Source: a virus
Reading direction: 5' to 3' (one strand)
DNA: 61,948 nt
Virus record (IMG/VR): IMGVR_UViG_3300029778_000002
In this document: positions 1 to 61,948 of the stretch, in pieces
How the letters are laid out: each line of letters starts with the position of its first letter
Position numbering within the stretch: position 1 is the first letter of the stretch
Notes under the pieces: generated by a model
Seen by the model: only the letters and a program-made list of their open reading frames with translations
Database searches by the model: none
What the model was told of the DNA's origin: nothing
Position numbers and translations under genes: made by a program

Positions 1-123
1 CATAATTCTCCGTATTTACCTCCCCATCGTAAAGTTTGTAATAGAACGCCAAACTCGTTCTCGATTTTCCGCTTCCTACGCCTCCGCATAAGATGCAGCC
101 GATTTTCATACGGTTGATCGCAT
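1..123. repeat. Terminal direct repeat, copy 1 (identical to 61826..61948)
   Basis: The first 123 nt match the last 123 nt base for base. This is typical of a circular or circularly permuted genome linearised with an overlap. Confidence 0.9.
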
Positions 124-157
124 CCAATTGGTAGTCGTAGAGCGTTACACCTGCCAT
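1..157 (-). CDS. SF2 helicase, 5' segment (same gene as 60762..61948)
   Basis: ATG at 155-157 with GAGGTG 9 nt upstream gives MAGVTLYDYQLDAINR, in frame with MKIGCILCGGVGSGKS. The frame leaves the window start and re-enters at 61948 through the overlap. Confidence 0.7.
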   Translation of the reverse strand, partial: MAGVTLYDYQLDAINRMKIGCILCGGVGSGKSRTSLAFYYKLYDGEVNTENY

Positions 158-165
158 CAGGTCGC

Positions 166-363
166 TCACCTCATTTCCAACGTCACATAAATGTCACTTT
201 TCTTGCAGTGATTCTCGTAGGCCAGAAGCGAGATCGTCGCCTCTTCCTCATCTTCGCCCTCCCCTCTGACGGTATAAGCAAAGAGCTCTTTCCGGTGCTT
301 TCTGAACACCTTCCAGAGCTCTTTTTTCTTAGTAAAGTCCGTGCTTTTTGCAGTAGGACGCAT
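166..363 (-). CDS. Hypothetical protein (65 aa)
   Basis: AAGGAGGG lies 8 nt before the ATG. No recognisable domain. Confidence 0.5.
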   Translation of the reverse strand: MRPTAKSTDFTKKKELWKVFRKHRKELFAYTVRGEGEDEEEATISLLAYENHCKKSDIYVTLEMR

Positions 364-556
364 ATTGCAAGCCCTCCTTATCTGCTTCGCGCATGATTTC
401 TGACAGTGTGAGCTTTTTAGGCTTTTCTTCCGTCGTTGACATGTTACGCGGTACGGTGTCTCGACATTTATCGCAGTACAATCTTTTTGACGGAACCTGG
501 TACATCATACCGCCGCATTTTTTGCAAGCCTTATCTACTCTGCGAAGTCCGCCCAT
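329..556 (-). CDS. Small zinc-ribbon protein (75 aa)
   Basis: Start moved to ATG 556 (context GAGGAGGTG-TGATATTT-ATG). Contains CKKC...CDKC cysteine pairs. Confidence 0.6.
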   Translation of the reverse strand: MGGLRRVDKACKKCGGMMYQVPSKRLYCDKCRDTVPRNMSTTEEKPKKLTLSEIMREADKEGLQYASYCKKHGLY

Positions 557-561
557 AAATA

Positions 562-837
562 TCACACCTCCTCAGAACGACAGAAGTCCGTGTAATAAAC
601 CAGGTCGTAATCCAGCGGATGGTTGTTCCAGTCGTAGTTCTGCTCGTAATCAGCAATCTCATCACGCTTGTCGAGTTCGCGGCAAATATCATCGTTGTGC
701 TCATAGAACCATTCCAGCGGAAGGTCGAACTTGTCGCACAGTTCCGGAATATCAAAGGCCCAGCAGCCGTAGTTGGTGTTCTGTGTACCCTCCGAAACCA
801 TGTAATCGACAATCTCTTTTACTTTTTCTCTGCTCAT
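562..837 (-). CDS. Hypothetical acidic protein (91 aa)
   Basis: GAAGGAG SD before the ATG. The ORF is uninterrupted. Confidence 0.55.
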   Translation of the reverse strand: MSREKVKEIVDYMVSEGTQNTNYGCWAFDIPELCDKFDLPLEWFYEHNDDICRELDKRDEIADYEQNYDWNNHPLDYDLVYYTDFCRSEEV

Positions 838-886
838 AATCCTTACTCCTTCTGTTGTTCAAATATCAGGCTCTCTGGCCCGGTTG

Positions 887-934
887 TGAGTCATGCGGGA
901 ATCGAACCCACCGTACAGCCCATGCTAATGACTC
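887..934 (-). other. Internally deleted tRNA-like remnant (acceptor stem plus T-arm only)
   Basis: The minus strand reads GAGTCAT-TAGCATGGGCTGTACG-GTGGGTTCGATTCCCGC-ATGACTC-A. It has a perfect 7-bp acceptor stem and a GGTTCGATTCC T-arm, but no room for D or anticodon arms. Confidence 0.5.
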
Positions 935-967
935 AAATAAAAGAGCCCCAGATTTCTCCAGGGCTCT
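934..967 (-). terminator. Rho-independent terminator (conserved GAGAAATC-loop family)
   Basis: The minus strand reads AGAGCCCTGGAGAAATCTGGGGCTCT followed by TTTATTT, just downstream of the stop at 975. Confidence 0.7.
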
Positions 968-974
968 CATGTGC

Positions 975-1370
975 TTATTCTTCAGGTGTACAATAATCAA
1001 CGTCGAGATGCACTTTACCTTCGCTATCCGTGTAGGTGACGAACTTTCTCGGTTGATGGAACATCTTCTCGTACTTCTCGACGAACTCCGGCAAAAGCTC
1101 ACCGAAATCATCCTCCGTGAGGCCTACAATCAGGAATGTTCCAACGATAATATCAATGGGGATACCATAAGGGCCGTCGAGCGTCCGGTTGAGTTTCTCC
1201 ATGCAATCATCATGCAGCTTTCCTTCTTCGTTGCAAATCAATGCCACCTCATCGTCCCACGGGTAAACAGCCTGAATCGGGCCTTCCACCTCTTTCTGGA
1301 GCGATTCCAGAGAACAGTCAATGTCGATCACTTCAGGGTAATGCTTTGGGCGAACCCTCAGAACTTTCAT
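975..1370 (-). CDS. DUF3846-like phage protein (131 aa)
   Basis: GGGAGG SD. The sequence pattern MKVL..P....E.I......LQ..V.G.I...Y......L.CNEEGKL is typical of DUF3846. Confidence 0.55.
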   Translation of the reverse strand: MKVLRVRPKHYPEVIDIDCSLESLQKEVEGPIQAVYPWDDEVALICNEEGKLHDDCMEKLNRTLDGPYGIPIDIIVGTFLIVGLTEDDFGELLPEFVEKYEKMFHQPRKFVTYTDSEGKVHLDVDYCTPEE

Positions 1371-1504
1371 ACTGTCAACCTCCCAAATTGCACATCAAAA
1401 ATATAAATCGAGCTGTTTCCTTAGAGCCGCCATTTGCGACGTGGGCACTCACCGACTGGACATTCGACCAGGGACTGACCCCGGCACTCGAAAAATATCA
1501 ATGA

Positions 1505-1885
1505 TCAATAATAGCGGTTGTACTTCCGGTTGGCTTTTGCACGAGCTTCCGTAACATCAGGGGCTACGAAACCAAAGTTGATCACATAGCTCGGGATATT
1601 GTACGAACGGGCAACCAGATTTTCGATTGCACAGCCACGGAACGCCTTCTCCTCATCGTAGATCCCGATAAAGTAGTCTGCATCCGCCATCTTCTTGATG
1701 CTCTCACCAAGGTACCAGACTGCCTGATTCGCATCAGCCGGAGGATCATCAGAAATATAAGTCTGGATCACCTCCAGCCCCTCGCCAAACACAGCCTCAG
1801 CAATATGGTGCATCTGCTCCACGGTTGCTCGGATCTGTGCTTCAGTGCGGCCTTTCATCGGTACGCTGATAAACAGTTTCTTCAT
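1505..1885 (-). CDS. DUF4406 / nucleoside 2-deoxyribosyltransferase-like protein (126 aa)
   Basis: Start moved to ATG 1885 (GAGGTG SD). MKKLFISVPMKG...ADYFIGIYDEE resembles the deoxyribosyltransferase-like fold family. Confidence 0.45.
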   Translation of the reverse strand: MKKLFISVPMKGRTEAQIRATVEQMHHIAEAVFGEGLEVIQTYISDDPPADANQAVWYLGESIKKMADADYFIGIYDEEKAFRGCAIENLVARSYNIPSYVINFGFVAPDVTEARAKANRKYNRYY

Positions 1886-1895
1886 ATGCTTCACC

Positions 1896-2435
1896 TCAGA
1901 ACGGAATTTCGGTGTGGTCGCTCGGCTCTGCCATGTCTGCTTCAGGAGCTGCAAACCGGGCATAGCGCTCTGCATACGGATCGGCATCCGCATCCTGCTC
2001 GACGTACATCACATCCGCATACAGGCTGTACTCGCCGGGTGCATTCCGCTTCTCGACAAGGTTTGCCTGGAGACAGACGTTCTTGACCCGGATAAAGTCC
2101 AGCTGGCTGATCGTGTCCATGTTGCAGAGCAGGCGCTTGCCGGAGGTGGTGACCCAGTAGATATGCGGGGGCCACTTGGAATCCATGTTGATCGTCACCG
2201 GCACGAAGTAGGTCGGAACGAACGGCTCGTCGTAGGTACGCTCAGGATTCGGATTGGTCTGACGAACCTTCACACCGAGGTCCATGAGGTGATTCACCAG
2301 CTCCATGGTGGGAATGACCACGTTGACGCGGCGCTTGTCCGAGCCGAAGCGATCACGGCTGGGATCACCGCTGAAGTTGGTGGTAAAGATGAAACGGGTA
2401 TCGTCGATATTGACTTTCTGGCGCTTGGTGTACAT
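1896..2435 (-). CDS. Hypothetical replication-module protein (179 aa)
   Basis: Start at ATG 2435 in the context AAAGGAGAC-TGATATTT-ATG. No confident domain; it could be an SSB-like protein. Confidence 0.5.
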   Translation of the reverse strand: MYTKRQKVNIDDTRFIFTTNFSGDPSRDRFGSDKRRVNVVIPTMELVNHLMDLGVKVRQTNPNPERTYDEPFVPTYFVPVTINMDSKWPPHIYWVTTSGKRLLCNMDTISQLDFIRVKNVCLQANLVEKRNAPGEYSLYADVMYVEQDADADPYAERYARFAAPEADMAEPSDHTEIPF

Positions 2436-2451
2436 AAATATCAGTCTCCTT

Positions 2452-3069
2452 TTACTTGCTGATTTCAATCTCCAGAATTTTCAGGTCTGCCACGAGTGCT
2501 GTCAGGTGGAGAAGCGCACCAGACTGATTGTTGCTCTTGGCAGCGCTGAGGAACTTCTCAAAATCCTTATTTGCCTCAGAACTGTACTTTTTCAGCACAT
2601 CCAGATCGACAGCTTTTCCGGCAGCAGGCTTCCCGGGATACTTCTTCCCGCTCTTCTCAACCCAATTCTGGATCTCCTTGTAATAGCCGCCCTTGTTACC
2701 ACCGCAACGCTTTGCAATTGCCATGGCCAGCCCCTTCTCCGGGTCGAAAACATCCTTCTCGCTGCACTTCACAACGGTCTTGGAACCATCCGACCAGTAA
2801 ACGATTGTGGCCGGAGGAGCAAAGATAACGTCCTTGATAGCAGCTGTGTTCGTAGCAGAAGCGGTCTTCTTACCCTCGCACCGAGGATAGAGCGCGCCAG
2901 AACGGATACGCCAATTGCCGTCTCGATCAGAGGTCAGATCACCCGGGCAAAATGCGAGTTCGTGACCAGTAGAAAGAATCACCCTCGTCAGGTCGTCGTG
3001 CAGATTCTTCTCAACGGTTCTGATATAGCCAATCAGCTGTCCCTTGGAATCGTACAGTTTGTTCGTCAT
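2452..3069 (-). CDS. Hypothetical conserved phage protein (205 aa)
   Basis: Context GAGGTGATATTTT-ATG. The PPATIVYWSDGSKTVVKC...EKGLAMAIAK block resembles a widespread Bacillota-phage domain of unknown function. Confidence 0.55.
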   Translation of the reverse strand: MTNKLYDSKGQLIGYIRTVEKNLHDDLTRVILSTGHELAFCPGDLTSDRDGNWRIRSGALYPRCEGKKTASATNTAAIKDVIFAPPATIVYWSDGSKTVVKCSEKDVFDPEKGLAMAIAKRCGGNKGGYYKEIQNWVEKSGKKYPGKPAAGKAVDLDVLKKYSSEANKDFEKFLSAAKSNNQSGALLHLTALVADLKILEIEISK

Positions 3070-3075
3070 AAAATA

Positions 3076-6000
3076 TCACCTCACGTCAAAATTTCTTGCT
3101 GCTTCTTCCTGCGCATCGCTCCAGGGAAGATCCGGCGCTGTCCATGGAGCAATACCGTCGTCGCCAACGAACCAGTTGAAGTCGCCGTACTTGGAGATCT
3201 CCTCAACTGCCTCATCGACTTCCCGGTTGAAATATCTTTTGTCGATATCCTCCTGCATCTGGAGCTGATAGACCGCCTCGCTTTCCAGCCAACGGTAATC
3301 CTTTGCTCCGGTCACAGAAGCATATTTCCGTTCGCCAGTATCCGTCAGGCCCGCTTCCCGCAGCAGCAGAGCGCCACCCTTTCCCGGCATGATCGGGCAG
3401 AACTGTCCCACGCGACCCACAAAAATATAATTGTGTTCGCCTTCAGGCAGGTCCTCGTTCTTGTCGAGATAGATAGCGCCCTTGGAAACGGTTTTTGTCT
3501 CGCAGAGGTCGGTGAACTCGATCTTCTCCTTGGAGAACAGGGTCTTGAACACATACGGCACCTGGAACTGGGTGCCCGTAGCCGTCCATTCGCCGCCTTC
3601 GTCCTTGCAGTCGCCCGGGGTATAGCCGTAAAGCGCCTCACAGCGGTCCGCAGTCATGTATTTCGCAATATAAACGGCATTGTTCACCAGACACATCCGC
3701 TCGTAGGTTGCCTCATGCTCGAACGTGTAGCCGTACTTTTTTGCAAAATCCATGCAGTACGCAATGATTTCCGGGGTCGCATCGGGGATCTTGATCGAAT
3801 CCGTTTTGATATGCGCGACCTTAAAGCCGCGCTGCTGCACTTCATCCTGCAAAGTGCGCATAAATAAAGCCCCTCGAAGCGCCACAATGTTGTTGGCGTT
3901 CTTGGGGTTGCGGAACGGGTTGTCGAAGCTTGCACTGGTCAACCCGTAAACCGAGTTGATGGCGATCTTCAACGCCTGCGCCAAAGCCTTTGCCTGCTGC
4001 GGATCATCGAGGTACTTTGCCAGTTTGCCGCCAAAGAGCCCCTTTGCCTTCTCGTACTCGCCGTGCTTGACGTAGATTCGTACATCCATCAGGTCGTTGA
4101 AATGCTTGGTGTACTCACCAAAGTAGTTCATGGCAACAGCCGAATGCGGATGCAGCGACGCAACATCAAGCAGAGCTACGTTCGTGTACATCCCGGGCTC
4201 AGCGTAGACATAACCACCCATACCCAGGTCCGTGCCCCGGAACATGTTGTGGTACTTGCCGTCCTCGCCCTTGGCCCACTCGTAACCGGGAAAGGCATTG
4301 ATGATGTTGCAGTCGGTCAAAATATCAGGCTCGACTTCCACGATCGCATCGGATTTTCCCGTAGCAAGGTCGGTGTAGACCAGCCTGGGGTGCTTTTCCT
4401 TGCCGAAAATAATGCGTGTTGTCAGCGAGTTTGTCGTGTCGTTCACCGTCATGCCGGCAAGGTCTGCCAGAATCTCTCGCGCCACAAAGTCTGCCTGACG
4501 CTTTTTCGAGTAGAACAGGGTCTCGGTCGCAATCACGTCGTTGTCGCAATACTCGGCCACCTTGTCCCACAGGCTCTTCGGCACCGGCTGATCCCACGGA
4601 AGCCCCAGCTCCTGATGGTGGATCCCTAACTCGATTTCAAACTTCTTAAGGCTCTGTTTTTTCGACGAGAAGTCGTAAATATCAGTGTAGGACAGGTTGT
4701 ACGCCTCACCAAAGAAGCCCGTGTGCTCGTTGATGATCCGGTTGGACAGCGCATAGATCTGCTCCACCGACATCCCGATCATGCGGGCCCAGAGGATATG
4801 GTTGTCGTACTTGCGGTTGTTGAAGCCGACCAGCCGATACTTTGTCAGGCTCTCGATCTCCTCCGGCGTAGGATTTACCATGCGGTGTACAGGCTCCTGC
4901 TTGGCAAACTTCCAGTTCACGAGCAGCAGATTCGGGAACACCTCCACGTCGAAAAATATCAATGGCGTTTCCTCCCCCACAGGGGCCTCCCGCTGAATAT
5001 CATCCTTCGACTTGAAGTGCATCTTCGCCACGATCTTCAGGCAGGTGTCCGCCTGGTTCGTGCTGCTGGCAGCAAAGCCCAGGATCGCATTCCGCATGTC
5101 GTCCACGTTGTAAACGACATTGCCCTCGTAGGCTTCGTCCATGATGTGCGCAATAAAGTCAATGCTGGGCTTCGTATAGGGGCTGATCTCTTTGGCAAGG
5201 GCTTTCTTGATGAGGATACGCAGGTGCCGCTCATCCTGGATCTGCTTTGTATCAACCATTTTCGTTTCTCCCTTCAGTGGCAGGCCGCTGCTGATGGTCG
5301 CAACCGGAATATCATTGCATTTCGACAGTTTTCTCCGCAGAGAGGACTTCCCCGTGAACACCTTGACCTCGATATTCTCGTCGTAGATCCTGCTCAGCTT
5401 CGTTGCATCGCCGGTGTAAATATAATGCAGGTGGATGCCCGCACCAGATTTGCTCAGCTCCGCATAGGTCTGGGGCCATTTGGAGGCAGCTTCCAGGTTG
5501 CGCTCGAAGCTCTTTTTTCCATCCGGCCCGGGAATATCAAAGTCGATGACAATGTGATTCTCCGGAACTTTCACGTAGTGCAGTCTCGAAGCATCCAGTT
5601 CGGCCAATTTTGACTCGACATTCTCCCATTTTCGCATCGGAATGCCATCGTCTGTCGCATACTGTGCAGGGCAGTCCTTGCAAATATCATTGAAGAGAGA
5701 ATGCTGCTCCTTGAACTCGATCCATGACGTTTCCGGCTCGGCAGTGGGTTCTTCTGCCTTCACAGGTTCGTCAAGGAACTCTTTGAATTTCTCCGCTTTG
5801 AAGCCACTGTAGTAGCTCCGCACCCGCTCGCCATTCACGGTCTCCGCGCGTTCCTTGTACTCCTCGAAGTAGTTCATCAATTCTTCCCGGAACGCACGGC
5901 GCGAATATGGGTACGCCACCTTAGCCTCGTCATTGTAGGTGTTGTACATCGCCCAGGCCCGCTTCAGAGATACACCGTCCTCTTTCTTGAAAATATAAAA

Positions 6001-7080
6001 GGAATCCAGCATGAAGTTGTAAAAGTCGTTCGATGCACCCAGCATACGGGTCGGAATATAATCATCGTAGAGATGCTTGTTCTGCTCGTATACTTCCTTG
6101 CAGTGCCATGCGATGCCACCCAGCTCAAAGTCCACCTTCGCTACAAGGTCACGGTACTTTTTTGCAGGGATCTTTTCGCCGGTAGGTTCCACATCAATCA
6201 GTCGTCGGATCAGGCCCGATTTTGCATCCGTGATCTTAACGGGCTTGTTGGTGCCCAGAAACATGAAACACTTGAACTGGCTGGAATACTGGCTGCGGAA
6301 CTTCTCGTTCACCAGCATGGTCTCGTGGGATACCAGCGAGTTCAGCCGGGTGTTGTCCTCGATGCGGGAAAGGTCACCGTCGTGCTGGATCGCGATCAGC
6401 GGGTTCGATTTGAACGCCTCCAGCGCAAACGCATTGGACGATGACCCCAGCACCTTGGAGTCGAACACCGACCAGTACCCGTCAAAAAGTTTCTGGACGA
6501 TGTTCAGCACGGTCGATTTGCCGCTGCCGGGTGGACCATAGAGCACGAGGAACTTCTGGATCTTGCGGGAATCGCCGTTCACGATCGCGCCAACCGCCCA
6601 TTCGATCTTCTTTCGCTCCTCGGGAGAATATAAGGTAGTCATCAGCTCGTCGTAGGCGCTGATGTTCCCCTCCTCCAGAAGATACGGCAGCCGCTTCGAC
6701 GCATAGCTTTCCTTCTTGACCGGGGTGTTCGCAAATATCAATGTATCGTCAAGGGTGTGGTAGTTGTCCCGCATCTGACGCTGACAGTATTTGTGCCAGT
6801 TGTCGATCATCCCGCTCTCCGCGTCCCACATGTGCAGAACACGGTAGCTGTCATTGAAGACCTGCTTGTGTTCCTCCGCGTAAATATCCAGCGCGCGGTC
6901 GATCATCTGGAGCGCATCCTGTTCGTCCGTGCTCCAAAGCCCCCGCTCTTCCATCCAGACCGCGTAAAAATCAGAACCCCGGATCATCAGGTCTTTCGAC
7001 TTTTTGATGATGAATTTGGGATAAATTTCGATTGTCCCGCGTTTTCCCGTCCGCGTTGCAATCATCAGGAAATCAATCAT
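3076..7080 (-). CDS. Replicase fusion: SF3/D5-like helicase + AEP primase + family B DNA polymerase (1334 aa)
   Basis: Walker A is VLYGPPGSGKST (about 6511-6540). AEP motifs are VIDFD and SGAGIHLHY (about 5460-5560). PolB ExoI is FFDVEVF, motif A is LDVASLHPHS (about 4141-4175), motif B is KIAINSVYG and motif C is IKTDS (about 3781-3810). Confidence 0.85.
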   Translation of the reverse strand: MIDFLMIATRTGKRGTIEIYPKFIIKKSKDLMIRGSDFYAVWMEERGLWSTDEQDALQMIDRALDIYAEEHKQVFNDSYRVLHMWDAESGMIDNWHKYCQRQMRDNYHTLDDTLIFANTPVKKESYASKRLPYLLEEGNISAYDELMTTLYSPEERKKIEWAVGAIVNGDSRKIQKFLVLYGPPGSGKSTVLNIVQKLFDGYWSVFDSKVLGSSSNAFALEAFKSNPLIAIQHDGDLSRIEDNTRLNSLVSHETMLVNEKFRSQYSSQFKCFMFLGTNKPVKITDAKSGLIRRLIDVEPTGEKIPAKKYRDLVAKVDFELGGIAWHCKEVYEQNKHLYDDYIPTRMLGASNDFYNFMLDSFYIFKKEDGVSLKRAWAMYNTYNDEAKVAYPYSRRAFREELMNYFEEYKERAETVNGERVRSYYSGFKAEKFKEFLDEPVKAEEPTAEPETSWIEFKEQHSLFNDICKDCPAQYATDDGIPMRKWENVESKLAELDASRLHYVKVPENHIVIDFDIPGPDGKKSFERNLEAASKWPQTYAELSKSGAGIHLHYIYTGDATKLSRIYDENIEVKVFTGKSSLRRKLSKCNDIPVATISSGLPLKGETKMVDTKQIQDERHLRILIKKALAKEISPYTKPSIDFIAHIMDEAYEGNVVYNVDDMRNAILGFAASSTNQADTCLKIVAKMHFKSKDDIQREAPVGEETPLIFFDVEVFPNLLLVNWKFAKQEPVHRMVNPTPEEIESLTKYRLVGFNNRKYDNHILWARMIGMSVEQIYALSNRIINEHTGFFGEAYNLSYTDIYDFSSKKQSLKKFEIELGIHHQELGLPWDQPVPKSLWDKVAEYCDNDVIATETLFYSKKRQADFVAREILADLAGMTVNDTTNSLTTRIIFGKEKHPRLVYTDLATGKSDAIVEVEPDILTDCNIINAFPGYEWAKGEDGKYHNMFRGTDLGMGGYVYAEPGMYTNVALLDVASLHPHSAVAMNYFGEYTKHFNDLMDVRIYVKHGEYEKAKGLFGGKLAKYLDDPQQAKALAQALKIAINSVYGLTSASFDNPFRNPKNANNIVALRGALFMRTLQDEVQQRGFKVAHIKTDSIKIPDATPEIIAYCMDFAKKYGYTFEHEATYERMCLVNNAVYIAKYMTADRCEALYGYTPGDCKDEGGEWTATGTQFQVPYVFKTLFSKEKIEFTDLCETKTVSKGAIYLDKNEDLPEGEHNYIFVGRVGQFCPIMPGKGGALLLREAGLTDTGERKYASVTGAKDYRWLESEAVYQLQMQEDIDKRYFNREVDEAVEEISKYGDFNWFVGDDGIAPWTAPDLPWSDAQEEAARNFDVR

Positions 7081-7112
7081 TTGTAACTGACTTCCTCCTT
7101 TCTCCGAGGTTT

Positions 7113-7367
7113 TTATACGTCTTTCTCTTTCTGGAGGGTCATCTGGGCCAGCGTTGCCTCTGCCTCGCGGGCACGCTCATCGGCTTCCTTGCGCTGCTTT
7201 TCTGCCTCGTTCACCATCTTGCAGGAAACGAAGCCAAACCACAGCAGACCAGCGATGAGAATGTTCTTCCGGATGCACTTGCCCTTCATGCGGCGGATGG
7301 TGTGATTGGCCACCTCCAGTGCAGCCTTGCTGTTGCTCAGGTCGATCAAAATATCAGTCAGTTCCAT
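7113..7367 (-). CDS. Hypothetical membrane/coiled-coil protein (84 aa)
   Basis: GGAGGA SD 8 nt before ATG 7367. One hydrophobic helix followed by a charged tail. Confidence 0.5.
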   Translation of the reverse strand: MELTDILIDLSNSKAALEVANHTIRRMKGKCIRKNILIAGLLWFGFVSCKMVNEAEKQRKEADERAREAEATLAQMTLQKEKDV

Positions 7368-7523
7368 TGTCAATTTTCCTCCAGTAATTCGGGTCAGCCA
7401 GAATCAGCCGGCCAATGTTATTCTCGTCTCGACACGCCGTGATTCGCATCATCACATGGGAATCGTCGAGTATCTTTTCAACAAATCCTTCCATAGGGAT
7501 GCAGATTTTTGATTCATATGTCA

Positions 7524-8075
7524 TCAAAACTCATTCTCATTCAACCAGCTCATCAACTGGTACCAAATATCAATGGTACGCATATCGATGGACGTACGGG
7601 TAATCGTAAAGAGACCGCCAGCCCCGTTCGGCTGATAGTCCCGATCCATAAACCGGGCCAGGATCGGTTCCGCGCGCTCTTCGCTGAAACGGGTGTCGTC
7701 CATGGCAGCCAGACCCAGGCTGACGACCATGCTCCAGAACCACTGCCCCACACGGTTGCCCATGCTGCGGTCTTCCATGATGTGTTCCTCGATGCGAATC
7801 GCCAGCGCCACCATCATCTCCAGCATAGAGCAGGGTACGCCCTGAAATACCGCATCGATCTTCCCGTACGGAATATTATTCTCCGATGCAAAGCGGTACC
7901 GCAGGTTGATGCCGTCCGTTGCCCGGCAGACATCCATTTCGCACGCCGGAATATAATCCCGGTTAAAAAGATACATCAATAAGCGGTGAAAGCTGAGGTT
8001 CCGGGGCTCCCATTCGCCGCAGACGATCTTGTAGAGCCAGTCATAATACTGCTCCGTCTCCCTCATAAAGTTCAT
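7524..8075 (-). CDS. Hypothetical protein (183 aa)
   Basis: ATGA start/stop overlap with the upstream gene. Long clean ORF. Confidence 0.55.
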   Translation of the reverse strand: MNFMRETEQYYDWLYKIVCGEWEPRNLSFHRLLMYLFNRDYIPACEMDVCRATDGINLRYRFASENNIPYGKIDAVFQGVPCSMLEMMVALAIRIEEHIMEDRSMGNRVGQWFWSMVVSLGLAAMDDTRFSEERAEPILARFMDRDYQPNGAGGLFTITRTSIDMRTIDIWYQLMSWLNENEF

Positions 8076-8608
8076 TCATCCTCCTCATCGTCGTGGTTGC
8101 CGGGCCAGTTCTCCCGAACCCGGAGAATCTCGTAATCCTTGTGGTAGTTGTGGTTGCGGACATGAACCGCGCTCGGTGCGAACTCGCCAATGCGGTCCAG
8201 TGCCTCGTTGCCAATGATCTTCGGAATATCATCTTCGTCCACGGGCTGATCCTCCGTATCGAACACCAGCTTTCCGTCCGCGTAGTAAGTCAGGAAGGAA
8301 GTCTCGTAGTCGTCCAGCTCACCAAACTGATCCGGCTCAATGACTTCGATGGCCTCATGTGCCACCACATCTTCCGGGTCAGATTCGGTACGGTACTTCC
8401 CGGCCAGCTGTTCAAAGCTCTTCTGGGTCGCCCTTTCTTCGATGGTCTTGTCCATATCGGCTTCCTTCTGCCGCAGATTCTCACGCTCGGCCTCGTACTG
8501 TTTGCCGTAATAGGTCTCGTATTTCTTCTCGAAAACGGTGTGCATCACAAGGGCACCTGCCCCAAAGCCTGCTGCGAAGAGCAGAATATCACGCACGGTC
8601 TTGTTCAT
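8072..8608 (-). CDS. Membrane-anchored acidic protein (178 aa)
   Basis: AAAGGAGA SD. N-terminal TM helix (ILLFAAGFGAGALVM) and an acidic C-terminus. Confidence 0.55.
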   Translation of the reverse strand: MNKTVRDILLFAAGFGAGALVMHTVFEKKYETYYGKQYEAERENLRQKEADMDKTIEERATQKSFEQLAGKYRTESDPEDVVAHEAIEVIEPDQFGELDDYETSFLTYYADGKLVFDTEDQPVDEDDIPKIIGNEALDRIGEFAPSAVHVRNHNYHKDYEILRVRENWPGNHDDEEDE

Positions 8609-8759
8609 TGTCGATGTCTCCTTTGATCGTCATCATGGTAAACGCCAATCCGCCAAAGAAAAGGGAGACACTCATCAGAATGCCTCCCACCATGTGGCGC
8701 TTGCGTTTGGTATCGGTCAGATAGTCCAGAAACAGGAAAGTGCTTTCCAAAGTTTCCAT
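8589..8759 (-). CDS. Small membrane protein (56 aa, not in ORF track)
   Basis: GAGGTGG SD before ATG 8759. Encodes METLESTFLFLDYL...GGILMSVSLFFGGLAFTMM and overlaps the next start. Confidence 0.4.
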   Translation of the reverse strand: METLESTFLFLDYLTDTKRKRHMVGGILMSVSLFFGGLAFTMMTIKGDIDNEQDRA

Positions 8760-8768
8760 CGTTCCACC

Positions 8769-8858
8769 TCACTCAGAAAGAACCGCCAGACCAGAGACGA
8801 AGCAGACTCCGGCCATGGCAGCAAACAGGTAAGACAGTCTCTTAACGAATCTGGTCAT
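8769..8858 (-). CDS. Tiny membrane peptide (29 aa, not in ORF track)
   Basis: Context TGATATTTTGGAGG then 8 nt then ATG 8858. Encodes MTRFVKRLSYLFAAMAGVCFVSGLAVLSE. Confidence 0.3.
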   Translation of the reverse strand: MTRFVKRLSYLFAAMAGVCFVSGLAVLSE

Positions 8859-8883
8859 AGCGTATTCCTCCAAAATATCAGTC

Positions 8884-9870
8884 TCAGATCTTGTCGATGA
8901 TGGGCCCGTCACAGTTGAACCGCAGCATCACCGAGCGCTCCCCGCCGTTGATAAAGCTGTTCAGTGCCTCGTCGCCCTCGACGTAGTTGGTCACACCAAA
9001 ATCCACGTGGTTCTGTCGGGTCGGGTCGTTCGGGTCATAGATCCAGCCAACGATCTGCCCTTCCGGGGTCTTCATGGTCACACCGCCGTGCGTTCCGATG
9101 CTGCTCAGAACGTCGTTCAGGAACAGGTGCCCCTGGATGCGCAGCCGCTTGTTTGCCGCCTGCTCCATCAGGAAAAGGTAGTTGCGGTTCAGCTGGTTGT
9201 CAGCCTGCCAGGTGTCCACAGTCTCGTCAAAGATGCAGGTATAGGGGCTGGTGTGCTGCATGGCGATGTCCTTGTATTCCTTGATGGTCTCCTCCACGCC
9301 CTGCTCGTTGGTGCTCTTGCTCTCGAGCTCCACAGCCTTGATGTTGTGCTCCAGCTCCTCCTGCACACGGCTGCCAAAGCGGTCGGATACACGGCTCTTG
9401 TATTCCTCAAAGGCCTTGTCCAGAGCAATATAAGCCGCGGTAAGGCTCGCATTGCGCTTGGACATAATGTGGTGGGAACCGAACATGCAGCCCAGAGATA
9501 CTGCACCCAGGGTGACCGCAGGCGCATACACCTTTGCCAGCTTCAGGCCGGTCTGGACGTAAGTGGTCGTAATATCGCTCTTGTAATCCTTCTCGGTGTA
9601 GGTCTCGCCCTCGCTCAGCTGGACCGTGCCATCCTCGATCTGCTTCTTGGCCGTGTGGATGCTCTCAACCTGAGCATAGTGCTCGGTCAGAATATCCTGT
9701 GCCTTGATGGTCGCCTTGCAGGCCAGCACGGTAGCAGTCACACCACCAATGGCAGCGCCAACGATCATAATGGTGGGGCTTGCCTTCTTCAGCTTGTAGC
9801 CGCACTTGGATGCAGCACGGGTCATCGTTTCCACGATTTCGGTTTTGTCGATCTTTTTCAGGAACTTCAT
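8884..9870 (-). CDS. Membrane-anchored protein, paralog family member 1 (328 aa)
   Basis: Start at ATG 9870 (AAAGGAT-TGATATTT-ATG). It shares an N-terminal TM, an RNASLTAAY...YK..V block and a GW..D C-terminal region with 11003..11788 and 12310..13128. Confidence 0.65.
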   Translation of the reverse strand: MKFLKKIDKTEIVETMTRAASKCGYKLKKASPTIMIVGAAIGGVTATVLACKATIKAQDILTEHYAQVESIHTAKKQIEDGTVQLSEGETYTEKDYKSDITTTYVQTGLKLAKVYAPAVTLGAVSLGCMFGSHHIMSKRNASLTAAYIALDKAFEEYKSRVSDRFGSRVQEELEHNIKAVELESKSTNEQGVEETIKEYKDIAMQHTSPYTCIFDETVDTWQADNQLNRNYLFLMEQAANKRLRIQGHLFLNDVLSSIGTHGGVTMKTPEGQIVGWIYDPNDPTRQNHVDFGVTNYVEGDEALNSFINGGERSVMLRFNCDGPIIDKI

Positions 9871-9893
9871 AAATATCAATCCTTTCTTATTGT

Positions 9894-10511
9894 TCAGCGC
9901 AGCGGTACAGGGCGAGGCAGCATCAGGCGATATCCGCCCGGGATGCCCTTGATGAACGCCCCGTCAAGGTTGTACCAGCCGTAATTGTAATCGGTGCTCT
10001 CGTTGGAAACGCCCATCAGATCCCACAGGTCGCCCACAGAAACCTGACCGTACTGGCGAATCGCATCATACATCTGGGAAAGCGTGTCGTCTGCATCCCC
10101 GCGGAACTCAAAGTCCAGGTTCTGCAAGCTGCGTCCTACGGCCCGGTTCGGATTCCCCTGCCGGTTGCCGGAGCCTCCCTGATAGTAGGTGTCATAGCTG
10201 TTCCGCTGGGTGCGGGAGCCGGAGTAGTTGCTCGAAGAGCCGCGGGAACGGTCCTCGCCAAACAGTGCAATGCTGACCGCAGAGTTAAAAATACTCCACA
10301 GACCGTTCTTCAGCATGGGCAGCAGATAGTCCACCACGATGCGGTTCTTCACGGTCTTGAGGTCCTCGGCCAGGAACTCGTTGGCGATCTTCTGGATATC
10401 GTTCTGCTCCTTGAGGGTCACTTTTCCTTTAACGACCTTCTGGAACTTCTTCTGGGGCTCTGCGACAGGCTGCTGTCCGATGCTGCTCTTCGGCATGTTT
10501 ACTTGTGCCAT
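9894..10511 (-). CDS. Hypothetical protein (205 aa)
   Basis: AAAGGA SD. Has a Gly/Ser/Asn-rich central linker. No confident domain. Confidence 0.55.
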   Translation of the reverse strand: MAQVNMPKSSIGQQPVAEPQKKFQKVVKGKVTLKEQNDIQKIANEFLAEDLKTVKNRIVVDYLLPMLKNGLWSIFNSAVSIALFGEDRSRGSSSNYSGSRTQRNSYDTYYQGGSGNRQGNPNRAVGRSLQNLDFEFRGDADDTLSQMYDAIRQYGQVSVGDLWDLMGVSNESTDYNYGWYNLDGAFIKGIPGGYRLMLPRPVPLR

Positions 10512-10526
10512 GGTGTCATCCTTTCA

Positions 10527-10568
10527 AAAAACAAAAAAGTAAGAGCCGCAGATTTCTCCACGGCTCTC
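10527..10568 (-). terminator. Rho-independent terminator (conserved family)
   Basis: The minus strand reads GAGAGCCGTGGAGAAATCTGCGGCTCTTAC plus a T-run. G-U pairs extend the stem only in the minus-strand RNA. Confidence 0.7.
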
Positions 10569-10581
10569 GCCTTACCTAACA

Positions 10582-10914
10582 TTACTTCTCTTCAGAAGTT
10601 TCCTCAACGTCCTCGTCAGGAACGTCCACCTGTGCAGAATCGACATTCTCGATCTTCCAGGGCTTCTGCCAGACGATCTTCTTCTTGGACTTCGGCTTCT
10701 CCTCGTCCTTGCTCTGCTTCTTGGCCTTGTGCTTCCGGTACAGTCCGTATCCCACGGCTGCAACCAGACCCACAGCACCAACAGCGAGACCAATGCCCGA
10801 GCCGTTGCTCGAAGTTTCCTCGTTATCGATCATCTGAACATTCTCCTCCGGAACGACCTCAACAGAAGTCTCGTTCTCCATAGTAGTTTCGTTCATGTTC
10901 ATCATTTCATCCAT
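10582..10914 (-). CDS. Small single-pass membrane protein (110 aa)
   Basis: Start moved to ATG 10914 (AAGAAAGAGG SD). The track ATG at 10968 lies inside the promoter-like motif. TM helix GIGLAVGAVGLVAAVGYGL. Confidence 0.6.
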   Translation of the reverse strand: MDEMMNMNETTMENETSVEVVPEENVQMIDNEETSSNGSGIGLAVGAVGLVAAVGYGLYRKHKAKKQSKDEEKPKSKKKIVWQKPWKIENVDSAQVDVPDEDVEETSEEK

Positions 10915-10964
10915 TTTTGTTACCTCTTTCTTAAATATAAATTTATAATGTCGGAGTATTACCT

Positions 10965-10990
10965 CCATAAAGGAAGCTGAATTTTTCGCG
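10965..10990 (-). promoter_or_regulatory. 26-nt promoter-like motif, copy 1
   Basis: Minus strand CGCGAAAAATTCAGCTTCCTTTATGG, 51 nt upstream of ATG 10914. Confidence 0.6.
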
Positions 10991-11002
10991 CCGGGTCAAA
11001 TA

Positions 11003-11788
11003 TCAATAGCCGCCCAGCCACTTCGGAGGCGTGTGATACTCCAGCGTCAGGCAGGGCATTCCATCCTCGTCCAGCCGGGACGCATAGAAAATATCAACGT
11101 TAAGCCCCGAATCCGTGTCCCAACCCAGCAGGTCACCGTTGACGCAGTGGTCGATGCCCAGATAGTCGAACAGATCATTCTCGCTCACCCGGAAGTCACT
11201 GAGCAGCTGTTTGTTGACCCCATTGACGGCCTTTTCGATCATGGCCTTGGTCGTCCAGAAGTAGGTGTTGGTCAGGCTTTCCCAGCACTTCACCCGCTGG
11301 TCGTAGGAAACATCGGTTGTGGCAAGGTTCTTGGCAGGCTGGATGGTTGCCGGTTCGGGGCACTTGGCCATCTTTTCCAGTGCAATGGTCTCCCGGATCT
11401 CCTGTTCCTTCTCGGGGCCGATGGCCTCCAGCACCTTGTCCTGATAGGTCTTGAGCGCGCTCTCAGAAAGGGTGCACGCCGCGGCCAGTGCAGCATTCCG
11501 CCGCTCGTCCACATGGACTGCACCAATGACGCAGCCCGCAGACAGCACCATGCTCAGCGCAGTCGGCACGTACACCGGGCCCGCCGTCTTGACAATGGTC
11601 TTCACGTCCAGCTTTTCCACGCCCAGCTCCTGCTTTTTCTCGTCCAGCAGGATCATGGCCTTGGGGGTGGCCGTCACAGCGAAATAGACCGCCGTGATGC
11701 TTCCCGTGATCGCCAGACCACCCAGGATCTTGGATGCGTTCTTTCCTGCGCTCCTGCGCACTGCCTTTGCAAATGTTTTCAGGTTCAT
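11003..11788 (-). CDS. Membrane-anchored protein, paralog family member 2 (261 aa)
   Basis: GGAGGT SD. N-terminal TM, an RRNAALAAACTLSESALKTYQDKV block and a GWDTDSGLNVD C-terminal region. Confidence 0.65.
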   Translation of the reverse strand: MNLKTFAKAVRRSAGKNASKILGGLAITGSITAVYFAVTATPKAMILLDEKKQELGVEKLDVKTIVKTAGPVYVPTALSMVLSAGCVIGAVHVDERRNAALAAACTLSESALKTYQDKVLEAIGPEKEQEIRETIALEKMAKCPEPATIQPAKNLATTDVSYDQRVKCWESLTNTYFWTTKAMIEKAVNGVNKQLLSDFRVSENDLFDYLGIDHCVNGDLLGWDTDSGLNVDIFYASRLDEDGMPCLTLEYHTPPKWLGGY

Positions 11789-11804
11789 CTTCGTACCTCC
11801 AAAA

Positions 11805-11844
11805 ATTTATAAAAAGAAAGAGCCTACGATTTCTCGTAAGCTCT
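11805..11844 (-). terminator. Rho-independent terminator (conserved family)
   Basis: Minus strand GAGCTTACGAGAAATCGTAGGCTC followed by TTTCTTTTTAT. Confidence 0.7.
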
Positions 11845-11850
11845 CGCCTT

Positions 11851-12075
11851 TCAGATATGTCCGTGCTGCTTCAAATTCTCGAAGCGAATTTCTGTTTCAC
11901 GCTGATCATCGCGCTCCAGTTGGATCTGGTAACGGATATACTCGTACAGTCTGGTCGGCTGCTTCTTCAGATAGTGATACAGCCCTGTAAAGCCGTATCC
12001 CACTGAACGTGCAACTGCCTTCAGTACGCGTACCATTGCCTTGTCCATCTTTGCATAATAGTCGTGATCGTACAT
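11851..12075 (-). CDS. Hypothetical small protein (74 aa)
   Basis: Start at ATG 12075 in the context AAAGGAGAT-TGATATTT-ATG. Confidence 0.55.
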   Translation of the reverse strand: MYDHDYYAKMDKAMVRVLKAVARSVGYGFTGLYHYLKKQPTRLYEYIRYQIQLERDDQRETEIRFENLKQHGHI

Positions 12076-12115
12076 AAATATCAATCTCCTTTGTTTGTCA
12101 GTTTGGATATCTCTT

Positions 12116-12141
12116 CCATAAGGGAGACTGTATTTTTCGCG
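12116..12141 (-). promoter_or_regulatory. 26-nt promoter-like motif, copy 2
   Basis: Minus strand CGCGAAAAATACAGTCTCCCTTATGG, 41 nt upstream of ATG 12075. Confidence 0.6.
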
Positions 12142-12142
12142 T

Positions 12143-12307
12143 TTACCGGTTCTTTTCTGCAAGCTGGCGCTGAACTTCCTCTCGCACCATGTCCTGCATT
12201 TCCTCTTCGCTGCGCTGCTCCTCGATCAGGTCATGGCCAAAGCTCAGGATTGCGCTTGCAGCCATCATGGCCACGGATGCAACTTTCCACCAATTGATCT
12301 TCTTCAT
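12143..12307 (-). CDS. Small membrane protein (54 aa, not in ORF track)
   Basis: GGAGA SD 6 nt before ATG 12307. Encodes MKKINWWKVASVAMMAASAILSF... and stops 1 nt before motif copy 2. Confidence 0.4.
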   Translation of the reverse strand: MKKINWWKVASVAMMAASAILSFGHDLIEEQRSEEEMQDMVREEVQRQLAEKNR

Positions 12308-12309
12308 AT

Positions 12310-13128
12310 TCATTCTCCTTTTTTCTCGCAGTAATCCGCATAGGGATCGTAGTTGATATAATTCTCGATGGGTGGCTGGAAAGCATCCACGTAGTAGACT
12401 TCAAGGCCGTCGTCTGTTGTCTGCTTGTAATACCGGAAGTCGATCCAATAATATTCCCATTCATTTGCCAGATAATCCGCCGACCAACCAGTTGTGTCCC
12501 CTTCCGGCAGATAATCCAGTCCGAGGTAATTATAAAGGTTGTTCATGGATGCCTCGCCATCCAGAGCAAAATCGCGGTTCATATGGTAGAATGCATCTGT
12601 CAATTCCACCTCTGTAGCATGGAAATATCTTTTTGAGATAGGCTCGTAGCAGAGTAGTTTTTCCTCTGCCATCTTGTCACGAACTTCAGGCAGCTTTTCT
12701 TCGCTGATCTGCTCCTGAATTTCTGCTTCTTTTTCCAGCCCGATGTTCTCAATCACCTTCTGCCGGTAGGTCTGATAGGTCTTTCCCAGTGCCATGTACG
12801 CCGCGGTCAGACTCGCGATCTGCTTTTTGTTCAGCGCGTTGGAGCCCAGGATGCAGGCAATGGTACCGCCGCCAAGAATCGCAGCCGGAACGTATGCTTT
12901 CCAGCACATCAGAACAATTTGTTTCTTTGTCGGAGGCCCTTCTGTCACGCCGAACTCGTCTTCGTTGAACTTTGTCAGCTCCTTGTCAACTTCAAGTATG
13001 TGCTTTGCCTTCGTGGTTGCCCGCCCGGTTTCAATGGCCGTTGCTACCACGCCTACAGATGCCGCCACCGCCAGAATGGTTCCGCCGTGTTTGCGCAAGA
13101 ATTTCGCGCATGTTTTCGTCAGTTTCAT
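12310..13128 (-). CDS. Membrane-anchored protein, paralog family member 3 (272 aa)
   Basis: GGAGGT SD. N-terminal TM, an NKKQIASLTAAYMALGKTYQTYRQKV block and a GWSADY C-terminal region. Confidence 0.65.
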   Translation of the reverse strand: MKLTKTCAKFLRKHGGTILAVAASVGVVATAIETGRATTKAKHILEVDKELTKFNEDEFGVTEGPPTKKQIVLMCWKAYVPAAILGGGTIACILGSNALNKKQIASLTAAYMALGKTYQTYRQKVIENIGLEKEAEIQEQISEEKLPEVRDKMAEEKLLCYEPISKRYFHATEVELTDAFYHMNRDFALDGEASMNNLYNYLGLDYLPEGDTTGWSADYLANEWEYYWIDFRYYKQTTDDGLEVYYVDAFQPPIENYINYDPYADYCEKKGE

Positions 13129-13146
13129 TGTTCAACCTCCATTTTG

Positions 13147-13181
13147 AAAAATAAAAGAGCCCACGATTTCTCGTAAGCTCT
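13147..13181 (-). terminator. Rho-independent terminator (conserved family)
   Basis: Minus strand GAGAGCTTACGAGAAATCGTGGGCTCTTTTATTTTT. Confidence 0.7.
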
Positions 13182-13189
13182 CGATTTGG

Positions 13190-13417
13190 TTAGCGCTTCA
13201 AATACTTTTCAGCCTGCTTCGTTCTCAGGAATTCATACAGCTTCCGTTCCCAATCCGGACTCTGGTCCTTCATAGCGTTATCGAGCGCATCTGCCGCCAA
13301 ATCTTCATTGCGCATCATAAGTTGTCTCCACATGATAGCAACGGAGTCAACGCAGAACAATTCGGTAATGCCATAAAACGCCACTGCGCCAAAAGCAACT
13401 TTCACCAATGTCTTCAT
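13190..13417 (-). CDS. Small membrane protein (75 aa)
   Basis: Start moved to ATG 13417 (GGAGGT SD). TM helix LVKVAFGAVAFYGITELF. Confidence 0.55.
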   Translation of the reverse strand: MKTLVKVAFGAVAFYGITELFCVDSVAIMWRQLMMRNEDLAADALDNAMKDQSPDWERKLYEFLRTKQAEKYLKR

Positions 13418-13457
13418 AATTTCGTACCTCCAAAATATAATTCTGAGACTAACCATC

Positions 13458-13483
13458 TCATAAAGCACCATGAAAATTTCGCG
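13458..13483 (-). promoter_or_regulatory. 26-nt promoter-like motif, copy 3
   Basis: Minus strand CGCGAAATTTTCATGGTGCTTTATGA, 41 nt upstream of ATG 13417. Followed by a conserved 5' leader shared with copies 13 and 14. Confidence 0.6.
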
Positions 13484-13708
13484 TCAGATCACATCAACCT
13501 TTTTGAGAATATCCATCAGCTGCGCCTTGGTCATCTCTGCATCCACTACAAGATGGATCTTCAACTTCTGCTCTTTTTCGCTCCAGTTCGCCTGAACCTC
13601 GCCCAGCTGTACCTCTGTACCGGGTAACTGCTTTTTCAGTATCTTATTGATGACCTGCGAGATGATGCGGCGCAGAAAACTTGACCGGATCAGCATAATG
13701 TCCTCCAT
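13484..13708 (-). CDS. Hypothetical small protein (74 aa)
   Basis: GGAGGT SD 9 nt before ATG 13708. Lies directly downstream of the tRNA-like gene. Confidence 0.5.
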   Translation of the reverse strand: MEDIMLIRSSFLRRIISQVINKILKKQLPGTEVQLGEVQANWSEKEQKLKIHLVVDAEMTKAQLMDILKKVDVI

Positions 13709-13738
13709 AATCGTTCAACCTCCAAAAATAAAAATGAA

Positions 13739-13808
13739 AAAAGAGAATGGGCCTCGAACCCATAACCTCCACAATGAAGTGGCGCTCTACCATTTGAGCT
13801 ATCTCCTC
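13739..13808 (-). tRNA. tRNA-like gene with a non-canonical anticodon arm (identity undetermined)
   Basis: Minus strand GAGGAGA-TA-GCTC-AAATGGTA-GAGC-G-CCAC-TTCATT-GTGG-AGGTT-ATGGG-TTCGAGG-CCCAT-TCTCTTT. The acceptor, D and T arms are standard. The anticodon stem closes a 6-nt loop (8 nt if the last pair opens). Confidence 0.5.
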
Positions 13809-13833
13809 CATAAGGGAACATGAATTTTTCGCG
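13808..13833 (-). promoter_or_regulatory. 26-nt promoter-like motif, copy 4 (drives the tRNA-like gene)
   Basis: Minus strand CGCGAAAAATTCATGTTCCCTTATGG. Its last G is nucleotide 1 of the tRNA-like acceptor stem. Confidence 0.6.
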
Positions 13834-13864
13834 GTTTGATAAAAAGATAAGAGGGCGTGATCTT

Positions 13865-14050
13865 TCAGATTTCGTCCTCTTCCAGATTGCTCTCTTCGTC
13901 TTTTGTATCAACCCAATTGTTCAGTTTGCTCATCTGATAATACGCCCATCCGCACAATGCCAAGCTAATGCTCGCACATACGGTGCAGTATTTGAAATAA
14001 GCCCCATAAGTAATAGGTTTGTTCATAAAGTTCTTAATAGCTTTCATCAT
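13865..14050 (-). CDS. Small membrane protein (61 aa)
   Basis: Start moved to ATG 14050 (AAAGGAGA SD). TM helix CASISLALCGWAYY. Confidence 0.5.
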   Translation of the reverse strand: MMKAIKNFMNKPITYGAYFKYCTVCASISLALCGWAYYQMSKLNNWVDTKDEESNLEEDEI

Positions 14051-14085
14051 AGTAATTTCTCCTTTCAATGCAAGCCCTCTTACCT

Positions 14086-14111
14086 CCATAATAGAAGCTG
14101 TATTTTTCGCG
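14086..14111 (-). promoter_or_regulatory. 26-nt promoter-like motif, copy 5
   Basis: Minus strand CGCGAAAAATACAGCTTCTATTATGG, 36 nt upstream of ATG 14050 and 1 nt after the preceding terminator. Confidence 0.6.
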
Positions 14112-14112
14112 C

Positions 14113-14149
14113 CGAAAAAGAAAGAGCCCACGCTTTCGCATCAGCTCTT
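14113..14149 (-). terminator. Rho-independent terminator
   Basis: Minus strand GAGCTGATGCGAAAGCGTGGGCTC followed by TTTCTTTTT. Confidence 0.65.
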
Positions 14150-14199
14150 CTCCGGGACGGCCCAACTCAAGTTGTGTTCAACCGGTCTATCGTCAATTA

Positions 14200-14337
14200 T
14201 CAGTCTTTCGACGGCCGGAATGCACGACACAACAGCCATACAATAACGGTTACAATCGCCATTGCAACTGCTGTCATGATCATCTGCCCAACCGTAATCG
14301 AATAATTCCAAATTTTCTTAAAAATAGATTCGTTCAT
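14200..14337 (-). CDS. Small membrane protein (45 aa, not in ORF track)
   Basis: AAAGGAGAATGTAAT-ATG at 14337. Encodes MNESIFKKIWNYSITVGQMIMTAVAMAIVTVIVWLLCRAFRPSKD. Confidence 0.4.
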   Translation of the reverse strand: MNESIFKKIWNYSITVGQMIMTAVAMAIVTVIVWLLCRAFRPSKD

Positions 14338-14367
14338 ATTACATTCTCCTTTTCTTGGGCCTTTGTC

Positions 14368-14393
14368 CCATAAAGCACGGAGAATTTTTCGCG
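14368..14393 (-). promoter_or_regulatory. 26-nt promoter-like motif, copy 6
   Basis: Minus strand CGCGAAAAATTCTCCGTGCTTTATGG, 31 nt upstream of ATG 14337. Confidence 0.6.
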
Positions 14394-14394
14394 C

Positions 14395-14757
14395 CTAGAT
14401 CAAACTCCGGTCAAACACGGTCTCCCAGCGTTCTTTCTTGAGGGGCTTCATGCGCAGTGCCCACATGATCTGTCGTACGGTCACAGTCGGGTACTCGCCC
14501 TTTGCGTTTTTCTTCTTGGCGTGACTGTCAAAATACTGCCGGAACCCTTCATGCAGATAGATCTTGTCGGTCAACCATGGGTCAATGGCGCTCCAGTAAG
14601 TAGCCTTGGTTTTCTCGTTGTAACGCTGCTGGATCACGCACAGGCCTTTCCCCTGTTCCCGGTAGAGCGTGCAGACACGGTACACCGGGTGATTGCACCG
14701 GTAAACGCTCCCGTAGTAGCTCGTCCACTCTTTTGGCGGTATGTCGTGATATCTCAT
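14395..14757 (-). CDS. Hypothetical protein (120 aa)
   Basis: Clean ORF from ATG 14757 (MRYHDIPPKEW...). It has no SD and no motif copy because it follows a terminator directly, so the start is uncertain. Confidence 0.45.
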   Translation of the reverse strand: MRYHDIPPKEWTSYYGSVYRCNHPVYRVCTLYREQGKGLCVIQQRYNEKTKATYWSAIDPWLTDKIYLHEGFRQYFDSHAKKKNAKGEYPTVTVRQIMWALRMKPLKKERWETVFDRSLI

Positions 14758-14800
14758 AAAAAATAAAGAGAGCCCGCAGCTTTCGCCACGAACCCTCTCG
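14758..14800 (-). terminator. Rho-independent terminator
   Basis: Minus strand GAGGGTTCGTGGCGAAAGCTGCGGGCTCTC followed by TTTATTTTTT. Confidence 0.6.
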
Positions 14801-14809
14801 GTTCCTCCT

Positions 14810-15214
14810 TTACTTTCTGTCCGTAAAGCCTCTTTTGATCTCATGGAGACCATCGTTCATTGCTCTGGAAAGCGGCGCTACACCGCCAGCCTCGCAGATC
14901 GACCAGTATACCGTCGTACCAATCGTTCCCAAAAACGTCAGGCAGCTGATGCCAAACTTCGCCCACTCAATGCGCCGTGCCTTCGCAGCCTTCTCCTGAT
15001 CGTTGATGACCTCCTGGCCCTTCCGCCGTTCCTCATCCTCTTTCAGGTTCTGGTTGCTCTCCTGCTCGTCGCTCTTGAGCTGCATGTCGTACAGCTGCAA
15101 TGCCATCTTCGCCGTGTTCGTGTACTCGTCCGTACCCGGTTTCAAGTCCTTGAGACTCTCCAGCGATTGCTTTGCCGCTTCCTTCAGCAATTCTTTGTTT
15201 TCGTAGTTTTCCAT
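14810..15214 (-). CDS. C-terminally membrane-anchored coiled-coil protein (134 aa)
   Basis: Start moved to ATG 15214 (AAAGGAGAAAATCAAA-ATG). Charged helical N-terminus with a hydrophobic tail. Confidence 0.55.
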   Translation of the reverse strand: MENYENKELLKEAAKQSLESLKDLKPGTDEYTNTAKMALQLYDMQLKSDEQESNQNLKEDEERRKGQEVINDQEKAAKARRIEWAKFGISCLTFLGTIGTTVYWSICEAGGVAPLSRAMNDGLHEIKRGFTDRK

Positions 15215-15251
15215 TTTGATTTTCTCCTTTACAAAGTAATTAGAGTTTCCT

Positions 15252-15277
15252 CCATTAAGCACCATGTTTTTCTCGCG
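15252..15277 (-). promoter_or_regulatory. 26-nt promoter-like motif, copy 7
   Basis: Minus strand CGCGAGAAAAACATGGTGCTTAATGG, 38 nt upstream of ATG 15214. It overlaps the 3' end of the upstream ORF. Confidence 0.55.
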
Positions 15278-15509
15278 TCAGGTCCAGTTTGTGCACCCGC
15301 AGCATGATGTACTTGTCGCCTTCAAAATTCTTCACCTCCTCATCCAGGCTCAGGCTCAGGTAGGGCCAGTCGGGGGAATCTTCCTCGCCGATCAGCAGCT
15401 CGCCCACTTCGTAAATATCACGGTAATGGAACCAGCGGTAGAGCGCCATCCCGAAGAGCAGCCCCAGAACGATGGCAACGAATAACACAGCATAGTAGAT
15501 GTACAGCAT
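15255..15509 (-). CDS. Small membrane protein (84 aa)
   Basis: AAAGGAGA SD. TM helix YYAVLFVAIVLGLLFGMALY. Confidence 0.55.
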   Translation of the reverse strand: MLYIYYAVLFVAIVLGLLFGMALYRWFHYRDIYEVGELLIGEEDSPDWPYLSLSLDEEVKNFEGDKYIMLRVHKLDLTREKHGA

Positions 15510-15561
15510 TTTGAAAATCTCCTTTTAATAATGTAGTGGATAAAACGGTCTTCTGCGTGAT

Positions 15562-15599
15562 GAAAAAATAAAAGAGCCTACGATTTCTCGTAAGCTCTC
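15562..15599 (-). terminator. Rho-independent terminator (conserved family)
   Basis: Minus strand GAGAGCTTACGAGAAATCGTAGGCTCTTTTATTTTTT. Confidence 0.7.
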
Positions 15600-15605
15600 T
15601 ACGCC

Positions 15606-15839
15606 TTAGATGTCGTTGCGAATCAGAAACAGGTCATTTCTGCTTCGAGTTGCTCTCACAATTCCTCCTGCCCGGATCAATGTAATTGCATTTACATAAG
15701 CCGCGCGTGCATTTTTTGCATCCTTGTATTCGTCCGTATTCACAAACATCACTTTCTGGTTGCTTTCGATAAACACCCGCACCTTATCCATTGCATTCAC
15801 ATAGCCCCGGTCAAAGTTCGTCTTTACTCGATAGTTCAT
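15606..15839 (-). CDS. Hypothetical small protein (77 aa)
   Basis: AAAGGAGA SD before ATG 15839. Confidence 0.55.
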   Translation of the reverse strand: MNYRVKTNFDRGYVNAMDKVRVFIESNQKVMFVNTDEYKDAKNARAAYVNAITLIRAGGIVRATRSRNDLFLIRNDI

Positions 15840-15879
15840 AAATAATAATCTCCTTTATTCATATTCGGAAGACATCCTT

Positions 15880-15905
15880 CCATAAAGCACGGGGAAAATT
15901 TCGCG
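15880..15905 (-). promoter_or_regulatory. 26-nt promoter-like motif, copy 8
   Basis: Minus strand CGCGAAATTTTCCCCGTGCTTTATGG, 41 nt upstream of ATG 15839. Confidence 0.6.
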
Positions 15906-15932
15906 TTGCTTCGTTACGGCCTATTCTAAAAT

Positions 15933-15972
15933 AGAAAAAAGAAAAGAGCGCATGTTTCCATACGCCCGTTTT
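15933..15972 (-). terminator. Rho-independent terminator
   Basis: Minus strand GGGCGTATGGAAACATGCGCTC followed by TTTTCTTTTTT. Confidence 0.6.
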
Positions 15973-15986
15973 CCGGTCAGAATCCA

Positions 15987-16133
15987 TCAGCGGATACCAC
16001 ACCGAACATCATTCAGCATGAGGAGTTCTTCGCCCTCATTCCAGCCTGCATACTTGTCGCTATACGACTCGTTAAATGCGGCCATAATAGAGTTCATCAT
16101 TTCCTCAAAGCCCTTCACAATATTCTTCAGCAT
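15987..16133 (-). CDS. Small acidic protein (48 aa, not in ORF track)
   Basis: TAGGAGGT SD before ATG 16133. Encodes MLKNIVKGFEEMMNSIMAAFNESYSDKYAGWNEGEELLMLNDVRCGIR. Confidence 0.4.
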   Translation of the reverse strand: MLKNIVKGFEEMMNSIMAAFNESYSDKYAGWNEGEELLMLNDVRCGIR

Positions 16134-16165
16134 AGTAAATACCTCCTAAAATTGTTTATTTCTTT

Positions 16166-16191
16166 CCATAATAGAAGGTGAAATTTTCGCG
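16166..16191 (-). promoter_or_regulatory. 26-nt promoter-like motif, copy 9
   Basis: Minus strand CGCGAAAATTTCACCTTCTATTATGG, 33 nt upstream of ATG 16133. Confidence 0.6.
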
Positions 16192-16196
16192 TCTGC

Positions 16197-16229
16197 GTAA
16201 AAAATAAGAGCCTGTGTTTCCACAAGCTC
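16197..16229 (-). terminator. Rho-independent terminator
   Basis: Minus strand GAGCTTGTGGAAACACAGGCTC followed by TTATTTTTT. Confidence 0.65.
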
Positions 16230-16237
16230 CATTTTGA

Positions 16238-16348
16238 TCAGTGTTTCTTCTTTGTTCTGCTTTTCACCTCGTTTGTCTTTGCTCCGATCAGCTTTGCCAG
16301 CCTGACCAGAATCACAACGATCAAAATCCAGATAATCAAGTTAAACAT
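16238..16348 (-). CDS. Tiny membrane peptide (36 aa, not in ORF track)
   Basis: AAAGGTGG SD before ATG 16348. Encodes MFNLIIWILIVVILVRLAKLIGAKTNEVKSRTKKKH. Confidence 0.35.
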   Translation of the reverse strand: MFNLIIWILIVVILVRLAKLIGAKTNEVKSRTKKKH

Positions 16349-16364
16349 ATTAACATACCACCTT

Positions 16365-16390
16365 TCATAAAGGCGGCTGTATTTTTCGCG
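16365..16390 (-). promoter_or_regulatory. 26-nt promoter-like motif, copy 10
   Basis: Minus strand CGCGAAAAATACAGCCGCCTTTATGA, 17 nt upstream of ATG 16348. Confidence 0.55.
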
Positions 16391-16396
16391 TCCAGA

Positions 16397-16432
16397 TAAA
16401 AAGAAAAAGCCGCAGATTTCTCCACGGCTCTC
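16397..16432 (-). terminator. Rho-independent terminator (conserved family)
   Basis: Minus strand GAGAGCCGTGGAGAAATCTGCGGCTTTTTCTTTTT. Confidence 0.7.
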
Positions 16433-16436
16433 GCCT

Positions 16437-16733
16437 TTATAAAACGATGTAGTTCGTCGGTTTGGTTACATGCTCGATGATTCCTGCTTTCTTCAGCAGC
16501 TCAAAGTCTCGTGCAATGCCGCCCAGGTCATAGTTTTCGAGCCTGAGCTGATACTCGCATTTCTTATGATCCTTATCACCACAGCTTCCCAGCTTGTCTA
16601 CCAGTGAATCAATGATTCGACTGTCAACATCGCAGTTTCTGCGGATGACTTCTCTCATAAGATCGCGACGATCAGTCATATCGTCAACACCCTTCACGTC
16701 AATGTACATAATAGTCTTTTTTGCCTTAAACAT
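16437..16733 (-). CDS. Hypothetical protein (98 aa)
   Basis: AAAGGAGA SD before ATG 16733. Confidence 0.55.
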   Translation of the reverse strand: MFKAKKTIMYIDVKGVDDMTDRRDLMREVIRRNCDVDSRIIDSLVDKLGSCGDKDHKKCEYQLRLENYDLGGIARDFELLKKAGIIEHVTKPTNYIVL

Positions 16734-16776
16734 AGTAAAATCTCCTTTACATAATCAAATTTTCGTGAACTTTCGT

Positions 16777-16802
16777 CCATAAAGGAGCCTGTATTTTTCG
16801 CG
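16777..16802 (-). promoter_or_regulatory. 26-nt promoter-like motif, copy 11
   Basis: Minus strand CGCGAAAAATACAGGCTCCTTTATGG, 44 nt upstream of ATG 16733. It starts immediately after the stop of the regulator gene. Confidence 0.6.
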
Positions 16803-17234
16803 TCATGCCCGCTCCCGGCTGAGGATCCAGAAGAATTTGCGATAGTTGTTGTAGTAAGTATCCTTGCAGCATGGGCACCCCTTGATCCGGAGGGCTTCAT
16901 AGGAATGTCCTTCTGTCACGCCGCGCAGAATATAAGGCGCGATTGCTGGTTCCAGTTCGCCCAGGCAGTTCTCCAGCAGATCGACCCTATTCGAATAGAA
17001 TGCTCGCGCCATCGCCATTTGCTCTGTCGGGTTCGAGGGTGTTGCATTGACGATTGCGCCCGTGCTTTCCGGAAACGCTTTCCATCCGTCGATGCGTACC
17101 AATGCGCGCTTCCATTCGTCGTATTGTCGGCAAAAATGTTTCAGTTCGTAATACCGATGCTTTGAAATATAATAAGGATTCTTTTTCGATAGCTCCGCCC
17201 GTTCGCCACGCATGATTTCGTTACAGTTTTTCAT
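16803..17234 (-). CDS. Phage transcription regulator, sigma-70 region-4-like (ArpU/RinA-type) (143 aa)
   Basis: AAAGGAG SD. YYELKHFCRQYDEWK and the C-terminal GHSYEALRIKG...YYNNYRKFFWIL resemble small sigma-like late-gene activators of Bacillota phages. Confidence 0.45.
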   Translation of the reverse strand: MKNCNEIMRGERAELSKKNPYYISKHRYYELKHFCRQYDEWKRALVRIDGWKAFPESTGAIVNATPSNPTEQMAMARAFYSNRVDLLENCLGELEPAIAPYILRGVTEGHSYEALRIKGCPCCKDTYYNNYRKFFWILSRERA

Positions 17235-17383
17235 AAAGTAGACTCCTTTGCACTATTTCTCAGCCCACGCTGAGTTCAAAGGAATACTACTGGAAAAAAC
17301 TGTCGTCTGCGTCCTGTTTTATTTTATTCTGGGTGAAGCGTTGCCCATTTTGAAATCTATCGTTTAATCTAGAATAGAATTCA

Positions 17384-17417
17384 TAAAAGAAAAAGCCCGG
17401 AAAATCCGAGCTTTTCA
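17384..17417 (-). terminator. Rho-independent terminator after int
   Basis: Minus strand AAAGCTCGGATTTTCCGGGCTTTTTCTTTT. Confidence 0.7.
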
Positions 17418-17420
17418 GCG

Positions 17421-18383
17421 TTATCTCATGTTTTTCAGAGGACTGTGCCTGCGGTACAGCTCTGCCAGATCCTCCTGTGTCAGGTCAAGATAAGCCTGTT
17501 CTGTCACGGTCACACTACTGTGCCCCAGAATCCGGCTCAGGGTGTAAATATCTCCGCCATTCATCAGGAACCGTTTTGCAAAGTTGTTCCGGAACACATG
17601 CGGATGAACGTTCTTCAAACCAACTCTCTTAGCGTACTTTCGGACGTTGGCTTCAAAATTATTTGCTTGCAGCGGTTTCCCCTCGTTTGTACAAAATAAA
17701 AAGTCGCTGTCACGGTAGCGGTCTTTGTATTTGCTCCACTTCCGGATCTGCCCTGCCATCTTCTCCGAAAAGAATACCGATCTGCCCCGTTTTCCTTTCG
17801 TGTTTTTCGCTGGCAGCCAGATGAACCGTTTTGCCAGATTTATGTCATTGACTTGGATCAGCAGGCATTCGCTGATTCTCATACCGGTGTCCATAAGGAG
17901 CTGAATAATCACAAAGTCCCTGTACTCACTGAATTTGGAAATATCCAGCGCTCTCAACAGCCGTTTGAAGTCGTCATCTGAGATAAATTCCAGCGGCTTG
18001 TGCTCTGTCTTCGTAAAGTCGCCACGCTTGATCGGCGATTTCCGAAGAATATCCTCATCGACGCACCAGTTAAAAAACACTCTGAGATTCCGCAGGTAGT
18101 TGTTGATCGTCACATCTGAGACTTGTTTTCCGTAGTCAGGACGGTTTTCCGGATAATTTCTGGCATCCTGATTCGTCACAGCGGTATACTTTCCCCGCCT
18201 CCGAATTTCCTGAATGTATCCCTGAATCGTCAGATGCGTAACATTTTCCGTGCGCTCAATTCCAATTTTGTACAAATGTTGCATGAACAACCTCAACGTC
18301 TGCTCATAACTGCCAATCGTCTTCATACTCAGTCCCTTTAACTCGCATGCCTCCAGAAACATTTCTACATCTTTTTCCACCAC
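17421..18383 (-). CDS. int: Tyrosine integrase (XerC/D-phage integrase family, 320 aa)
   Basis: C-terminal catalytic signature HPHVFRNNFAKRFL...LGHSSVTVTEQAYL. Start placed at GTG 18383, 6 nt after GGAGG; the track TTG at 18455 has no SD. Confidence 0.9.
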   Translation of the reverse strand: MVEKDVEMFLEACELKGLSMKTIGSYEQTLRLFMQHLYKIGIERTENVTHLTIQGYIQEIRRRGKYTAVTNQDARNYPENRPDYGKQVSDVTINNYLRNLRVFFNWCVDEDILRKSPIKRGDFTKTEHKPLEFISDDDFKRLLRALDISKFSEYRDFVIIQLLMDTGMRISECLLIQVNDINLAKRFIWLPAKNTKGKRGRSVFFSEKMAGQIRKWSKYKDRYRDSDFLFCTNEGKPLQANNFEANVRKYAKRVGLKNVHPHVFRNNFAKRFLMNGGDIYTLSRILGHSSVTVTEQAYLDLTQEDLAELYRRHSPLKNMR

Positions 18384-18455
18384 AAAAAACCTCCGGAATC
18401 CATTCGGCTCCACACCCAATAAATCCCGGAGATTTATCGCCCTATCAACAATCAA

Positions 18456-18500
18456 TTTATCGCTATGGAATCCATAATTCTATAATTCCATAGCGATAAA
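18456..18500. repeat. Perfect 16-bp inverted repeat with 13-bp spacer upstream of int
   Basis: TTTATCGCTATGGAAT (18456-18471) is the exact reverse complement of ATTCCATAGCGATAAA (18485-18500). The spacer CCATAATTCTATA contains a duplicated ATAATTC. Confidence 0.85.
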
Positions 18501-18564
18501 CATTTTTCACCATCCCAGAATTACAAGCTTTGCGCGCAAAATATCACGTTGGCGCGTACATCCA

Positions 18565-18777
18565 TCACACTGCCCTCTGCCGCTTATCCAGCCGCATCTT
18601 ATCAGCAATCATTGCAATGAACTCCGAATTGGTGGGCTTGCCCCGCAGGTTGTGGATGGTATAGCCGAAGTAGCTGTTGAGGGTATCCACATCGCCCCGG
18701 TCCCACGCCACCTCAATGGCGTGGCGGATGGCCCGCTCCACGCGGCTGGCGGTGGTGCCGTTTTTATGATAGGAAAT
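18565..18777 (-). pseudogene. spo0A: Start-less 3' fragment of spo0A (last 70 codons plus stop); attP-linked gene-end replacement candidate
   Basis: The minus-strand frame reads [70 protein letters not shown]. This matches the canonical Spo0A C-terminal DNA-binding region. An in-frame TAA lies immediately upstream, with no start codon or SD. Confidence 0.7.
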
Positions 18778-18976
18778 TTACCTAATTGTTGTGAGGTATT
18801 CTCCGTTCTTCACAGGTATAGGCGCAAGTTGTTTATCGTGCCCTTATTATACCAGATGCCGGGGCATATATCCATCGACAAATCGCTCAAATCCGACAAC
18901 TCAAAAAAGAAAAGTCCATGAAAATATCAATGCCCAGCGGCACCATATTTTTCCATAGACTTTTCCTCCATTTTGA

Positions 18977-19240
18977 TTACTTCCTGGCGTTGTTTTCCGC
19001 CCTCAGCCGTGCAAACAGTTCGTCTGCCTCGATGGCCTCCTTGGTGAAGGAGTTGTTCTTCCACCAGTTGATAATGGCCACCACAACGGTGATGAGGGTG
19101 CTGACCAGTTGCTGGAGCTGCTCGTTGTCGATGGGCAGCGGGCTCTTGTTGAACGAAGCCAGCAGACTGTTCAGCAGCGCCACGATCAGGCAGATGGTTC
19201 TCGCCCAGGTCGCAGCACTTGCATTGGTGTATTTCTCCAT
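18977..19240 (-). CDS. Holin (phiLC3-type, 87 aa)
   Basis: AGGAGG SD. Two hydrophobic helices and the WWKNNSFT signature. Last gene of the late block. Confidence 0.75.
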   Translation of the reverse strand: MEKYTNASAATWARTICLIVALLNSLLASFNKSPLPIDNEQLQQLVSTLITVVVAIINWWKNNSFTKEAIEADELFARLRAENNARK

Positions 19241-19256
19241 TTTGAAGTCCTCCTGT

Positions 19257-19583
19257 TCAGGCTGTGTGATCTTCCCGCAGCGGCAGTGCCTCCATCCGCT
19301 CGTATAGGTTCGTGCCGGTGCCGTTGCCTTTCAGTTCGTGATACGCCTCGTATACAAGCCCCACGTTGGTCAGCCCTTCCGAGTCAACGTACCCTTGCTG
19401 GATGTAGTACCGGCAGCTCTGATAGAGTCTGTCGTGGAGCAGAGCCTTCACCGCTTTTTTCAGTGCCTTCTGCTCCTGGATGGTAGCGTAGAACGCCTTC
19501 CCCGCCCATCCCAGTGCCGCCGCGATGATCAGGGAGACCACCTCGTTGAAATGGGTCACGATAAAGCTTTCCGTGGGGTTCAC
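19257..19583 (-). CDS. Lysis-cassette membrane protein (108 aa)
   Basis: GTG 19583 overlaps the endolysin stop (GTGA coupling). N-terminal TM helix VVSLIIAAALGWAG. The upstream 56 codons of the track ORF overlap the lysin out of frame and are rejected. Confidence 0.5.
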   Translation of the reverse strand: MNPTESFIVTHFNEVVSLIIAAALGWAGKAFYATIQEQKALKKAVKALLHDRLYQSCRYYIQQGYVDSEGLTNVGLVYEAYHELKGNGTGTNLYERMEALPLREDHTA

Positions 19584-20206
19584 GCTCCCTTCACGCTTGT
19601 CAGACCCGCTTTTGTAATGATACTCGGGTAATCCTTGTAGACATGGTTCATGTCCACCACGCCGCTCACACCAGCCACCTTGCCCTTGGAGCTGTACTGC
19701 CACATACCGTGCTTGCGGGTCGGCCGCTTGTTCCGGTAGTCCGCCAGCCATAGGTCAAAGTCATTCAGCTGCCACATGTTCAGGTTGTAGTCGGCAAAGT
19801 TCGAGTAGGTATACAGGGTCGCGTACAGTCCCCACTTTTCGATCTCCCTGAGCTCCATTTTGACAAGTTTCGTCAACTCGGCTGCGGGCAGACTTTTCAG
19901 ACGGGGGTCCTCCACGTCCATAGCAATGGGCAGCTCAAAGCTCTTTCCTTCCAGGCATGTCTTGAGCAGGTTCAGCTCCTTCTTTGCCATGCCTTCCGTT
20001 ACCGCAACGGTGTAAGTATATACGCCAACTGGCAAACCCACAGATTTGGCCCCGGCATAGTTCGCTTCAAAGCACGGATCGACGTAGAGCTGCCCGCTCT
20101 TGGTGGAAACTGCACGAATCATCACGCCACCTACTTTTCCGCTGGCCTTGACTTTTTTCCAGTCAATGGTTCCCTGCCAGCGGGAAACGTCGATGACATC
20201 AAGCAT
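19580..20206 (-). CDS. Endolysin, GH25 muramidase (208 aa)
   Basis: The N-terminus LDVIDVSRWQGTIDWKKVK and DLWLADY are GH25 hallmarks. Confidence 0.9.
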   Translation of the reverse strand: MLDVIDVSRWQGTIDWKKVKASGKVGGVMIRAVSTKSGQLYVDPCFEANYAGAKSVGLPVGVYTYTVAVTEGMAKKELNLLKTCLEGKSFELPIAMDVEDPRLKSLPAAELTKLVKMELREIEKWGLYATLYTYSNFADYNLNMWQLNDFDLWLADYRNKRPTRKHGMWQYSSKGKVAGVSGVVDMNHVYKDYPSIITKAGLTSVKGA

Positions 20207-20363
20207 TCCCCTGCTCCTTCAGTTTCTCGGCCAGCTGGGTGCACAGCTTTTCGTACTCCTCTTCGGTCAGGCGGTCGTTGGCAAAGAAGATATCCAGCTT
20301 CCGCTGCATCCCGTTGGTCTTGCCGCGTTCGATCAGGCGTGCACAGGTGTTGTAGAGTTCCAT
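20199..20363 (-). CDS. XkdX-like small protein (54 aa)
   Basis: Start moved to ATG 20363 (AAAGGAATCAAA-ATG). The ...NDRLTEEEYEKL... block resembles the XkdX family, which sits between fibre and lysis genes. Confidence 0.45.
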   Translation of the reverse strand: MELYNTCARLIERGKTNGMQRKLDIFFANDRLTEEEYEKLCTQLAEKLKEQGNA

Positions 20364-20479
20364 TTTGATTCCTTTCTGCTCACGTTCTGCATGAGCCATC
20401 TTAATGTAAAAAATCGCTCATCAGCATTCCTTTTCAGTGGGCCAATAAGCGAAACGATACAAATGGGCTGACCCGACTC

Positions 20480-20860
20480 TTATTCCTCCGGCGTAACCCC
20501 CAGCTCCAACATGGTCAATCGGTACTCCTGATCCACCACCAGGCTGTCGGTGTCGGTTTGGGCGCTTTGCAGGGCGGCCAGTGTTTCGGGCAGGGTGTCC
20601 ACGGCTTCCTGCTTTGCCGCTGCCTTCTGCTTTGCCGCTTCCTGTGCAGCCAGCTCTTCGGCGGTCGGCGGCTGTGGCACTTCCCCGTATTCGTACACCT
20701 CGTACTCCGCCCCGCATAGCCGGATGCCCCAGTAAGCTTCCCCGGGCTGTGTATTTTGGTTGTGTGCGTTTACCGCAGCCTCGATCGCGCTGTAATCTGC
20801 CGGGGTGCCGTCGGTCTCGGTCGGTATCGTGTACCCGGGGCGGATCGCTGTTTCTTCCAT
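20480..20860 (-). CDS. Hypothetical tail-fibre-associated protein (126 aa)
   Basis: AAAGGAGAGTTCAAA-ATG. It occupies the XkdW-like position. Confidence 0.5.
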   Translation of the reverse strand: MEETAIRPGYTIPTETDGTPADYSAIEAAVNAHNQNTQPGEAYWGIRLCGAEYEVYEYGEVPQPPTAEELAAQEAAKQKAAAKQEAVDTLPETLAALQSAQTDTDSLVVDQEYRLTMLELGVTPEE

Positions 20861-20883
20861 TTTGAACTCTCCTTTCCGGGTGC

Positions 20884-21699
20884 TCAGTTAATATAGTTAC
20901 TGGAGGCCCATAAAAAGGTAACCGTTGTTACCAGCGTATTCAGCGGCAGTACGATGCAGGGGCGCAGACCGTGCGAGTCCTCTCTGTAGCCTGCATTGCA
21001 GAAACTTCCGTCCGCATAAAACGCGTACATATAGTTGCCGTTGTGGGTTCGTTTGGAGCGTGTCCAGTATTCATCGTCTGCTTTTCGCTTGTCGGTGGCA
21101 TCAGTCGTATAGTCGAAGTAGTCCAGTTTTGCACCCTCCTGCGCCATCAGGCCATCTATGCCCTGCCAGGTGTAAATACCCATCTCGACCGCGGAAAGCA
21201 GAAAGCACTTTCTCGAAAGGCCGTTCGAGCCGGAGGAAACATTGGCCGAATTGTAATCCGCCTCCTTCACGTAGGGCAGATGCACGGTCATCAGGCGGTT
21301 TGCCACACTGGGTGTGATATTTCCGCCCGGGTAGTTGACACACCAGTTGTCCAGAGCATATCCTTCGTAACCGTAGATGTAACCGCCACTGATGGAAGTG
21401 GACGCTGCAATGCTCGACCTCCAGAGCCATGCGCCGTTGGCCGTGCTGTCGTATAATCCGCCGCCAGGAACGCCCTTGTGCACCAGCTTATACCAGCAGG
21501 TATTGCCGCTCGGGTCTGCAATGCCAAATTCCGTCCCCAACGCAAAGGAGCTGATGGGATTGCCGCCGTCATAAAACTTCTTGGCCACGCCATCCACGCC
21601 GATATAGCCCTTATGTACTGGCCTTGCAGCACCATCCACGCCGGTGTAGATTTTGGAGACCGACTTGGCACTTCCGCCGATTCCGGTATAAATTGCCAT
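20884..21699 (-). CDS. Putative receptor-binding protein (271 aa)
   Basis: AAGGAGG SD. N-terminal IYTGVDG.AK..HKGYIGVDGVAKKFY repeats and C-terminal WTRS...GLRPCIVL (DUF6273-like). Confidence 0.55.
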   Translation of the reverse strand: MAIYTGIGGSAKSVSKIYTGVDGAARPVHKGYIGVDGVAKKFYDGGNPISSFALGTEFGIADPSGNTCWYKLVHKGVPGGGLYDSTANGAWLWRSSIAASTSISGGYIYGYEGYALDNWCVNYPGGNITPSVANRLMTVHLPYVKEADYNSANVSSGSNGLSRKCFLLSAVEMGIYTWQGIDGLMAQEGAKLDYFDYTTDATDKRKADDEYWTRSKRTHNGNYMYAFYADGSFCNAGYREDSHGLRPCIVLPLNTLVTTVTFLWASSNYIN

Positions 21700-21711
21700 G
21701 TTTCGTCCTCC

Positions 21712-22986
21712 TTATGCGTATACCAGCAGGATAGAGCCGGTTGCAAGGCTGCTTCCCGCACCGGGGTCACTGGTTTGGGAGGTGATGGTGTTGGTGTTGA
21801 CATATGCCCAACCTGAAAAGCTGTTGCCATTAGTCCATCTCTGACGAAACGCCATTACCCCTGTACAATGAGCAATATATACTTGCGTTACATTGTCAGA
21901 ATAGTTCCACACCATAACAATGCCGTATTTATATACCCCGCTTGGCCCGTTCGTTCCCCAGTGCTCAGGAGTTGTCAGCCATATGCCTGTATCGAGAGCA
22001 TCCCAATTAGGCGCGCCAGATAGATAGTCTCTCCAGAGCAAAGTCTTGCACGCATCCAGGGCCGTCGAGCACCCAGTTCCTCCTCTTGCAAGTCCTAGAA
22101 TCCCGGAAGTGATATTGGCCGCGCTATGGCTATGCGCACTCGGTGGATAATTACTCGGCTTCCCGCTCACGCTGTCCCACGTAGAGGGAAACGTACTCGG
22201 TTTATCCGTCACGGAATTCCAGTCCGTCTTGATGCTCTTGAACTTGTCGCCCACGGTCTTTGCATCCGCGGGTGCGCCGTCAATGGTCAGGGTCTTGTCG
22301 GTGTTCACCACCTTCTTGGCCGCTTCCACCAGTTGGCGGGCTTCGTTCTCGCTGGCCTTGGCGTTTCCTTCGCTGGTCTTCGCATTCCCCTCGCTGGTCT
22401 TGGCCTTCCCTGCGCTTGCTTCGGCTTCTTTGGCCTTGGCGGTGCAGGTGGCCACGCTGGTCCCCATGCTGTCAGCACTGGCTTTCGCCTTGGTCTCGCT
22501 GGTCTTGGCGTTGGCCTCGCTGGTGGCAGCTTTCGTTTCGCTGCTCTTAGCATTGGTCTCGCTGGTCTTCGCGTTGGTCTCCGAGGTCTTGGCCGCATTC
22601 TCGCTTGCCTTGGCGTTTGTCTCCGAGGTCTTTGCCTTGGTCTCGCTGGTCTTGGCCGCGTTCTCACTGGCCTTGGCGTTGGTCTCGCTGGTCTTTGCCG
22701 CACTGGCCGAACCTGCCGCCGCAGAAGCAGAGGATGCCGCAGCGTTCTGACTTGCCCTGGCTGCATTCTCGCTGGCCTTCGCGTTGGTTTCGCTCACCTT
22801 GGCAGCATCCTGACTTGCCTTTGCCGCATCCCGTGCCGCTTCGGCCTGACGGAGCAGCTCTTTGATGTTGGCGATGCTCTGGTTCACAAAGTCCCGGGTC
22901 CACTCCATCGAGCTGGCGATGTATTCACGGACTTCCCGGCCATAGATCGCCTTCCGGATGCCCGTAATGATCGCATCAAAATCCAT
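21712..22986 (-). CDS. Tail fibre with heptad (SETNAKA) repeat shaft (424 aa)
   Basis: Start at ATG 22986. About 20 tandem 7-aa units (SETNAKA/SENAAKT) and a globular C-terminal domain. Confidence 0.7.
   Translation of the reverse strand: MDFDAIITGIRKAIYGREVREYIASSMEWTRDFVNQSIANIKELLRQAEAARDAAKASQDAAKVSETNAKASENAARASQNAAASSASAAAGSASAAKTSETNAKASENAAKTSETKAKTSETNAKASENAAKTSETNAKTSETNAKSSETKAATSEANAKTSETKAKASADSMGTSVATCTAKAKEAEASAGKAKTSEGNAKTSEGNAKASENEARQLVEAAKKVVNTDKTLTIDGAPADAKTVGDKFKSIKTDWNSVTDKPSTFPSTWDSVSGKPSNYPPSAHSHSAANITSGILGLARGGTGCSTALDACKTLLWRDYLSGAPNWDALDTGIWLTTPEHWGTNGPSGVYKYGIVMVWNYSDNVTQVYIAHCTGVMAFRQRWTNGNSFSGWAYVNTNTITSQTSDPGAGSSLATGSILLVYA
22340..22830. repeat. Tandem 21-bp coding repeats inside the tail-fibre gene
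   Basis: GGTCTCGCTGGTCTTGGC(G/C)TT-type units repeat head to tail. They translate to SETNAKA-like heptads. Boundaries are approximate. Confidence 0.75.
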
Positions 22987-23017
22987 TCCTATTCTCAACC
23001 TCCTCCATTTTGAGCCC

Positions 23018-24421
23018 TTACGAACTGCTCAGGTTGCCCAGCAGCTGGTTCAGGAAACTGATGATCGCCTGTGCGATCGTCCATACGCTGTCCATGGCCT
23101 GCTTCTGCACCTGCTGTTTGGTCAGCTTCTCGGGGGTCAGACCAAAGGTGAACTGCTTCTCGTTGGGCGCATCCAGCGGCAGCTTCAGCTTGGTGCACAC
23201 CAGCCACTTGTCGATCTCGTGGGGGCTGGAGATGATGTGGGTCTTGATCAGAAATCCCAGTCGGTCATTGCTTTCCCCGCTGTCAACCCGGTCGTAAGCG
23301 GTCAGGGTCATCACAGGCTCGATGCTCTGCTTGTACCCCTTCAGCTCGGTCTGTGCTTCTTTGCGCAGGTTGTCGTTGTTCGTGTTGCCATCGACCTGGA
23401 TGCACTTCTCAATGATGCCGTACTTTGCTTCTGCCGCCTCGTCCCGCACCGTTTCCGAGATCGCGCTCACGGTGGTCGTCTTGAAGATCCACCATCCGCT
23501 GGTGGTCGTCTGGGTGCCGTATGCGGTCACACGGGTCACCACGTCGCTGGACATCTGCTCCACATAGCTGAAATCCAGCAGGTTCACGCCATATTCAATG
23601 GTCTGTGTCGTGGTGGCATCCGTTTCCACGAGGTAATCGATGTACACCCGCCATACCGCAGTGCCGTTGTCTGCCCGCACGATCCGTGTCCGCAGGTATC
23701 CGTCGTATTCTTCCAGCAAAAAGGTGTTCAGCAGGCTCCACTGGCTCTCGAACAGGGTTCCCTTGCTGGAGGTGTCAATGGTGCGCCCGGGCTGGATGTT
23801 CACCTTCCCGATGCCAAAGGTCCCGTAAGGCCCCTGATAGTAGTCCTTCAACGCCTGCGTTGCAAGGTAGAAGATGCTGTTGGAGGGCACGCTCGACCAC
23901 TGCTCCATCGGGTTGTCGGTGGTCAGGTAGTAGGTTCCGCCATTCACTTTCGGCACAAATCGCTGGAGATATCCCAGCACGCCCTCGGCATACAGCTTGT
24001 AGCTCAGGTCAAACAGCTTTTCTGTCTCGGTCACGTAACCCAGCCAGATCGGTTTGCCGTCCTCTTCCACCACCAGCCACGTTTTCTCATACTTCAGGGT
24101 GGTGTACACGGGGTTCTTGTAGCTGCCGAATGCCGTGTTGATCTGATACGGAATGGTCGCCTCAAAGCTGCCGAACTCGTTTTTGGCCAGGTTCAGCACC
24201 GGGTCTTCGAGGAATCGGTTGGAAACGCTTCCCTCTATCGTGTCGCCCTGGGAATCAAAGATACACTCCCGGGTGTCCCACTGGAACCCCAGAGCACTCG
24301 TGCCGTTAAAGGTCTCCGTCTTCTTTGAGATGGTTCCCGCATAAACTTGATATCCGATGGCTCCTCCCTCCTTTCTGCATCCATTTTGAAATTTCGCAAT
24401 AGCGCTAATCGTCCAGTGCAA
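23018..24421 (-). CDS. Tail-associated (Tal / minor structural) protein (467 aa)
   Basis: Position after Dit and its size. The start is uncertain: TTG 24421 abuts its SD, and a strong GGAGGGAGG sits 50 nt downstream in frame without a canonical start. Confidence 0.6.
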   Translation of the reverse strand: MHWTISAIAKFQNGCRKEGGAIGYQVYAGTISKKTETFNGTSALGFQWDTRECIFDSQGDTIEGSVSNRFLEDPVLNLAKNEFGSFEATIPYQINTAFGSYKNPVYTTLKYEKTWLVVEEDGKPIWLGYVTETEKLFDLSYKLYAEGVLGYLQRFVPKVNGGTYYLTTDNPMEQWSSVPSNSIFYLATQALKDYYQGPYGTFGIGKVNIQPGRTIDTSSKGTLFESQWSLLNTFLLEEYDGYLRTRIVRADNGTAVWRVYIDYLVETDATTTQTIEYGVNLLDFSYVEQMSSDVVTRVTAYGTQTTTSGWWIFKTTTVSAISETVRDEAAEAKYGIIEKCIQVDGNTNNDNLRKEAQTELKGYKQSIEPVMTLTAYDRVDSGESNDRLGFLIKTHIISSPHEIDKWLVCTKLKLPLDAPNEKQFTFGLTPEKLTKQQVQKQAMDSVWTIAQAIISFLNQLLGNLSSS

Positions 24422-24493
24422 CCTTCACGCCATGCCAAGGGCTCCCCTAGTAGGGGAGCTGGCGAGCGAAGCGAGACTGAGAGGTTTAATCCG

Positions 24494-25336
24494 TCATAAG
24501 TACGCTGGCTGGTAATACAGGTTGAGTGTCCCCTCACCCATCAAGCCGGACACCCACACTTCGTACACGTCGTATCGCAGATCGTTGTCGATCAGGCCGA
24601 TGTCCACCTTTCCCATGCCCTCGTCCAGCTGAGGCATAATGGGCGAATCTGTCACCGCCGGAAGCCCCAGTTCCTTCGCTTTGTCGTAAGGGTAGGTCTG
24701 GCTCTTTGCCAGTGTAACCCCCACCAAACCGCCACCGGTCCATTTTGCTTGCAGCAGGCTCGGTTTTTCGCTGGGCGGCATCCGGAAGGTCTTGGTCTGG
24801 AGTGCCTTGATGGGGATGTCCTTGCAGTAGGGCACGGCCAGATCGGTCTCAAACCCAAAGGTATCCCACACCCAGTCCTCCTGAATGTTGTCGTACAGGA
24901 ACTTGAACGGGTAAAGGCTGTAAGCAAAGGTCACGACGCTGTGTCCGTTCTTCTGCTTGATGCCCCCGTTCACCCAGACACGCCCCAGATAAAAGAACGC
25001 CGGGTCATCCTCCAGCCGCACCCTGGTCTGTGCCGGGATCGAGTTGCTCTTCGCCAGCGCTCTGGAAAGATACTCCAGCGCTCCGGTTCCTACAGGGGTC
25101 GAAAGGTTCTGCCCTCGCCACTCGTCCGTGTCCAGATAAAACTCCCAGCTTCCCTCCCGGGCCTTGAATACCGGATAACCCGTCAGGCTCTTGGAAAGGT
25201 AGGTGGTTCCGTCTCGTCCGGGTACGTCCACGGAAAGGACTTTCTCCACCGGGGGAGCCACCACAGGCCGGGAGACCGGGATCATCTTCCAGTCATCCCA
25301 GGTGTTCTTGTCACCAATGGTGATGGAATGGTACAT
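24494..25336 (-). CDS. Distal tail protein (Dit family, 280 aa)
   Basis: AGGAGGAG SD. MYHSITIGDKNTWDDW...GSWEFYL...DDPAFFYLGRV is typical of the siphovirus tail-component family. Confidence 0.6.
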   Translation of the reverse strand: MYHSITIGDKNTWDDWKMIPVSRPVVAPPVEKVLSVDVPGRDGTTYLSKSLTGYPVFKAREGSWEFYLDTDEWRGQNLSTPVGTGALEYLSRALAKSNSIPAQTRVRLEDDPAFFYLGRVWVNGGIKQKNGHSVVTFAYSLYPFKFLYDNIQEDWVWDTFGFETDLAVPYCKDIPIKALQTKTFRMPPSEKPSLLQAKWTGGGLVGVTLAKSQTYPYDKAKELGLPAVTDSPIMPQLDEGMGKVDIGLIDNDLRYDVYEVWVSGLMGEGTLNLYYQPAYL

Positions 25337-25345
25337 GGCTCCTCC

Positions 25346-25966
25346 TTAACTCAGCATGTCGGCAGGCGGCTGGAAGTCATAGGAGATGGTCAGCGTCACC
25401 CGTCCGTCGTTGCCGTTCTTGACGTTGCTGATCCAGCAGCGCCCTTTGTAGCTTCTCGTCTGCGCGGTGGAGAGCACGGTTCCGCCCAGCTCCATCCGCA
25501 CCTCGCATTCTCTTCCCTGAATGATCCGCATCAGCCGGAAATAGGTGCTTGTCCAGTCACCTTCCCGGCTCGACCAGTCTGGGTAAAGCTGAATGCTCTG
25601 TTCGGTCTTGTCGGGGATGCCGCATCGCTCCCGCACATCGTCCATGGCATGCCGTCCGTAGTCATCCCAGCTGGAATGTGGTACGCCGTCCGCCACGTAA
25701 TAAAAGTCCCAGCTCCCGGTCGAGTTCTGGAACACCCTCTTTCCCAGCGGAGCCTTTTCCGGCGTGCCGTGGTAGGAAGGAAAATCCATCGTCTCGTATT
25801 TTTCCTCAAAGGCATTGACATGCAGGGGGTTCAGGGGGACCAGGTTGAAGTCTCTCGTGCTGTATTCCCGGGAAGCCCCTGCATTGTCATATACCTTAAA
25901 AATAAGCCCCGCAAATGTGGGGATCTGTGAGGAAAGCGCCGGGTCAGTTGCGCTCCGTCCCATCAT
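25346..25966 (-). CDS. Tail component, Dit-like paralog (206 aa)
   Basis: ATGA overlap with the tape-measure stop. GSWDFYYV and GRCWISNV blocks parallel the following Dit. Confidence 0.5.
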   Translation of the reverse strand: MMGRSATDPALSSQIPTFAGLIFKVYDNAGASREYSTRDFNLVPLNPLHVNAFEEKYETMDFPSYHGTPEKAPLGKRVFQNSTGSWDFYYVADGVPHSSWDDYGRHAMDDVRERCGIPDKTEQSIQLYPDWSSREGDWTSTYFRLMRIIQGRECEVRMELGGTVLSTAQTRSYKGRCWISNVKNGNDGRVTLTISYDFQPPADMLS

Positions 25967-28900
25967 CGGTTATTCCTCCGGTTGATCTTCCCCAGCCCCT
26001 CGTCCACGTCGTTGATGATCTCGCCCACCAGTTTCCGGCCGTTCATCTGGACCTTCATGTTGGCCACGGCCCGGGCAATGCTGTCGATGTGCTCGCCCAG
26101 TGCCTCCACGCTCGAAACGATGTCGGCGTTGGGGTTTGCCTTCTGGTCAACCTTGTTGGCCTCTTCCTGCTGGGCCTTGGTCACCTCGGCTCTGCGCACC
26201 ACGTTGGCGGCAAGGCCTGCGGTGCGCTCTGCATTCAGGGCGACCGTGCCGTTCTGGAACAGGGTGTCGTTCAGCCAGTCCACTCCATTTTGAACGTCGC
26301 TCATGTCCACTACGGGCTGGATGCTGGGCTCATACTCGAAGTCGTCGCTGGCAATGTCGCCCACACGCTGGGCCAGATCCATCATGGTGGAAAGGGCTGT
26401 GTCGCTCACGTCCTGTACGCCCTGCACCACGGAGCCGGTCTCGTCGGTGATGCCCTGCGCCAAACCAAGGCTCAGGTATTCGCCAATGCCCGCCATCACG
26501 CGGCTGGGGGAATGGATGCCAAAGAAGTCGCAGAATCCGTCCACGATACTGCTGCCGAAGTCGCAGATGCCGTTCCACACCGCACCCGCCGCGCCGGTAA
26601 TGCCCTGCCACAGGCCGGAAATCAGGTTTCCGCCCACGTCCACCAGACCTTTGAAGCCGTTGCTGATCCAGTCCCACAGGTGCGAGAAGGCATTTCCCAG
26701 CCAGTCAAAGAACCCACTGAAGAACTCGCTCACCTGATCCCAGTTGGCGATCAGCAGTCCGCCGCCAGCGATGGCTGCGCCAATGAGCCAGCCTTCGGGG
26801 CCAATGGAGCCCAGCACACTCACCAGAGTGCCGCCCAGTTCTCCCAGACCGCCAAGTAATCCACCGGAGCCGGTGATCATCTCGCCGATGCTGCCAAGGC
26901 CGCCCAGTGCTTCTCCCAGCAGTCCCGTGCCGCCCGTGGCAGAGCCCAGCAGGCCGCTCATGTTGCCCAGGATGCTGCCAAGGTTCTCGGTCACGCCGGT
27001 CACCTTGACCACCTGGCCCATCACCTTCAGGGTACCGCCGCCTTGCGCCAGCGCACTGAAGGCTTTGGGCAGTCCCAGCAGAGCGTTCATACCCTTGCTC
27101 ATCATCAGGCGGCCGAACTCCGTGCCCATAAAGTCCAGCACGGTGGTAATGCCGCCGGTCACTGCCCCGCCCCAGTCACCGCTCACAAGGGCGGTAATGG
27201 TGCCAAAGAGGTCGGTGATCACTTCGGTCACGCCGTCCTTGGTGGCCACGCCAAAGGCTCTGCTGAGCTTCGAGGCCATTTCCGGGGCGCTCTTCTGCAC
27301 CTGTGCCCAGACGCTGTTGAAGCCCTCTTGAATGGGCCGCCAGTTCTTCGAGATGGAGTAGCCCAGCTGCATCATCATCCGCTTGCCGGAGTCGTCCAGC
27401 TCAAAGGCATCCGCCAGATTTTCTGCAAAGCCCACAAAGCTGTACTGTTCGCTTTGCAGGTCTGCCAGTGCGTCCAGTGCGGTCTCGCTGTTCTTGCCAA
27501 ACTTCTTCACAGCCTCGTCGTACTTCAGCTGCTTGTTCGTTACCTTCTTCAGGCTGTAGCTCATGCTGTCCAGTGCCGTGCCCACGCCGATGATGGCGGT
27601 CATGGTGCCCTGGGTGGCGGCTTTCCGTGCCTGGGCGCTGTCGGCTCCGTATTGTTCCACCGCAGCCTTGTAAGCGTCCTCCCGGCCCGCAAGGTCCCCG
27701 TCGCCGTAGAGCTTAGCCAGCATGTTCTGCCGGTTGGTCACCAGCTTCTCCTGCTTTTCCAGGTAGGAGACCTTGCTGTCGTAGGCATCCAGCTGGGCCT
27801 GATTCAGCTCGTTGATGAGCTTCTGCTGCTCGGTCTGTGCCTCCAGATACTGCTGGTAGGCCGCCTGGGTCTTCTGGCTTGCCTCGCCGAACTCGTTTTT
27901 GATGGCGATGTAGTCCTTCTCGGTGGCCAGCAGGATCTCCGCCTGGTTCTTGATTTTCCGGTTGATGTAGTCGATCTTCTTGTTGGACTTCTCGGTCACC
28001 TCGGCGCTGTCCTCGTACAGGGCGCTCCAAAGCTCGTATTCGTCCTCCGCGGTCTTGGCATCGGTCTCGTACCGCTCCTGAATGACCTTCAGGATGCTGT
28101 CCTGCTTGCTTCTCTGAAGCTCCGCAAGGGTCTTCTGCTCGCTCAGCAGGGTGCCGTATGCATCTTTCGTCTTGCTGTTGTTCGCGCCCACCTTGGCCAG
28201 CAGGGTGTCGTACTGCTCTTTTGCAATGGCCACCCGTTTGGTCTGGAGCTCGATCTCCTTTGTCAGGCTCTCGGTCTTTTTGGTGATAAGTTCTTCCACC
28301 GTGGCCGTGTCGCCGCCCGTCACTTCCCACAGCGCGTATTCGCCGGTTGCGTTGGACATCTCGGTCTTGTTGGCCTTCAGCTGGTCGGAGAATGCACTTG
28401 TCAGCGTGTCTGCCAGTGACTTACCGGCCTTGGAGGCTTTGGACTTAGTGGTGCCGCCGCCCGCTCCGTCCAGTGCATCATCCACGGCGTTCTGGTACCA
28501 ACTGCTCAGGATGCCGTATGGGTTCTTCAGATTCTTCTGCGCATCCGCATTTCCCTGTTTTGCGCCTGCAATCTCGGCCTTCGTTGCGTTCCGGCTGCTG
28601 CCTGCTCTCTTCATGCCTGTCTTTCCGGGGATCACAATGGTATCGTCCATGGCATCGCTGAAATCGTTCATCGCGCCGGACAGCCCATTTTGATACAGCA
28701 GATTGCCGGGATGCAGACTGCTCTGCTTGAACGCGTCATAAAGTTCCGGCATCTTCTTCTGGATGGCAATAACGGTCTCGTCCATGGCCTGAAGGACACC
28801 GTCTTTCATCACCAATGCGCCAGAATAACTCGCCTGCCGCAGCTCGTCCTGTTTCGTCTTGTCGCCAATGCCCAGGATCGCACCCTCAAGGATGTTCTCC

Positions 28901-31900
28901 GCGTCGCTGGCTGCAACGTCACTGGGCGAATGGATGCCCCAGAAGGTGGTGAAGACATTCCGGATGGAGGTCGCCGCGTGCAGCATGTTGGCCTTGGCCT
29001 GCGCCAGTGCACTGGGGTCTGCAATGCCTTGTGCCAATCCCAACGTGATGTATTGGCCGATCTGCGCCATGACCTTGGACGGAGAATGGGTGTCGAAGGC
29101 CGTTTTGCTGGTATCAATTACGGCGTTTGCAACCTCTTCGGAAGCGTCCGTCGCATCTTTCTTGCCTTCGAGTTGGCCTTTTGCCACGCCTTCGCTTGCA
29201 TTTTTGCCAACGCCTGTGAACAGCTGGTAAAATCCGGCCGTCACGGAATTGCCATTCTTCAGTTCATCCAGAATATCTGCGAAAGGCAGTACAAAAGTCT
29301 GGGCCGAAACACCTTTGTCCTGTCCGCCCCAGTTTTTCGGATCAAGCGGATTGTGGTTTCCAGCCCATGTTGTAAACTTTGCCCATAGATCATTCAGTGC
29401 AGGCTCGATCTTTTCCCAGACATACGCTGTCAGGCTGACCACCGTATCAATAACAGTCGTCCCCAACACATACAATACCTGGCCGATTGCCGGAGCTGCC
29501 AGAATGATTGCATCGCAGAGGGCCTTGATGATCTTCGCAATGGAAGTCACCAGGCTGCTGGCAACCTCACCCAATCCCTCAAAAATACCGGCAATGAACT
29601 CAACCAGCATCCATGCCACGGCCTTAATGCCGTTCAAAAATACCTGGAAGTTCAGGCTATTCAGCAAACTCAGGCTGGATGCCAGATTACTGATGAACGT
29701 GGATGCCGAAGTCAGTGCCAGCAGTGCACCAAGGCTCAGTGCCAGCGCACTCAGAGAAAGACTCAGTGCTACGATTACCGGAGTCACAGGAGCCAGGATC
29801 ACTGCCGCACCGCCCATCACAACAAACGCACCGATGAGCGTCAACAGCCCTTTGCCGATGGTCTCCCAGCTCAGATTACCCAGACCCTGCAATGCAGGAA
29901 CCAGCAGATTCACTGCCGCAGCCATCATGGTCAGGCTGATTGCACTGCCGATGGTGCCTTTCGACAGATTCAGTGCTACTACAAATGCTGCAAGGCCTCC
30001 CGCCACCGCAGTAAGCCCACGGCCAATGGATTCCCAGTCCATTTCACCGAATTTTGCAACGGCATCCTGAAGGATCTCCATGGATGCAGCCATCAGTACA
30101 AAGCCAGTACCCTTCCCAATGCCGAATTTCGTGCCATTCATCAACTTGGCGGCGACCACCAGCTCGGCGCACAGTGCTCCCACTCCGGCAATCCCCTTAG
30201 CAAGTGCTGTCACGCTCAGGCCGCCTAAGGCTTTTACACTGACTGCCAGGATACGGATGCCTGCCGCAAAAGCGATCATGCCCGCAGCACCCTTGGTGAA
30301 CCGCCCTCCATCTCTTGAGAGAATGACTGCAACTAATGTCAGCTCTGCCATCACGCCGCCAAGTGCCACCACACTGCCGAGCAGCTTGTCGGAATCAATG
30401 GACGAAATAACTTTCAGTGCACCCGAGAGCACCAGCACCGCAGCCGAGACAGCCACCATACCACCGGCCAAAACGCTCAGCTTCAGGCTTTGAACATTCT
30501 TCGTCAGATGGGTCATAACGGCCATCACGCCCAGCAGTTCGCCGAATGCGACCGTCAGTACGCCAATGGCCGCACCAAGTCGATCTGCTTTCACCATGGA
30601 GAGAACAGCCAGTGAACCGGCCATCAATGCCACAGCCTTTGCAATCGTCATCAGGGTGTCTGCCTTCTTGGCTGATTTCCACGCATCGATTGCTTCGCCC
30701 AGAGATTCGATGCAGTTTTTGATGCCGCCGACCACATCCTTTGCACTGGAACCGATGGACTTGATGCTTTCAAAGAACCCCTTGAGGGAGACCAACATAC
30801 TGGCTCCCATGCCGCCCAGAATAAACTGATTCAGTTTCTCTGGGTCAAATTCATTGAATGCTTCTTTCGCACCCTGTGCAAGCTGTGCAAAGATCTTGTC
30901 CGCAACAGAGCCAAAAGAATAAAGCACCGGAGCAGCCGCATCCACAAAATTGGTCACCCAAGTACCAATGGTATCCAGCGGGTGAATCCCTTTCGTGATC
31001 TCCGAAGCAAATTCACCGGCAGCCGATGCCGCATCCAGCAGAATATCGGCCAAAGGCTTTGTCAGGTTCAGAACCCGTGCCACACCAGAAATGATACCTT
31101 CCAGAATATCTTTCCCGACTCGCAAAACAGAGAATACGCCCTCTGCGGTTGTCTTGATCTTCTTGGCCGTATCATCACTGATGATAAGCTTCTTTGTGAT
31201 GCTGTCTAGCCATTGTGCAAAGCTCTTGATCTCCTCGCCTGTCTTTGGCGGGAAAATATCTTGAAATGCCTCATGGATGGGCTTCACTATGGCACTCACT
31301 GCATCCATCAGGTTCCACAGGCTCTGCATCAGATGCTCTCGTCCCGAGAGTTCCCGGATCTGTTTCGAGTATCCTTCCAGATCAAGCGTTCCATTTTGAA
31401 CCTTTTGATTCAGTTCTTCAAATGCGCTCGCCTGTTTCTCAATTTCTTCCCGCTCAAGCCCTCGCGCCTTCAATTCGGCATCGCTCAGGGTCAGCATCTT
31501 CTCTGCACTTGCCTGTGCTTCATCCAGGCCTTTTTTCAAAAGATCTGCACTGATGCCTCCCTGTTTGATGGCTTCGCCAAAACTACCTGCATCGGAGATC
31601 TGCTTTTCAGTGATCGCACCGGAAGCCAGTGCCACCTGCTCCATGGTATACGCATACACGTCTGCCTGATCGCCCAGCTCATTTTCAAGCAGTTTATTCC
31701 ATCCGCTGTTCAGTCCGTCCTTCAGCCGTTCGTTCAGCCCGTCGATGCTGGGCACGAAAATGTCGTACAGCCGGTCTGAAAGCTCCGTCCAGGTCTCGGT
31801 GGCCTCTTCCTTGTTGCCAAAGAAGGTCTCGAAGACTTTCATCCAGGAAGAGCTGACCGCGTCCTTGGTGGAATCAATGGCCTGTCCAAAACTGGTTGCC

Positions 31901-32844
31901 TGCTGGGCCGCCAGTGCCGCACGTTCTGCCAGTTCACCGTATTGACCGCTCAGCTTTTCAAGGGCCTCGGAGCTGGTCATGCCCGGGTTCTTCTGGGTCA
32001 GCTCATAGGCCGCCTCCATCATGGAAGCATACTTTGCGAAGGTCTTTTCCATGACCTCAGTGTTGGCCCACTTCTTCTGCAGGCTCGACTCAAAGCTGGC
32101 GATGGTCACCTCGCCCTTTTTCAGAGTGCCCAGCTCCACCGCTGTGTCAATGAGCTCCTGCTTCAGGGCCTTGGTGGCCGTACCCATCAGGTTCAGGCTC
32201 TTCCAGTCCTGAAGCTGCAAATGTCCGGCGCTGTAGCTCTGGGTCAGGTTCCGGATGGTGCTCTGGAACGCAAAGCCCGTTTTGCCCGCGTCTGCGGTGG
32301 CGTTGGCAATGCCCATGATCATGGGGATCATCTTGTCGATGTTGCCGCCCGCAGCCGTCATCTGGGAAAGGGCGCTGGTCATCTCGCTGAAGCTGTAGCT
32401 GGTCTCATCGGAGTACCACATCAGCTTGTTCAGGTAGCCGTTCACCTGATCGATGCTCTTGCCCGTGGCGTTCATGATGGTCTGAACGTTGGAGGTCTTT
32501 TCGGTGTACTTGTCCCAGCCGCTGGCCACCTGATCGATGGACAGGCTCTTGACCAGCTTCTCGCCCGCGTCCACAAATTTGTTGGTGATGTTCACCAGCG
32601 CCGTGGTGGCCACGATGTTCAGGCTCGAGAACTTGGATTCCAGCCGGTCAAGGCTCGTCTGCATGGTGGCAAAGTCCACGTTCTCCGCGGCTGCGTCCAG
32701 CTTCTCAAAGCCCTTTTCCGCTCCCTTAAACTGGAGCTTCTCCATCAGCCGGTCAATGGTCAAGATGGTCTGCTTGGTATTTTTCTCAAAATTTGCGTTG
32801 TCAAACCGCATTTCAACAACGCGGCTGTCTACTTCCTGGCTCAT
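25963..32844 (-). CDS. Tape measure protein (2293 aa)
   Basis: Start at ATG 32844 (ATGA overlap, GAGG SD). Huge Ala/Gly/Leu-rich protein with a central hydrophobic glycine-zipper segment, in the canonical position. Confidence 0.9.
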   Translation of the reverse strand: MSQEVDSRVVEMRFDNANFEKNTKQTILTIDRLMEKLQFKGAEKGFEKLDAAAENVDFATMQTSLDRLESKFSSLNIVATTALVNITNKFVDAGEKLVKSLSIDQVASGWDKYTEKTSNVQTIMNATGKSIDQVNGYLNKLMWYSDETSYSFSEMTSALSQMTAAGGNIDKMIPMIMGIANATADAGKTGFAFQSTIRNLTQSYSAGHLQLQDWKSLNLMGTATKALKQELIDTAVELGTLKKGEVTIASFESSLQKKWANTEVMEKTFAKYASMMEAAYELTQKNPGMTSSEALEKLSGQYGELAERAALAAQQATSFGQAIDSTKDAVSSSWMKVFETFFGNKEEATETWTELSDRLYDIFVPSIDGLNERLKDGLNSGWNKLLENELGDQADVYAYTMEQVALASGAITEKQISDAGSFGEAIKQGGISADLLKKGLDEAQASAEKMLTLSDAELKARGLEREEIEKQASAFEELNQKVQNGTLDLEGYSKQIRELSGREHLMQSLWNLMDAVSAIVKPIHEAFQDIFPPKTGEEIKSFAQWLDSITKKLIISDDTAKKIKTTAEGVFSVLRVGKDILEGIISGVARVLNLTKPLADILLDAASAAGEFASEITKGIHPLDTIGTWVTNFVDAAAPVLYSFGSVADKIFAQLAQGAKEAFNEFDPEKLNQFILGGMGASMLVSLKGFFESIKSIGSSAKDVVGGIKNCIESLGEAIDAWKSAKKADTLMTIAKAVALMAGSLAVLSMVKADRLGAAIGVLTVAFGELLGVMAVMTHLTKNVQSLKLSVLAGGMVAVSAAVLVLSGALKVISSIDSDKLLGSVVALGGVMAELTLVAVILSRDGGRFTKGAAGMIAFAAGIRILAVSVKALGGLSVTALAKGIAGVGALCAELVVAAKLMNGTKFGIGKGTGFVLMAASMEILQDAVAKFGEMDWESIGRGLTAVAGGLAAFVVALNLSKGTIGSAISLTMMAAAVNLLVPALQGLGNLSWETIGKGLLTLIGAFVVMGGAAVILAPVTPVIVALSLSLSALALSLGALLALTSASTFISNLASSLSLLNSLNFQVFLNGIKAVAWMLVEFIAGIFEGLGEVASSLVTSIAKIIKALCDAIILAAPAIGQVLYVLGTTVIDTVVSLTAYVWEKIEPALNDLWAKFTTWAGNHNPLDPKNWGGQDKGVSAQTFVLPFADILDELKNGNSVTAGFYQLFTGVGKNASEGVAKGQLEGKKDATDASEEVANAVIDTSKTAFDTHSPSKVMAQIGQYITLGLAQGIADPSALAQAKANMLHAATSIRNVFTTFWGIHSPSDVAASDAENILEGAILGIGDKTKQDELRQASYSGALVMKDGVLQAMDETVIAIQKKMPELYDAFKQSSLHPGNLLYQNGLSGAMNDFSDAMDDTIVIPGKTGMKRAGSSRNATKAEIAGAKQGNADAQKNLKNPYGILSSWYQNAVDDALDGAGGGTTKSKASKAGKSLADTLTSAFSDQLKANKTEMSNATGEYALWEVTGGDTATVEELITKKTESLTKEIELQTKRVAIAKEQYDTLLAKVGANNSKTKDAYGTLLSEQKTLAELQRSKQDSILKVIQERYETDAKTAEDEYELWSALYEDSAEVTEKSNKKIDYINRKIKNQAEILLATEKDYIAIKNEFGEASQKTQAAYQQYLEAQTEQQKLINELNQAQLDAYDSKVSYLEKQEKLVTNRQNMLAKLYGDGDLAGREDAYKAAVEQYGADSAQARKAATQGTMTAIIGVGTALDSMSYSLKKVTNKQLKYDEAVKKFGKNSETALDALADLQSEQYSFVGFAENLADAFELDDSGKRMMMQLGYSISKNWRPIQEGFNSVWAQVQKSAPEMASKLSRAFGVATKDGVTEVITDLFGTITALVSGDWGGAVTGGITTVLDFMGTEFGRLMMSKGMNALLGLPKAFSALAQGGGTLKVMGQVVKVTGVTENLGSILGNMSGLLGSATGGTGLLGEALGGLGSIGEMITGSGGLLGGLGELGGTLVSVLGSIGPEGWLIGAAIAGGGLLIANWDQVSEFFSGFFDWLGNAFSHLWDWISNGFKGLVDVGGNLISGLWQGITGAAGAVWNGICDFGSSIVDGFCDFFGIHSPSRVMAGIGEYLSLGLAQGITDETGSVVQGVQDVSDTALSTMMDLAQRVGDIASDDFEYEPSIQPVVDMSDVQNGVDWLNDTLFQNGTVALNAERTAGLAANVVRRAEVTKAQQEEANKVDQKANPNADIVSSVEALGEHIDSIARAVANMKVQMNGRKLVGEIINDVDEGLGKINRRNNR

Positions 32845-33227
32845 TCTGTCCTCACCTCGCCCCATGCCCGTGCTGCGATCCGCTCAAAAATGGGCCGCAT
32901 CGCAGGGTTGATATAATCCACGCCCTCTACGTATCCTCCGTTTCGTGTGCCGTGTCCGTATTGCAGGATCACCGCAATGGGCACACCGTCCACGATGTTG
33001 GAGTTTCTCCATGTAATGGCGATGCGCTCTTTTCCCTTGGTCACCGTGTAGCTCCAGCTTGCCGCCGTCTTTCCCGTGTCCTTCGGGGTTGCTTTTGCAA
33101 GGGCCTCCACGCCCTCCTGTCCGTATCGGTCCAGCAGCTCATCCAGGCTCAGGTTCGAGCATCGCTTCAAAAATTTCCGGCTCTTCTTCCAGTCGCCCTT
33201 CTGGCGAAAGACAATTACTTTTGGCAT
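32841..33227 (-). CDS. HK97 gp10-family neck/tail component (128 aa)
   Basis: The ...AKATPKDTGKTAASW...ILQYGHGTRNGGYVEGVDYINPAM pattern is gp10-like. Confidence 0.5.
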   Translation of the reverse strand: MPKVIVFRQKGDWKKSRKFLKRCSNLSLDELLDRYGQEGVEALAKATPKDTGKTAASWSYTVTKGKERIAITWRNSNIVDGVPIAVILQYGHGTRNGGYVEGVDYINPAMRPIFERIAARAWGEVRTE

Positions 33228-33228
33228 C

Positions 33229-33819
33229 TTACCCTCTCGTCTTCAGCCGGGCCTTTCTCTGCTCGTTCAGCATCCGCTGTTGAGCCATTCGGTCGCCCTT
33301 GCTCATCTTCTTCGCCGGTGCCTGGCTCTCCTGGCATACCCGGATCAGGGTCAACAATCGGTTCAAATGCCACTTCTCGCACTCTTTCGGAATGCCAAAG
33401 CTGAACATCTGGCAGTACAGCACCTCAGCCGTGGTCTCGGTCCCGCTTTTCCGGGGCGGTCGTTTTGGCCGGGGCTTTCCTGCGGTCTTTCGTTCGTTGG
33501 GTCTCGGCTCCCCGCTGAACCATGTTGCGGTCATGGGAGCTTCCATATATTCGTTAATGGAACGGTACTGTTCCCGGGTCAGTCTGGCGTACACTTCGGG
33601 GTCTACCCCCTTGGTCACCGTCATGCAGCGGATGTAGTCCAGCCACTGCTCCACGGTCAGCTTGTCCAGATTGCTCAGGAACGGGATGTTCCAGTTGCTT
33701 TCCCAATGAGCCAGGGAGAGTAGTGAATGTTCCAGCTTCAGGACCACGGCAGGCGTGTAGACAAATTCCTCTGTCTTTTCATTCCACCGCTGTTGTCCCG
33801 GTATCGTAAGCGTCATCAT
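33229..33819 (-). CDS. Putative tail assembly chaperone (Gp15-like, 196 aa)
   Basis: Lies between the major tail and tape measure genes, with a basic C-terminal tail. Confidence 0.45.
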   Translation of the reverse strand: MMTLTIPGQQRWNEKTEEFVYTPAVVLKLEHSLLSLAHWESNWNIPFLSNLDKLTVEQWLDYIRCMTVTKGVDPEVYARLTREQYRSINEYMEAPMTATWFSGEPRPNERKTAGKPRPKRPPRKSGTETTAEVLYCQMFSFGIPKECEKWHLNRLLTLIRVCQESQAPAKKMSKGDRMAQQRMLNEQRKARLKTRG

Positions 33820-33964
33820 TTGCTTTCTCTCCCTGGTATGTGTTCATTGAGGTGCCCTTCTCAGAGCACGCTCCATTTTGAATACTCTTCTAAACAGAGC
33901 TCGCCTCTTTGGGGAGCTCTGCGACGCGCCGCCCTTTGGCGGACGGAGCGGTAAGAGGGGCATG

Positions 33965-34414
33965 TTACTGCTCCTCAGTGCCCTTCACGGGGGCTTCCAG
34001 CACCTTCAGGCCGGGCTGTGCGTTCACAGGGGCGGCCTTCTTGGTCTCCTCCTTCATGTCCTCCGGCAGGATGCCCTCAAAGAATGCGGCCGCGGCCTCG
34101 CCGTTGGAGGCCAGCTTGTAGTACAGGTCGCTGTAGGCCTGGGTGGACATAAAGTCCGCCAGCACCGCATCGTTCTTGATGAATTTCCGGCCGTCCGGGC
34201 TCAGCACACCGTAGCTCTTGCAGATGATCTGCTTGAAGAGCTTTGCAAGCTCCAGCTGGCTCTGGGCGGCAGTGATGCGGTTGATCATCTGCACAAGGCC
34301 GCCCTCGGTGGTCAGCTCCATCTCCATGATCTCGGCACGGGTCAGATTGAAGTAGTAGTCTTCCGTCCGCTCAGTACCGCCAAAGTCCACGGTGGTCATC
34401 GTCTTTTTCAGCAT
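33965..34414 (-). CDS. Tail assembly chaperone (gpG-like, 149 aa)
   Basis: AAAGGAGAAG SD. Acidic protein immediately after the major tail gene. Confidence 0.5.
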   Translation of the reverse strand: MLKKTMTTVDFGGTERTEDYYFNLTRAEIMEMELTTEGGLVQMINRITAAQSQLELAKLFKQIICKSYGVLSPDGRKFIKNDAVLADFMSTQAYSDLYYKLASNGEAAAAFFEGILPEDMKEETKKAAPVNAQPGLKVLEAPVKGTEEQ

Positions 34415-34453
34415 TTTTCTTCTCCTTTATCGTGTTCATTGATGCCTGGCTTC

Positions 34454-35119
34454 TTACACCTGGCCCTCGCTGTCGGTGATCAGCTTGATCAGCTCGTCGG
34501 GGGAAGGCAGGGTCGCCTCGGCAGTCTCGGTGCCCCAGAGCTTGTCCTGAATGGCCTTCACGGTGGCAGGCTTCAGCTTGGCGCAGTCGATCTCCATGTG
34601 GCTGGTGGGGCGGTGGCCGGTCACGCTCACGGGGGAGGTGGTGCACTCCCAGCTGAAGGTGATAGCATCGGGGTTATCGTTGATGGTGGCATAGCTCTTC
34701 TCGCTGGGGGAAGCGGTGCTGTTCCACGCAATGTGGATCTTCTGGCCCACCTCGTCGTCAACGTCGTTGCCCACGGTGGTCACCCAGCTGAAACCAAAGC
34801 CCTGGCGCTTCTGCTGGCCGATGGAAACACCCGTTGCAACCTGTGCGGAACCGTCACAGGGCTCCCACTCGGTAGGGTAGGTGTAGGCTTCGATGGTGTA
34901 GCCGTACTCCTCGGCAGAGCGCAGAGAAGCATACTTGATGTCGTCGGCGTAGAGCTTGGTCTCCTCAGCGCCGGAGGGACTCTCGGCCACGGCGGTCAGG
35001 CCATTCCAGGCCACGCCCTTGTCGTAAGCGCCGGTGTTGTTCATGGGATACAGGACACCCAGCTTGGTGCCCATCTCGTAAAACTTTTCGCCGACCGCGC
35101 CCCAAATCAATCTGGACAT
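34454..35119 (-). CDS. Major tail protein (phi13/TP901-1 type, 221 aa)
   Basis: Start moved to ATG 35119 (TAAGGAGG SD). MSRLIWGAVGEKFYEMGTKLGVLY...AWNGLTAV is a family hallmark. Confidence 0.8.
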   Translation of the reverse strand: MSRLIWGAVGEKFYEMGTKLGVLYPMNNTGAYDKGVAWNGLTAVAESPSGAEETKLYADDIKYASLRSAEEYGYTIEAYTYPTEWEPCDGSAQVATGVSIGQQKRQGFGFSWVTTVGNDVDDEVGQKIHIAWNSTASPSEKSYATINDNPDAITFSWECTTSPVSVTGHRPTSHMEIDCAKLKPATVKAIQDKLWGTETAEATLPSPDELIKLITDSEGQV

Positions 35120-35130
35120 ATAGTTCCTCC

Positions 35131-35448
35131 TTAGATGTAGATCGTAAAAACGGTGTGGTATAATCCGTCCGAAACAAAAGAGCGGTCGTAGGTGCATTTT
35201 GGCAACACACTTACGGCCGCTTTGATCTTGCTGTCAGGGTCTTTGTCCATCACAGTCACCGTGTAGAACGGATGCTGGATGTACACCCTGTTGTTTGCAT
35301 GGTTGTTCCGAATCCTGGTTTCGCTGTACACGATGCAGGGATATTGGAGCTGGAATCCCGCTTTCGGCTGATAATAGAGGTGGATCGACTTTCCGTTCTC
35401 CTTCAGCACTTCGCGCAGGAGCGTGTCAACCTTCAGCCGTGCTTCCAT
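35131..35448 (-). CDS. Putative tail-completion/neck protein (105 aa)
   Basis: GGAGGG SD. Assigned by position in the neck module. Confidence 0.4.
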   Translation of the reverse strand: MEARLKVDTLLREVLKENGKSIHLYYQPKAGFQLQYPCIVYSETRIRNNHANNRVYIQHPFYTVTVMDKDPDSKIKAAVSVLPKCTYDRSFVSDGLYHTVFTIYI

Positions 35449-35755
35449 TCCAGAGCCCTCCCAAGGTCAGGATCAGGCGCGGGTATTGTACCTTCACGCC
35501 GGTCACCTGCCATTTCTGTCCCATAAACACCGCATACCGGAGATCGTAGAGATGGTCGTTCGCAAACGGGTCAGCCAGAATGCTCAACTGGTTTCCAACC
35601 GTGATGTCGGGGTTCACTTTGTCCCCCACCTGCATCTGCCGTCCAAACTCCAGCACGTCCCCGTAATAGGTGCGTTCCGTCATCTTCTCGGTAAATACGC
35701 TGGGGGCGGTCTCCTCCACCTCATCTGCAAATCCCAGCTTCCCGCAGTATCTCAT
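35426..35755 (-). CDS. Putative head-tail adaptor (109 aa)
   Basis: Assigned by position in the neck module. The SD is supplied by AAAATGGAGTGAG upstream. Confidence 0.45.
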   Translation of the reverse strand: MRYCGKLGFADEVEETAPSVFTEKMTERTYYGDVLEFGRQMQVGDKVNPDITVGNQLSILADPFANDHLYDLRYAVFMGQKWQVTGVKVQYPRLILTLGGLWNGSTAEG

Positions 35756-35807
35756 CTCTTCTCACTCCATTTTGATTTGTTGTGACTAACCTTGAAACCT
35801 GAAAAGA

Positions 35808-36074
35808 TCAGGCCTCGTCCGCAGCCATGGTGCAGGTGGTGGGGGTGGTGCCGTCGGTCACGACCACACCGGCAGCCATCAGGGCCACAGGCAGGTAGGT
35901 CTTGTCGGCAGCCATCACGATCAGACGGCCCAGCTTAAAGGCCTTCTCCACGTCAGCCTTCTTGGCCTGAACCTTGTGGGCCTCGTCCTCGTACAGCTTC
36001 TTGTCGGTGTGCAGGTAGGCAACGTAGTTTGCCACGTGCAGGTCATAACCGGTCTCGTAGATGGTGTTCAGCAT
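35808..36074 (-). CDS. Hypothetical head-associated protein (88 aa)
   Basis: Start moved to ATG 36074 (AAAGGATAG SD). Lies directly after the capsid gene. Confidence 0.45.
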   Translation of the reverse strand: MLNTIYETGYDLHVANYVAYLHTDKKLYEDEAHKVQAKKADVEKAFKLGRLIVMAADKTYLPVALMAAGVVVTDGTTPTTCTMAADEA

Positions 36075-36091
36075 AGTTCTATCCTTTCTCT

Positions 36092-37873
36092 TTAAGCAGC
36101 CCACTCAACAGCCATGGCGCTGAACGGGGTGGTCAGAGCGCCGGAGCAGCGGGTCTCGATCAGGTACTTCTGGGCGTTGAAGTCGATGTCGAAGTCGTCG
36201 AACATGGAAACAGCGCCGCCCTTGTCTGCGCCCACGGTGTAGTCGGCCAGGTTCACGATCAGGCAGACCAGGTCACCGCCCTTGGCACCCTTGCGGCCCT
36301 CCATCTCGGGGATGGTCACAATGTTCTTCACACGCAGCTTGCGGGCCAGAGCAGCCTCGTCAGCATACAGCGGGTGGCCGATGCCGTCCTCCAGCAGGAG
36401 CATCTCGGTCAGAGCGTCCTCCGTGGTGAACAGGGTGGGGGTGCCGGAGCCGCGGTACTCCTTGCGGCTGCGCAGGATCTGCTTGATCAGGGCCTTGTAC
36501 TTGTCCTCCACGGTGGTCAGGCCGGTGGTCTTGCACTGGACCTTGATGGTAAACAGGTCGCTGTCGTTGAACACAGGACGGATGCAGTTCTCGTCGATCT
36601 TGTCCTCAGAAGCAGCCAGACGACCGTCGCCCAGCAGGTAAGCCAGAGCCAGCTCACGGTTCAGCTTCAGGCGCATCTCCTGCTTCAGCCATGCCACAAC
36701 GTCAAAGCTGGTAATGTCGATCACGTCGTCGCGGTCCAGCTTCTGCTTCTTGTATACGGTGGTGGGGCTGGTGGAGCGGCGCAGCAGGCCAAAGACCTCT
36801 TCCTTCTTGAAGTTGCCCTTGAAGTAACCCTTTGCGCGGGCATCCTCCTCGGTCAGGTCAGCAAACATGCTCTTGAACCGGCTGAAGGGAATGTGGTGCA
36901 CAGCGCCCATGACCACGCTCACCCAGTCGTCGGGCTTGTCAATGATGCGGGGCGTGGTGTCCAGCAGGTGATCCTCAGGGAACAGCCAGTCGATGTTGTC
37001 GATGCTGTGGGCCAGCTCGTCACTGTCCATGCCGGCATCCTCAAAGGCAGCCTTCATGGTGCCGTGGCTCTTTGCGGTCTTGACCACGTTGTTGATCTCA
37101 TCGATGCTGTGCTTCAGCACGGTTGCGTTGGTATCCTTGTCGAAAACATTCTGCTTCACGGTATCGTCCTCCTCACCGTCATCGTCCTTTTCACTGGGCA
37201 TAACAGAGCCAATGATCGCGTATACGACATTTTTCTGCTTCTCCGTCAGGGTGTTGAACACATCCTCAACGGTCTCTTCTTTGTTCATGTTCTTTTCGTC
37301 CGCCATTTTGGCTTCCTCCTGTGTTACTTTGTCGTCGGTCACGGCATCGCCGCTGTCCGCACTGTGTGTAAGGTCTTCCAGCGGGTTGCCCTCGGGGTCC
37401 ATGCCATGGGTCAGGCTCAGGCCGTCCTCGTTATAGATAAAGGCCTCGCCGCCCTCGTAGTCCTCATCGGCGCTGTGCTTTACCACCTCGTCGATCAGGG
37501 CACCCGGGTTGCATCCGGCCAGTACCAGGCTCACTTCCCGGATAAAGCCGTGCTTCACGGTGCTGCCCACCTTCTTCAGGCCGTTGGCAAAAATGGAAAA
37601 GGCGCTCAGGTCGCCGCTCTCCACGCACTGTCTTGCGGTCTTGCCGGTGTCGGTGTCGTTGAATTTGGCATAGCAGTACACGCCACCTGGCCGGTTCTCC
37701 AGCAGGCAGTGGCCGATCACATTGTCCACGTTGGCGTGGTCGTGGTTGTACACCATGGGCACAACCTTGCCGCTGCACTCCTTAAAGGCATCCTGTGCGA
37801 TCACCAACCCGTCATAGCACCGGACGTTCGCTTTCGTTGCCCAGCCGCTGCAATCGTAGTCAAAATTAACCAT
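36092..37873 (-). CDS. Prohead protease - scaffold-like linker - HK97-fold major capsid protein fusion (593 aa)
   Basis: N-terminal protease-like block (VPMVYNHDHANVDNVIGH), an acidic Lys/Glu linker, and a C-terminal capsid block (DDFDIDFNAQKYLIETRCSGALTTP). ATG 37873 overlaps the portal stop. Confidence 0.75.
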   Translation of the reverse strand: MVNFDYDCSGWATKANVRCYDGLVIAQDAFKECSGKVVPMVYNHDHANVDNVIGHCLLENRPGGVYCYAKFNDTDTGKTARQCVESGDLSAFSIFANGLKKVGSTVKHGFIREVSLVLAGCNPGALIDEVVKHSADEDYEGGEAFIYNEDGLSLTHGMDPEGNPLEDLTHSADSGDAVTDDKVTQEEAKMADEKNMNKEETVEDVFNTLTEKQKNVVYAIIGSVMPSEKDDDGEEDDTVKQNVFDKDTNATVLKHSIDEINNVVKTAKSHGTMKAAFEDAGMDSDELAHSIDNIDWLFPEDHLLDTTPRIIDKPDDWVSVVMGAVHHIPFSRFKSMFADLTEEDARAKGYFKGNFKKEEVFGLLRRSTSPTTVYKKQKLDRDDVIDITSFDVVAWLKQEMRLKLNRELALAYLLGDGRLAASEDKIDENCIRPVFNDSDLFTIKVQCKTTGLTTVEDKYKALIKQILRSRKEYRGSGTPTLFTTEDALTEMLLLEDGIGHPLYADEAALARKLRVKNIVTIPEMEGRKGAKGGDLVCLIVNLADYTVGADKGGAVSMFDDFDIDFNAQKYLIETRCSGALTTPFSAMAVEWAA

Positions 37874-39122
37874 TTTGATTTGCAATACTCCTCTCTACGG
37901 CATCCCGCCCTGCCGTGATTGTTTTGTTCTGCGCCGCAATTTCCTCACTGCTCTGGCTGATGTTTGCATTCCGCAGTTCATCTGCCTTGGGGTCCTTGCT
38001 GGGTTTCATGCCAATGGCCTGCCGGAACTCGTTGGAGGTCATGATCTCGTTGCGGGTAAACTTGTCGGCCATTTCGGCAACGGCGGAAACAGGGGTCAGC
38101 TTGAACGGGTCGCGGAAGTACATCACGGATTCCCGGTTCGCCCGGTCGTCCTCGGTCAGGAACTTCCGCCGGATCTCGTCCACGGCAGCCGCCACAATGG
38201 GTTCGATGGTGCGGTTCTCGTAGTTGGTCATCACAGCATCGGAAGCAGTACCGTTCATGATCTCCGGGGTGATACCCAACTGGCTGTATGCCATGTTGGT
38301 CAGGTACTCCACGGTTTTCAGAAGGTTGTTTTCGAGGCTGCGGTTCAGCTGCGTGATATGCTCCGTGCCATCGGTGTAGGCAATGCCGTATTTGGAACCG
38401 GCGAGCTGCTGTTCGATCTGTGCCCGCCGTTCTTCGGCCTGTTTCTTCCGGGTCTCGCCCTTCACAACGTAGGGCAGCTGGATGATCAGGTCGAGCTTGC
38501 CGCTGCCCACCTGCTCGTCGATCACGTCCATCAGGTTCAGCTTCCGGATCAGGCGCTGCACCGTGCCGTTGGGCTCGTTCATCACGGCATAGAACGGGTT
38601 CTCCACCAGGGCCACCTGTGTCTTCGGCAGGGTGATTTCCTCTTTCCGTCCGGTCCGGTCGTTGTACACTTCCAGCCGCACGTCGTCCGGGTACCATTCC
38701 AGCACCTTTCCCACCCGCATGGATTCGATCCGGGTCTTACCGGTCTTCCCATCGTAGTCCACGTCAATGGGCACCAGCGCAACGCATCCCTCATCCAGCA
38801 TGGAAAGGAACATGTCATATCGCAGTGCCCGGCCCGTCTGGTCCTTATTGCCGGAAAGGTTCAGGCAAGAATTAAGGCCCGAATCAACGGTTTCGTCGTA
38901 GCGTCCGTTTTCATCGAGCCTTACATGATTGATGGTAATTGCCGCAGCGTCCATTGCAATGCGGGTGTTGATGGCCGTCATGATCGTCCGGTCATTGCTT
39001 CGGTTCAGCCTTACCCGGTCGGGGCGGTAGCTGTATCCTTCGCCGCTTCTTCCGGGGGGATCACGGTTCAAAAACGCATTCCAGGCGTGTCTCAGTCTGG
39101 AGCCAAAGGTTTGTGATGTCAT
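37866..39122 (-). CDS. Portal protein (418 aa)
   Basis: GGAGGG SD. Assigned by size and by position upstream of the protease-capsid gene. Confidence 0.75.
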   Translation of the reverse strand: MTSQTFGSRLRHAWNAFLNRDPPGRSGEGYSYRPDRVRLNRSNDRTIMTAINTRIAMDAAAITINHVRLDENGRYDETVDSGLNSCLNLSGNKDQTGRALRYDMFLSMLDEGCVALVPIDVDYDGKTGKTRIESMRVGKVLEWYPDDVRLEVYNDRTGRKEEITLPKTQVALVENPFYAVMNEPNGTVQRLIRKLNLMDVIDEQVGSGKLDLIIQLPYVVKGETRKKQAEERRAQIEQQLAGSKYGIAYTDGTEHITQLNRSLENNLLKTVEYLTNMAYSQLGITPEIMNGTASDAVMTNYENRTIEPIVAAAVDEIRRKFLTEDDRANRESVMYFRDPFKLTPVSAVAEMADKFTRNEIMTSNEFRQAIGMKPSKDPKADELRNANISQSSEEIAAQNKTITAGRDAVERSIANQNG

Positions 39123-39138
39123 TTTGATTCCCTCCGGC

Positions 39139-39591
39139 TTACACTTCTGTGTATTGAGCGTACATACGGCCTCTCGTTTCGTTCTTATACGCTTTTTCCG
39201 CCGCCATATTTGTGAGCGCCCTTGCTACGGCATGTTTGGCCGCATTTTTAGCAGCCGAACTAACTTTACCTCCAGTCAGATAGTCATAGACATATACGCT
39301 TGCTACCGCCCTTGAAACAGCCTTTCCTCGTGCAATTCGCTTCTTTTCTCTCTCCACAGCGGTCTTTTTATCCATTCCCTTGGAATAATCCTTTTCGATT
39401 CGGTTTGCGCCTTTAACGCCATAGTCCATTCGATACATTGTTTTTTGATAACTTGTAAGCTTACGATCAGGGTCGCCATATTTTTTCTTTCCCGCCGCAG
39501 TTAAAGTACCATCAGGGTTCTGGTAACGCCGTACACCCCACTTCATGCCCTTGATGCCATGATGATACAGCTCATCTTTATAAACTTGCAT
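39139..39591 (-). CDS. YHxGIKGMKWGVRR-leader family protein A (150 aa)
   Basis: Start moved to ATG 39591 (AAGGAGG SD). N-terminus MQVYKDELYHHGIKGMKWGVRRYQNPDGTLTAAGKKKY. Confidence 0.6.
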   Translation of the reverse strand: MQVYKDELYHHGIKGMKWGVRRYQNPDGTLTAAGKKKYGDPDRKLTSYQKTMYRMDYGVKGANRIEKDYSKGMDKKTAVEREKKRIARGKAVSRAVASVYVYDYLTGGKVSSAAKNAAKHAVARALTNMAAEKAYKNETRGRMYAQYTEV

Positions 39592-39601
39592 TTTTTCCTC
39601 C

Positions 39602-40030
39602 TTATGCACCATGTGCCTTCATCGTTGCGGTCAGTGCGCATCCAACAACAGCGTTCTTAAACGCCCCAGATTCAACAATACTCTTGCCGAGCTTCATCGC
39701 GTTCGAACCATTATTATAAAGCGTTGTAACAGTCCCAAGCGCCGTGGCAGTTGCTCCGGCAATTTTAATGGCTTTCTGTAGCTTGCTGGGAGAAGCAGTA
39801 AGCCGTTCATACTGTTGCTCTTTCTGCAATCGATTGATTCGAGCATTCAGTTCGCTGTCACTCATTTCACGGACACTTTTCTTTGTATGTGCTCGTGTAT
39901 AGTCCTCGTGATCTTGACTATAGTGTTTCTTTCCTTCAGAAGTAAGTGTACCATCCTTGTTCTGGTATCGTCGCACGCCCCATTTCATGCCCTTGATGCC
40001 CCAATGATAAAGTTCATCCCTGTATACCAT
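39602..40030 (-). CDS. YHxGIKGMKWGVRR-leader family protein B (142 aa)
   Basis: Start moved to ATG 40030 (GAGGAGGTG SD). N-terminus MVYRDELYHWGIKGMKWGVRRYQNKDGTLTSEGKKHY. Confidence 0.6.
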   Translation of the reverse strand: MVYRDELYHWGIKGMKWGVRRYQNKDGTLTSEGKKHYSQDHEDYTRAHTKKSVREMSDSELNARINRLQKEQQYERLTASPSKLQKAIKIAGATATALGTVTTLYNNGSNAMKLGKSIVESGAFKNAVVGCALTATMKAHGA

Positions 40031-40098
40031 AATGTTCACCTCCTCACAAACAAAAAAAACGCACCAGCAATTAAGCTGATGCATTCAGATGTACCGTA

Positions 40099-40302
40099 TT
40101 ACGGAATGATGTCTAAAATAGATTCGCACATCGTTCCTATCTCATTTGGAAAGTAATTGTCATCCAGCCCCCGATATTCCAGTTCATCGCCGACTCGTTC
40201 TTCGATTTCGGCCCACTCATCGGAAAAATTATCGATTTTGGTATAATCGTAATCAAGCCCCAGACTTTTCAAAAAATCGATCTGTTTCTCGGTAAGCATC
40301 AT
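40099..40302 (-). CDS. Small acidic protein, immunity/antitoxin candidate (67 aa)
   Basis: Starts 4 nt after the stop of the toxin-like gene. Rich in D/E. Confidence 0.45.
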   Translation of the reverse strand: MMLTEKQIDFLKSLGLDYDYTKIDNFSDEWAEIEERVGDELEYRGLDDNYFPNEIGTMCESILDIIP

Positions 40303-40305
40303 GGA

Positions 40306-40728
40306 TCACCTCTTAGTGTATTTTCGGATTACATCATGCCCTGTTTTCCAGACAGTCGTGACACAGCCATTTTCGGGGTTTACGTTTACCGTAGCGTGCT
40401 GGCCAATAAACCGTTGACTAGGCTGTCCCTTCTCATTATACCGCACCTTTATTGTATCAGAGTTTAGCGGCTTTTGCAACGCATCCAGCAATCCTTCCAG
40501 AGTCACCTGTCTGGTAGGGTCTTGGGTACGGTCCAGTGCATGAATCGATAGACCTTTCACAAGGACACCATTTGAGGTATAAAATGGTTTTCTGAATTTC
40601 CGAGCAGCTCTCGCTTCGATTGAATATCGGTCATGCGCGAGTTGTTCTTTTGTCCTCCGAACACCCCACTTCATACCTTTGATTCCGTAATGGTACAGTT
40701 CCGTTGTACCATCATTCCATCGCCACAT
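40306..40728 (-). CDS. Leader-family protein C with C-terminal RNase-toxin-like domain (140 aa)
   Basis: Start moved to ATG 40728 (AAAGGGG SD). N-terminus LYHYGIKGMKWGVRR. The C-terminus IHALDRTQDPTRQVTLEGLLDAL...FIGQHATVNVNPENGCVTTVWKTG resembles DUF4258/BECR-fold toxins. Confidence 0.5.
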   Translation of the reverse strand: MWRWNDGTTELYHYGIKGMKWGVRRTKEQLAHDRYSIEARAARKFRKPFYTSNGVLVKGLSIHALDRTQDPTRQVTLEGLLDALQKPLNSDTIKVRYNEKGQPSQRFIGQHATVNVNPENGCVTTVWKTGHDVIRKYTKR

Positions 40729-40750
40729 TTCTGCCCCTTTCGATTTTCTA

Positions 40751-40779
40751 TTGCAAATTACTTTCCTATGTTGTATGAT
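40751..40779 (+). promoter_or_regulatory. Sigma-A type promoter for the plus-strand moron
   Basis: TTGCAA (40751-40756), 17-nt spacer, TATGAT (40774-40779). GAGGAGG SD and ATG 40808 follow. Confidence 0.6.
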
Positions 40780-40807
40780 AAACATATCAACATGAGGAGG
40801 ACTCACC

Positions 40808-41860
40808 ATGGCGGACGACAAACAGCTTTCCATGCAGAACCTTAATTGCGAAGTGACCGCAAGCGATGTTTCTTTTGATTTTGGCGATACATCCCGCTTT
40901 CGGAAGATTAAATTTCCGGAGCAGGCTGGCATTACAGCAAACGCCCTTCTACAGCTGGTTCCGGCGCAGCTTGTGGCTGGCACGGCATCCAATCTGTATG
41001 TTCTCCATTTTCCGAAGGGCATTCAGGGGGCTTTAATGAACCTCCATCAGGGCGGTCAGTCCACCACAATGATAGACGCAGCAGGCAGTTTTGCCGGAAG
41101 TGCATCTCTGTATAAGGTCAATCCCACAGCAGTTGCTGCCTTCCAGATGTTCAGTGTAGCATCTTTTGCAACAGGCCAGTATTTTCTTGCAGATATCAGC
41201 TCCAAGCTGACAGAGGTCAACCGGAAGCTGGACGACCTTCTGGCATTCCTTCAGGCATCCAAGCGTACTGAGCTGCTGTCAGAGCTTACCTTCGTAAAAT
41301 ATGCGCTCGCAAATTACGCAACTATCATGCTCAGTGAACCGCAGCGCATGGCTACGATCGGGAATCTTCAGCGAGCAAAAATCAAAGCGGTTGCGGACAT
41401 AGAATTTTACACAGAGCAGCTGGAGAGTTCTGCTGCTGCAAAGTCCAACGAAAATCAAGCAAAAACTGTATTGCAGAACAAACAAGGAATTGATCTCGCC
41501 TCGCAGCTTTACGCCATCAGCACGATCATGGAAGCGTATTATTCGCAAAACTGGAACCAATCCTATCTTGCAAATATCAGCGCTGATGCAAAGCCTCTGT
41601 TTGCACTGACGCAGAACCGCATGATCAGTGCCATAACAAAATTCTCCGACAGAATCAGCAAGGACCTTGAAAGTAAGAAAAAGGGCCTGCTGAAAGGTGA
41701 TGTATCACAGAGCGAACATAAAGTTCTGAAACTGTACGACACTCTGAATTCGCAATCGGAGACTCCGCTTCTTGCGTTTATTGAAGAAGCACTGGACAAG
41801 CCCTCCGAGCCATTTGAACTCTACCTCCGTTCTGACGGAAGTGTTTATCAAAAAATCTAA
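40808..41860 (+). CDS. Unknown-function protein (350 aa), opposite-strand moron
   Basis: Own promoter, SD and terminator. Reads as mostly helical. Inserted between terL and portal. No family recognised by eye. Confidence 0.7.
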   Translation: MADDKQLSMQNLNCEVTASDVSFDFGDTSRFRKIKFPEQAGITANALLQLVPAQLVAGTASNLYVLHFPKGIQGALMNLHQGGQSTTMIDAAGSFAGSASLYKVNPTAVAAFQMFSVASFATGQYFLADISSKLTEVNRKLDDLLAFLQASKRTELLSELTFVKYALANYATIMLSEPQRMATIGNLQRAKIKAVADIEFYTEQLESSAAAKSNENQAKTVLQNKQGIDLASQLYAISTIMEAYYSQNWNQSYLANISADAKPLFALTQNRMISAITKFSDRISKDLESKKKGLLKGDVSQSEHKVLKLYDTLNSQSETPLLAFIEEALDKPSEPFELYLRSDGSVYQKI

Positions 41861-41871
41861 AAACAAGAAAC

Positions 41872-41919
41872 CGCCAGAGTACTACGTTCTGTTCCGTAAT
41901 ACGCTGGCGATTTTGTTTT
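41872..41919 (+). terminator. Terminator of the plus-strand moron (possibly bidirectional)
   Basis: CGCCAG...CTGGCG hairpin followed by ATTTTGTTTT. It abuts the terL stop. Confidence 0.55.
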
Positions 41920-43663
41920 ACTCAAACGCATCCCGGTTCTGTTTCCACGCCACATAAGCGTCCATCATAGCAGCCACGGCATCGATCTTCTGATCCTGCC
42001 GCTGTTTGTAGAGTTTCCGGTTGCCGTTGGTATCCACCAGCGTAATGCAGTTGCCCATGGCAAATTGCATCAGCTGTTCGTCAAACAGCAGTTTCCGCTG
42101 TTCGCTCAGCTTTTTCAGCTCACCCAGCGGCACGCTTTCGGTCTTTGCACCCTGGATCACTTTCACAACGCCAAAGGTGCTGTTTTCATCGCCCCAGCGC
42201 TTCACGAACTCCTGTGCGTTGTAGGGGTCGTAGCCAAACGCCCGTACGTCGTACTCGTTCTCCATGATAAAGTTGTCCAGGTCATCGTACACCTGCATCA
42301 TGTCCAGAACCGTGCCGTCAAACACGAACAGGGTCCCTTCCCGCATGAACTCCTCATACTGCTGCCGTCTCGAAGCCGGAAGCTGGCTGAGGGTGTAGGA
42401 TGTGATGTAGTCCCGCGTCTTGACCCCAAAATATCCGTTGGACAGCGGAAACAGGAAGGTAAAGGCGCAGAAGTCGTCGCCCATGGAAAGGTCCGCGCCC
42501 ATAGCACAGGGCATCTGCCAGAAGCTTCTCTTCCTGTGGCACAGGGTCTCCTCGTAGGGGAAGAAATAGGTGTAGCCCTCCATGGGCAGGTTGAAGCGCT
42601 TGGCCAGAATATCGTTTCGGGCGCTGGGGGATTTCTCCGCACGCTCCACGTCCAACTGGTAGGTCTCGTAGCTCACGGTCTTGCCCAGGTTCGGGTTGGC
42701 CTTCAGCCACATCTCCGGCTGGCCCACTTCCTCGATGGAATCCAGCTTGTAGTACCAGATGGACACATGTGGGTTGACGTACTCCCCTTTCAGGATGCTC
42801 ATCAACTCCATTTTGATGTCGTCGCCGCAGCCGTTGCGCACCGTGCCCTCGGAGGAAGCCGCCACGATGAGGTAATTCTCGTTCTTGGCCGCGCCCTGCT
42901 CAATGGCACCAATGGGGTCTTCCCGGATGTCGCAGGAGAGCCACTCGTCCACGGTCGCCACAGTGTCGCGCCGTCCTTGCAGCTTCTCAATGGTCATCGG
43001 GCGCACTTCCAGAAGGCTGTTGGTCAAAAAGTTCTCGATGCCCTTCTTGGTGGAAGCCATCTTCACCCGGTCTGCCTTAGAGCCGGTGGTGTTTTGCAGG
43101 CTGCCCTCGGTCATAAACTGGAACACCGGTCCCTTTGCCCGCGCCAATGCGGTGCGGAAGGGTGCCAGCACCTCCTCGGCCTGTTTCATGGTCGGGGCGG
43201 TGGTCAGCTGCTGGGTCGTGGTGGTGTACGCCGTCAGAAAGTACGCCTGCAAAAACTCCAGATACATGGTCTTCGCGGCCGATCGGGTAATGATGAGGTA
43301 CTGCTTTGTCACCAGCCGCTTTTTCAGCCGCCGGGTCTCGTAGTGTCCGCCGCCTCCGCGCTCGTTCGGCACAAAGACGCTTCGTTCTACAAAGTAGTAC
43401 CATCCAAAGATCTCTTCAGCCCATAACTTGAAACTGTCCAGCAGCTTCACGTCGGTGCCGTCGGTCAGGGTCAGCTCATCCTCGCAAAAGGAGATAAAGC
43501 CGTTCACTGCTTTGTCGTCATAGTAGATGCCCGGGTTGGCGATCAGGTCGTCGATCCGCTCCATCTCCATGGCAATTTCCCGGCATACGGGTATTTCGCC
43601 ACGCATCACGGCCTCCCGAAAACGGCCGTAGTAGATCGGCGTGGCCGTGTTCGAGAGTGCCAT
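41918..43663 (-). CDS. terL: Terminase large subunit (581 aa)
   Basis: Start moved to ATG 43663 (AGGAGA SD). ATPase then nuclease layout, with a typical Terminase_1-like N-terminus (PIYYGRFREAVMRGEIPVC). Confidence 0.85.
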   Translation of the reverse strand: MALSNTATPIYYGRFREAVMRGEIPVCREIAMEMERIDDLIANPGIYYDDKAVNGFISFCEDELTLTDGTDVKLLDSFKLWAEEIFGWYYFVERSVFVPNERGGGGHYETRRLKKRLVTKQYLIITRSAAKTMYLEFLQAYFLTAYTTTTQQLTTAPTMKQAEEVLAPFRTALARAKGPVFQFMTEGSLQNTTGSKADRVKMASTKKGIENFLTNSLLEVRPMTIEKLQGRRDTVATVDEWLSCDIREDPIGAIEQGAAKNENYLIVAASSEGTVRNGCGDDIKMELMSILKGEYVNPHVSIWYYKLDSIEEVGQPEMWLKANPNLGKTVSYETYQLDVERAEKSPSARNDILAKRFNLPMEGYTYFFPYEETLCHRKRSFWQMPCAMGADLSMGDDFCAFTFLFPLSNGYFGVKTRDYITSYTLSQLPASRRQQYEEFMREGTLFVFDGTVLDMMQVYDDLDNFIMENEYDVRAFGYDPYNAQEFVKRWGDENSTFGVVKVIQGAKTESVPLGELKKLSEQRKLLFDEQLMQFAMGNCITLVDTNGNRKLYKQRQDQKIDAVAAMMDAYVAWKQNRDAFE

Positions 43664-43696
43664 TTTCAATTCTCCTATTATAATAAGGTTGGAACC

Positions 43697-43969
43697 TTAC
43701 GTTTTATCCTGAATCACTGTCCAGTATCTCGGCCAAGTGGTCATTTCCAAATATTCGAGCAGCCATTTAGGATCACTCAAATCTCGTTCGATTCCATCCT
43801 CACGATGCACCACCAAATGCCTGTCGGCATTGATATACCAGTAATCTTTGTAGTCATGCCTACCAGTTTCATCAACATAGTAGCAGTACATACAAATTTT
43901 CTTACCCGAAACCAATTGGCGATATGCTTCGGGCCATTCCATCAGGATGTTGCCTTCATGTTTCACCAT
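43697..43969 (-). CDS. Hypothetical protein (90 aa)
   Basis: Clean ORF with a weak SD. Confidence 0.45.
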   Translation of the reverse strand: MVKHEGNILMEWPEAYRQLVSGKKICMYCYYVDETGRHDYKDYWYINADRHLVVHREDGIERDLSDPKWLLEYLEMTTWPRYWTVIQDKT

Positions 43970-43973
43970 GTTG

Positions 43974-44324
43974 TCACACTTCTTTCTCAGAATTATCGTG
44001 CTCCACGTTCAGCCGCCATTCCATCTCGGAGGCGGTATTCTTCAGTGCTTCCATGGTGGTGCTGCTCTGGGGCGGGTCAAAGCCCAGCAGCCGTACCTTC
44101 ACGGCCACGTAAGCCTTCACCGCTTCCACCTTCACCGGGTCGGCAACGAACTCCGTCCATTCGTTTTCTTTCCCGGAAATGGCGTACCCTTCGCCGGGCC
44201 CCACGCCCATCTGCACCAGTGCAAACAGCGCCATGTTGATGTACATGATGATGTCCGCATCAAAGTCGGTGCACTCCTCGGCAATGCCCAGCAGCTTCTT
44301 TACGCTTGTAAGGATGCTGTCCAT
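43974..44324 (-). CDS. Head-tail connector (gp6-like) protein (116 aa)
   Basis: MDSILTSVKKLLGIAEECTDFDADIIMYINMALFAL is a typical gp6-like N-terminus. Confidence 0.5.
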   Translation of the reverse strand: MDSILTSVKKLLGIAEECTDFDADIIMYINMALFALVQMGVGPGEGYAISGKENEWTEFVADPVKVEAVKAYVAVKVRLLGFDPPQSSTTMEALKNTASEMEWRLNVEHDNSEKEV

Positions 44325-44336
44325 ACTGCGCCTCCG

Positions 44337-44615
44337 TCAATGTGCGGTGTTTCCGTCCGCAATGCACTGGTTCTCCCACTTCTTGTACACGTCGAGGTAG
44401 GTCTCCTTCTTGTCGCCGTTGTGGGTGATCTCATAGTACATGCCATCGGATACGGTGGTGCTTACAAGCGCCTTCCAGTTCTGCAAGGTCTTCGAGAACC
44501 ATACGATGAACACATCCTCCATCGTCAATTTCTTGCCGTCGGTCGCGTCTACATGACTGTTGAAGTAGTCCACCACCAGCTGCTTTGCGCGGGTCATAAA
44601 ATCTCTCTGTTCCAT
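44337..44615 (-). CDS. DUF6275-like phage protein (92 aa)
   Basis: VFIVWFSKTLQNWKALVSTTVSDGMYYEITHNGDKKETYLDVYKK block. Confidence 0.5.
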   Translation of the reverse strand: MEQRDFMTRAKQLVVDYFNSHVDATDGKKLTMEDVFIVWFSKTLQNWKALVSTTVSDGMYYEITHNGDKKETYLDVYKKWENQCIADGNTAH

Positions 44616-44617
44616 TT

Positions 44618-45208
44618 TTATTCCTCCTCGGCATCGCTGTAGCCACCCATAATGTAGCTCATCATGGCATAATACCAGTCCTTCTGAGCCCTCGCCAGAA
44701 GTTCCAGTTCGGCCAGATTGTGGGGCGCGCCGTCCTTCCCCATGGCCGCTTCTTTCTGTGCACTCTCCTCGACCAGCTTGGCCAGCCTCCCCGCATCTAT
44801 TGCCACTTGACCAGGCTTCAGCAAAACGAGGTCTCCCCCAGCACTCGGAGCAGCGTTTTGTGCGGTCACAGCCTGATTCTCATCCCTCCGCGGGACAATC
44901 TTCATCCCATCAAACGTGATATCCCCGGCCCGTGTTGCCCGCACCTGCTGCCCATCAACATTTGTCGCCAGAGCATTGTCAAAGTCAAAGCCTTTGTTCC
45001 GCGGTACAGCCGTATAGCCCTGCTGGATCCCGGCTTCCGCAATGCCCACGTTCGCCCAGAGCAGTGCTTCGTCCAGCTTGGTCAGTGCCAGGCTTCTCGC
45101 ACGGCTCGGTGCAAGGTGCTGGAGCATCGCCTCTGCCTCTTCCAGCTTCCGCCGCAGCCCCATGGCATAGTCCTGCTCTCGCCGGTTAAATGCTTTTTTC
45201 TGGTACAT
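44618..45208 (-). CDS. Hypothetical protein (196 aa)
   Basis: Start placed at ATG 45208, 8 nt after GGAGG. Alternative ATG/GTG codons lie up to 45223. Confidence 0.5.
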   Translation of the reverse strand: MYQKKAFNRREQDYAMGLRRKLEEAEAMLQHLAPSRARSLALTKLDEALLWANVGIAEAGIQQGYTAVPRNKGFDFDNALATNVDGQQVRATRAGDITFDGMKIVPRRDENQAVTAQNAAPSAGGDLVLLKPGQVAIDAGRLAKLVEESAQKEAAMGKDGAPHNLAELELLARAQKDWYYAMMSYIMGGYSDAEEE

Positions 45209-45242
45209 ACTCATTTCCTCCACTGGATATCAGACTTTTTTC

Positions 45243-45271
45243 TTTACATACAACATATGGATTGATATACT
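45243..45271 (+). promoter_or_regulatory. Sigma-A type promoter with extended -10 for the second plus-strand moron
   Basis: TTTACA (45243-45248), 17-nt spacer ending in TGA, TATACT (45266-45271). Confidence 0.6.
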
Positions 45272-45309
45272 TATCTCAAACGGTTTTTCTTATACTTCGG
45301 AGGCAATAT

Positions 45310-45654
45310 ATGCAGTCTTACACCTGTCCCAACTGCGGTGCTCCTGTAAAAATGGATGACCACGGTGCATTTCTCGAGTGTCCTTATTGTGGATCACAGT
45401 TCAAGCCCGATGATTCTTCATCTGATGAGCCAAGCAGTCGTCAAACGGATTCGGACGATGATAACGAAGAACTTCGCACCTATGCAGAAATAGTAAATCG
45501 CCATATTCCAGAATTTTCGGTCACCGAATTTATCGATAGAGCCAAGCATATTCTCGAAAGAACTCTTGATTTTCTCGGTGATCACGGAATGTACATCCAA
45601 GTCGGTGTCGTTTTGCTTTTTGTCGCCTTAGCCATTGTCAGTTTCTTCTTGTAA
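45310..45654 (+). CDS. Zinc-ribbon, C-terminally membrane-anchored protein (114 aa), moron
   Basis: GGAGG SD before ATG 45310. CPNCG...CPYCG motifs, an acidic linker and the TM helix VGVVLLFVALAIVSFFL. Confidence 0.6.
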   Translation: MQSYTCPNCGAPVKMDDHGAFLECPYCGSQFKPDDSSSDEPSSRQTDSDDDNEELRTYAEIVNRHIPEFSVTEFIDRAKHILERTLDFLGDHGMYIQVGVVLLFVALAIVSFFL

Positions 45655-45659
45655 CTTAT

Positions 45660-45800
45660 TCATGTTTTTATCCATGGGCAGGTGTCGCCCGGTCTTCTTT
45701 CTCCGTCCGGAAGCTTCGGGCCCTTCCCCGTTCCGTAATGGATCACCTTGTGCGTTGCCGCCGAAACACAAATGGCGTTCTCCGGGTCAAGCAGCTTTTC
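45660..45800 (-). pseudogene. Duplicated 3' end of the HNH gene (about 46 codons, no start)
   Basis: Reads EKLLDPENAICVSAATHKVIHYGTGKGPKLPDGERRPGDTCPWIKT*, which parallels the C-terminus encoded at 46387..46530. Confidence 0.7.
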
Positions 45801-45836
45801 ACACTTGTCAGGATGTTTTCCATCTTGATTTTTTCC

Positions 45837-46385
45837 TTATTTATACTGATACTTAACCCATGGATCATCAGGGAGTACCGACGATTCGTCCAACTTAAAT
45901 CCGGATTTCTCGGCGATTTTTATAGATCCAGCATTATCTTTTCTGGCCCACCAGACAATTTGGTCGTATTCGTCTTTATGTGCGTCCAGCCATTTCATGC
46001 CTTTTTCGGCTACTTTTGAGCAATAGCCCTTGTTCCGATACTTACTTCCAGCTCTTGTTCCAATGGAGACCGCCACTCCTTTTTCATCACCAATGATGTC
46101 AAAAAAAGAAATAGGCACATCCCCTGATTTTTCAACAAAACGTTTTACGTATGCATACCCATCCTCGGCTCTTTCCTGATAAACATCCCCATCAAGGTTG
46201 AGGAGTTCTCTGTCTTTTCGAGACATTGTTTTTACAATTTCGTTTACAGCATCCATGTTTTTGTTTACATCCATGGCACGCTTCCGCGCTTTCCCCTCAC
46301 TCGTCAATGTTCCATCCGGGTTCTGGAACCGGCGCACGCCCCACTTTTGGCCCTTGATGCCATGGTGATAAATATAATCGCTCAT
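45837..46385 (-). CDS. Leader-family protein D with C-terminal GNAT acetyltransferase-like domain (182 aa)
   Basis: Start moved to ATG 46385 (GGAGGAAATAAA-ATG). N-terminus IYHHGIKGQKWGVRRFQNPDGTLTSEGK. C-terminus RNKGYCSKVAEKGMKWL...NAGSIKIAEKSGFKL. Confidence 0.6.
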   Translation of the reverse strand: MSDYIYHHGIKGQKWGVRRFQNPDGTLTSEGKARKRAMDVNKNMDAVNEIVKTMSRKDRELLNLDGDVYQERAEDGYAYVKRFVEKSGDVPISFFDIIGDEKGVAVSIGTRAGSKYRNKGYCSKVAEKGMKWLDAHKDEYDQIVWWARKDNAGSIKIAEKSGFKLDESSVLPDDPWVKYQYK

Positions 46386-46386
46386 T

Positions 46387-46830
46387 TTATTTCCTCCATG
46401 GGCAGGTGTCGCCCGGCTTCCGTTCACCATCCGGCATATTTTTATTTTGACCGGTGCCATAATGGATCACCTTGTGCGTTGCCGCCGAAACACAAATGGC
46501 GTTCTCCGGATCAAGCAGTTTTTCGCTGTGCTGGAGAACGTCATTTTTTGTTATGGGGTTTATGTGGTGGATGGAGATCTTCGGTCGGATCGGCCTTCCG
46601 TCCCGCAGCACCCAGTCTGTGATCGGATGGTCTTTGCACCCCAGGTCGCATCCCATGTCCCGGGCGATGATTCTGTCCCTGAACTGCCGCCACTCTCTCG
46701 ATTGGTAGAAGTCCTGGTTCAGCCATCGGTCAAACCCAAAGGTGTCTCTCCCCACTTCCCCGTGCAGCTGTAAATACTCCAGCCTCTCCTCGTATGTCGG
46801 CAGGGTGCAAAGTTCCGTGTAGCTTTTCAT
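46387..46830 (-). CDS. HNH endonuclease (147 aa)
   Basis: Start placed at ATG 46830 (ATGA overlap). Contains ISIHHINPITKND...NAICVSAATHKVIH. Confidence 0.8.
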   Translation of the reverse strand: MKSYTELCTLPTYEERLEYLQLHGEVGRDTFGFDRWLNQDFYQSREWRQFRDRIIARDMGCDLGCKDHPITDWVLRDGRPIRPKISIHHINPITKNDVLQHSEKLLDPENAICVSAATHKVIHYGTGQNKNMPDGERKPGDTCPWRK

Positions 46831-47003
46831 CCAAACAGCCTCGTACATTCGCAAAGAAACAAAACCAGCCCTAGGATGCCGCAGCCCATCAGTGCGCTTG
46901 CACTCACCGGATTGTCCGGCCTATTTCCAAGCCATGCCGCTACCAGAAAAATCATTAAATAAAGAAGGATGTTGGGTATCAATATCAACTCATATTCCAT
47001 CAT
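46827..47003 (-). CDS. Small membrane protein (58 aa)
   Basis: GGAGAGG SD 9 nt before ATG 47003. Two hydrophobic helices. Confidence 0.45.
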   Translation of the reverse strand: MMEYELILIPNILLYLMIFLVAAWLGNRPDNPVSASALMGCGILGLVLFLCECTRLFG

Positions 47004-47337
47004 ACTCGTCATCCTCTCCTAGACCGTTGTATTTCTTCATAGCAGCAATGACCTTCTCGTACAGCTCCTCGGAGTGCTGTGCATTCTGTAGTGTCTCGGT
47101 CTTTGCCCGCAGAAGCTTGTTTTCCTCTTCCAGCTTTGTTTTCTCCAACTCGTTCTTGGAGGTCGCCAGCTTCAGAAAATGGGTCGTCTCAGCGCTGGAT
47201 GCCGTACCTTCCAGCAGTCGTTTCTCAACCAGCTTCATCGCCAGGTTGATCATATAGTTTTCTTGTGCTTCCGGGGTTCTTGCAGGCCGCGAAGTTGCAG
47301 CCGTCATTTCGCCCGGAGCAGACTTCTTAGGTTTCAT
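46990..47337 (-). CDS. Conserved packaging-module protein, possible small terminase (115 aa)
   Basis: First gene after the long leader. YMINLAMKLVEKRLLEGTASSAETTHFLKL followed by a coiled coil. The function is inferred from position only. Confidence 0.3.
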   Translation of the reverse strand: MKPKKSAPGEMTAATSRPARTPEAQENYMINLAMKLVEKRLLEGTASSAETTHFLKLATSKNELEKTKLEEENKLLRAKTETLQNAQHSEELYEKVIAAMKKYNGLGEDDEYDGI

Positions 47338-47371
47338 TGCAATAACCTCGTTTCACATTCTTATTTTGCTT

Positions 47372-47524
47372 TTGCAAGGGTTCATGGGAGTCGCAGTAGT
47401 ACCAGTTAAGCCTGTCTCATTTGAAAGGAGAAGAAAAAGCAGATCATGCCCAATGGAGGTTGAACATCGTGAAAGCCCTGAACCCAAACATATAGGAGGA
47501 TACTACTCCCATGAGCCCTTGCAA
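47372..47524. repeat. Long-range inverted repeat (about 27 bp stem, one 3-nt bulge, one mismatch) in the packaging-module leader
   Basis: TTGCAAGGGTTCATGGGAGTcgcAGTAGTA (47372-47401) pairs with TACTACTCCCATGAGCCCTTGCAA (47501-47524). Confidence 0.8.
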
Positions 47525-47751
47525 AAACCGCCGAAGCCCCGGTCTACACCCCAGAACCTCGGCGATTTCCCATATGACTGTAAATCTTAACACCTGCTGT
47601 GGATACAGGCATCGAGAGTTTACACAAATATAATCGGCAGCTTTCGCTGTCGGAGCCTTAAAGCCAAAATATCAATTTTCCCTCCGGGGAAATATCAAAG
47701 ACCGGCGCGATTTGAGAGGGGGTGTCGATTTTGAGACCCCCTCCCTATGGT

Positions 47752-48021
47752 TTACGCGGTTTGGCCGAGCGTGTCCTCGTCGGGCACAGTAATCTTGAGC
47801 TTCTTGTAAATGTTTATCGGGTCGGCAGCAACGATCTTGTCGATTGCCTTCTCAATTTCATAGGCGTTTTCATTGTCCGTGAACTGAGAGGAGGTCTCGG
47901 CGATCCTCATAAGCAAACCGGAAGAGTTGTAGCCATGTGCGATATCATACTGATACCACTTCTCGAACTCATCGTACGGACTGTACGGGTTATCAAAAGT
48001 GGTGAGAAAGCACCGAACCAT
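47752..48021 (-). CDS. Hypothetical protein (89 aa)
   Basis: Clean ORF, followed by the GAGGGGGT...ACCCCCTC hairpin at about 47715-47745. Confidence 0.5.
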   Translation of the reverse strand: MVRCFLTTFDNPYSPYDEFEKWYQYDIAHGYNSSGLLMRIAETSSQFTDNENAYEIEKAIDKIVAADPINIYKKLKITVPDEDTLGQTA

Positions 48022-48049
48022 TATTCAAAGCCTCTTTCTTAATAGATTG

Positions 48050-50824
48050 TTACTTGTCGAGTGCGCTGTAAATCGTAGATTTAGGCACACCGCATGCCTT
48101 GGCAACCTCATCATATGACGCGCCAAGATTGAGCATTGCTTTTGCCTTTGCCAATTTGGCAGAAGACAACGTAGCCGTTGCTTTCGGCATTGCACGCTTT
48201 ACAATTTCGTCAGAATCAGACGAATTAAGGAACTTCGTCAACATATTGTCGGAAATTGCGCCAGCCTGAACAGCTTCCCATTCTCTGTCCGTGAAGGTAA
48301 CCTTGGACTTGCGTCCGCTTGCACCAACAGAATCGCGAGCACGCTGCATCTCGACAGAAGAGATCTTCTTGATTACCTTCTTATCTTCCGAAATGTTGGG
48401 ATCAAGCCCCTGTTCCTGAATCTTCGCCTTAATATTCGCGTTCGCAATCAGCATTGCTTTGCGCTCTTTAGGCTTGTTAGCGATCATGTTGTTATACTTT
48501 TCTTTCAGAGAAGCAACCTCAGGCGCATAGGTCTTGGCGGCAGAAGGACTGTATTCAAGTCCCTTCATATTTACCGCCTCTTTGCGCGCCTGATTGGCCA
48601 TAGCCTTCAACTTGTTAGAGAAGTCCGCGTACAGGTTCTCCTGAATAGTACCAGAAGACAGTGTTCGCGCATCTTTGGTCTCCGATATAAGACTGACCGT
48701 GTCCTCGGCCTTACGTTCCTTACCCGTCTTAGGGTCAACGAAGGTACGTCCACTTTCTTTGTAGATGTATTCACCAGTTTCCTTATCGACTCGAATACTA
48801 CCACGGCGCTCGGGTACACGAACCGTCTGCTTACGGCGAGACAGGAGCGTGGATGCGCCACCATAGTGTATAGCGCCTTCCTCATCCACACGAATCTGCC
48901 ACTTCTGCTTCAGCTCGGGAATGCCATTCTCCTGCTCAGACCGCTTGTAGTCCAACTTATGTTTTTCAGCATCGATAACGACCATGGAGTGTTTAACGGC
49001 ACGTGCCAGCTCGTCCTCGTCGGCACCACGCAGTGTCATGTCAGTGATGAGGTTGGAAATCACGCCCATTTCGCGCTGCTTGTCTTCTTTCTTCATCAAC
49101 CTGACATTATTTGGATTGCCTTCAGGAACTGCATAAGCGGTCTTGGGATCAAATCCTTCCAATGCTTTCAGCGCACGGGTGGACTTAATGTTGACTTTGT
49201 CAGTAACCGGGATTGCCATGACTGTGTCGCCATCGAAATCAGCACCAGACAGCCGCTCTGCAACCTTTGCATTGATACCGATTGCATCCTGAATTGCACC
49301 GAGATTCCGCTTGCCGCTGACATTCTTGTTGTTGACAGTCACGATGGGAATCTCAAAGGTACCTGCATGGGGATAACGGATCAGTGCAAGCCTGGTGCCA
49401 TTCTCATAGGTGGGGCAATAAGCCTCGGTCTCCTTGATCTTATTGATTGGCAGGATAACCTTCGTGGACTGGCCCGGGAAAGCAGACGCTTTCAGGGTCA
49501 TGGACGTTCCTTCGACGGTATCAGCAAAATCGTAGAGCAGCTTCTTTTTGACCGTAGGATTATCATAGTGCATGATCTCGTCATACTGCGCCTGATAATC
49601 CGCAACGGTAAGCTTCAACTGATTCTCAATCAGCTTCTTGGGCTGCTTGGAAAGGAACTGAGAAGAGACATTCCGAGACATCGTGTCCCAGTCGCCTTCC
49701 TCCTTCAGCTTGTTGATCGGCGAGAGGTGCTCTTTGCCGTCATCACCGATATACATACTCTGGCCGTTGGCCTTGATAGCTGCGCCAAACGGGTTGTCAG
49801 GATCCGCTTTTGCTTCTTTAAGGACCTTCATCTTGGGCGTGCCAGAAGGCTTATTGGTGTTGAACATAACGTCCACACCATCCGGCAGATCATCAGAATA
49901 GACTGCCATGCCCTTCAGATAATGGTCGCCGTCAACAAGGATGCGAACCTGCGCATAATGGCTCTTGCCGAGATCAAGGTCAGGAACACCACGGCGAATT
50001 TCCATGACACCGTCTTTATCCAGACCGCCTTCATCGCCATAACGAATTGCAACTCGACTGGAATCCAGACTAGAGGGGCGCTGAAGCTTCGTGAAGGTCT
50101 CGCCGCCATCATCTGTATGATAATCGCCAAGTGAATCGATCTGTTCCTGATGATTGTAGGCATACTTCTGATCGAACTCTGGTTTCGCAAGCACCATGAT
50201 ATTGGTCTGCTGGCGATTGTTTGTCGGTTGCTTAATGCCTACGCCGTAACGCTTATAACCGTATTCGGCCTCTAACGTATATGCCGCATCCTGAAGTTCA
50301 GTATCAGTTACGCCCAACGCAAAGTTTGCGCCCTCCGAAACATCGATCATTCCCTTTTTATCGACTTCTTTTTTCAGAGTTTCGGCGATGTTTTTTGCAC
50401 GCTGCGCTTTTTTGTCTGCATTTCCGGCATATTTGGATCGAACGCTCGATTCGCTCATTCCAAGCTGGTTGGCAATTTCAGTCCAGCCAAGGTGATCTTC
50501 GTCTTTCAGCTTATGGATCTGCTCGTATTCTGATGTTTTCCGCTCATGAATGGCAGTTCGCTTTGCCACACGGAATTCGGACAGGCTCATCTGATACTCT
50601 TTCGGAAGAGAGTCATTAATGCTCTCCAGAATATCTTTCTCAGACAGCCCTTTCTTCTTCAGAACTTCCACACGAGACAGGAAATCGCCGGAATGCTGAT
50701 ACGGATTATCGCCGGAACCCCAAGGATAGCGACCAGAATGCCGCTTGGTACCATAGTGCTCCAGGATATTGCTTTCGGAAGTGATGCCAAAATAAGAACG
50801 GAGGTCTTTTTCAATCGGATTCAT
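48050..50824 (-). CDS. Single-chain two-barrel (DPBB) RNA polymerase candidate, YonO-like, with N- and C-terminal HTH modules (924 aa)
   Basis: Beta-like barrel: GDHYLKGMAVYSDDLPDGVDVMFNTNK (about 49862-49935), compared with bacterial beta GDKMAGRHGNKGV...DMP...G.PVDIVLNPL. Beta'-like barrel: LIRYPHAGTFEIP...SGADFDGDTVMAIP (DFDGD at 49226-49240), compared with beta' LNRAPTLH...NADFDGDQMAVH. Confidence 0.65.
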   Translation of the reverse strand: MNPIEKDLRSYFGITSESNILEHYGTKRHSGRYPWGSGDNPYQHSGDFLSRVEVLKKKGLSEKDILESINDSLPKEYQMSLSEFRVAKRTAIHERKTSEYEQIHKLKDEDHLGWTEIANQLGMSESSVRSKYAGNADKKAQRAKNIAETLKKEVDKKGMIDVSEGANFALGVTDTELQDAAYTLEAEYGYKRYGVGIKQPTNNRQQTNIMVLAKPEFDQKYAYNHQEQIDSLGDYHTDDGGETFTKLQRPSSLDSSRVAIRYGDEGGLDKDGVMEIRRGVPDLDLGKSHYAQVRILVDGDHYLKGMAVYSDDLPDGVDVMFNTNKPSGTPKMKVLKEAKADPDNPFGAAIKANGQSMYIGDDGKEHLSPINKLKEEGDWDTMSRNVSSQFLSKQPKKLIENQLKLTVADYQAQYDEIMHYDNPTVKKKLLYDFADTVEGTSMTLKASAFPGQSTKVILPINKIKETEAYCPTYENGTRLALIRYPHAGTFEIPIVTVNNKNVSGKRNLGAIQDAIGINAKVAERLSGADFDGDTVMAIPVTDKVNIKSTRALKALEGFDPKTAYAVPEGNPNNVRLMKKEDKQREMGVISNLITDMTLRGADEDELARAVKHSMVVIDAEKHKLDYKRSEQENGIPELKQKWQIRVDEEGAIHYGGASTLLSRRKQTVRVPERRGSIRVDKETGEYIYKESGRTFVDPKTGKERKAEDTVSLISETKDARTLSSGTIQENLYADFSNKLKAMANQARKEAVNMKGLEYSPSAAKTYAPEVASLKEKYNNMIANKPKERKAMLIANANIKAKIQEQGLDPNISEDKKVIKKISSVEMQRARDSVGASGRKSKVTFTDREWEAVQAGAISDNMLTKFLNSSDSDEIVKRAMPKATATLSSAKLAKAKAMLNLGASYDEVAKACGVPKSTIYSALDK

Positions 50825-51381
50825 GCTGCCACTCCTAACAAAATATCAGTGATGATCGGGTCGAACTCTTTGATTTTAGCGATGACGGGGCTGATTTCCT
50901 CTTCAGTGGGGTTCTCGACCCAAACTTCATCGTTCTGGTAGATACGGAGCTCCATCCGAATATCTTTCGGGTGGTATCCGTACTCCAGACAGAACAGAGC
51001 GGCATAAATATAGAGCTGCTCCATATGTGCAGGAACAGCTCCGGTTTTTAAGTCGTGGATGCGAAGGAACCCATCGTTGAACGAAATGGCATCCGCAGTT
51101 CCATAGCAGTTGTCGCTGTAATACAGCACCTGCTCGGTATCCATGCGGAAACCAATGGCATCGTTCACGTAGGTATTGAGGGTTTTCTTGTTCTTCGGCA
51201 GTTTTTGCTTCAGATCAATGCACTCTGCTGCAAATGCGTGCAGCCGTGTTCCCCGTTCCTTCGCCTGGTAATTGAGAACTGCATTGGTCAATCTATCTGC
51301 GTCATAGTTCAACCAATGGTAGTTACTTGCTCCGAGGAGGGCATGTTTCCCCGTGAGCCTCGAATGATCTCGCCAGTTCAT
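50821..51381 (-). CDS. PD-(D/E)XK nuclease (Cas4/RecB-like exonuclease, 186 aa)
   Basis: Start moved to ATG 51381 (AAGGAGGAAG SD). GTADAISFNDGFLRIHDLKTG carries the D...D-x-K core. Confidence 0.55.
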   Translation of the reverse strand: MNWRDHSRLTGKHALLGASNYHWLNYDADRLTNAVLNYQAKERGTRLHAFAAECIDLKQKLPKNKKTLNTYVNDAIGFRMDTEQVLYYSDNCYGTADAISFNDGFLRIHDLKTGAVPAHMEQLYIYAALFCLEYGYHPKDIRMELRIYQNDEVWVENPTEEEISPVIAKIKEFDPIITDILLGVAA

Positions 51382-51643
51382 TAAGAACTTCCTCCTTGTT
51401 TTCAGGATAGATAAAGGCCGCAAAACTCATCTCGTCCATCTGGTGAACGTAATAGTCCTGATTTGGACGATGAGATGCACTCGCTGACTTCTTGCCCTCC
51501 AATGCACCCCATGTTGTGCCGTAGAGAACCAAGAGATCGGGGATTCCCTGAATCTCGTTTGGGTCAAGATGGACAACCATGCAGCCAGGAAAGCGTTCTT
51601 TCAGCTCCCTTATCAATCCTGTCTTGAATTTGTTTTCGAGCAT
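51323..51643 (-). CDS. VRR-NUC / Hjc-like nuclease (106 aa)
   Basis: GGAGGT SD. GIPDLLVLYGTTWGALEGKK is a PD...E-x-K motif. Confidence 0.55.
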   Translation of the reverse strand: MLENKFKTGLIRELKERFPGCMVVHLDPNEIQGIPDLLVLYGTTWGALEGKKSASASHRPNQDYYVHQMDEMSFAAFIYPENKEEVLNELARSFEAHGETCPPRSK

Positions 51644-51698
51644 GATACAACCTCCAAAAATAAGAGGAATAGTGCATCCTGAGACGCATTCTATTCCC

Positions 51699-51724
51699 CC
51701 ATAAAAGGGGATGTTTTTCTCGCG
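51699..51724 (-). promoter_or_regulatory. 26-nt promoter-like motif, copy 12
   Basis: Minus strand CGCGAGAAAAACATCCCCTTTTATGG, 56 nt upstream of ATG 51643. Confidence 0.55.
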
Positions 51725-51767
51725 TGAGTTTTTAGGAAAAAATGTGAATTTTTAGGAATTTTCAGAG

Positions 51768-51808
51768 CAAAAGAAAAAGCCCCTGCGTTTTTCGCGCAGA
51801 GGCTGTTG
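51768..51808 (-). terminator. Rho-independent terminator
   Basis: Minus strand GCCTCTGCGCGAAAAACGCAGGGGC followed by TTTTTCTTTT. Confidence 0.7.
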
Positions 51809-51820
51809 GCATAACTCATT

Positions 51821-52186
51821 TTACCACTCTGGATCAGGGTCCAGTTCATCGCTGTAGCTTGCTTCTTCGGTTGGCGAAGATAGGCTGTCGATATCCTCTT
51901 CAGAAATCTCGTCGCCGCATCCAGTGCATACCCAGACTTCGCCATGTTGGATCATCTGACAATGGCAGTTCCAACACCAGTGCTCGCCTGTCGGACGATC
52001 ATATCCGGGCGTGTGAATGACCCAATTCTCAAATGAGCCATTCGAGTGCTTCAGCCATAAAACAGGAAGTCCGAGGTTCAGTGTATCCCACACCCAAACC
52101 TCATCGCCATCGGGAAGTTCATCACGAGATTCGTAAGAATAAGGAAAATCTTTCCAGTGAGATGCCAGCTCTTTTATGTTCGCCAT
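51821..52186 (-). CDS. Cys-rich hypothetical protein (121 aa)
   Basis: Start moved to ATG 52186 (GAGGTG SD). WCWNCHC...VCTGCG zinc-binding-like pairs and an acidic tail. Confidence 0.5.
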   Translation of the reverse strand: MANIKELASHWKDFPYSYESRDELPDGDEVWVWDTLNLGLPVLWLKHSNGSFENWVIHTPGYDRPTGEHWCWNCHCQMIQHGEVWVCTGCGDEISEEDIDSLSSPTEEASYSDELDPDPEW

Positions 52187-52288
52187 ATTTTTCACCTCAT
52201 AAAATCAAAAGTGCTACGTTCGTACACAGTGCTTTAAGGATACACTATTCGGCGCTCTTTTGCAAGGTGGAAATGGGAAAACTCGCTG

Positions 52289-52460
52289 TGGCCAAAAACC
52301 CGTTTTTTATCCTCTATTACTATATATATTTTTTCATTTTTTTAAGTAAGTTAAAGAAAAAAGTGGGTTTTTGGCCAAATAGCATATTTTTAACGCAGCT
52401 TCGTTAAATTTTGTGGCCATTTTTATAAAAATTTTTGGCCACGAAGTGGGTTTTTGGCCA
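52289..52460. repeat. TGGCCA-core iterons in an AT-rich 340-bp intergenic region (replication origin or operator candidate)
   Basis: Five TGGCCA cores at 52289, 52372, 52414, 52436 and 52455. AAGTGGGTTTTTGGCCA occurs twice as a direct repeat (52361-52377, 52444-52460) and once in part inverted (52289-52303). A TATATATATTTTTTCATTTTTTT tract lies between them. Confidence 0.6.
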
Positions 52461-52538
52461 TAAAACTGACAAAATCTGACATTTTACCACAAAAATTCAC
52501 AAAAAGCGGCAAAAGAAAAATGGGCAATGCAAAATTTA

Positions 52539-52841
52539 TTACCGTGCCAGCGCTCCATAAAGAAGCAAAAATACAATGATGCCTATCATAATAGCCAAAG
52601 AGGATTTCATGGATTTGTTGCTTTCCTTTGCTCTCCATCTCTCCTGCTCCATCTTCTTAAGCTCAAGTTCTTTCGCATCCTTGGACTCTTGAATCCGTGC
52701 TTCATCCACAAACCGATGCGTCTCCTGATAGTCATCGAGCCGAACCTTCGTCCCGCAGAACTCACAGAACATGAAATCTCGGTTGTCATCCTTCACCGTA
52801 AGATCCGCGCCACAGCCAGGGCATTTTACCGTCCGTGCCAT
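52539..52841 (-). CDS. Zinc-ribbon, C-terminally membrane-anchored protein (100 aa)
   Basis: TAGGAGGTG SD. CPGCG...CEFCG motifs and the C-terminal TM helix LAIMIGIIVFLLLYGAL. Confidence 0.6.
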   Translation of the reverse strand: MARTVKCPGCGADLTVKDDNRDFMFCEFCGTKVRLDDYQETHRFVDEARIQESKDAKELELKKMEQERWRAKESNKSMKSSLAIMIGIIVFLLLYGALAR

Positions 52842-52970
52842 AAAAGCACCTCCTATTCGTCATGTACCAAGGATATCATGTGCTCTGCCCGTAGTCAAGT
52901 AAATCAGGGCGGTCGAACCCATAATATAATATTTTTAATCATCTTCATAAAATTTTAACCTTTCATATCA

Positions 52971-53000
52971 TTGTTTGTTCACGATTTGGTGTGGTATACT
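52971..53000 (+). promoter_or_regulatory. Sigma-A type promoter with extended -10 for the plus-strand HTH gene
   Basis: TTGTTT (52971-52976), 18-nt spacer ending in TGG, TATACT (52995-53000). Confidence 0.5.
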
Positions 53001-53073
53001 TGCGCTAGTAAAGGCCAGTAGCAGTAATCCGATGCACTTGGCCGCCATTAGAACTGTTACATAGGAGGATATT

Positions 53074-53385
53074 ATGGGTTCTAATTTAGCAAAGGTACTT
53101 CCGAACGTCGATACAGCCGAGCTGGTATCTGTTGTTGCTCAGTATAGCAAAAAATTCGGAGCCATGATAGGTCGTGCTGCTTGGAACAATGGCCGAACTG
53201 CCATAAAAATTATAACCAAACATGGCGGCCAAGTTTTGGTTCACATAACAGTCCCCCAAAATATGTCCAAGAATCAACGTGATGGGATAATTCACGACTT
53301 TTCAAAACTCGGTTTAACACAGGCACTGATAGGTGCGGCCACTGGTACTTCCCAATCTACGGTATCTCGAGTTCTGAGGAAATGA
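53074..53385 (+). CDS. HTH DNA-binding protein, lysogeny-repressor candidate (103 aa)
   Basis: TAGGAGG SD. C-terminal HTH LTQALIGAATGTSQSTVSRVLRK. It is the only plus-strand gene of this region and is divergent from 52539..52841. Confidence 0.5.
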   Translation: MGSNLAKVLPNVDTAELVSVVAQYSKKFGAMIGRAAWNNGRTAIKIITKHGGQVLVHITVPQNMSKNQRDGIIHDFSKLGLTQALIGAATGTSQSTVSRVLRK

Positions 53386-53397
53386 CGATTCAACTCA

Positions 53398-53715
53398 TCA
53401 GCAACCCATAAGCTGACTGAGCGTAACTTCTCCATCAAGCATTCCGAGTAAGCTCTCAGCATGATTCCTTGCAAGCTCAGCTGGCACCTGCAATGGAATA
53501 TCTATCCCGGCTTTGGGGCAGTGCATCATGAATTCGATACCTTCTTTGCCCCATAGTTTACATTTCTTCACATCCAGTAAAACAGTTTCAGATTTGAGTA
53601 ACTTTCGAGTCGCTGCATTTTCACCAATGGAACCAGCTGCCACGCCAAGCACAAACATTCCGCCAATAATGGCAACTTTCTTCCAGTTGATTTTATTTTC
53701 GTTAGTCTTTTTCAT
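53398..53715 (-). CDS. Membrane-anchored hypothetical protein (105 aa)
   Basis: AAAGGAGAAAG SD. N-terminal TM helix VAIIGGMFVLGVAAG. Confidence 0.5.
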   Translation of the reverse strand: MKKTNENKINWKKVAIIGGMFVLGVAAGSIGENAATRKLLKSETVLLDVKKCKLWGKEGIEFMMHCPKAGIDIPLQVPAELARNHAESLLGMLDGEVTLSQLMGC

Positions 53716-53820
53716 AATGCTTTCTCCTTTAATTTCACAAAAATTCAGACCTCACACTCGCTCAAACAACGAATGTGAGGCCTTTTATTTACGGATTACT
53801 CATGCAAACTCGAATCAATT

Positions 53821-54069
53821 TCAACGCTTGCCGTCCCACATATACCCCGTCTGCTCATACAGCAGCTTCGGTGAAATGTAGTAGCTGATCCTCCCATACT
53901 TCGAGTCCATCTGCTTGATATCCGTAATCCTGACACCATTCCGCGTCGCCTCGCCGATCGGCAACCAGCCAGTGATGATGCCCGCACGAACCCACGAAGG
54001 ATCACGCCCGTACACTTTCGCTGCCACCCTAACAGGTACAGAACCACATGCAAATTTGATTTCATCCAT
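53821..54069 (-). CDS. Small DNA-binding-like protein (82 aa), possible excisionase/regulator
   Basis: Start moved to ATG 54069 (GGAGGT SD). VRVAAKVYGRDPSWVRAGIITGWLPIG resembles Xis/AlpA-type HTH proteins. Confidence 0.4.
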   Translation of the reverse strand: MDEIKFACGSVPVRVAAKVYGRDPSWVRAGIITGWLPIGEATRNGVRITDIKQMDSKYGRISYYISPKLLYEQTGYMWDGKR

Positions 54070-54102
54070 AATGTTCAACCTCCAAATTGATTTATGAGTG
54101 AA

Positions 54103-54136
54103 TAAAAATAAGAGCCGCAGATTTCTCCACGGCTCA
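54103..54136 (-). terminator. Rho-independent terminator (conserved family)
   Basis: Minus strand GAGCCGTGGAGAAATCTGCGGCTCTTATTTTTATT. Confidence 0.7.
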
Positions 54137-54142
54137 ATGCCT

Positions 54143-54394
54143 TTATTTTTGTTTTGCCTTCTCGTAGTCTTCGTTTATTTGACGATTGATTGCCTTTCTG
54201 CACTGTTCATATTGTTCATCGCCAAGTTGCTTATTGAACAAGTAGCCGAGATACTCAACTTCGCAGTCAGCGCCGTGGTACATACCGAGTTTATAAATGC
54301 CCCAGATAGCCACAGCTACGCCTACAATAGTTCCGATTCCTCCACCCGTTGCACCAGCAACATAGCGATAATAGTTATACCATTCTTTTTGCAT
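54143..54394 (-). CDS. Small membrane protein (83 aa)
   Basis: GGAGGT SD. Gly-rich TM helix GATGGGIGTIVGVAVAIWGI. Confidence 0.55.
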   Translation of the reverse strand: MQKEWYNYYRYVAGATGGGIGTIVGVAVAIWGIYKLGMYHGADCEVEYLGYLFNKQLGDEQYEQCRKAINRQINEDYEKAKQK

Positions 54395-54436
54395 AATAGT
54401 TCAACCTCCAAAAATATAATTTTGAGACTACTCATC

Positions 54437-54462
54437 TCATAAAGCATCAAGAAATTTTCGCG
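54437..54462 (-). promoter_or_regulatory. 26-nt promoter-like motif, copy 13
   Basis: Minus strand CGCGAAAATTTCTTGATGCTTTATGA, 43 nt upstream of ATG 54394, followed by the shared 5' leader. Confidence 0.6.
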
Positions 54463-54472
54463 TTACAAAGAT

Positions 54473-54670
54473 TTAATCCTCAATCTCAAACATTACATTC
54501 TCCGGTGAGATGATCGTATCGCACTTCTTACCTTTGAACCGAAACCTAACAAACTGGTTCGTCAAACCGGAAATTTTCTCAACCAGTCCGTATTTACCAC
54601 TAAAATTAGCCACGATCTTAGCCCATACTCTCCCCTGCTTGGCCAGTTCGTTAAATTCACCCGCGGTCAT
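54473..54670 (-). CDS. Hypothetical small protein (65 aa)
   Basis: Start moved to ATG 54670 (GGAGGTG SD). Confidence 0.5.
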   Translation of the reverse strand: MTAGEFNELAKQGRVWAKIVANFSGKYGLVEKISGLTNQFVRFRFKGKKCDTIISPENVMFEIED

Positions 54671-55016
54671 TACCCACACTCACCTCCGTCATCAAACTTC
54701 TCCCCGCCGCATACAAGAATTTCTTCAGCGACAGCACCTTAATATCGTACGTACTCTTCAAATTCTCCAGCTCAGCATTAACCCCACCAGAGCGATATTC
54801 CGCCATATCCAATGCATACCGCATCCGGCGATCCGCAACACCAGGGCTGCAATTGAACTTATCTGCCAGTGATGCCTCGATATCCCTCATGGACATAAAT
54901 CGGTGCGAGTTCAAGTCATCGACGACCATCTCCACAGCCTCGCCCATCAGCTCCCCGCCGAAGGTCAGCATGGGAACCTTCAACTTAGCGAGAAAATCAT
55001 ACGTTCTTTGCTGCAT
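54657..55016 (-). CDS. Spo0A C-terminal-domain-like DNA-binding protein (119 aa)
   Basis: DIEASLADKFNCSPGVADRRMRYALDMA parallels the Spo0A block [27 protein letters not shown]. Confidence 0.4.
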   Translation of the reverse strand: MQQRTYDFLAKLKVPMLTFGGELMGEAVEMVVDDLNSHRFMSMRDIEASLADKFNCSPGVADRRMRYALDMAEYRSGGVNAELENLKSTYDIKVLSLKKFLYAAGRSLMTEVSVGNDRG

Positions 55017-55041
55017 TTCTTATCACCGCATCCTTTCCCAC

Positions 55042-55296
55042 TTAGGTTTTCATAATAGCGTTTGCTGCATGAACCAGATATGTGGTACCGTCAATCGTGA
55101 TTTGCAGCTGATCGCCTTCGTAGTCAGTCCAGTTGTCCACTTTGCCTTGAACTATAGTTCCATCGGGCAACTTAATCTGTGCCCAGGAATAGGTAAATGT
55201 CGTATCAAACACCCTATAGTTTCCGCAACTGCATAACCCGAGGCAGCCAACGAGCATCATCATACATGCAACGACGCAAATAATACGATTTTTCAT
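55042..55296 (-). CDS. Lipoprotein (84 aa)
   Basis: Start at ATG 55296 (GAGGTG SD). Signal peptide with lipobox-like LVGC/LCSC. Confidence 0.6.
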   Translation of the reverse strand: MKNRIICVVACMMMLVGCLGLCSCGNYRVFDTTFTYSWAQIKLPDGTIVQGKVDNWTDYEGDQLQITIDGTTYLVHAANAIMKT

Positions 55297-55307
55297 AGTC
55301 AATCACC

Positions 55308-55451
55308 TCAACCAAATATCATGTAAATCAAAAGCAAGAACCATCCTGTATATCTGATGATTCTCTGTTTTTCTTCGCCGATGTTCTCAGCAAAAGACAT
55401 TCCAATTGCGATAGCTTGCAAAATAATGCTTGCGAGCAGCACAATTCGCAT
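55308..55451 (-). CDS. Small two-helix membrane protein (47 aa, not in ORF track)
   Basis: The ATG overlaps the thyX stop (TGATG). Encodes MRIVLLASIILQAIAIGMSFAENIGEEKQRIIRYTGWFLLLIYMIFG. Confidence 0.4.
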   Translation of the reverse strand: MRIVLLASIILQAIAIGMSFAENIGEEKQRIIRYTGWFLLLIYMIFG

Positions 55452-56161
55452 CACTTCACCATACTTCCTTTCCATGTCTGGTCATCCGCAGGCCAGTATG
55501 TGTAGATATCATCGAACACCACCGGGATCTTCTTCTGGAGTTCCATCAGCAGCGGGCACATGAGCTCCCGCATCTGAGGATGGGCCGCCACAGGAGTACG
55601 CAGCTTGAAGATGTTGCGCCACTCACGGTAGTTGGCAGTCACCACGATCTCGGTCTTCAGGCACAGCGGCAGCACACAACGGGCCTGTTCGGGACGCATA
55701 CCGAGTGCGATCATATCCTTATAAAGGATTTCCGCAGATTCGCAGGAATCAAGCCAGGTGCTGCCAGGCGTATATTCTGTGCTTTCACGTTTCTCGTCAG
55801 TGTCGGTCACATCAATATAATACGGCCGAATGAATGTCAACTCTCCGCCAAACTTCTCCTTCGAGTAGTTGCAGTACCGTGTGCTCTCCTGCGCAAAGCT
55901 CGCAATACGGTGCCTTATCAGTTCATTGGCCACGCCACGATCACAGGTAAACAGCACACTCAGCTGCGAATGCTCCAGCATAGCCTCATGCCCCTGCTTC
56001 ACCAGAAAGCCCACCAGTTTCTTTGCCGACTCACCATCCGGCGTGATCTTGTCCTCGCTCTTATAGCAGACCCGGGCCACCCGCTCGATCTGCTGGAGCT
56101 CCTTAATGCCTCCCTCAGAAATATCAGTGAGGATTTCGTACTTAGGTTCAACGATTTTCAT
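55451..56161 (-). CDS. thyX: FAD-dependent thymidylate synthase ThyX (236 aa)
   Basis: ThyX motif IRHRIASFAQESTRYCNY, plus HEAMLEHSQLS. Confidence 0.9.
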   Translation of the reverse strand: MKIVEPKYEILTDISEGGIKELQQIERVARVCYKSEDKITPDGESAKKLVGFLVKQGHEAMLEHSQLSVLFTCDRGVANELIRHRIASFAQESTRYCNYSKEKFGGELTFIRPYYIDVTDTDEKRESTEYTPGSTWLDSCESAEILYKDMIALGMRPEQARCVLPLCLKTEIVVTANYREWRNIFKLRTPVAAHPQMRELMCPLLMELQKKIPVVFDDIYTYWPADDQTWKGSMVK

Positions 56162-56345
56162 AATTAGTTCTCCTTTTCATCAATGAATCAATGATTTCAA
56201 GCTGCCGCAGGCTCTTTCCATTACCTCTTTGGGCAACCATAATGTATCCGAGATGAGCCAGTTGCTTATGGTCGCAAGTTTCCACCTTCGGACACTTCTG
56301 GCATTTAGGTGCAAGTATCGTAAGTGCTCCGAAGTCGTTGTTCAT
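56148..56345 (-). CDS. Cys-rich small protein (65 aa)
   Basis: Start moved to ATG 56345 (ATGA overlap). Contains CQKCPKVETC. Confidence 0.45.
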   Translation of the reverse strand: MNNDFGALTILAPKCQKCPKVETCDHKQLAHLGYIMVAQRGNGKSLRQLEIIDSLMKRRTNYENR

Positions 56346-56521
56346 GTTGTCCACTCCGATATCATTTTGCATTCCCAATTCCCACAGATATCACCCGAAG
56401 CATGTTTCTTTGCAAACGCCATGCCCTTCTTGATGGCCTCCTGCTTATTCTCTGCTTTGACTTCAAAAGCCTGATGTCCACCACCATTGTCGGTACATTC
56501 AAACCAAAATGTGTACTTCAT
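56342..56521 (-). CDS. Small protein (59 aa, not in ORF track)
   Basis: ATGA overlaps on both sides. Encodes MKYTFWFECTDNGGGHQAFEVKAENKQEAIKKGMAFAKKHASGDICGNWECKMISEWTT. Confidence 0.45.
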   Translation of the reverse strand: MKYTFWFECTDNGGGHQAFEVKAENKQEAIKKGMAFAKKHASGDICGNWECKMISEWTT

Positions 56522-56778
56522 ATATCAGCCAGCCTTTCTCTATCAGGATCTCGCAAAATAGAATCCCAGTCTCTAATAAGTTTCCGTAAGCCATGATCAT
56601 CTGCTATTGGGTTCATCGTTTCGTCATCATATTGCACTATGACACTGCCTGCTTTATCGCATCCAAATCCGCAATTCCGACACTGAATCTTATACTTGAT
56701 TTCCAGGCTTGTTCCAGTGGTAGCTGTTCCGTATACAGTTGGCCTCACTTTTGAATAGCATGCCGGACAACATCTCAT
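56518..56778 (-). CDS. Zinc-ribbon protein (86 aa)
   Basis: Contains CCPAC...CRNCGFGC. ATGA overlap with the upstream gene. Confidence 0.55.
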   Translation of the reverse strand: MRCCPACYSKVRPTVYGTATTGTSLEIKYKIQCRNCGFGCDKAGSVIVQYDDETMNPIADDHGLRKLIRDWDSILRDPDRERLADI

Positions 56779-57350
56779 ATAAAATCCTCCAAAATCGAGT
56801 TAAGCAGAATCTCCAGCACCCGGTTTATACCCGCCACCACTCGATATGGCCACGGTTCTTTCGGTTTCACCCGGGCAGGGGTATCAGACTTTCTCAGCGC
56901 ACCATAAAGCCACCTGTCGAACTGCCCAAGTGAAATATCATTCTCCATGCACCATTCACGAGCATCTGCGTAGCTAATGTCACCATTCATGCAAAGCTCG
57001 ACCACATCACGCAATGTAGCGTTCGGCTTGATCAGGGTATCTTTTTGAATCTCGTAATCATCAAAATACAAGTCCTCGCGTGACCCGTCAGCCCTGTGAA
57101 TAACTTGCGCAAAGGGTTTGCCATCCGCATAAAGCGTCGTAATATCCTCATCAATGTCAATTCGAGGACAGTCGTACCTCCATATGGCCTCAACAACTTC
57201 TTCATAGTCAATCATATCGCACCTCACAGCAGAATCCGGAACAAAATGAACCAGATCACCTTCAGCGTGAACGCAATAATGATCAGCCATGCACAAATAA
57301 CCAGCGTTGCCGCCAGAATATGACCCAGCATATGGCCGATTTTTTCCCAA
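56775..57350 (-). CDS. Hypothetical protein (191 aa; start uncertain)
   Basis: Clean ORF. The track TTG start lacks an SD, and the first ATG is 20 codons in. Confidence 0.45.
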   Translation of the reverse strand: MGKNRPYAGSYSGGNAGYLCMADHYCVHAEGDLVHFVPDSAVRCDMIDYEEVVEAIWRYDCPRIDIDEDITTLYADGKPFAQVIHRADGSREDLYFDDYEIQKDTLIKPNATLRDVVELCMNGDISYADAREWCMENDISLGQFDRWLYGALRKSDTPARVKPKEPWPYRVVAGINRVLEILLNSILEDFI

Positions 57351-57356
57351 GTATTA

Positions 57357-57557
57357 TTAGTCACCGATATTCACCCTTTCAAATCCTGTAAAAACACCGA
57401 CACCAATATTTCCATTATCACAGATGTGAACAGCTTTGTGGTACATCAATTCTTTTGCTTTATTAAATGCTTCCTCTTCATTATGATAGCGATTACCCAC
57501 TTCAAACTCTCGCTCACAGAAATTGCAGAAATATGTAGGACAGTAGAAAGTTGTCAT
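57357..57557 (-). CDS. Cys-rich small protein (66 aa)
   Basis: Start moved to ATG 57557 (GAGGAGGTG SD). Contains CPTYFCNFC. Confidence 0.5.
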   Translation of the reverse strand: MTTFYCPTYFCNFCEREFEVGNRYHNEEEAFNKAKELMYHKAVHICDNGNIGVGVFTGFERVNIGD

Positions 57558-57763
57558 ACCGCACACCTCCTCGCAGCATCCAGACGGCTCTCCGCAGCGT
57601 TCAGCTCGAAGATAGCAGCCGTGATAAACTCCGGATCGCAGTTCTCAAAGTGGTTCCGGGCCACCTCAAGATCCCGCAAAGCCTCCCACATGGTATTGAC
57701 CGTCGTTGGAATCGGCTCCATACGGAATATCTTTTTGGCGAAATCAACGATTTTTCGCAGCAT
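57554..57763 (-). CDS. Hypothetical small protein (69 aa)
   Basis: Start moved to ATG 57763 (GGAGGTG SD). Begins MLRKIVDFAKKIF. A decayed paralog lies at 58940..58981. Confidence 0.5.
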   Translation of the reverse strand: MLRKIVDFAKKIFRMEPIPTTVNTMWEALRDLEVARNHFENCDPEFITAAIFELNAAESRLDAARRCAV

Positions 57764-58121
57764 TTCTACACCTCCACATCTTTGTAACCTGACGAGCCGT
57801 GAGCCAGCCCTCAACATCATCAAGGCCAAGTGCCTGCCTACCCATCACCTCGATAAGCCCCTGCTCAAAGCCATAGGAACCCCAACCCCAAATGCCATCC
57901 CAGATACGATTTCCAGCAGCATCATATGCAGTGATTTGCTCACCACCATCGTGTCGTCCGCCCGGGAGATATTCCTGACAGTCCGGTCTGTCCATCTCTG
58001 GCCAGCGACGTTCATAAGTATGCGGAACCTTAGCATGCTTCAGCAGAATATCCAACTTCTGCATCTCGGTCATGTGATTCCAAACCCGGAGTTTCCAGGT
58101 TTTCTTAGACATGTTTCTCAT
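57744..58121 (-). CDS. Hypothetical protein (125 aa), paralog of 58962..59294 at both termini
   Basis: Start moved to ATG 58121 (AAAGGAAA SD). MRNMSKKTWKL... and the C-terminal ...AAKNR match MRNMSKKTRKL... and ...VAQNR. Confidence 0.5.
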   Translation of the reverse strand: MRNMSKKTWKLRVWNHMTEMQKLDILLKHAKVPHTYERRWPEMDRPDCQEYLPGGRHDGGEQITAYDAAGNRIWDGIWGWGSYGFEQGLIEVMGRQALGLDDVEGWLTARQVTKMWRCRNAAKNR

Positions 58122-58269
58122 TTCTGCATTTCCTTTCGTCGGCCTCCATGGTCTTTGCAATTTTATGCTGAATATAAAGCACACAGCCAGCCTGACTATC
58201 ACACCCGAATGAAGCCAATAGTCCAGCAATAGCATTCAAAGAGTTCAGATCCTCTTCAGCAAATATCAT
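58105..58269 (-). CDS. Possible small protein (54 aa, not in ORF track)
   Basis: Opens with ATGATATTT. Encodes MIFAEEDLNSLNAIAGLLASFGCDSQAGCVLYIQHKIAKTMEADERKCRNEKHV. No clear SD. Confidence 0.3.
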   Translation of the reverse strand: MIFAEEDLNSLNAIAGLLASFGCDSQAGCVLYIQHKIAKTMEADERKCRNEKHV

Positions 58270-58276
58270 TTAGCGT

Positions 58277-58504
58277 TCACCGTTTCTCCTGGTACTCTAC
58301 AATTTTGGTTACTTCGCTCTGAACCCGGCGTAAGAAATCATACGCAAGAAAGCAACCGCATTCCGCCAATTCCTCGGCGATATCGCCCAAAATATCCATA
58401 TCGGTTCTTGTGAGATTAACTTGAGGAATAACTTCAATGTTCTCCTCTGTGATAAATGGGATATAGTCTCCACAATGGCAACATTTGATGTTCATACGTT
58501 GCAT
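58277..58504 (-). CDS. Cys-rich small protein (75 aa)
   Basis: AAGGAGA SD. Contains CCHCG...CGC. Confidence 0.5.
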   Translation of the reverse strand: MQRMNIKCCHCGDYIPFITEENIEVIPQVNLTRTDMDILGDIAEELAECGCFLAYDFLRRVQSEVTKIVEYQEKR

Positions 58505-58523
58505 ACAAGCATCTCCTTCAACG

Positions 58524-58560
58524 ATAAAAATAAAGAGCCGCAGATTTCTCCACGGCTCTC
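58524..58560 (-). terminator. Rho-independent terminator (conserved family)
   Basis: Minus strand GAGAGCCGTGGAGAAATCTGCGGCTCTTTATTTTTAT. Confidence 0.7.
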
Positions 58561-58580
58561 GCGTTAATGATTAGCTCGTA

Positions 58581-58799
58581 TTAACGTTCCATAAAGTCCT
58601 TATCTATTAAATCATATTCCACATCATGGTCGTTGGAATTGCCGATAAATATCGAAAACGCCTTATCAAGGTCTGTAAAGTCACACACTGCAATTTCATT
58701 ATTTTTGAATGCCGGTGATCCAACCAGTGCCTCGCACATGCGATCACGAAATTTAGCCATTTCCTCCGGATTTTTGCATTTGATGTTCAAAACGATCAT
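58581..58799 (-). CDS. Hypothetical small protein (72 aa)
   Basis: GGAGGT SD supplied by the shared leader. Confidence 0.55.
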   Translation of the reverse strand: MIVLNIKCKNPEEMAKFRDRMCEALVGSPAFKNNEIAVCDFTDLDKAFSIFIGNSNDHDVEYDLIDKDFMER

Positions 58800-58840
58800 A
58801 GTTTTGTTACCTCCAAAATATAATTCTGAGACTAATCATC

Positions 58841-58866
58841 TCATAAAGGAGCCTGTTATTTTCGCG
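58841..58866 (-). promoter_or_regulatory. 26-nt promoter-like motif, copy 14
   Basis: Minus strand CGCGAAAATAACAGGCTCCTTTATGA, 42 nt upstream of ATG 58799, followed by the shared 5' leader. Confidence 0.6.
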
Positions 58867-58939
58867 TCTTCTCATCGAACTTCACGGGCTTCATAGTCAA
58901 CTCCCGCAGAGTATTAACTATTGCCGGCATCGGCTCTGT

Positions 58940-58981
58940 CTAGAATATCTCTTTGACGAAATCAACGATTTTGCGCAACAT
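58940..58981 (-). pseudogene. Truncated paralog of 57554..57763 (13 codons then TAG)
   Basis: ATGTTGCGCAAAATCGTTGATTTCGTCAAAGAGATATTCTAG encodes MLRKIVDFVKEIF*. It has the same 20-nt overlap architecture as the intact copy. Confidence 0.6.
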
Positions 58982-59294
58982 AATTTTTACGAAGTCCTCC
59001 TTTTTTGCATCCAAATTCTTTTCGGCGACGGTTAATCCATTCGGAAACTTTAGGAGAAAGTGGCACACCCTTTTTCACAATCAGAATTGCCTGCACATAT
59101 TCTTTATGAGCTGGCACATACATCCAACACTGAGTATCGTCATTATGGTCGATTGCATCACCAATCCACAAACGTGCAGGCCAAACATGGTTTGAGTGAT
59201 AGAATATGCTTCCCTCCAAATAATCGAACCAGAAATACTTATGGACGACCTTTCGATCAATAAGTTTTCGTGTCTTCTTAGACATATTTCTCAT
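58962..59294 (-). CDS. Hypothetical protein (110 aa)
   Basis: ATGA overlap with the upstream gene. Paralogous termini with 57744..58121. Confidence 0.5.
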   Translation of the reverse strand: MRNMSKKTRKLIDRKVVHKYFWFDYLEGSIFYHSNHVWPARLWIGDAIDHNDDTQCWMYVPAHKEYVQAILIVKKGVPLSPKVSEWINRRRKEFGCKKGGLRKNYVAQNR

Positions 59295-59458
59295 TTAATT
59301 TTCACCTTTGCTTCCTCGAACTTCAGAGGCTTCACCGTACCCTCCCGCGCACACTCCGTCAGGCACTCGTGGCAGGGTTCATCCGTCTCCAGCACCTTGA
59401 AGCTCTTGCACTTCGGACAGTAGGTCGCATAGTCCACTTCGCGCATCCAGTTATTCAT
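59291..59458 (-). CDS. Zinc-ribbon small protein (55 aa, not in ORF track)
   Basis: GGAGGT SD. Encodes MNNWMREVDYATYCPKCKSFKVLETDEPCHECLTECAREGTVKPLKFEEAKVKIK. Confidence 0.45.
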   Translation of the reverse strand: MNNWMREVDYATYCPKCKSFKVLETDEPCHECLTECAREGTVKPLKFEEAKVKIK

Positions 59459-59631
59459 CAGCGCTTACCTCCGTCGTATCTATGCATCGTGTATCCATTG
59501 CAAATCTTGCACTTAGCATAGCGGATGTTCGGATAGTACCTTGAATACCTTTCAGCTTCATTCCATTTATGAAGTGCGATTGTGCGTTTGCAAGCGCAGT
59601 CCATGCACACAATTTTTATTCGGTCACTCAT
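59458..59631 (-). CDS. Zinc-ribbon small protein (57 aa, not in ORF track)
   Basis: GGAGGTG SD. Encodes MSDRIKIVCMDCACKRT...KCKICNGYTMHRYDGGKR. Has a TGATG overlap downstream. Confidence 0.45.
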   Translation of the reverse strand: MSDRIKIVCMDCACKRTIALHKWNEAERYSRYYPNIRYAKCKICNGYTMHRYDGGKR

Positions 59632-60526
59632 CAGGTTTCACCTCCGAAATAAAAGTGTCCTTTCCGCAGCGAGGGCAACGTGCCAGAACCTCACCGTTAT
59701 GGATTGTGCACTCCTTCATACTGTTCCAGTTAGATGCAGGAATCCCAAAATGAGCATTACAGCCACCGCATTTAACAGCAACGAGCTTTTCGTCAGGATC
59801 TGCATATCCGTCAAGGTCGCCGATGTATTTATGTACCCAATGCCCATTACAAAACGGGCATTTCAAAATTCTACTGCTCGCAGGAACTTCATCCATGTCG
59901 TACAGCCACCCCTCAGGGGCAACAGGATGGCGTTTATTGCAATTGGTACACTCAACCGATATCCAAGGACGTTTTTTCTGGGTCTTCTCCTGCTTAACTG
60001 AGAACCTATCATCCAGAATATCTTTCATGGGAACAAGCACCGAATGGTTGCAAAAACAACACTTTAATTCAAGTTTTTCTCCAGAAACATCCTTTCGAAA
60101 TCCTACCCCATCGCAAATCTGGCCATTCTCTTTAATAATCGTAGCCTCACAATTGGGGCAAAGGACTTGATAGTTCTTTTTCTTAACCTCCCCAACCTTT
60201 ACCGCAAACCTATCATCCAGTTCCGGATGGGTCTCTCGCTGATTCAATGCCCACAGCAGGTTCCAGCAGGCCGCGCGCAGGTGATCCTCATCGTCCATGC
60301 CAACCATGTACTTTGCCAGATGCCGAGAAGCGCTGTCCAGCAGCGAATGCAGCGGAATACCCTTGTCTACGTTGTGCTCACCATACTTCAGTGCGCCCTC
60401 CTCGCAGTGCTTGCTGACTTCCATGATGCCATACCAAGGCAGAAGATCCATCCGCCCCTTCCCTGCGTGCATATCACGCTTTGCGCCAGTTTCAAATTCG
60501 GTGCGATCTCCAGAATCTTTAATCAC
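59624..60526 (-). CDS. dATP/dGTP pyrophosphohydrolase-like (DUF5664-type) domain fused to three zinc-ribbon modules (300 aa)
   Basis: Start at GTG 60526 (AAAGGAT-TGATATTT-GTG). N-terminus GAKRDMHAGKGRMDLLPW...GALKYGEHNVDKGIP...RHLAKYMVGMDDEDHLRAACWNLLW, followed by three CxxC-N-CxxC units. Confidence 0.55.
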   Translation of the reverse strand: MIKDSGDRTEFETGAKRDMHAGKGRMDLLPWYGIMEVSKHCEEGALKYGEHNVDKGIPLHSLLDSASRHLAKYMVGMDDEDHLRAACWNLLWALNQRETHPELDDRFAVKVGEVKKKNYQVLCPNCEATIIKENGQICDGVGFRKDVSGEKLELKCCFCNHSVLVPMKDILDDRFSVKQEKTQKKRPWISVECTNCNKRHPVAPEGWLYDMDEVPASSRILKCPFCNGHWVHKYIGDLDGYADPDEKLVAVKCGGCNAHFGIPASNWNSMKECTIHNGEVLARCPRCGKDTFISEVKPDE

Positions 60527-60544
60527 AAATATCAATCCTTTCTA

Positions 60545-60775
60545 TTAGCAGTGTTTATGAATCCGCCCCTGCATAACTTTGTTAGCCATGTCGGTCTTAG
60601 GAATCTTGCATTTCGGATAGCTCGGACGGAATCCATTGGCAGCTTTCCGGTCATTTGCAATTCTCATATAAACCTCGTCCTCCAGTTCATCTGTGATTTT
60701 CTTTATTTTATCTGCCGCAGATTCAAAAGAATGAATCAGGTCAGCAAATACATCTTCAAAGTTAACCTGCTCCAT
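60545..60775 (-). CDS. Hypothetical small protein (76 aa)
   Basis: Start moved to ATG 60775 (GAGAGGAAA SD). Overlaps the helicase 3' end by 14 nt. Confidence 0.5.
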   Translation of the reverse strand: MEQVNFEDVFADLIHSFESAADKIKKITDELEDEVYMRIANDRKAANGFRPSYPKCKIPKTDMANKVMQGRIHKHC

Positions 60776-61948
60776 AAAATTTCCTCTCATTAAACGCTTT
60801 CTTCGAGTTCAGGGCTCTCGAAATTGCCAGATCAATACCACTCCTACTCTTCAGATGGTAGTAGTACAGATCCTTGTACGGTGTATTCAGCCGGTCAATG
60901 CGCCCCGAGGCCTGCTCCATGATCTTATATGAGTAGTTCTGGCTGTAAAATATAATGGTGTCCGTCTTGATGCAGTTCCAGCCTTCAGCACCGGCATTGT
61001 ACTGCACCAGATACACCCACCTGTCGCCTTCAGGAAGCGGCTGATGCTTGTGCCCGTTCCATTGTGCAACTTCGGTGTCCTTGCCATAGTCCAGACCCAT
61101 CAGAATATCAAGCTCATAATCAAAATTATAGAAGATAATGACCCTAGGTCTGCCTTTGCAAATATCCAGCACTTTTTCTTGTCGGCTTGCATCAGCGTTC
61201 ACCAACTTCCGCAGCAGATAGCAGAACTCGCTGGCGGTCTCGATTGGTTTGTTCTCCCAGAGGTTCCACCGGTTCTTGCAGATTGAAAGATACTTCACCT
61301 TGTCATACTCCACAAATACATTCTCATGGTGCGATACAGTCGGCCGCTCGAAGTCCATGTCAACCAGAATCCGTTCCCGCAACCGTACCAAGCGCTGGGT
61401 ATTCAGATACCGGTCGATCTTCGGGTACTTCGTGCAGAATTGGCTGTATACCACATGCTGGTTGTTGAAGTCCGTTCTGTTTCGGTAGAACCCATTGGCG
61501 ATGAACACCGGGATATAATCCGTCCAGCAGTCCCCGGGGGTGGCGCTGAGCAATATCCACTCGTTATTTTGCGTAATTTTGTAGAAAGATTTCACCCATG
61601 CGCCCTTTCCAACGACTCGCTGCTCGTCAAATATAAAGAACGCATTCTTCACGCCAACGTACTTTCCGATATTGTTCCAGGAATCCACCACGACCTTGTG
61701 CTCGTAAATATCATGCTCTGGATCTGTAGACATATAGAAATGGGCCAGTTCTTCGTCCCACTCTCCCGTATCCCGTTTCCGGGCAGTCGTGATGATGTAA
61801 AGATCCGGGGGCTCTGTCATGCGTACATAATTCTCCGTATTTACCTCCCCATCGTAAAGTTTGTAATAGAACGCCAAACTCGTTCTCGATTTTCCGCTTC
61901 CTACGCCTCCGCATAAGATGCAGCCGATTTTCATACGGTTGATCGCAT
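60762..61948 (-). CDS. SF2 (DEAD/SNF2-like) helicase, 3' part; the 5' end continues at 124..157 across the circular junction
   Basis: Walker A GGVGSGKS, FDEQ (motif II), LSATP (motif III) and QASGRIDR (motif VI). The full-length protein is about 406 aa when the genome is circularised. Confidence 0.85.
   Translation of the reverse strand, partial: AINRMKIGCILCGGVGSGKSRTSLAFYYKLYDGEVNTENYVRMTEPPDLYIITTARKRDTGEWDEELAHFYMSTDPEHDIYEHKVVVDSWNNIGKYVGVKNAFFIFDEQRVVGKGAWVKSFYKITQNNEWILLSATPGDCWTDYIPVFIANGFYRNRTDFNNQHVVYSQFCTKYPKIDRYLNTQRLVRLRERILVDMDFERPTVSHHENVFVEYDKVKYLSICKNRWNLWENKPIETASEFCYLLRKLVNADASRQEKVLDICKGRPRVIIFYNFDYELDILMGLDYGKDTEVAQWNGHKHQPLPEGDRWVYLVQYNAGAEGWNCIKTDTIIFYSQNYSYKIMEQASGRIDRLNTPYKDLYYYHLKSRSGIDLAISRALNSKKAFNERKFYGAG
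61826..61948. repeat. Terminal direct repeat, copy 2 (identical to 1..123)
   Basis: See copy 1. Confidence 0.9.

Follow-up and report, generated by a model that had tools for sequence, protein, structure and literature searches.

A start-less 3' end of spo0A as the probable host-homologous part of attP in a Faecalibacterium phage

The Phage Genome and the spo0A Fragment

The window analyzed here is the whole 61,948-nucleotide stretch of viral DNA in IMG/VR record IMGVR_UViG_3300029778_000002. Its bases 1-123 are identical to bases 61826-61948, which leaves 61,825 bp of unique sequence, and because of this terminal overlap the window is read as a circular or terminally redundant genome showing the attP form of the phage. 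Nearly every long open reading frame (ORF) of the window is on the minus strand. The closest named phage is Faecalibacterium phage FP_oengus, which matches 26% of the structural region at 82% nucleotide identity and has a related holin. The window is assigned to a temperate, Oengus-like Faecalibacterium siphovirus with a circularly assembled genome of 61.8 kb. The features that define the locus are the following.

1..123 (= 61826-61948), no strand: terminal overlap of a circularly assembled or terminally redundant genome
16803..17234, minus strand: 143-aa ORF adjoining the integrase gene (int), without a Pfam match; marker for finding lysogens
17421..18383, minus strand: tyrosine integrase, 320 aa, GTG start with GGAGG 6 nt upstream; PF00589 (E=3e-35) and PF02899
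18565..18765, minus strand: attP homology block, a start-less copy of the spo0A 3' end; delimited by alignment of attP, attL and attR and by 13 empty attB sites
18780-18778, minus strand: in-frame stop codon TAA ahead of the spo0A fragment, closing its frame
18977..19240, minus strand: SPP1-type holin, the last late gene and the right-end marker of the prophage in lysogens; PF04688 (E=1e-25)

Translation of positions 18565-18849 on the minus strand gives a start-less frame of 70 codons (18565-18777) directly behind the in-frame TAA. The original prediction, made from the letters of the window, described this 70-residue frame as a match to the C-terminus of Spo0A and placed it between the holin and the integrase genes. 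The translation and a match to the Pfam family PF08769 (Spo0A_C, E=2.3e-23) agree with the first statement, and the Pfam matches of the two neighboring genes agree with the second. The similarity is far above chance. It covers only positions 48-103 of the 104 positions of the profile, so that the effector domain lacks its first half and the receiver domain is missing altogether. The fragment likewise aligns with residues 59-118 of the 120-residue crystallized Spo0A C-domains 1LQ1 and 1FC3 (E=1e-24), the first 58 residues of which are absent. The block at 18565..18765 corresponds to the last 66 codons and the stop codon of Faecalibacterium spo0A (residues 187-252 of 252), and the 12 nt that separate the TAA from position 18765 are specific to the phage and do not belong to spo0A. 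The same junction of holin, 70-codon fragment and integrase recurs in four more IMG/VR contigs (L161, L166, L172 and L189).

The fragment had also been described as lacking a start codon and a Shine-Dalgarno sequence behind the TAA. The TAA is present and no Shine-Dalgarno sequence was seen when the bases ahead of GTG 18741 were read by eye, but this GTG is itself an in-frame start-type codon, the only one in the fragment. It is the conserved Val codon of the motif SRVERAIRH. ORF finders list a 58-aa ORF that begins at GTG 18741, and gene callers have called this ORF, which carries the Spo0A_C Pfam match, in public contigs. With half a domain and no Shine-Dalgarno sequence seen at its sole GTG, the fragment does not have the makeup of a stand-alone Spo0A effector gene. 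An ORF that joins a receiver domain to the effector domain is not found in the window, where the in-frame TAA lies upstream, and is present only after integration.

The integrase features a SAM-like N-terminal domain and a catalytic domain, is inferred to be catalytically competent, and starts 182 bp downstream of the stop codon of the fragment. Its most likely start is GTG 18383, which gives the 320-aa protein of the public gene calls; TTG 18455 is a less likely start. Elsewhere, in a stretch of lower GC content in the early region, ARAGORN places a tRNA-like gene at 13738-13809 (minus strand), whose anticodon call has two bases, "ca". The early region also holds three tandem paralogues of DUF6353 at about 8884-13128 of the window (minus strand) and at 11107-14432 of the lysogen locus L059; the DUF6353 assignment comes from Pfam matches on lysogen gene calls.

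Occupied and Empty Integration Sites

Lysogens were looked up in public assemblies with the exact 143-aa int-proximal protein and the exact holin as queries. The public assembly collection lists the holin in 11,407 blocks and the 143-aa protein in 2,336. All ten contigs with the 143-aa protein among the matches listed (0.2-2.8 Mb) have one common layout at the left end of the prophage. The order of the genes is Peptidase_M18, MerR, polysaccharide deacetylase, Peptidase_S55, a 252-aa protein with Response_reg and Spo0A_C domains, the integrase (319-320 aa), the 143-aa protein and the early genes of the phage. Peptidase_S55 is the SpoIVB peptidase family, and its gene is directly upstream of spo0A in the lysogen contigs. 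In each of these ten listed contigs spo0A is an uninterrupted 252-aa ORF. At the right end, contigs with the exact holin feature the holin followed by a start-less Spo0A_C remnant (L052, L053 and L056-L058) and then by host or other non-phage genes. Scaffold_12 of SAYO22-1_SAMEA14101501 contains both junctions, whose boundaries are 60,093 bp apart, a distance that fits the 61,825 bp of unique sequence in the window.

A three-way alignment revealed that on the holin side attP and attR are the same as far as position 18766. From position 18765 on, attP is near-identical to attL across the fragment, the hairpin described below and the integrase, and the two are 100% identical from about 18450. 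Upstream of 18765, attL consists of the unrelated 5' part of spo0A (...YPEIAKK/NGTTASR..., where the slash marks the boundary), and the block 18765-18565 is common to attP, attL and attR. In 11 attL and 5 attR sequences the 5' limit of the similarity and the junction of prophage and host are at the same base. This sharp boundary falls inside the crossover zone that had been predicted at 18760-18790. The attL and attR copies differ from each other at about ten positions within the 200-bp block. When diagnostic SNPs were compared in 5 attP, 11 attL and 5 attR sequences and the closest attB, no switch point was visible because the copies have polymorphisms common to all classes. The exact crossover position would lie within the fragment.

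Most Faecalibacterium species representatives have no integrase behind spo0A. At these empty sites the similarity to the window is limited to 18765-18565 and ends at about the stop codon. In the empty site of F. hattorii (L084) and in that of L072, rpmE (L31) and ABC-transporter genes are found within about 25-60 bp of spo0A, and the same genes form the right-hand flank of the prophage in lysogens. The attB, attP, attL and attR configurations are therefore all present for one system. The search of bacterial genomes for attL and attR junctions, which had been proposed as the check on the prediction, located them inside spo0A; together with the attB sites and the independent attP contigs they bear out the prediction that spo0A is the integration target and receives a substitute 3' end from the phage.

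Proposed Integration Mechanism and Conservation of Spo0A

The fragment is very probably the host-homologous part of attP, and not a regulator gene of the phage, and the phage integrates in spo0A. According to the proposed mechanism, the adjacent tyrosine integrase would recombine attP with host spo0A inside the last 66 codons of the gene, which include a highly conserved 15-residue box. The phage would bring a copy that runs from the crossover to the stop codon, so that spo0A stays full-length in the lysogen, with a 5' part of at least 186 codons from the host and a 3' part from the phage, followed by the phage hairpin and then by int. The original 3' end of the host gene would be moved by about 60 kb to a position behind the holin, where it is start-less and would decay. 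On the alignments above, we are highly confident that 18565..18765 contains the crossover site and acts as the replacement 3' end of spo0A in lysogens.

The rebuilt Spo0A shares 98% identity with the protein of an uncultured Faecalibacterium, 94-96% with those of F. tardum, F. langellae and F. hattorii, and 91% with the one from F. prausnitzii UT1. Comparison of the first 63 codons of the phage copy with 13 empty Faecalibacterium sites revealed 11-25 synonymous differences, a synonymous divergence of 6-15% from the host copies. There are no nonsynonymous differences in 8 of the 13 sites and only one in each of the other 5. The DNA for the recognition helix that the phage carries encodes the native helix. 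The tails differ in part: the native protein mostly ends in KRQRVG and the phage copy in KRQRAV, and an AV ending is likewise found in F. langellae and in the closest host species (L069). Since the copies are near-identical, the Spo0A of a lysogen would be the same as the native protein, or the same up to the last two residues. The pattern of differences indicates selection to keep spo0A intact, and the amino-acid sequence of the fragment is probably perfect because it is translated within spo0A in lysogens. The synonymous divergence of the phage copy would therefore mean that intact Spo0A matters to Faecalibacterium.

These comparisons do not support a further part of the original prediction, that a Spo0A with a phage-specified recognition-helix region and C-terminal tail re-tunes or hijacks the sporulation decision. 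The copies are identical or one residue apart at the amino-acid level, and the AV tail is distinct from that of some hosts only and not from that of L069, the closest one. A functional change of Spo0A by the phage copy was ruled out on these grounds. Faecalibacterium is regarded as non-sporulating. The Faecalibacterium host nevertheless keeps the Peptidase_S55 (SpoIVB-type) gene directly upstream of spo0A as well as the spoIIIAA-AE operon (flanks of L049-L068), and strong purifying selection acts on its spo0A.

The fragment might alternatively be an expressed auxiliary gene of the phage, whose product, a signal-independent, truncated Spo0A peptide of 58 aa (from GTG 18741) that binds DNA, would manipulate the sporulation or stationary-phase regulation of the host during infection. 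Gene callers annotate the 58-aa ORF as Spo0A_C, a promoter-like site is located about 80 nt upstream, and purifying selection on the amino-acid sequence is strong. Elsewhere, phages do have genuine stand-alone Spo0A_C genes, and "truncated spo0A" homologs from viromes have been read in this way (PMC10294663). However, the purifying selection is fully explained by translation inside the rebuilt spo0A of the lysogen, and the 5' edge of similarity is the prophage-host junction in all 16 attL and attR sequences. The GTG is merely the conserved Val codon, with no Shine-Dalgarno sequence seen by eye, and a peptide that starts there would have only half of the effector domain, whose first 58 residues are missing. 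An auxiliary gene is thus very improbable. Since spo0A is rebuilt with the phage 3' end in lysogens, the fragment is better seen as part of attP than as an independent gene.

Candidate Recombination and Expression Signals

The att region features several candidate sites for recombination and expression.

18432-18440, 18455-18463 and 18493-18500: three copies of GCGATAAA around the hairpin
18456..18500, minus strand: perfect 16-bp inverted repeat (hairpin), supplied by the phage, between the stop codon of the spo0A copy and int
18703..18724, minus strand: predicted core-type candidate, the imperfect palindrome CCACGCCA-ttgagg-TGGCGTGG, an inverted repeat that encodes HAIEVAW

18846..18874, minus strand: promoter-like site TGGATA-17 nt-TG-TATAAT on the holin side, facing the att site and int; 10/12 matches, extended -10

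For the core-type candidate at 18703..18724, one remnant in a distant relative (L012) starts at the corresponding ATGGGG. The copies of GCGATAAA may mark arm-type Int sites. The hairpin has a predicted RNA fold of -40.9 kcal/mol (z=-4.8) and is missing downstream of spo0A in the empty sites. In the attL and attR copies it has two substitutions at which pairing is kept as G-U on the minus strand. A possible role of the hairpin is that of a terminator or insulator for the rebuilt spo0A transcript.

A second, weaker promoter-like site at 18795-18766 is also on the holin side and is likewise directed at the fragment and int. The promoter scan found no promoter-like site between the fragment and int. 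In the attR contigs the site at 18846..18874 remains with the holin side. Integration would part the holin-side promoter-like sites from int and leave int behind spo0A, and the site at 18846..18874 is predicted to drive int only in the circular form. After integration int directly follows spo0A, and the scan assigned it no promoter-like site, so that its expression, and perhaps excision, could depend on read-through from spo0A. If true, read-through would tie int, and perhaps excision, to the stationary-phase or sporulation decision of the host.

A Family of Integrases Anchored at spo0A

A scan with the window integrase against one genome per GTDB species returned 29 loci with integrases of 47-67% identity. 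These loci are from Faecalibacterium, Subdoligranulum, many metagenome-assembled genomes (MAGs) of Clostridia, and one isolate of the Bacillales, Ureibacillus aquaedulcis BA0131 (L028). In F. tardum CLA-AA-H175 (L074) an integrase of 69% identity is likewise found behind spo0A. Among the 25 loci with enough upstream sequence, 24 feature a full-length spo0A frame (262-307 aa) that ends about 200 bp before the integrase; at the lone exception (L007, 52% identity) no spo0A was found upstream of the related integrase. Seven loci have a second, start-less spo0A remnant 4.5-7 kb downstream, with 80-93% DNA identity to the first copy. The arrangement identifies these seven as probable small integrated elements with both junctions visible. 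The remnants start at three different positions (KYNTT..., AWGRG... and YT(V/I)SAAKGKP...), and either the crossover varies by subgroup or the remnants are eroded.

The small elements are found in Clostridium and Clostridiaceae MAGs (L009-L013, L015 and L026) and have spo0A and the integrase on one side and a remnant of 32-74 codons on the other. Too small for full phages, they may be decayed prophages, satellites or integrative mobilizable elements. The copy types seem to be swapped between L009 and L010, a pattern that points to tandem or serial events. The scan points to a whole integrase family anchored at spo0A across Clostridia and in at least one Bacillales genome. It is rather doubtful that one integrase family uses spo0A as a hot spot throughout the Firmicutes, with effects that go beyond neutral docking.

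The spread of the family bears on another explanation of the fragment, namely that it is passenger host DNA picked up by imprecise excision (as in specialized transduction), that it plays no part in integration and that the att core is elsewhere. Gene-end copies at attP have probably arisen in evolution through captures by imprecise excision, and the polymorphisms that attP, attL and attR have in common suggest ongoing homologous exchange with hosts. The architecture is kept, however, next to integrases of just 47-67% identity in Clostridia and a Bacillales genome, and the lysogen junctions are exactly at the 5' edge of the fragment. The phage copy is also old and maintained, and not a recent accident, as its synonymous divergence implies. 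Passenger DNA is accordingly a still less probable explanation than an auxiliary gene. The least probable, with next to no weight, is an assembly artefact or contamination, in which a spo0A-flanked prophage was falsely circularized or phage and host DNA were joined. The prophage is flanked by direct repeats of 200-350 bp, which could in principle give a false circular path, and several "Bacteriophage sp." records of INPHARED that match Spo0A contain entire spoIVB-spo0A regions of the host. Against this reading, the attP junction recurs in the four other IMG/VR contigs, the many positions at which the attL and attR copies differ make a false attP assembly across the repeats unlikely, and the junctions in megabase-scale contigs establish spo0A integration even if the circle were false. 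The preferred reading is that the fragment is the part of attP that is homologous to the host.

Relation to Known Systems

The 3' end of the E. coli gene icd is the integration site of the lambdoid phage 21 and of the defective prophage e14. The system described here resembles them in that a tyrosine integrase is encoded next to attP, attP features an alternative 3' end of a protein-coding target, the ORF of the lysogen is intact and the 3' end of the host is displaced. The elements that characterize the icd type were found here: an integrase adjacent to a start-less 3' end that runs to the stop codon, and a full-length ORF before int in lysogens. A displaced end and the matching flanks of empty sites were also found, the displaced copies resembling scars of earlier phages. 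The system is unlike phage 21 and e14 in its target, spo0A, and in its host, an anaerobic Gram-positive bacterium of the gut, and as far as tested its integrase is of an unrelated lineage. It also differs in that the replacement end, apart from the final two residues in some hosts, is identical in amino acids to the native end in 8 of the 13 sites and one residue apart in the other 5.

The integrases of P4, P22 and L5 are phage or island integrases that target tRNA genes. As in those systems, a highly conserved gene segment serves as the anchor, the element brings along the part of the gene between the crossover and the 3' end, and tandem scars remain when the site is used repeatedly. In contrast to those systems, the target here is protein-coding and the anchor is the DNA for the recognition helix of Spo0A.

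Sporulation genes are known to contain intervening elements, such as skin in sigK, SPbeta in spsM and the yin element in yabG (PMC5025042, PMC10747680). These are likewise prophages or prophage-like elements inside a gene of the sporulation pathway of Firmicutes. They split the gene, which is restored only by developmentally timed excision, whereas the spo0A ORF is uninterrupted in all lysogens listed and the recombinase here is a tyrosine recombinase.

FP_oengus has a tyrosine integrase and was reported by Cornuault et al. in 2018 as very prevalent in human gut samples (PMC5883640). That paper mentions neither spo0A nor sporulation and the FP_oengus record has no Spo0A_C match, so FP_oengus was ruled out as an already described spo0A integrant. 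The att/int modules of FP_oengus and of the window differ. No description of spo0A as a phage attachment site was found in the literature searched, which did not extend to most subscription journals. The mechanism, an attP that carries the 3' end of its target, is of a known kind, and it is the target spo0A, used by an integrase family that is widespread in gut Firmicutes, that was not found described. The analysis identifies the integration site of an extremely common lineage of Faecalibacterium phages of the human gut.

Spo0A_C Matches in Viral Sequence Collections

Two studies have considered Spo0A_C on mobile DNA. Schwartz et al. (mBio, 2023) reported 29 virome homologs of spo0A without a receiver domain and read them as signal-independent phage regulators (PMC10294663), and Jiang et al. 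(PLoS One, 2019) reported that PF08769 is enriched in mobile elements of gut Firmicutes and read it as cargo (PMC6907783). Neither paper mentions att sites, and the former does not discuss integration. The fragment in the window resembles the homologs of both studies in being an ORF that matches Spo0A_C, without a receiver domain, on a gut phage genome. Since the 58-aa ORF is called and has a Pfam match, screens of viromes for Spo0A_C would count it. Unlike the regulators or cargo described in those studies, it would be a half-domain piece of an att site.

A scan of IMG/VR returned 311 contigs with a relative of the fragment, and the best 80 of the 311 were classified. About 31 of these best 80 are short, start-less att-type frames of 52-104 codons, 13 of which are within 500 bp of a contig end and 10 of which have this integrase family next to them. 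The window fragment belongs to this class. About 16 of the best 80 are full-length host spo0A genes at prophage edges, and about 33 are frames of 126-180 codons in contig interiors. Five of the interior type that were scanned against Pfam (L250, L234, L241, L247 and L267) have the complete Spo0A_C domain, from positions 1-3 to positions 102-104 of 104; in L250 a 132-aa frame covers positions 3-102. The stand-alone frames (L250-L270, L234, L236, L241, L246-L248 and L267, near locus 2600-2790) have no adjoining integrase of this family. These interior frames look like genuine phage genes for the Spo0A effector alone, separate from the att fragments.

Spo0A records in INPHARED were rejected as independent phage examples, because 6 of the 8 that were inspected are whole spoIVB-spo0A host regions; the other 2 are diverged stand-alone Spo0A_C-like frames. 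Six INPHARED records (MT835737.1, MT835715.1, MT835504.1, MT835781.1, MT835718.1 and MT836727.1; L149-L153 and L156) are human-faeces contigs labeled "UNVERIFIED Bacteriophage sp." with a complete spo0A in frames of 255-292 codons. Most have an ORF of about 375-540 aa upstream of spo0A and none has an adjacent phage integrase. They look like bacterial DNA in a phage collection.

Published counts of "truncated phage spo0A" probably mix att fragments with genuine stand-alone Spo0A_C genes. As serial integrations leave scars beside spo0A, a sizeable share of the published truncated genes may be att fragments or host genes at prophage edges. Viral matches to Spo0A_C therefore need to be sorted into att fragments, edge host genes and stand-alone genes ahead of ecological claims. 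The finding is useful and corrective for the annotation of viromes and for the biology of Faecalibacterium phages; the mechanism itself is unsurprising.

Scars, Exchanged Modules and Altered Prophages

The right junctions of the prophage contain traces of other phages. In all five right junctions examined the displaced spo0A copy has the phage-type AV tail and is followed by a phage-type hairpin, and a pristine native spo0A 3' end was seen in none of the five. In four of the five, a diverged remnant of the integrase N-terminus (60-67 aa) comes next, followed by a PDDEXK_2 gene. The integrase remnant (L052, L056, L058 and L053; locus about 6840-7960) is about 65-70% identical to the integrase of the window. 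The remnants are read as an older, decayed integration, consistent with repeated use of spo0A in this lineage. Since the five attR sites carry phage-type scars, the sites would have been occupied earlier. Some of the right-junction contigs have NUDIX, MFS and AI-2E transporter genes ahead of rpmE.

Prophages with the same holin are also found at a different locus with a different end module (L049, L050, L051, L054 and L055; locus about 6275). Their holin is identical to that of the window and their lysis and tail genes are 92-97% identical. The similarity ends at position 18966 of the window, 11 bp past the stop codon of the holin, and after a gap of 640 bp it is followed by apbA, ligA and the spoIIIA operon. 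No tRNA gene was found at this second-site junction. Because an identical holin is found at a second locus, the att/int module seems to be a swappable cassette, and the backbone of the phage would use a second site.

The complete 2.79-Mb genome CP100125.1 (GCA_024167885.1; L062 and L053) has both spo0A junctions at a distance of only about 17.7 kb from each other. Between them are conjugation-type genes and genes for a relaxase and a large serine recombinase. From this gene content, the prophage of CP100125.1 appears to be largely replaced or invaded by another mobile element.

Follow-up and report, generated by a model that had tools for sequence, protein, structure and literature searches.

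The window analysed here is a stretch of 61,948 nucleotides from IMG/VR virus record IMGVR_UViG_3300029778_000002, whose source is called a Faecalibacterium phage. In its DNA-packaging and head region, four minus-strand genes (39139-39591, 39602-40030, 40306-40728 and 45837-46385, referred to below as A, B, C and D) open with an almost identical basic peptide of about 30 residues. The question raised by this locus is what such a leader does on proteins that have little else in common, and we approached it through the conservation of the peptide, the variety of the domains that follow it, and the place that its genes occupy in related phages.

A common leader on four unrelated proteins

All four genes are minus-strand open reading frames that start with an ATG preceded by a good ribosome-binding site. 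Their N-termini are MQVYKDELYHHGIKGMKWGVRRYQNPDGTLT for A, MVYRDELYHWGIKGMKWGVRRYQNKDGTLT for B, MWRWNDGTTELYHYGIKGMKWGVRRTKEQLAHD for C and MSDYIYHHGIKGQKWGVRRFQNPDGTLT for D, and the segment they share corresponds to the Pfam family PF23847 (DUF7211), a model of 25 positions whose entry gives no function and of which we found no mention in the literature. Against a gathering score of 27 bits, genes A, B and C reach 40.8, 41.2 and 44.0 bits, while D, with 26.3 bits, falls marginally below the cut-off. A leader HMM of our own, trained on 140 non-redundant leaders, matched all four with E-values between 8e-24 and 7e-16, covering residues 1-37 of A (39481-39591; E 8e-24), residues 1-36 of B (39923-40030; E 1e-22), residues 1-33 of C (40630-40728; E 7e-16) and residues 1-33 of D (46287-46385; E 3e-21), all on the minus strand. 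A regular-expression scan of the window returned exactly four copies, and the leader HMM gave no fifth one, the next-best six-frame open reading frame having an E-value of 0.16. The initial annotation had described four proteins with a common leader and unrelated C-termini; both parts of that description were confirmed, and the four C-termini fall into four separate families among the 60 described below.

The consensus of the leader consists of an aromatic-rich start followed by DELYH[HY]GIKGMKWGVRRYQNxDG(T/S)LT, and the peptide is strongly basic, with a pI of 9.6-10. Four residues (H, G, W and G) show no variation in alignments of 47 and 64 sequences, which include those of phages of Actinobacteria, and the motif is also present in Lactococcus phage 1706. 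The leader-coding segments have 67-79% nucleotide identity, and the codons differ at 33-75% of the identical leader residues; since the same residues are specified by different codons, the leader is conserved as a peptide, and the idea of a DNA repeat was rejected on this codon analysis.

According to the AF2 models, the invariant residues are the part of the leader-bearing proteins with the lowest confidence (pLDDT 31-58), and the leader on its own is predicted to be unstructured. The hydrophobic h-region that follows the basic n-region in Sec/Tat or KxYKxGKxW-type signals is absent from the leader; in A, B, C and D the Kyte-Doolittle maximum over 19 residues is only 0.46-1.07 and is reached at a considerable distance from the N-terminus. 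Resemblances to WXG/T7SS and KxYKxGKxW signals were also discarded: the spacing is not the same, the leader is much shorter than the WXG100 hairpin, and it has no hydrophobic core.

Gene A (39139-39591, minus strand; 150 aa, pI 10.0; DUF7211 E 1.4e-10) continues after the leader as a basic helical tail, and its type of C-terminus (family 2) is accessory, being found in 8 of the loci examined. Gene B (39602-40030, minus strand; 142 aa) is the core DUF7211 protein, in which the leader is followed by a conserved helix (DYTRAH..SD.EL..RINRLQKE.QY) and a hydrophobic Ala/Gly-rich tail. B had at first been characterised by its Ala-rich tail; it is in fact the one near-universal member of the family, with its C-terminus (family 0) occurring in 64 of about 82 loci and with 6,715 clusters of its family in a 90%-identity protein collection. 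FP_oengus gp69 belongs to the same family, and the second motif of B recurs in ReqiPepy6 gp013 and in orf7 of phage 1706. The AF2 model of B is helical, with a pLDDT of 47 and without a confident fold.

Gene D (45837-46385, minus strand; 182 aa) lies directly downstream of an HNH gene and joins the leader to a GNAT acetyltransferase, an assignment already made from the sequence and borne out by the Pfam matches to Acetyltransf_3 (E 7e-8) and Acetyltransf_1 (E 1e-4); a sequence search of D against the PDB gave no match. Genes of the D type are found at the equivalent position in three further loci (L006, L011 and L056). The GNAT domains of D and of gp10 from Streptomyces phage TaidaOne are not alignable, and only their leaders align. 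A separate GNAT family (L056:8807-9313) resembles, by eye, that of TaidaOne.

Diversity of the family and its toxin cassettes

A leader HMM and a survey of the C-terminal domains that it carries had been proposed in the initial annotation, which saw in this locus a common leader on varied effector-like domains inside a head-morphogenesis module. The pattern holds and extends far beyond the window. The DUF7211 leader matches 33,824 clusters at 50% identity, and the loci L001-L083 contain 190 DUF7211 open reading frames, in which the motif begins at a median residue of 10 and, in 95% of cases, no further than 24 residues from the N-terminus. Clustering of the DUF7211 frames (about 80 loci) resulted in 60 unrelated C-terminal families, with domains that include GNATs, 2H/LigT phosphoesterases and two recognised kinds of polymorphic-toxin domain: Ntox50 (Pfam E 1e-19) and papain-fold deamidase toxins (Gln_amidase, papain fold toxin 1; E 3.5e-5 and 1.2e-6). 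Zhang et al. 2012 (PMC3482391) place Ntox50 among the BECR RNase toxins and give T2SS, T6SS, T7SS and MuF as its trafficking routes.

The number of DUF7211 copies per phage varies from 1 to 9, and there are multi-module polypeptides with 2-5 leader copies each. The leader is an N-terminal element in the four proteins of the window, as was first supposed, but this does not apply to the family as a whole, in which it may be internal or repeated. Transmembrane-like segments are found in 26 of 188 DUF7211 proteins and strong ones in 10 of the 60 C-terminal families, with none among the four window proteins; a general reading as membrane proteins was rejected at this frequency of 14%. When the leader alone was used as the query against the 90%-identity collection, the top matches listed were exclusively proteins of 37-79 aa, too short to be informative on C-terminal domains. 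The identity of the segments that precede the motif is higher among paralogues of the same genome (0.52) than between unrelated genomes (0.35), and none of 300 permutations reached the observed value, which is uncorrected for kinship and recent duplication. This likeness within genomes is as expected from a common partner encoded by the genome.

Gene C (40306-40728, minus strand; 140 aa, pI 10.1) combines a leader with an alpha/beta domain of about 100 residues. Its leader represents a sub-type, 'WGVRRT.xQL.H', without the YQNxDGTLT hairpin, and in the AF2 model the pLDDT is 81-92 for residues 41-140 and 48-58 for the leader. The best Foldseek match in the PDB is the CdiA-CT NC101 tRNase (5i4q_A; E 0.035, probability 0.94, TM 0.50), followed by RelE and colicin E5/D, and the match in BFVD is a phage DUF4258 protein (probability 0.98); every sequence homologue of C that was found carries DUF7211 too. 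With a best match at this E-value, the model hints at a resemblance to BECR-fold RNase toxins, and the label 'RNase-toxin-like', given to C at the outset, may be retained in this tentative sense.

An acidic open reading frame, absent from the initial annotation, starts 3 nt past the stop of C (40099-40302, minus strand; 67 aa, pI 4.1). It is present beside the C-type gene in all five loci that have this family (L004, L005, L006, L056 and L073), and its charge is complementary to that of C (pI 4.1 vs 10.1). We consider it a candidate immunity protein; Pfam searches with this frame and with the 59-aa frame of L011 described next matched no known immunity family.

The locus L011 is a near-identical relative of the window, with terL, B, A and portal proteins almost unchanged, and at the site of C and the 67-aa frame it carries a DUF7211-Ntox50 gene and an overlapping 59-aa frame. 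The leader of this Ntox50 allele is of the C sub-type, and the divergence between the two proteins begins just after the leader, past 'WGVRRT'. The A-type protein of L011 bears a C-type pre-motif, MWQWNDGSMELYHYG. In the alleles compared, the pair of toxin and small reading frame behaves as a polymorphic-toxin cassette that is swapped between close relatives. Two features of polymorphic toxins in the sense of Zhang et al. (2012) are found here: a conserved N-terminal part joined to variable domains of known toxins, and the replacement of cassettes between relatives, with the breakpoint past the conserved N-terminal part.

Genome position and the half-motif of the RNA polymerase

The distribution of the family is restricted in both position and lineage. 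All 365 DUF7211 motifs from 143 loci are on the strand of terL, and 87% of them lie between the HNH gene and the portal (200 between terL and portal, 118 between HNH and terL); no DUF7211 gene was found in the early or replication regions of these loci. In the window, the main slot is delimited upstream by the large terminase (41918-43669, minus strand; phrog_9 E 9e-107), with homologues at E ~1e-280 in all related loci, and downstream by the portal (37866-39122, minus strand; phrog_12 E 6e-38), which is conserved in all related loci as well. The upstream edge of the second slot is an HNH endonuclease-like gene (46387-46854, minus strand), identified by its homology to the annotated HNH endonuclease genes of FP_oengus and TaidaOne. 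The head module further includes a fusion of prohead protease and major capsid protein (36092-37885, minus strand; 597 aa; phrog_3270 E 3e-209), annotated in related actinophage records as 'major capsid and protease fusion protein'. The portal would be a candidate receptor for the leader, and the protease-capsid fusion an alternative candidate, either as receptor or as processing enzyme.

DUF7211 is essentially confined to the Oengus/1706/actinophage supercluster, the hallmarks of which are the protease-capsid fusion and a YonO-like RNA polymerase. The terL/portal/protease-capsid module was found in the flanks of nearly all of the 79 IMG/VR loci and in 67 of the 75 genome loci, those without it being mostly short contigs, and it accompanies DUF7211 in Rhodococcus, Streptomyces and Lactococcus phages too. 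The hosts named in the phage records are Gram-positive (Firmicutes and Actinobacteria), with some MAG bins otherwise labelled. Oengus is temperate, and the share of human gut viromes in which Oengus-like phages were detected is as high as 40%.

The signature gene of this lineage, situated just upstream of the head module, encodes a candidate single-subunit RNA polymerase of the YonO/RdRP-like type (48050-50824, minus strand; 924 aa; phrog_4291, 1199.6 bits, E reported as 0), with a GADFDGD motif and HTH domains at both ends; its class is that of the YonO/crAss-like DxDGD polymerases (Koert et al., bioRxiv 10.1101/842583). A degenerate copy of the leader had been suspected at its N-terminus, and this suspicion is supported for half of the motif only. 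Within residues 20-44 (50693-50767, minus strand; ILEHYGTKRHSGRYPWGSGDNPYQH), the resemblance is limited to the first half of the leader, DxLxHYGxK, located at the same distance from the N-terminus as in the DUF7211 leaders; the remainder does not match. The alignment of this motif with the leader by hhalign had a probability of 91.6% and an E-value of 8e-7 over 15 columns, and our leader HMM gave no match to the polymerase N-terminus. The half-motif is specific: six-frame open reading frames totalling 852,607 aa contained no other instance of it. It is kept in all eight aligned polymerase N-termini, taken from Faecalibacterium, Arthrobacter, Gordonia, Streptomyces, Lactococcus and Microbacterium phages, and the N-terminal region of 133 aa has matches in 251 phage records. 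The variant SGRYPWG is found on the polymerase only, and no co-variation between the polymerase and the DUF7211 pre-motifs within genomes was evident by eye.

A possible role in virion loading

The best explanation that we can offer is that the leader loads proteins into the virion, from which they are then injected, and on comparative grounds we lean slightly towards accepting it. A capsid-targeting or ejection role is plausible and fits every comparative observation made, namely the restriction in position and strand, the confinement to one head-module lineage, the predicted lack of structure in the isolated leader, the co-variation of leaders within a genome, and the annotations given next. 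The DUF7211 protein orf7 of phage 1706, with two motifs and 41.8 bits, is annotated as 'structural protein' in the record GenBank EU081845 (an annotation of the record only), and phrog_35934, labelled 'virion structural protein', bears the leader. The 'structural' notes of ReqiPepy6 were made by similarity to phage 1706. The literature on FP_oengus, Arthrobacter phages and Gordonia phages contained no virion proteomics for the lineage.

Under this proposal, DUF7211 would be a short N-terminal docking peptide that recruits proteins into the procapsid of one large lineage of Gram-positive siphophages. Its genes would be expressed along with those for packaging and the head, and the unstructured leader would dock at a conserved position of some head component peculiar to this lineage, possibly the portal or the protease/scaffold-like part of the protease-capsid fusion, with proteolytic removal of the leader as a further putative step. 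The near-universal paralogue (type B; orf7 in phage 1706) would be a constant minor virion protein, and the 0-8 further variable paralogues would be the cargo effectors, namely BECR-type RNase toxins with their adjacent small reading frames, papain-fold deamidases, GNAT acetyltransferases and 2H phosphoesterases. Once packaged, these proteins would be ejected with the DNA into the next cell, and the RNA polymerase, with its diverged version of the leader, may travel likewise. The internal or repeated motif, with up to 5 copies per polypeptide, speaks against a simple N-terminal signal, unless there is processing or binding through several leaders; membrane localisation would fit the strong transmembrane-like segments in 10 of the 60 families as well; and an injected RNase toxin could damage the phage's own infection, which counts against injection.

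A bolder version makes this peptide of about 30 residues the universal loading tag of an effector-injection system, the polymerase being included through its diverged tag; we find this conceivable and incline to doubt it. If it were true, the cargo of each phage would consist of one constant minor protein, as many as eight interchangeable effectors (RNase and deamidase toxins, acetyltransferases and 2H phosphoesterases) and the polymerase. The 2H phosphoesterases could destroy cyclic-nucleotide immune signals, and other proteins of choice could be brought into these capsids with the same tag.

The leader might instead be an interaction motif through which diverse late proteins attach to some conserved partner from the phage or the host (the ribosome, nucleic acid or the terminase/HNH complex, for example). 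The proteins would then act in the producing cell only, with roles such as host shut-off, counter-defence or the chaperoning of assembly. A peptide this basic could bind nucleic acid, the DUF7211 genes flank HNH and terL, and the related motif of the polymerase adjoins an HTH domain. Such an intracellular function nevertheless does not explain why the genes are strictly confined to one head-module lineage and missing from early and replication regions; moreover, the family member of phage 1706 is annotated as a virion structural protein, and toxins with immunity-like frames would be odd in a cell already committed to lysis. We consider it unlikely. Still harder to credit, to the point of being nearly negligible, is that the similarity is a DNA-level artefact, produced by recent duplication or by a recombination 'handle', with a peptide devoid of function. 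Recombination inside the leader does occur, as in the A-type protein of L011 with its C-type pre-motif, and leaders are more similar within genomes, but the limited nucleotide identity and the different codons of the leader-coding segments argue against it, as do the invariant H, G, W and G in alignments that include actinophages and the motif of phage 1706.

Two further explanations place the leader at the cell envelope or at the prohead protease, and we judge each of them improbable. The proteins could be targeted to the envelope, or set free by lysis as polymorphic toxins, to the advantage of the lysogen population. The leader would then serve as an anchor in the cytoplasm or as an unconventional signal for export or retention, and the targets of the variable domains would be the membrane, the wall or neighbouring cells. 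The Gram-positive nature of the named hosts, the temperate lifestyle of Oengus and an arrangement of toxin and candidate immunity genes like that of secreted polymorphic toxins are in line with this idea, and in the 10 of 60 families, as in FP_oengus gp69, a transmembrane-like helix comes soon after the basic leader, as under the positive-inside rule. Nonetheless, such a segment is present in just 26 of 188 proteins and is missing from all four in the window; the leader is not a Sec signal because the hydrophobic core is absent; the cytoplasm is where RNase, GNAT and 2H domains work; and the genes are in the late head operon, unlike morons expressed during lysogeny. As for the protease, the leader could serve mainly as its recognition element and mark the boundaries of modules in a polyprotein, packaging being secondary or absent. 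This would account for the natural polypeptides with 2-5 leader-headed modules in series, in a lineage with the protease-capsid fusion as a hallmark, and a prohead protease also removes the targeting sequence of T4; however, most genes encode one module only, headed directly by the leader and with nothing upstream to cut, and a leader-like sequence was not evident on inspection of the capsid fusion protein. Processing of this kind would still imply encapsidation, because prohead proteases normally act inside the procapsid.

DUF7211 is a very large family that marks the most variable genes of a lineage spanning Firmicutes and Actinobacteria; among the members of this lineage is one of the most prevalent human-gut phages. 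Should the leader be a packaging tag, these genes would be explained as injected effectors and toxins, and the RNA polymerase of the lineage would be predicted to be a virion enzyme. To the T4 capsid-targeting sequence (CTS) and MuF, the tag would add a third way, unrelated to either, by which tailed phages load cargo, and it would be of practical use for loading proteins into the capsids of Gram-positive phages.

Among known systems, the cargo-loading peptides of encapsulins are short and unstructured, are found on diverse enzymes, and dock inside an HK97-fold shell. They are usually C-terminal, have another sequence and belong to non-viral compartments, and are likened to DUF7211 by layout alone. 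The T4 CTS, like DUF7211, is a short N-terminal peptide on otherwise unrelated proteins, and those of T4 are loaded into the prohead and injected. The internal-protein (IP) loci of T-even phages are hypervariable between related phages, and the DUF7211 slots are similarly variable between relatives. The T4 CTS has about 10 residues, is cut off by the gp21 protease and directs its proteins to a separate scaffolding core, T4 being a myovirus with Gram-negative hosts, whereas DUF7211 has about 30, may be internal and repeated, and is carried by siphophages with a protease-capsid fusion; the two have no sequence similarity, and encapsidation is only proposed for DUF7211. For the loading of foreign proteins, the T4 CTS suffices (Mullaney and Black, as cited in PMC9958956).

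A phage polymerase that enters with the DNA and starts transcription is known from the N4 vRNAP, the crAss-like gp66 and the TMP-fused RNAP of P23-45, and there is a precedent for a virion RNA polymerase in a siphovirus (PMC10770324). The 924-aa polymerase of the window, at most a candidate for a virion enzyme, is of the YonO/crAss-like DxDGD class; unlike that of P23-45, it is not fused to a tail protein, and it has half of the leader only. The DUF7211 polypeptides with 2-5 modules resemble in layout the polyvalent proteins of phages and conjugative elements, which are multi-domain effectors with a predicted delivery alongside the DNA (Iyer et al. 2017, PMC5512222); in contrast to them, DUF7211 has the same short motif at the head of each module, and most of its genes are single-module. 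MuF toxins likewise join a conserved N-terminal part encoded in the head module to interchangeable toxins, Ntox50 and papain-fold ones included, with immunity genes downstream, a location next to terminase and portal, and a predicted packaging into the head (Jamet et al. 2017, PMC5576092; Zhang et al. 2012, PMC3482391). The Phage_Mu_F / SPP1 gp7 domain was found in none of the four window proteins, 64 family representatives and 8 multi-module proteins. MuF folds into a domain of about 110 aa and is usually present in one gene per phage, whereas DUF7211 is a short peptide that occurs in up to 9 genes per phage and that, unlike MuF, is also borne by non-toxin enzymes and helical tails.

Leader peptide and gene context

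A common N-terminal leader had been claimed for four proteins in the initial annotation, and Pfam, a six-frame scan, a leader HMM and codon analysis all confirm it. Genes A, B, C and D start with a near-identical peptide that corresponds to Pfam DUF7211 (PF23847), a 25-position model catalogued without a function. The six-frame scan found exactly four leader copies in the window, and the HMM built from 140 leaders matched A to D at E-values from 8e-24 to 7e-16, while the next window ORF reached only 0.16. Different codons are used at 33-75% of the positions at which leader residues are identical, indicating that conservation is selected at the peptide level.

Nearly all window genes are encoded on the minus strand. 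Along it, the RNA polymerase candidate (50824-48050) is followed by small genes and an HNH gene (46854-46387) directly ahead of gene D (46385-45837). After gene D come a plus-strand Zn-ribbon ORF of 154 aa with a hydrophobic C-terminus (45190-45654) and, again on the minus strand, a 201-aa Acb2/Tad1-hairpin protein (44618-45223), DUF6275, a connector and terL (43669-41918). A plus-strand 350-aa ORF of no family (40808-41860) separates terL from gene C (40728-40306), which is followed on the minus strand by a 67-aa ORF (40302-40099), gene B (40030-39602), gene A (39591-39139), portal (39122-37866) and a protease-capsid fusion (37885-36092). This fusion, an arrangement common to the whole lineage, unites prohead protease and major capsid protein in a single ORF of 597 aa that includes an acidic linker. 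An independent scaffold gene is not apparent in the window; in Streptomyces phage TaidaOne, a coiled-coil gene lies between those for portal and capsid. The two opposite-strand ORFs, inserted in an otherwise single-strand head region, look like morons, and the 350-aa one is kept in some relatives only (e.g. FP_oengus gp68) and is missing from loci L007-L011. The 201-aa protein, which matches PF24729 at E 3.6e-7 (30.7 bits, cut-off 27), is possibly a relative of anti-CBASS/anti-Thoeris nucleotide sponges. Downstream of the head genes lie very long minus-strand ORFs of 2,300 aa (25963-32865), the counterpart of the annotated FP_oengus tape-measure protein, and 1,334 aa (3076-7080).

The leader is basic (pI about 10), with a predicted NxDG-type turn, and in both AF2 models (proteins B and C) it is the most conserved yet the least confident segment, a combination typical of a peptide folding on a partner. 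The eight residues ahead of the invariant His (the pre-motif) have an identity of 0.52 between same-genome paralogues with unrelated C-termini versus 0.35 between different genomes, an excess reached by 0 of 300 label permutations in a statistic that ignores kinship among genomes; for the residues following the motif, the same comparison gave no within-genome similarity excess. Two explanations would account for this pattern: a genome-specific partner common to the paralogues, or recombination in the leader itself. Such recombination is seen in locus L011 (IMG/VR UViG_3300045988_124643), where the counterpart of A bears a C-type pre-motif.

Copy number, C-terminal modules and a putative toxin cassette

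The leader profile matched 33,824 clusters at E <= 1e-3 among 1.84 billion representatives, and at least 591 IMG/VR stretches encode the leader. Of the 79 IMG/VR loci fetched for analysis, 48 contain two to six copies. Elsewhere, a single genome contig has up to nine. Among the 190 DUF7211 ORFs of loci L001-L083, the motif starts at residue 10 (median) and within the first 24 residues in 95%. It need not be N-terminal: the order in TaidaOne gp10 is leader-GNAT-leader-tail, and in ReqiPepy6 gp013 a 2H domain precedes the leader. The best-scoring representatives (P0288-P0437, with P0290 inspected over its full length) are 223-1,569 aa long and have 2-5 leaders in series with a new module after each; these polypeptides may be gene fusions or polyproteins.

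Sixty unrelated C-terminal families lie downstream of the leader. The core family, which includes B and FP_oengus gp69, occurs in 64 loci as the constant member, and the remaining families are sporadic; Faecalibacterium phage FP_oengus, a relative with 82% nucleotide identity to the window across the head region, has the core gene alone, whereas the window phage has the core plus three accessory genes. Most C-termini lack a Pfam domain and appear to be helices or low-complexity sequence. Identifiable domains comprise three GNAT types, a 2H/LigT phosphoesterase (ReqiPepy6 gp013, whose Gordonia phage homologues are annotated "RNA ligase"), papain-fold glutamine deamidase toxins and Ntox50, a BECR-fold RNase toxin of T2SS, T6SS, T7SS and MuF systems (Zhang et al. 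2012, PMC3482391). A common leader sub-type, "KWGxRNGPPYPL" (38 copies; fuller form "HHGILGQKWGxRNGPPYPL...DHSxxEKKAGWRKSLD", in L018, L023, L067, L077 and L093-L160), goes with deamidase-type proteins and is often found on proteins of 290-460 aa, some with a papain-fold deamidase domain. By eye, the GNAT signature "LEVPGxSxDARHIYEKxGFK...VWxGLTxMxR" is shared by TaidaOne gp10 (L003:5956-6951) and L056:8807-9313, that is, by a Streptomyces phage and Faecalibacterium-phage relatives, behind a DUF7211 leader in both; the GNAT of gene D is of another type.

Protein C had been called "RNase-toxin-like", a description that seems reasonable but weakly supported. Its C-terminal domain is confidently modelled by AF2 (pLDDT 81-92) and, among PDB structures, the E. 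coli NC101 CdiA-CT tRNase lies nearest, with RelE and colicin E5/D next. No PDB structure matched at E <= 0.001 (best E 0.035, TM 0.50), and in BFVD a phage DUF4258 protein matched with probability 0.98. Protein C has a pI of 10.1 and the 67-aa ORF, which starts 3 nt past its stop codon, one of 4.1; the C-type gene comes with this ORF in each of the five loci where its family occurs. L011 barely differs from the window in its terL, B, A and portal proteins. Where the window has gene C, its 67-aa neighbour and the plus-strand gene, L011 has a DUF7211-Ntox50 gene overlapped by a 59-aa ORF that shows a weak LSM-like match (L011:6796-7469). Divergence of the two toxins sets in directly behind "WGVRRT". 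Judged from the sequences, such a swap is the behaviour of polymorphic toxin/immunity cassettes.

Genomic position, lineage and the RNA polymerase

A terL homologue is present in 143 loci, and every one of their 365 motifs shares the strand of terL. The terL-portal interval holds 200 of these motifs and the HNH-terL interval 118, with only nine more at other resolved positions. Nearly all IMG/VR loci share one module, consisting of terL (E about 1e-280), portal and protease-capsid fusion. It is also present in 67 of the 75 loci taken from bacterial genomes and MAGs, loci without it being mostly 1.5-2.7 kb contigs, and wherever the flank is long enough the same RNA polymerase occurs too. Module and motif are also found in Rhodococcus phage ReqiPepy6, Lactococcus phage 1706 and TaidaOne (gp9, gp10 and gp11, between terminase and portal), and tblastn with the leader retrieved 135 phage records, mainly from phages that infect Streptomyces, Arthrobacter and Gordonia. 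Koert et al. (bioRxiv 10.1101/842583) described this lineage of Actinobacteria and Firmicutes phages with the polymerase as its signature and did not discuss the DUF7211 motif. The only long locus with DUF7211 genes away from terL is L134 (JAEEHF010000085.1, 40418-60540), with five motifs in four ORFs at 15-35 kb from the module (L163) on the same ~90-kb contig. Module contigs in MAGs labelled Bacteroidales, Parabacteroides, thaumarchaeote, Vampirovibrio and Saccharibacteria (L096, L105, L107, L120, L126, L153 and L164) probably reflect binning errors, not true hosts.

The 924-aa polymerase contains the catalytic motif GADFDGD and matches phrog_4291, and its 133-aa N-terminal region matched 251 phage records. 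Eight aligned polymerases from six host genera share [acidic]-x-L-x-H-Y-G-[TIVM]-[KP]-R-x-S-G-R-Y-P-W-G-S-G-[DE]-N-P-x-Q, beginning 8-22 residues after the start codon. The degenerate leader copy proposed for it finds support in the first half of the motif only. The leader HMM did not match this N-terminus, but profile-profile comparison aligned the first 15 columns (91.6% probability, E 8e-7). Six-frame ORFs from the loci, 852,607 aa in total, contain the pattern [DENST]x[LIVMFW]xH[HYWS]G[ITV][KRLPI] 167 times, in each case within a DUF7211 leader (degenerate copies included) or the polymerase, so the first half-motif is shared beyond chance. The second half on the polymerase has diverged or contains an insertion (HYGVK-GMK-WG vs HYGVK-RRSGRYP-WG), and the SGRYPWG form is seen on the polymerase only.

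Possible role of the leader

The capsid-targeting or ejection role first suggested for the leader is plausible and fits all comparative data, but is unproven. We give somewhat better than even chances to a reading in which DUF7211 would act as a docking peptide, bringing one constant minor protein and a set of effectors that varies into the procapsid of phages of this lineage; a diverged version may serve the polymerase. An intracellular interaction motif, acting without packaging, is rather unlikely. The sole experimental link of DUF7211 to the virion is second-hand: GenBank annotates orf7 of phage 1706 (462 aa) as a "structural protein", and this orf7 is a DUF7211 protein (41.8 bits) that has two motifs and the helix conserved in the core family. 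One leader-bearing PHROG is labelled "virion structural protein".

Toxins targeted to the envelope or released at lysis are improbable; strong transmembrane-like segments were found in 10 of the 60 families and in none of the four window proteins. We hold it equally improbable that the leader is a tag for protease processing, which would still imply encapsidation. An artefact at the DNA level has almost no probability and is excluded by the codon data. Docking and loading by DUF7211 would realise a known principle in a new and unrelated way, through a family catalogued solely as a DUF, and our literature search found no mention of DUF7211 nor, in connection with phages, of its core string GMKWG. 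Follow-up is merited because the family is large, occurs in gut phages that are abundant and can easily be tested in phages that are cultivable. The T4 capsid-targeting sequence and the MuF-toxin fusions would work alike under the proposed role, but neither is homologous to DUF7211, and no MuF domain was detected in the about 80 proteins scanned.

Follow-up and report, generated by a model that had tools for sequence, protein, structure and literature searches.

The window analyzed here, 61,948 nucleotides of the IMG/VR virus record IMGVR_UViG_3300029778_000002, belongs to a group of common human-gut Faecalibacterium phages that includes Oengus. Oengus is temperate, is among the most prevalent Faecalibacterium phages of gut viromes, and has, by published account, turned up in as many as 40% of those from humans. 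The source phage is temperate as well: the window carries an integrase gene (17421-18455), and FP_oengus is known as a prophage. A 924-aa open reading frame with an ATG start codon lies at a junction in this genome, with replication genes upstream and a ~28-kb packaging-to-endolysin block downstream. In the order of transcription, the features at the junction are as follows.

51778..51804, minus strand: strong terminator-like hairpin (10-pair stem, 7 GC pairs, T-run) just upstream of the endonuclease-exonuclease-polymerase operon
50821..51423, minus strand: Cas4/RecB-like PD-(D/E)XK exonuclease gene (phrog_3953, E=6e-76; Pfam DUF2800/PDDEXK_1)
48050..50824, minus strand: single-chain two-barrel RNA polymerase candidate, PHROG 4291 family, 924 aa (PHROG match, gp55 identity, AF2 model and Foldseek)
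47752..48021, minus strand: small conserved gene, 89 aa (phrog_4303, E=8e-31)
47338..47751, minus strand: non-coding gap of 414 nt that separates the polymerase operon from the packaging-structural genes (FP_oengus alignment, repeats, RNA fold)

Family membership and earlier descriptions

The 924-aa protein matches the PHROG 4291 profile over its full length (E=0, 1199.6 bits; aa 15-923 against profile positions 6-906 of 909). It is 86.6% identical to FP_oengus gp55, which is annotated as "RNA-dependent RNA polymerase", the name also given to PHROG 4291. Clustering at 50% identity leaves at least 2,314 representatives in the family, and identity to homologs in Arthrobacter, Gordonia, Streptomyces, Rhodococcus, Microbacterium and Lactococcus phages is 34-45%. 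Approximately 250 phage records carry the gene, the majority annotating it merely as 'helix-turn-helix DNA-binding domain protein'.

A sequence-only reading of this DNA had put forward the polymerase with helix-turn-helix (HTH) flanks and had regarded the flanks as a departure from YonO-type proteins, but the same prediction, with HTH domains at both ends, was already in the literature. A 2021 preprint had recognized in these proteins an RdRP-like core, a DxDGD motif and terminal HTH domains, reported an HHpred probability of 95.7% for RdRP (PF05183) in the family, and named its members 'HTH domain-containing protein / putative RNA polymerase' (Koert et al., bioRxiv 10.1101/842583). Ruprich-Robert & Thuriaux (2010) had treated the same family as the 'phage 1706' family of YonO-like proteins. 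The polymerase prediction for PHROG 4291 is published and present in databases, and the ORF described here is another member of the family. What we add to the preprint is the recognition of three paralogous HTH units, an invariant disordered N-terminal motif, a match to solved two-barrel structures, and the 'structural protein' label carried by the phage 1706 homolog. Among the papers of the literature library searched, none reports newer biochemical work on the family.

Predicted fold, catalytic motifs and HTH units

The protein can be divided into the following parts, listed from the N terminus.

50687..50764, minus strand: N-terminal motif LEHYGTKRHSGRYPWGSGDNPYQHSG, aa 21-46, near-invariant in the family and predicted to be disordered (alignment; model)
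50585..50695, minus strand: HTH unit 1, aa 44-80, degenerate in this protein (hhalign to HTH units 2 and 3; modelled helices 48-57 and 62-72)
50417..50533, minus strand: HTH unit 2, aa 98-136, sigma-70 region-4-like (Pfam Sigma70_r4_2)
49850..50053, minus strand: beta-like double-psi beta-barrel region, aa 258-325, which contains the block HYLKGMAVYSDDLPDGVDVMFNTNK (invariant residues; strands in both models)
49208..49468, minus strand: beta'-like double-psi beta-barrel, aa 453-539, with R483-Y-P485-H486 (invariant residues; YonO-family hhalign match)
49226..49240, minus strand: DFDGD, aa 529-533, putative Mg2+-binding catalytic loop (translation verified; invariant in 63 and in 44 sequences)
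48899..49090, minus strand: conserved hairpins of helices that follow the catalytic barrel, aa 579-642 (invariant residues; modelled helices)
48053..48175, minus strand: HTH unit 3, aa 884-924 (Pfam HTH_23; hhalign to HTH unit 2)

Evidence for the fold comes from predicted structures. The whole-protein AF2 model has a pLDDT of 84.2, and its top 19 Foldseek hits in the PDB are all single-chain two-barrel RNA polymerases (RNAPs) at probability 1.00, including QDE-1 (E=4.6e-9), P74-26 gp62 (E=3.5e-8) and the plant enzyme RDR2 (E=2.5e-7). A model of the core alone (pLDDT 92.4, pTM 0.87) likewise has two-barrel RNAPs as its top 23 hits, again at probability 1.00 and with E down to 7.6e-11; this lowest value belongs to QDE-1, with a TMq of 0.47-0.49 over ~485-500 of 521 columns. 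These models support the arrangement claimed in the sequence-only reading, in which a single chain of the YonO/QDE-1 type carries first a beta-like and then a beta'-like barrel. In a viral structure library, the hits were phage 'RdRP' entries and P23-45 gp64, with crAss-like entries appearing weakly.

Profile searches give support at the level of the family. The Pfam RdRP model (PF05183) is matched at E<=0.001 by 13 of 44 family members (best E=1.7e-6), in agreement with the earlier expectation of a barrel-polymerase profile hit, while the 924-aa protein itself has no match to it at E<=10. On profile evidence, membership in PF05183 holds for the family through its homologs, whereas this sequence by itself does not establish it. 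When the PDB was searched with the protein on its own and with a 63-sequence profile, no polymerase was recovered, only HTH parts and designed helical repeats. This result is uninformative for the superfamily because a YonO-family profile also finds no match in the PDB. There was no hhalign match to the single YonO sequence, and the YonO-family profile gave a single match (459-549 of our protein to YonO 469-555), which is weak (E=0.027 over 84 columns, probability 1.8%) but has RxPH and DxDGD in register; strict membership in the YonO family is not indicated.

All of the peptides quoted in the sequence-only reading occur in the translation in the expected order, with the polymerase motifs GDHYLKGMAVYSDDLPDGVDVMFNTNK at aa 299-325, LIRYPHAGTFEIP at aa 481-493 and SGADFDGDTVMAIP at aa 526-539. 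Our main alignment contains 63 sequences, namely the query and 62 representatives of different 50%-identity clusters that are 42-59% identical to it. Invariant throughout are K304, G305, P314, G316, D318, R483, P485, H486 and S526-G-A-D-F-D-G-D533, and these residues are still invariant once phage 1706 orf75 and ReqiPoco6 gp106 are included (44 diverse sequences). DFDGD and the K-G..P-G-D block are conserved in homologs, as had been anticipated, and judged by this alignment the quoted motifs are far beyond chance.

The invariant residues can be related to those of characterized polymerases. In the beta-like barrel, where beta strands span 258-322 in both models, the invariant set is D271, G272, R277, Y290, Q292, R294, K304, G305, P314, G316 and D318. 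Two lysines and one aspartate of this barrel (equivalents of Rpb2 K979, K987 and D837) are universal in the superfamily (PMC2919709). By alignment, the assignment of K304-G305 as the K-G lysine, matching YonO K271-G272, appears secure. R294 may stand in for the second lysine, as YonO has K261 at the same spacing, and equating D271 with the barrel aspartate, matching YonO D249-G250, is a guess. In the beta'-like barrel, R483-Y-P485-H486 is invariant and aligns with YonO R492-S-P494-H495. The DxDGD loop corresponds to Rpb1 D481/D483/D485 and R-x-P to Rpb1 R446/P448, and both motifs are invariant in the family. The hairpins that follow, modelled as helices 579-598, 603-622, 626-632 and 635-642, contain M586, G587, N591, L592, D595, M596, D618, K621 and H622 as invariant residues in the 63 sequences and possibly represent a bridge-helix/trigger-like element. 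On the combined strength of motifs and models, we consider the ORF product to be very probably a two-barrel RNA polymerase.

The HTH-like flanks of the sequence-only reading (aa ~106-131 and aa ~895-922) were both recovered by Pfam models, each above its gathering cutoff in this protein. Sigma70_r4_2 matches aa 106-131 with E=2.3e-6 and 27.6 bits (cutoff 25.7), and HTH_23 matches unit 3 with E=1.5e-5 and 25.1 bits (cutoff 24.6). Each is matched in 40 of 44 family members, Sigma70_r4_2 with a best E of 2.8e-12. Unit 1 aligns with units 2 and 3 at an hhalign probability of 97.4% (E about 1e-11; controls <7%), and unit 3 aligns with unit 2 at 99.0% (E=4.6e-18). By these profile comparisons the three HTH units are paralogous and sigma-region-4-like, two preceding the core and one following it. 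The resemblance is at the domain level only, and the protein is not a sigma factor, because the sigma-factor model TIGR02937 scores 19.5, far under its cutoff of 42.9. Preceding the first unit, the N-terminal motif has H23, G25, S30, G31, R32, G36 and G38 as invariants and overlaps a segment (aa 13-45) with pLDDT <50 in the whole-protein model. We considered whether this motif is a targeting tag common to other phage proteins and rejected the idea, as tblastn found it in the polymerase family only, once per genome.

Operon, late block and promoter search

The exonuclease and polymerase genes share an ATGA overlap and are translationally coupled, and the polymerase gene therefore belongs to the replication/recombination operon and is not the first gene of a late operon. 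This modifies the earlier claim that the gene heads a late block of ~30 kb: it does adjoin the ~28-kb packaging-to-lysis block, but as part of the preceding operon. The exonuclease neighbor is annotated in many relatives too, and the phrog_4303 gene also follows the polymerase gene in relatives (1706 orf76, ReqiPoco6 gp107); a Pfam search with the 89-aa phrog_4303 protein gave no hit. In the ~250 phage records the polymerase gene occupies the same place, at the right genome end beside cos, and yonO likewise lies upstream of a terminase/portal block. The genome also encodes a 1334-aa primase-polymerase (phrog_4210, E=0) and a helicase.

Within the non-coding gap downstream of the phrog_4303 gene, a block of 86 nt (47657-47742) is almost the same as in FP_oengus, and a 22-nt inverted repeat is also present; the RNA fold of the gap has z=-2.43. 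The genome termini of cos-ended relatives fall at the same position. We regard the gap as a candidate cos/pac site, late promoter, or both.

The window has 9 hairpins of the family GAGAGC..GAAA..GCTCT where 0.06 would be expected, and every one lies on the minus strand. The sequence-only reading had noted their absence from the late block; none is found at 16.4-54.1 kb, but another strong terminator-like hairpin is present inside the block at 40057-40086. The absence of terminators was rejected as a sign of a dedicated polymerase because late operons of tailed phages are normally terminator-poor whichever polymerase reads them.

No repeated promoter-like motif was found in the window. The 9-mers enriched on one strand of the non-coding DNA all belonged to the hairpin family or to ribosome-binding sites, and sigma-70-like promoter matches were at chance level in all three segments. 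One candidate, TTGATATTT, has 12 coding-strand copies against 0.23 expected and was rejected for its mixed contexts, which comprise three spacers between ribosome-binding site and start codon, several in-frame coding sites and two sites in the gap. The tandem TTCCTAAAAAYTCAC upstream of the operon was set aside as purely local.

Proposed role and comparison with known systems

We propose that the protein falls in the QDE-1/RdRP-like branch of two-barrel polymerases, together with SPbeta YonO and Thermus phage P23-45 gp64. The beta-like barrel (K304-G305, D271) and the beta'-like barrel (R483-x-P485, D529-F-D531-G-D533) would form one active site, in which the three DFDGD aspartates would hold the catalytic Mg2+. 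By reference to the characterized phage relatives, the template would be the phage dsDNA. Expression of the enzyme would come from the replication/recombination operon, through translational coupling to the exonuclease gene, after which it would transcribe the adjacent ~28-kb packaging-morphogenesis-lysis block, much as YonO transcribes the SPbeta late operon (PMC5467207). The fused HTH units would give the sequence-specific DNA contacts that sigma gives bacterial RNA polymerase, in which case the enzyme could do without a separate specificity factor. The late-gene role and recognition of its own promoters draw on gene position and domain content and are reasonable by analogy with YonO. We give the late-gene, self-targeting role about an even chance, and the account as a whole, polymerase identity together with that role, a slight preference.

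A different possibility is that the polymerase is packaged in the virion and delivered with the DNA, transcribing the first-entering genes, a role that would be compatible with a later one (compare N4 vRNAP, phi14:2 gp66 and the tape-measure-fused gp96 of P23-45). Its main attraction is the record of Lactococcus phage 1706, in which homology calls are written 'putative ...' and a bare 'structural protein' is given to 11 ORFs, namely 8 in the morphogenesis module together with orf62, orf71 and orf75, the last being the 1029-aa polymerase homolog. These labels look experimental because of this difference in wording and because the counterpart of orf71 in our window is a genuine connector (Pfam Phage_connect_2, E=6e-33). 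The polymerase gene also lies directly upstream of virion genes, and the invariant, disordered N-terminal peptide could, speculatively, be an incorporation/ejection signal, although it is absent by tblastn from all other proteins of these phages. The basis of the 1706 label is nevertheless deduced, a large protein that binds DNA can be carried along when virions are purified, and the 'structural' label in ReqiPoco6 was given by similarity only; other papers citing phage 1706 yielded no proteome details. Moreover, no proteins arrive by virion when the prophage of a temperate phage is induced, which means that its early genes cannot rely on such a protein, and translational coupling ties the polymerase gene to a gene of the replication module. 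We consider virion packaging unlikely on this evidence. A self-sufficient polymerase that both reads promoters through its three HTH units and is carried in the virion for delivery with the DNA is distinctly unlikely, but if it exists it would be the first case, among ordinary-sized siphoviruses of Gram-positive bacteria, of a two-barrel RNAP that travels in the virion.

The remaining alternatives concern what the enzyme copies, and whether it expresses genes or acts as an enzyme at all. The RefSeq and PHROG names imply that it copies RNA, for example into double-stranded or antisense RNA, and the nearest solved structures and the sole Pfam polymerase-family hit are indeed the eukaryotic RNAi polymerases QDE-1 and RDR2. 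However, the RdRP name is inherited from the title of the Pfam family, and the characterized phage members YonO (PMC5467207) and P23-45 gp64 (PMC10770324) are DNA-dependent; QDE-1 also uses DNA templates (PMC9508822). Given also that the phage genome is dsDNA, that no RNA stage is known for it, and that three fused HTH units of the dsDNA-binding type suit a DNA-templated enzyme, RNA copying is highly improbable. A role in replication, making primers or activating an origin by transcription, would fit the position of the gene as the last large one of the replication/recombination module, coupled to the exonuclease, and Koert et al. place it in a conserved 'end of the replication module' block. 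Against this, the genome already encodes its own primase-polymerase and helicase. Phage two-barrel RNAPs are not known to act as primases, and we consider a replication role very unlikely. The protein could also be solely a DNA-binding regulator with a non-catalytic central region; most actinophage records, and most of the ~250 phage records overall, annotate it as an HTH protein, and in the 924-aa protein only the HTH parts reach Pfam thresholds. The ~500-aa core is nonetheless predicted to have a two-barrel polymerase fold, and a dead scaffold is not expected because the catalytic residues are invariant across homologs that are 42-59% identical; this alternative is scarcely credible.

The way in which minimal single-chain two-barrel polymerases locate their promoters is still an open question; the YonO study left both the promoter and the need for helper factors to be determined (PMC5467207). 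A very large, well-conserved family in which such a core is fused with three sigma-4-like HTH units lends itself to addressing it, and its phages have culturable hosts in Arthrobacter, Gordonia, Streptomyces and Lactococcus. The annotation 'HTH DNA-binding domain protein' could be corrected in most of the ~250 phage records.

Among known systems, the FP_oengus gp55 family shares with our protein the same motifs, HTH ends, upstream exonuclease and small conserved downstream gene. Virion RNAPs greatly exceed our protein in size (about 2,200-5,000 aa) or, in the case of N4, have another fold. Those of phi14:2 (gp66) and P23-45 (gp96) are likewise two-barrel enzymes, and virion association may be common to them and our protein if the 1706 label reflects proteomics; virion RNAPs are not among the top structural matches. 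QDE-1 and RDR2 provide the best structural match of the core and the Pfam family hit by 13 of 44 homologs, but sequence identity is 9-14%, and they are eukaryotic, RNA-templated silencing enzymes that lack HTH flanks. The Thermus phage enzymes P23-45 gp64 and P74-26 gp62 are non-virion, compact, monomeric two-barrel RNAPs that match the core in structure (E=1.5e-8, TMq 0.42, TMt 0.38) with no detectable sequence similarity. P23-45 gp64 recognizes its own promoter motif (PMC10770324), although these enzymes are about 590 aa long, lack HTH flanks and transcribe early rather than late genes. YonO has in common with our protein one chain of ~840-920 aa, the K-G, R-x-P-H and DxDGD motifs in the same order, and a gene that immediately precedes the terminase/portal/structural block in a temperate siphovirus. 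It differs in having no HTH units and in ending in a CxxC...CxxC zinc-ribbon-like motif (C799, C802, C816 and C819 invariant), it belongs to a different PHROG family, and its activity has been demonstrated. From these sequence comparisons, the family described here is a sister of the YonO family, not a member of it, and probably works like YonO.

Identity of the probable polymerase ORF

We confirmed the 924-codon ORF (48050-50824, minus strand) together with its motifs. All four peptides quoted in the sequence-only reading are present in the order claimed there, with nucleotide coordinates checked by translation.

Motifs and segments of the window protein (48050-50824, minus strand)
aa 299-325: beta-like block GDHYLKGMAVYSDDLPDGVDVMFNTNK
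aa 481-493: motif LIRYPHAGTFEIP
aa 526-539: motif SGADFDGDTVMAIP
aa ~106-131 and ~895-922: HTH segments

An exhaustive HMMER search over 1.84 billion cluster representatives recovered 2,314 proteins with E<=0.001, 847 of them with E<=1e-30, and for nearly all of the best 150 of the 2,314 the match spans approximately residue 20 to residue 920. In an alignment of the window protein with 62 homologs, each 42-59% identical to the query, K304, G305, P314, G316, and D318 of the beta-like block are invariant, as are R483, P485, H486, and the entire stretch S526-G-A-D-F-D-G-D533. Other invariant positions include D271, G272, R294, K336, M586, G587, N591, D595, D618, K621, and H622; together with K304, D271 and R294 are candidates for active-site residues of the beta-like barrel. 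The same residues remain invariant when the proteins of Lactococcus phage 1706 and Rhodococcus phage ReqiPoco6 join the alignment. The polymerase proposal had been made to depend on conservation of the catalytic motifs among homologs, and these motifs are invariant across the 63 sequences.

PHROG 4291 ("RNA-dependent RNA polymerase") covers the window protein over its full length (E=0). The window protein alone falls below Pfam RdRP, but 13 of 44 family members match, the best with E=1.7e-6. Profile-profile comparison with a 25-sequence alignment of the family of YonO, the Bacillus prophage SPbeta polymerase, gave one weak match, pairing window aa 459-549 with YonO aa 469-555 (E=0.027, probability 1.8%), within which R-x-P-H and DxDGD are in register. 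Searching the PDB by sequence with the window-family and YonO-family profiles retrieved no polymerase from either. Such negatives are typical of the fast-evolving two-barrel superfamily.

An AlphaFold2 model of the whole protein, built on a 63-sequence alignment, had a mean pLDDT of 84.2 and a pTM of 0.70. In the PDB, each of its best 19 Foldseek matches is a single-chain two-barrel RNA polymerase with probability 1.00, including QDE-1 (E=4.6e-9), P74-26 gp62 (3.5e-8), P23-45 gp64 (2.2e-7), and plant RDR2 (2.5e-7), followed by the largest subunits of multisubunit RNA polymerases (1e-3 to 1e-2). The HTH arms kept the global TM-scores low (~0.28), and the core (aa 240-760) was therefore modelled separately. 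The core model (pLDDT 92.4, pTM 0.87) returned the same two-barrel enzymes as its top 23 hits, among them QDE-1 (E=7.6e-11, TMq 0.47-0.49 across ~485-500 of 521 columns), gp62 (TMq 0.42, TMt 0.38), and RDR2 (TMq 0.44). In the viral model library, the matches were phage "RdRP" entries and P23-45 gp64.

Identification of the protein as a single-chain two-barrel RNA polymerase is supported, and a DNA-dependent enzyme would be the best-supported reading. The polymerase identification is confirmed and is not new, having been known already as a prediction. The closest relative, gp55 of Faecalibacterium phage FP_oengus (86.6% identical), is annotated "putative RNA polymerase" in GenBank and "RNA-dependent RNA polymerase" in RefSeq. 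The phage 1706 protein was placed among five YonO-like families (Ruprich-Robert and Thuriaux 2010, PMC2919709). Koert et al. examined exactly this family, reporting an HHpred match to PF05183 (95.7% probability, 286 columns), the DxDGD motif, HTH domains at the two termini, and a conserved block of helicase, HNH, RecB exonuclease, HTH protein, and small protein (bioRxiv 10.1101/842583). A literature search for biochemical work on the family found none.

HTH modules and the N-terminal peptide

The HTH segments said to flank the core both pass Pfam gathering scores, as Sigma70_r4_2 (aa 106-131) and HTH_23 (aa 895-922), each in 40 of 44 family members. In the family consensus the HTH signature occurs three times, and comparison of sub-alignment profiles identified aa 44-80, 98-136, and 884-924 as paralogous units (97-99%, E 1e-11 to 5e-18, against <7% probability for control segments).

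A separate N-terminal peptide, HYGxxRHSGRYPWGSGxxPYQH (aa 21-46; window 50687-50764), is almost invariant in the family, yet is predicted to be disordered (pLDDT below 50). A search for it in other phage proteins found none outside the polymerase family; it may serve as a signal for interaction or incorporation.

Gene neighbourhood and non-coding elements

The window is a relative of the temperate phage FP_oengus. Its ends (1-123 and 61826-61948) are identical over 123 nt, so the assembly closes into a circle and the genome measures 61,825 bp; the internal position of the integrase points to the phage form and not an integrated prophage.

Gene order, minus strand
Helicase, ThyX, endonuclease, Cas4/RecB-like exonuclease
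Polymerase, small conserved gene (phrog_4303), 414-nt gap
phrog_4259, HNH, connector, TerL, portal, capsid-protease, tail genes
2,300-aa tape measure, fibre, endolysin
Integrase, set of small genes, primase-polymerase

This order agrees with the proposed position of the polymerase gene at the head of the packaging-to-lysis block, which measures ~28 kb. The polymerase start codon and the exonuclease stop codon share an ATGA overlap, and immediately before the endonuclease-exonuclease-polymerase operon comes a strong terminator-like hairpin (51778-51804); the polymerase is therefore expressed with the replication and recombination genes. Between this hairpin and the operon lies a tandem repeat of two copies of TTCCTAAAAAYTCAC (51724-51758, minus strand, 20 nt start-to-start), found nowhere else in the genome and possibly an operator or promoter element.

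Two elements stand out in the 414-nt gap (47338-47751) that follows the polymerase operon. One is an 86-nt non-coding block (47657-47742, minus strand) that is nearly the same in FP_oengus, with flanks ~84% identical. Within the block are an 11-bp GC-rich hairpin (47716-47743), direct repeats of TCTCAAA(A)TCG and of TTGATATTT (two copies each), and the small hairpin TTTCCCCGGAGGGAAA; the block is a candidate for a cos/pac site or a late promoter. The other is a 22-nt inverted repeat just upstream of the first gene past the gap, with arms (47505-47526 and 47370-47391) 113 nt apart and 95% complementary. Compared with FP_oengus, both arms have changed in a compensatory manner, and folding 47338-47560 as RNA gives z=-2.43; the repeat could form the stem of a leader RNA or provide two sites for protein binding. 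Genome termini of cos-ended relatives fall at the position of this gap, so its elements may serve packaging, transcription, or both. A search of the window for a polymerase promoter found none.

The whole window holds 12 copies of TTGATATTT, where 0.23 would be expected, and every one is on the coding (minus) strand. Three of them form the spacer of AAAGGA-TTGATATTT-ATG/GTG translation starts; contexts are otherwise mixed. In the packaging region, several small proteins share phrog_32444/7021 domains (45837-46460, 40306-41022, 39602-40084, and 39139-39612, minus strand). A 350-aa ORF without a PHROG match lies on the opposite strand (40808-41860, plus) between TerL and portal, where FP_oengus also has an opposite-strand gene.

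Elsewhere, near-identical terminator-like hairpins (GAGAGC-NNNN-G-N-GAAA-N-C-NNN-GGCTCT, then a T-run) number 9 where 0.06 would be expected; all lie on the coding strand, and they are restricted to small-gene and accessory regions.

Hairpin family copies, minus strand
Copies 1-5: 942-968, 10542-10568, 11819-11845, 13156-13182, 14123-14149
Copies 6-9: 15573-15599, 16406-16432, 54111-54137, 58534-58560

Conservation extends over the outer stem and the GAAA loop, while the inner stem covaries (CCGTGG/CTGCGG versus CTTACG/CGTAGG). Some copies lie 3' of paralogous gene cassettes, and the sequence conservation may be partly due to duplication. The family is real and, as had been claimed, absent from the late block (no copy between 16.4 and 54.1 kb), but one unrelated strong hairpin lies there at 40057-40086. 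Terminator-free long late operons are the norm in tailed phages, and the absence thus says little about which polymerase reads the block.

Three further features were observed. The ~0.9-kb stretch 15510-16436 has no coding-strand ORF of at least 80 aa, holds four terminator-like hairpins (15571-15600, 15946-15967, 16207-16230, and 16405-16432), and gave no match in an Rfam search; it may contain very small genes or non-coding RNAs. A tRNA-like gene (13738-13809, minus strand; Rfam tRNA 47.5 bits) has an anticodon loop truncated to 4 nt instead of 7, with no anticodon assignable by ARAGORN, and could be a degenerate tRNA or integration-site remnant. Three phrog_2152 paralogs (8884-9879, 11003-11788, and 12310-13128, minus strand; E=1e-69 to 1e-74) occupy the hairpin-punctuated region beside the integrase.

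Proposed role of the polymerase

We consider it plausible that the polymerase acts in late transcription and recognizes promoters by itself. It would be produced alongside the replication genes, go on to transcribe the adjacent late block, and owe its promoter specificity to the HTH units. Alternatively, the enzyme may be packaged in the virion and delivered, as are the N4, crAss-like, and P23-45 virion polymerases, if a "structural protein" label on the phage 1706 homolog, orf75, is correct. The depositors of phage 1706 worded homology-based calls as "putative ..." but placed the bare label "structural protein" on 11 ORFs, of which 8 lie in the morphogenesis module and the other three are orf62, orf71, and orf75; in the window, the orf71 counterpart is a true connector protein. 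The pattern suggests virion proteomics. An essential early role is nevertheless argued against by the temperate lifestyle of the phage, by the coupling of the polymerase gene to replication genes, and by the evidence being a single annotation. In the databases, ReqiPoco6 gp106 (GU580942 2998-5718) took over the "structural protein" label by similarity, and orf75 (EU081845 4083-7172) later became "RNA-dependent RNA polymerase" in RefSeq.

The window polymerase is a good experimental target, not a discovery. Its late-gene reading is drawn by analogy with YonO, which transcribes the late operon of SPbeta and for which the promoter and the need for a cofactor are still open (PMC5467207). The contrast with YonO that the sequence-only reading drew is correct: YonO lacks HTH units and instead carries an invariant CxxC...CxxC at its C-terminal end.
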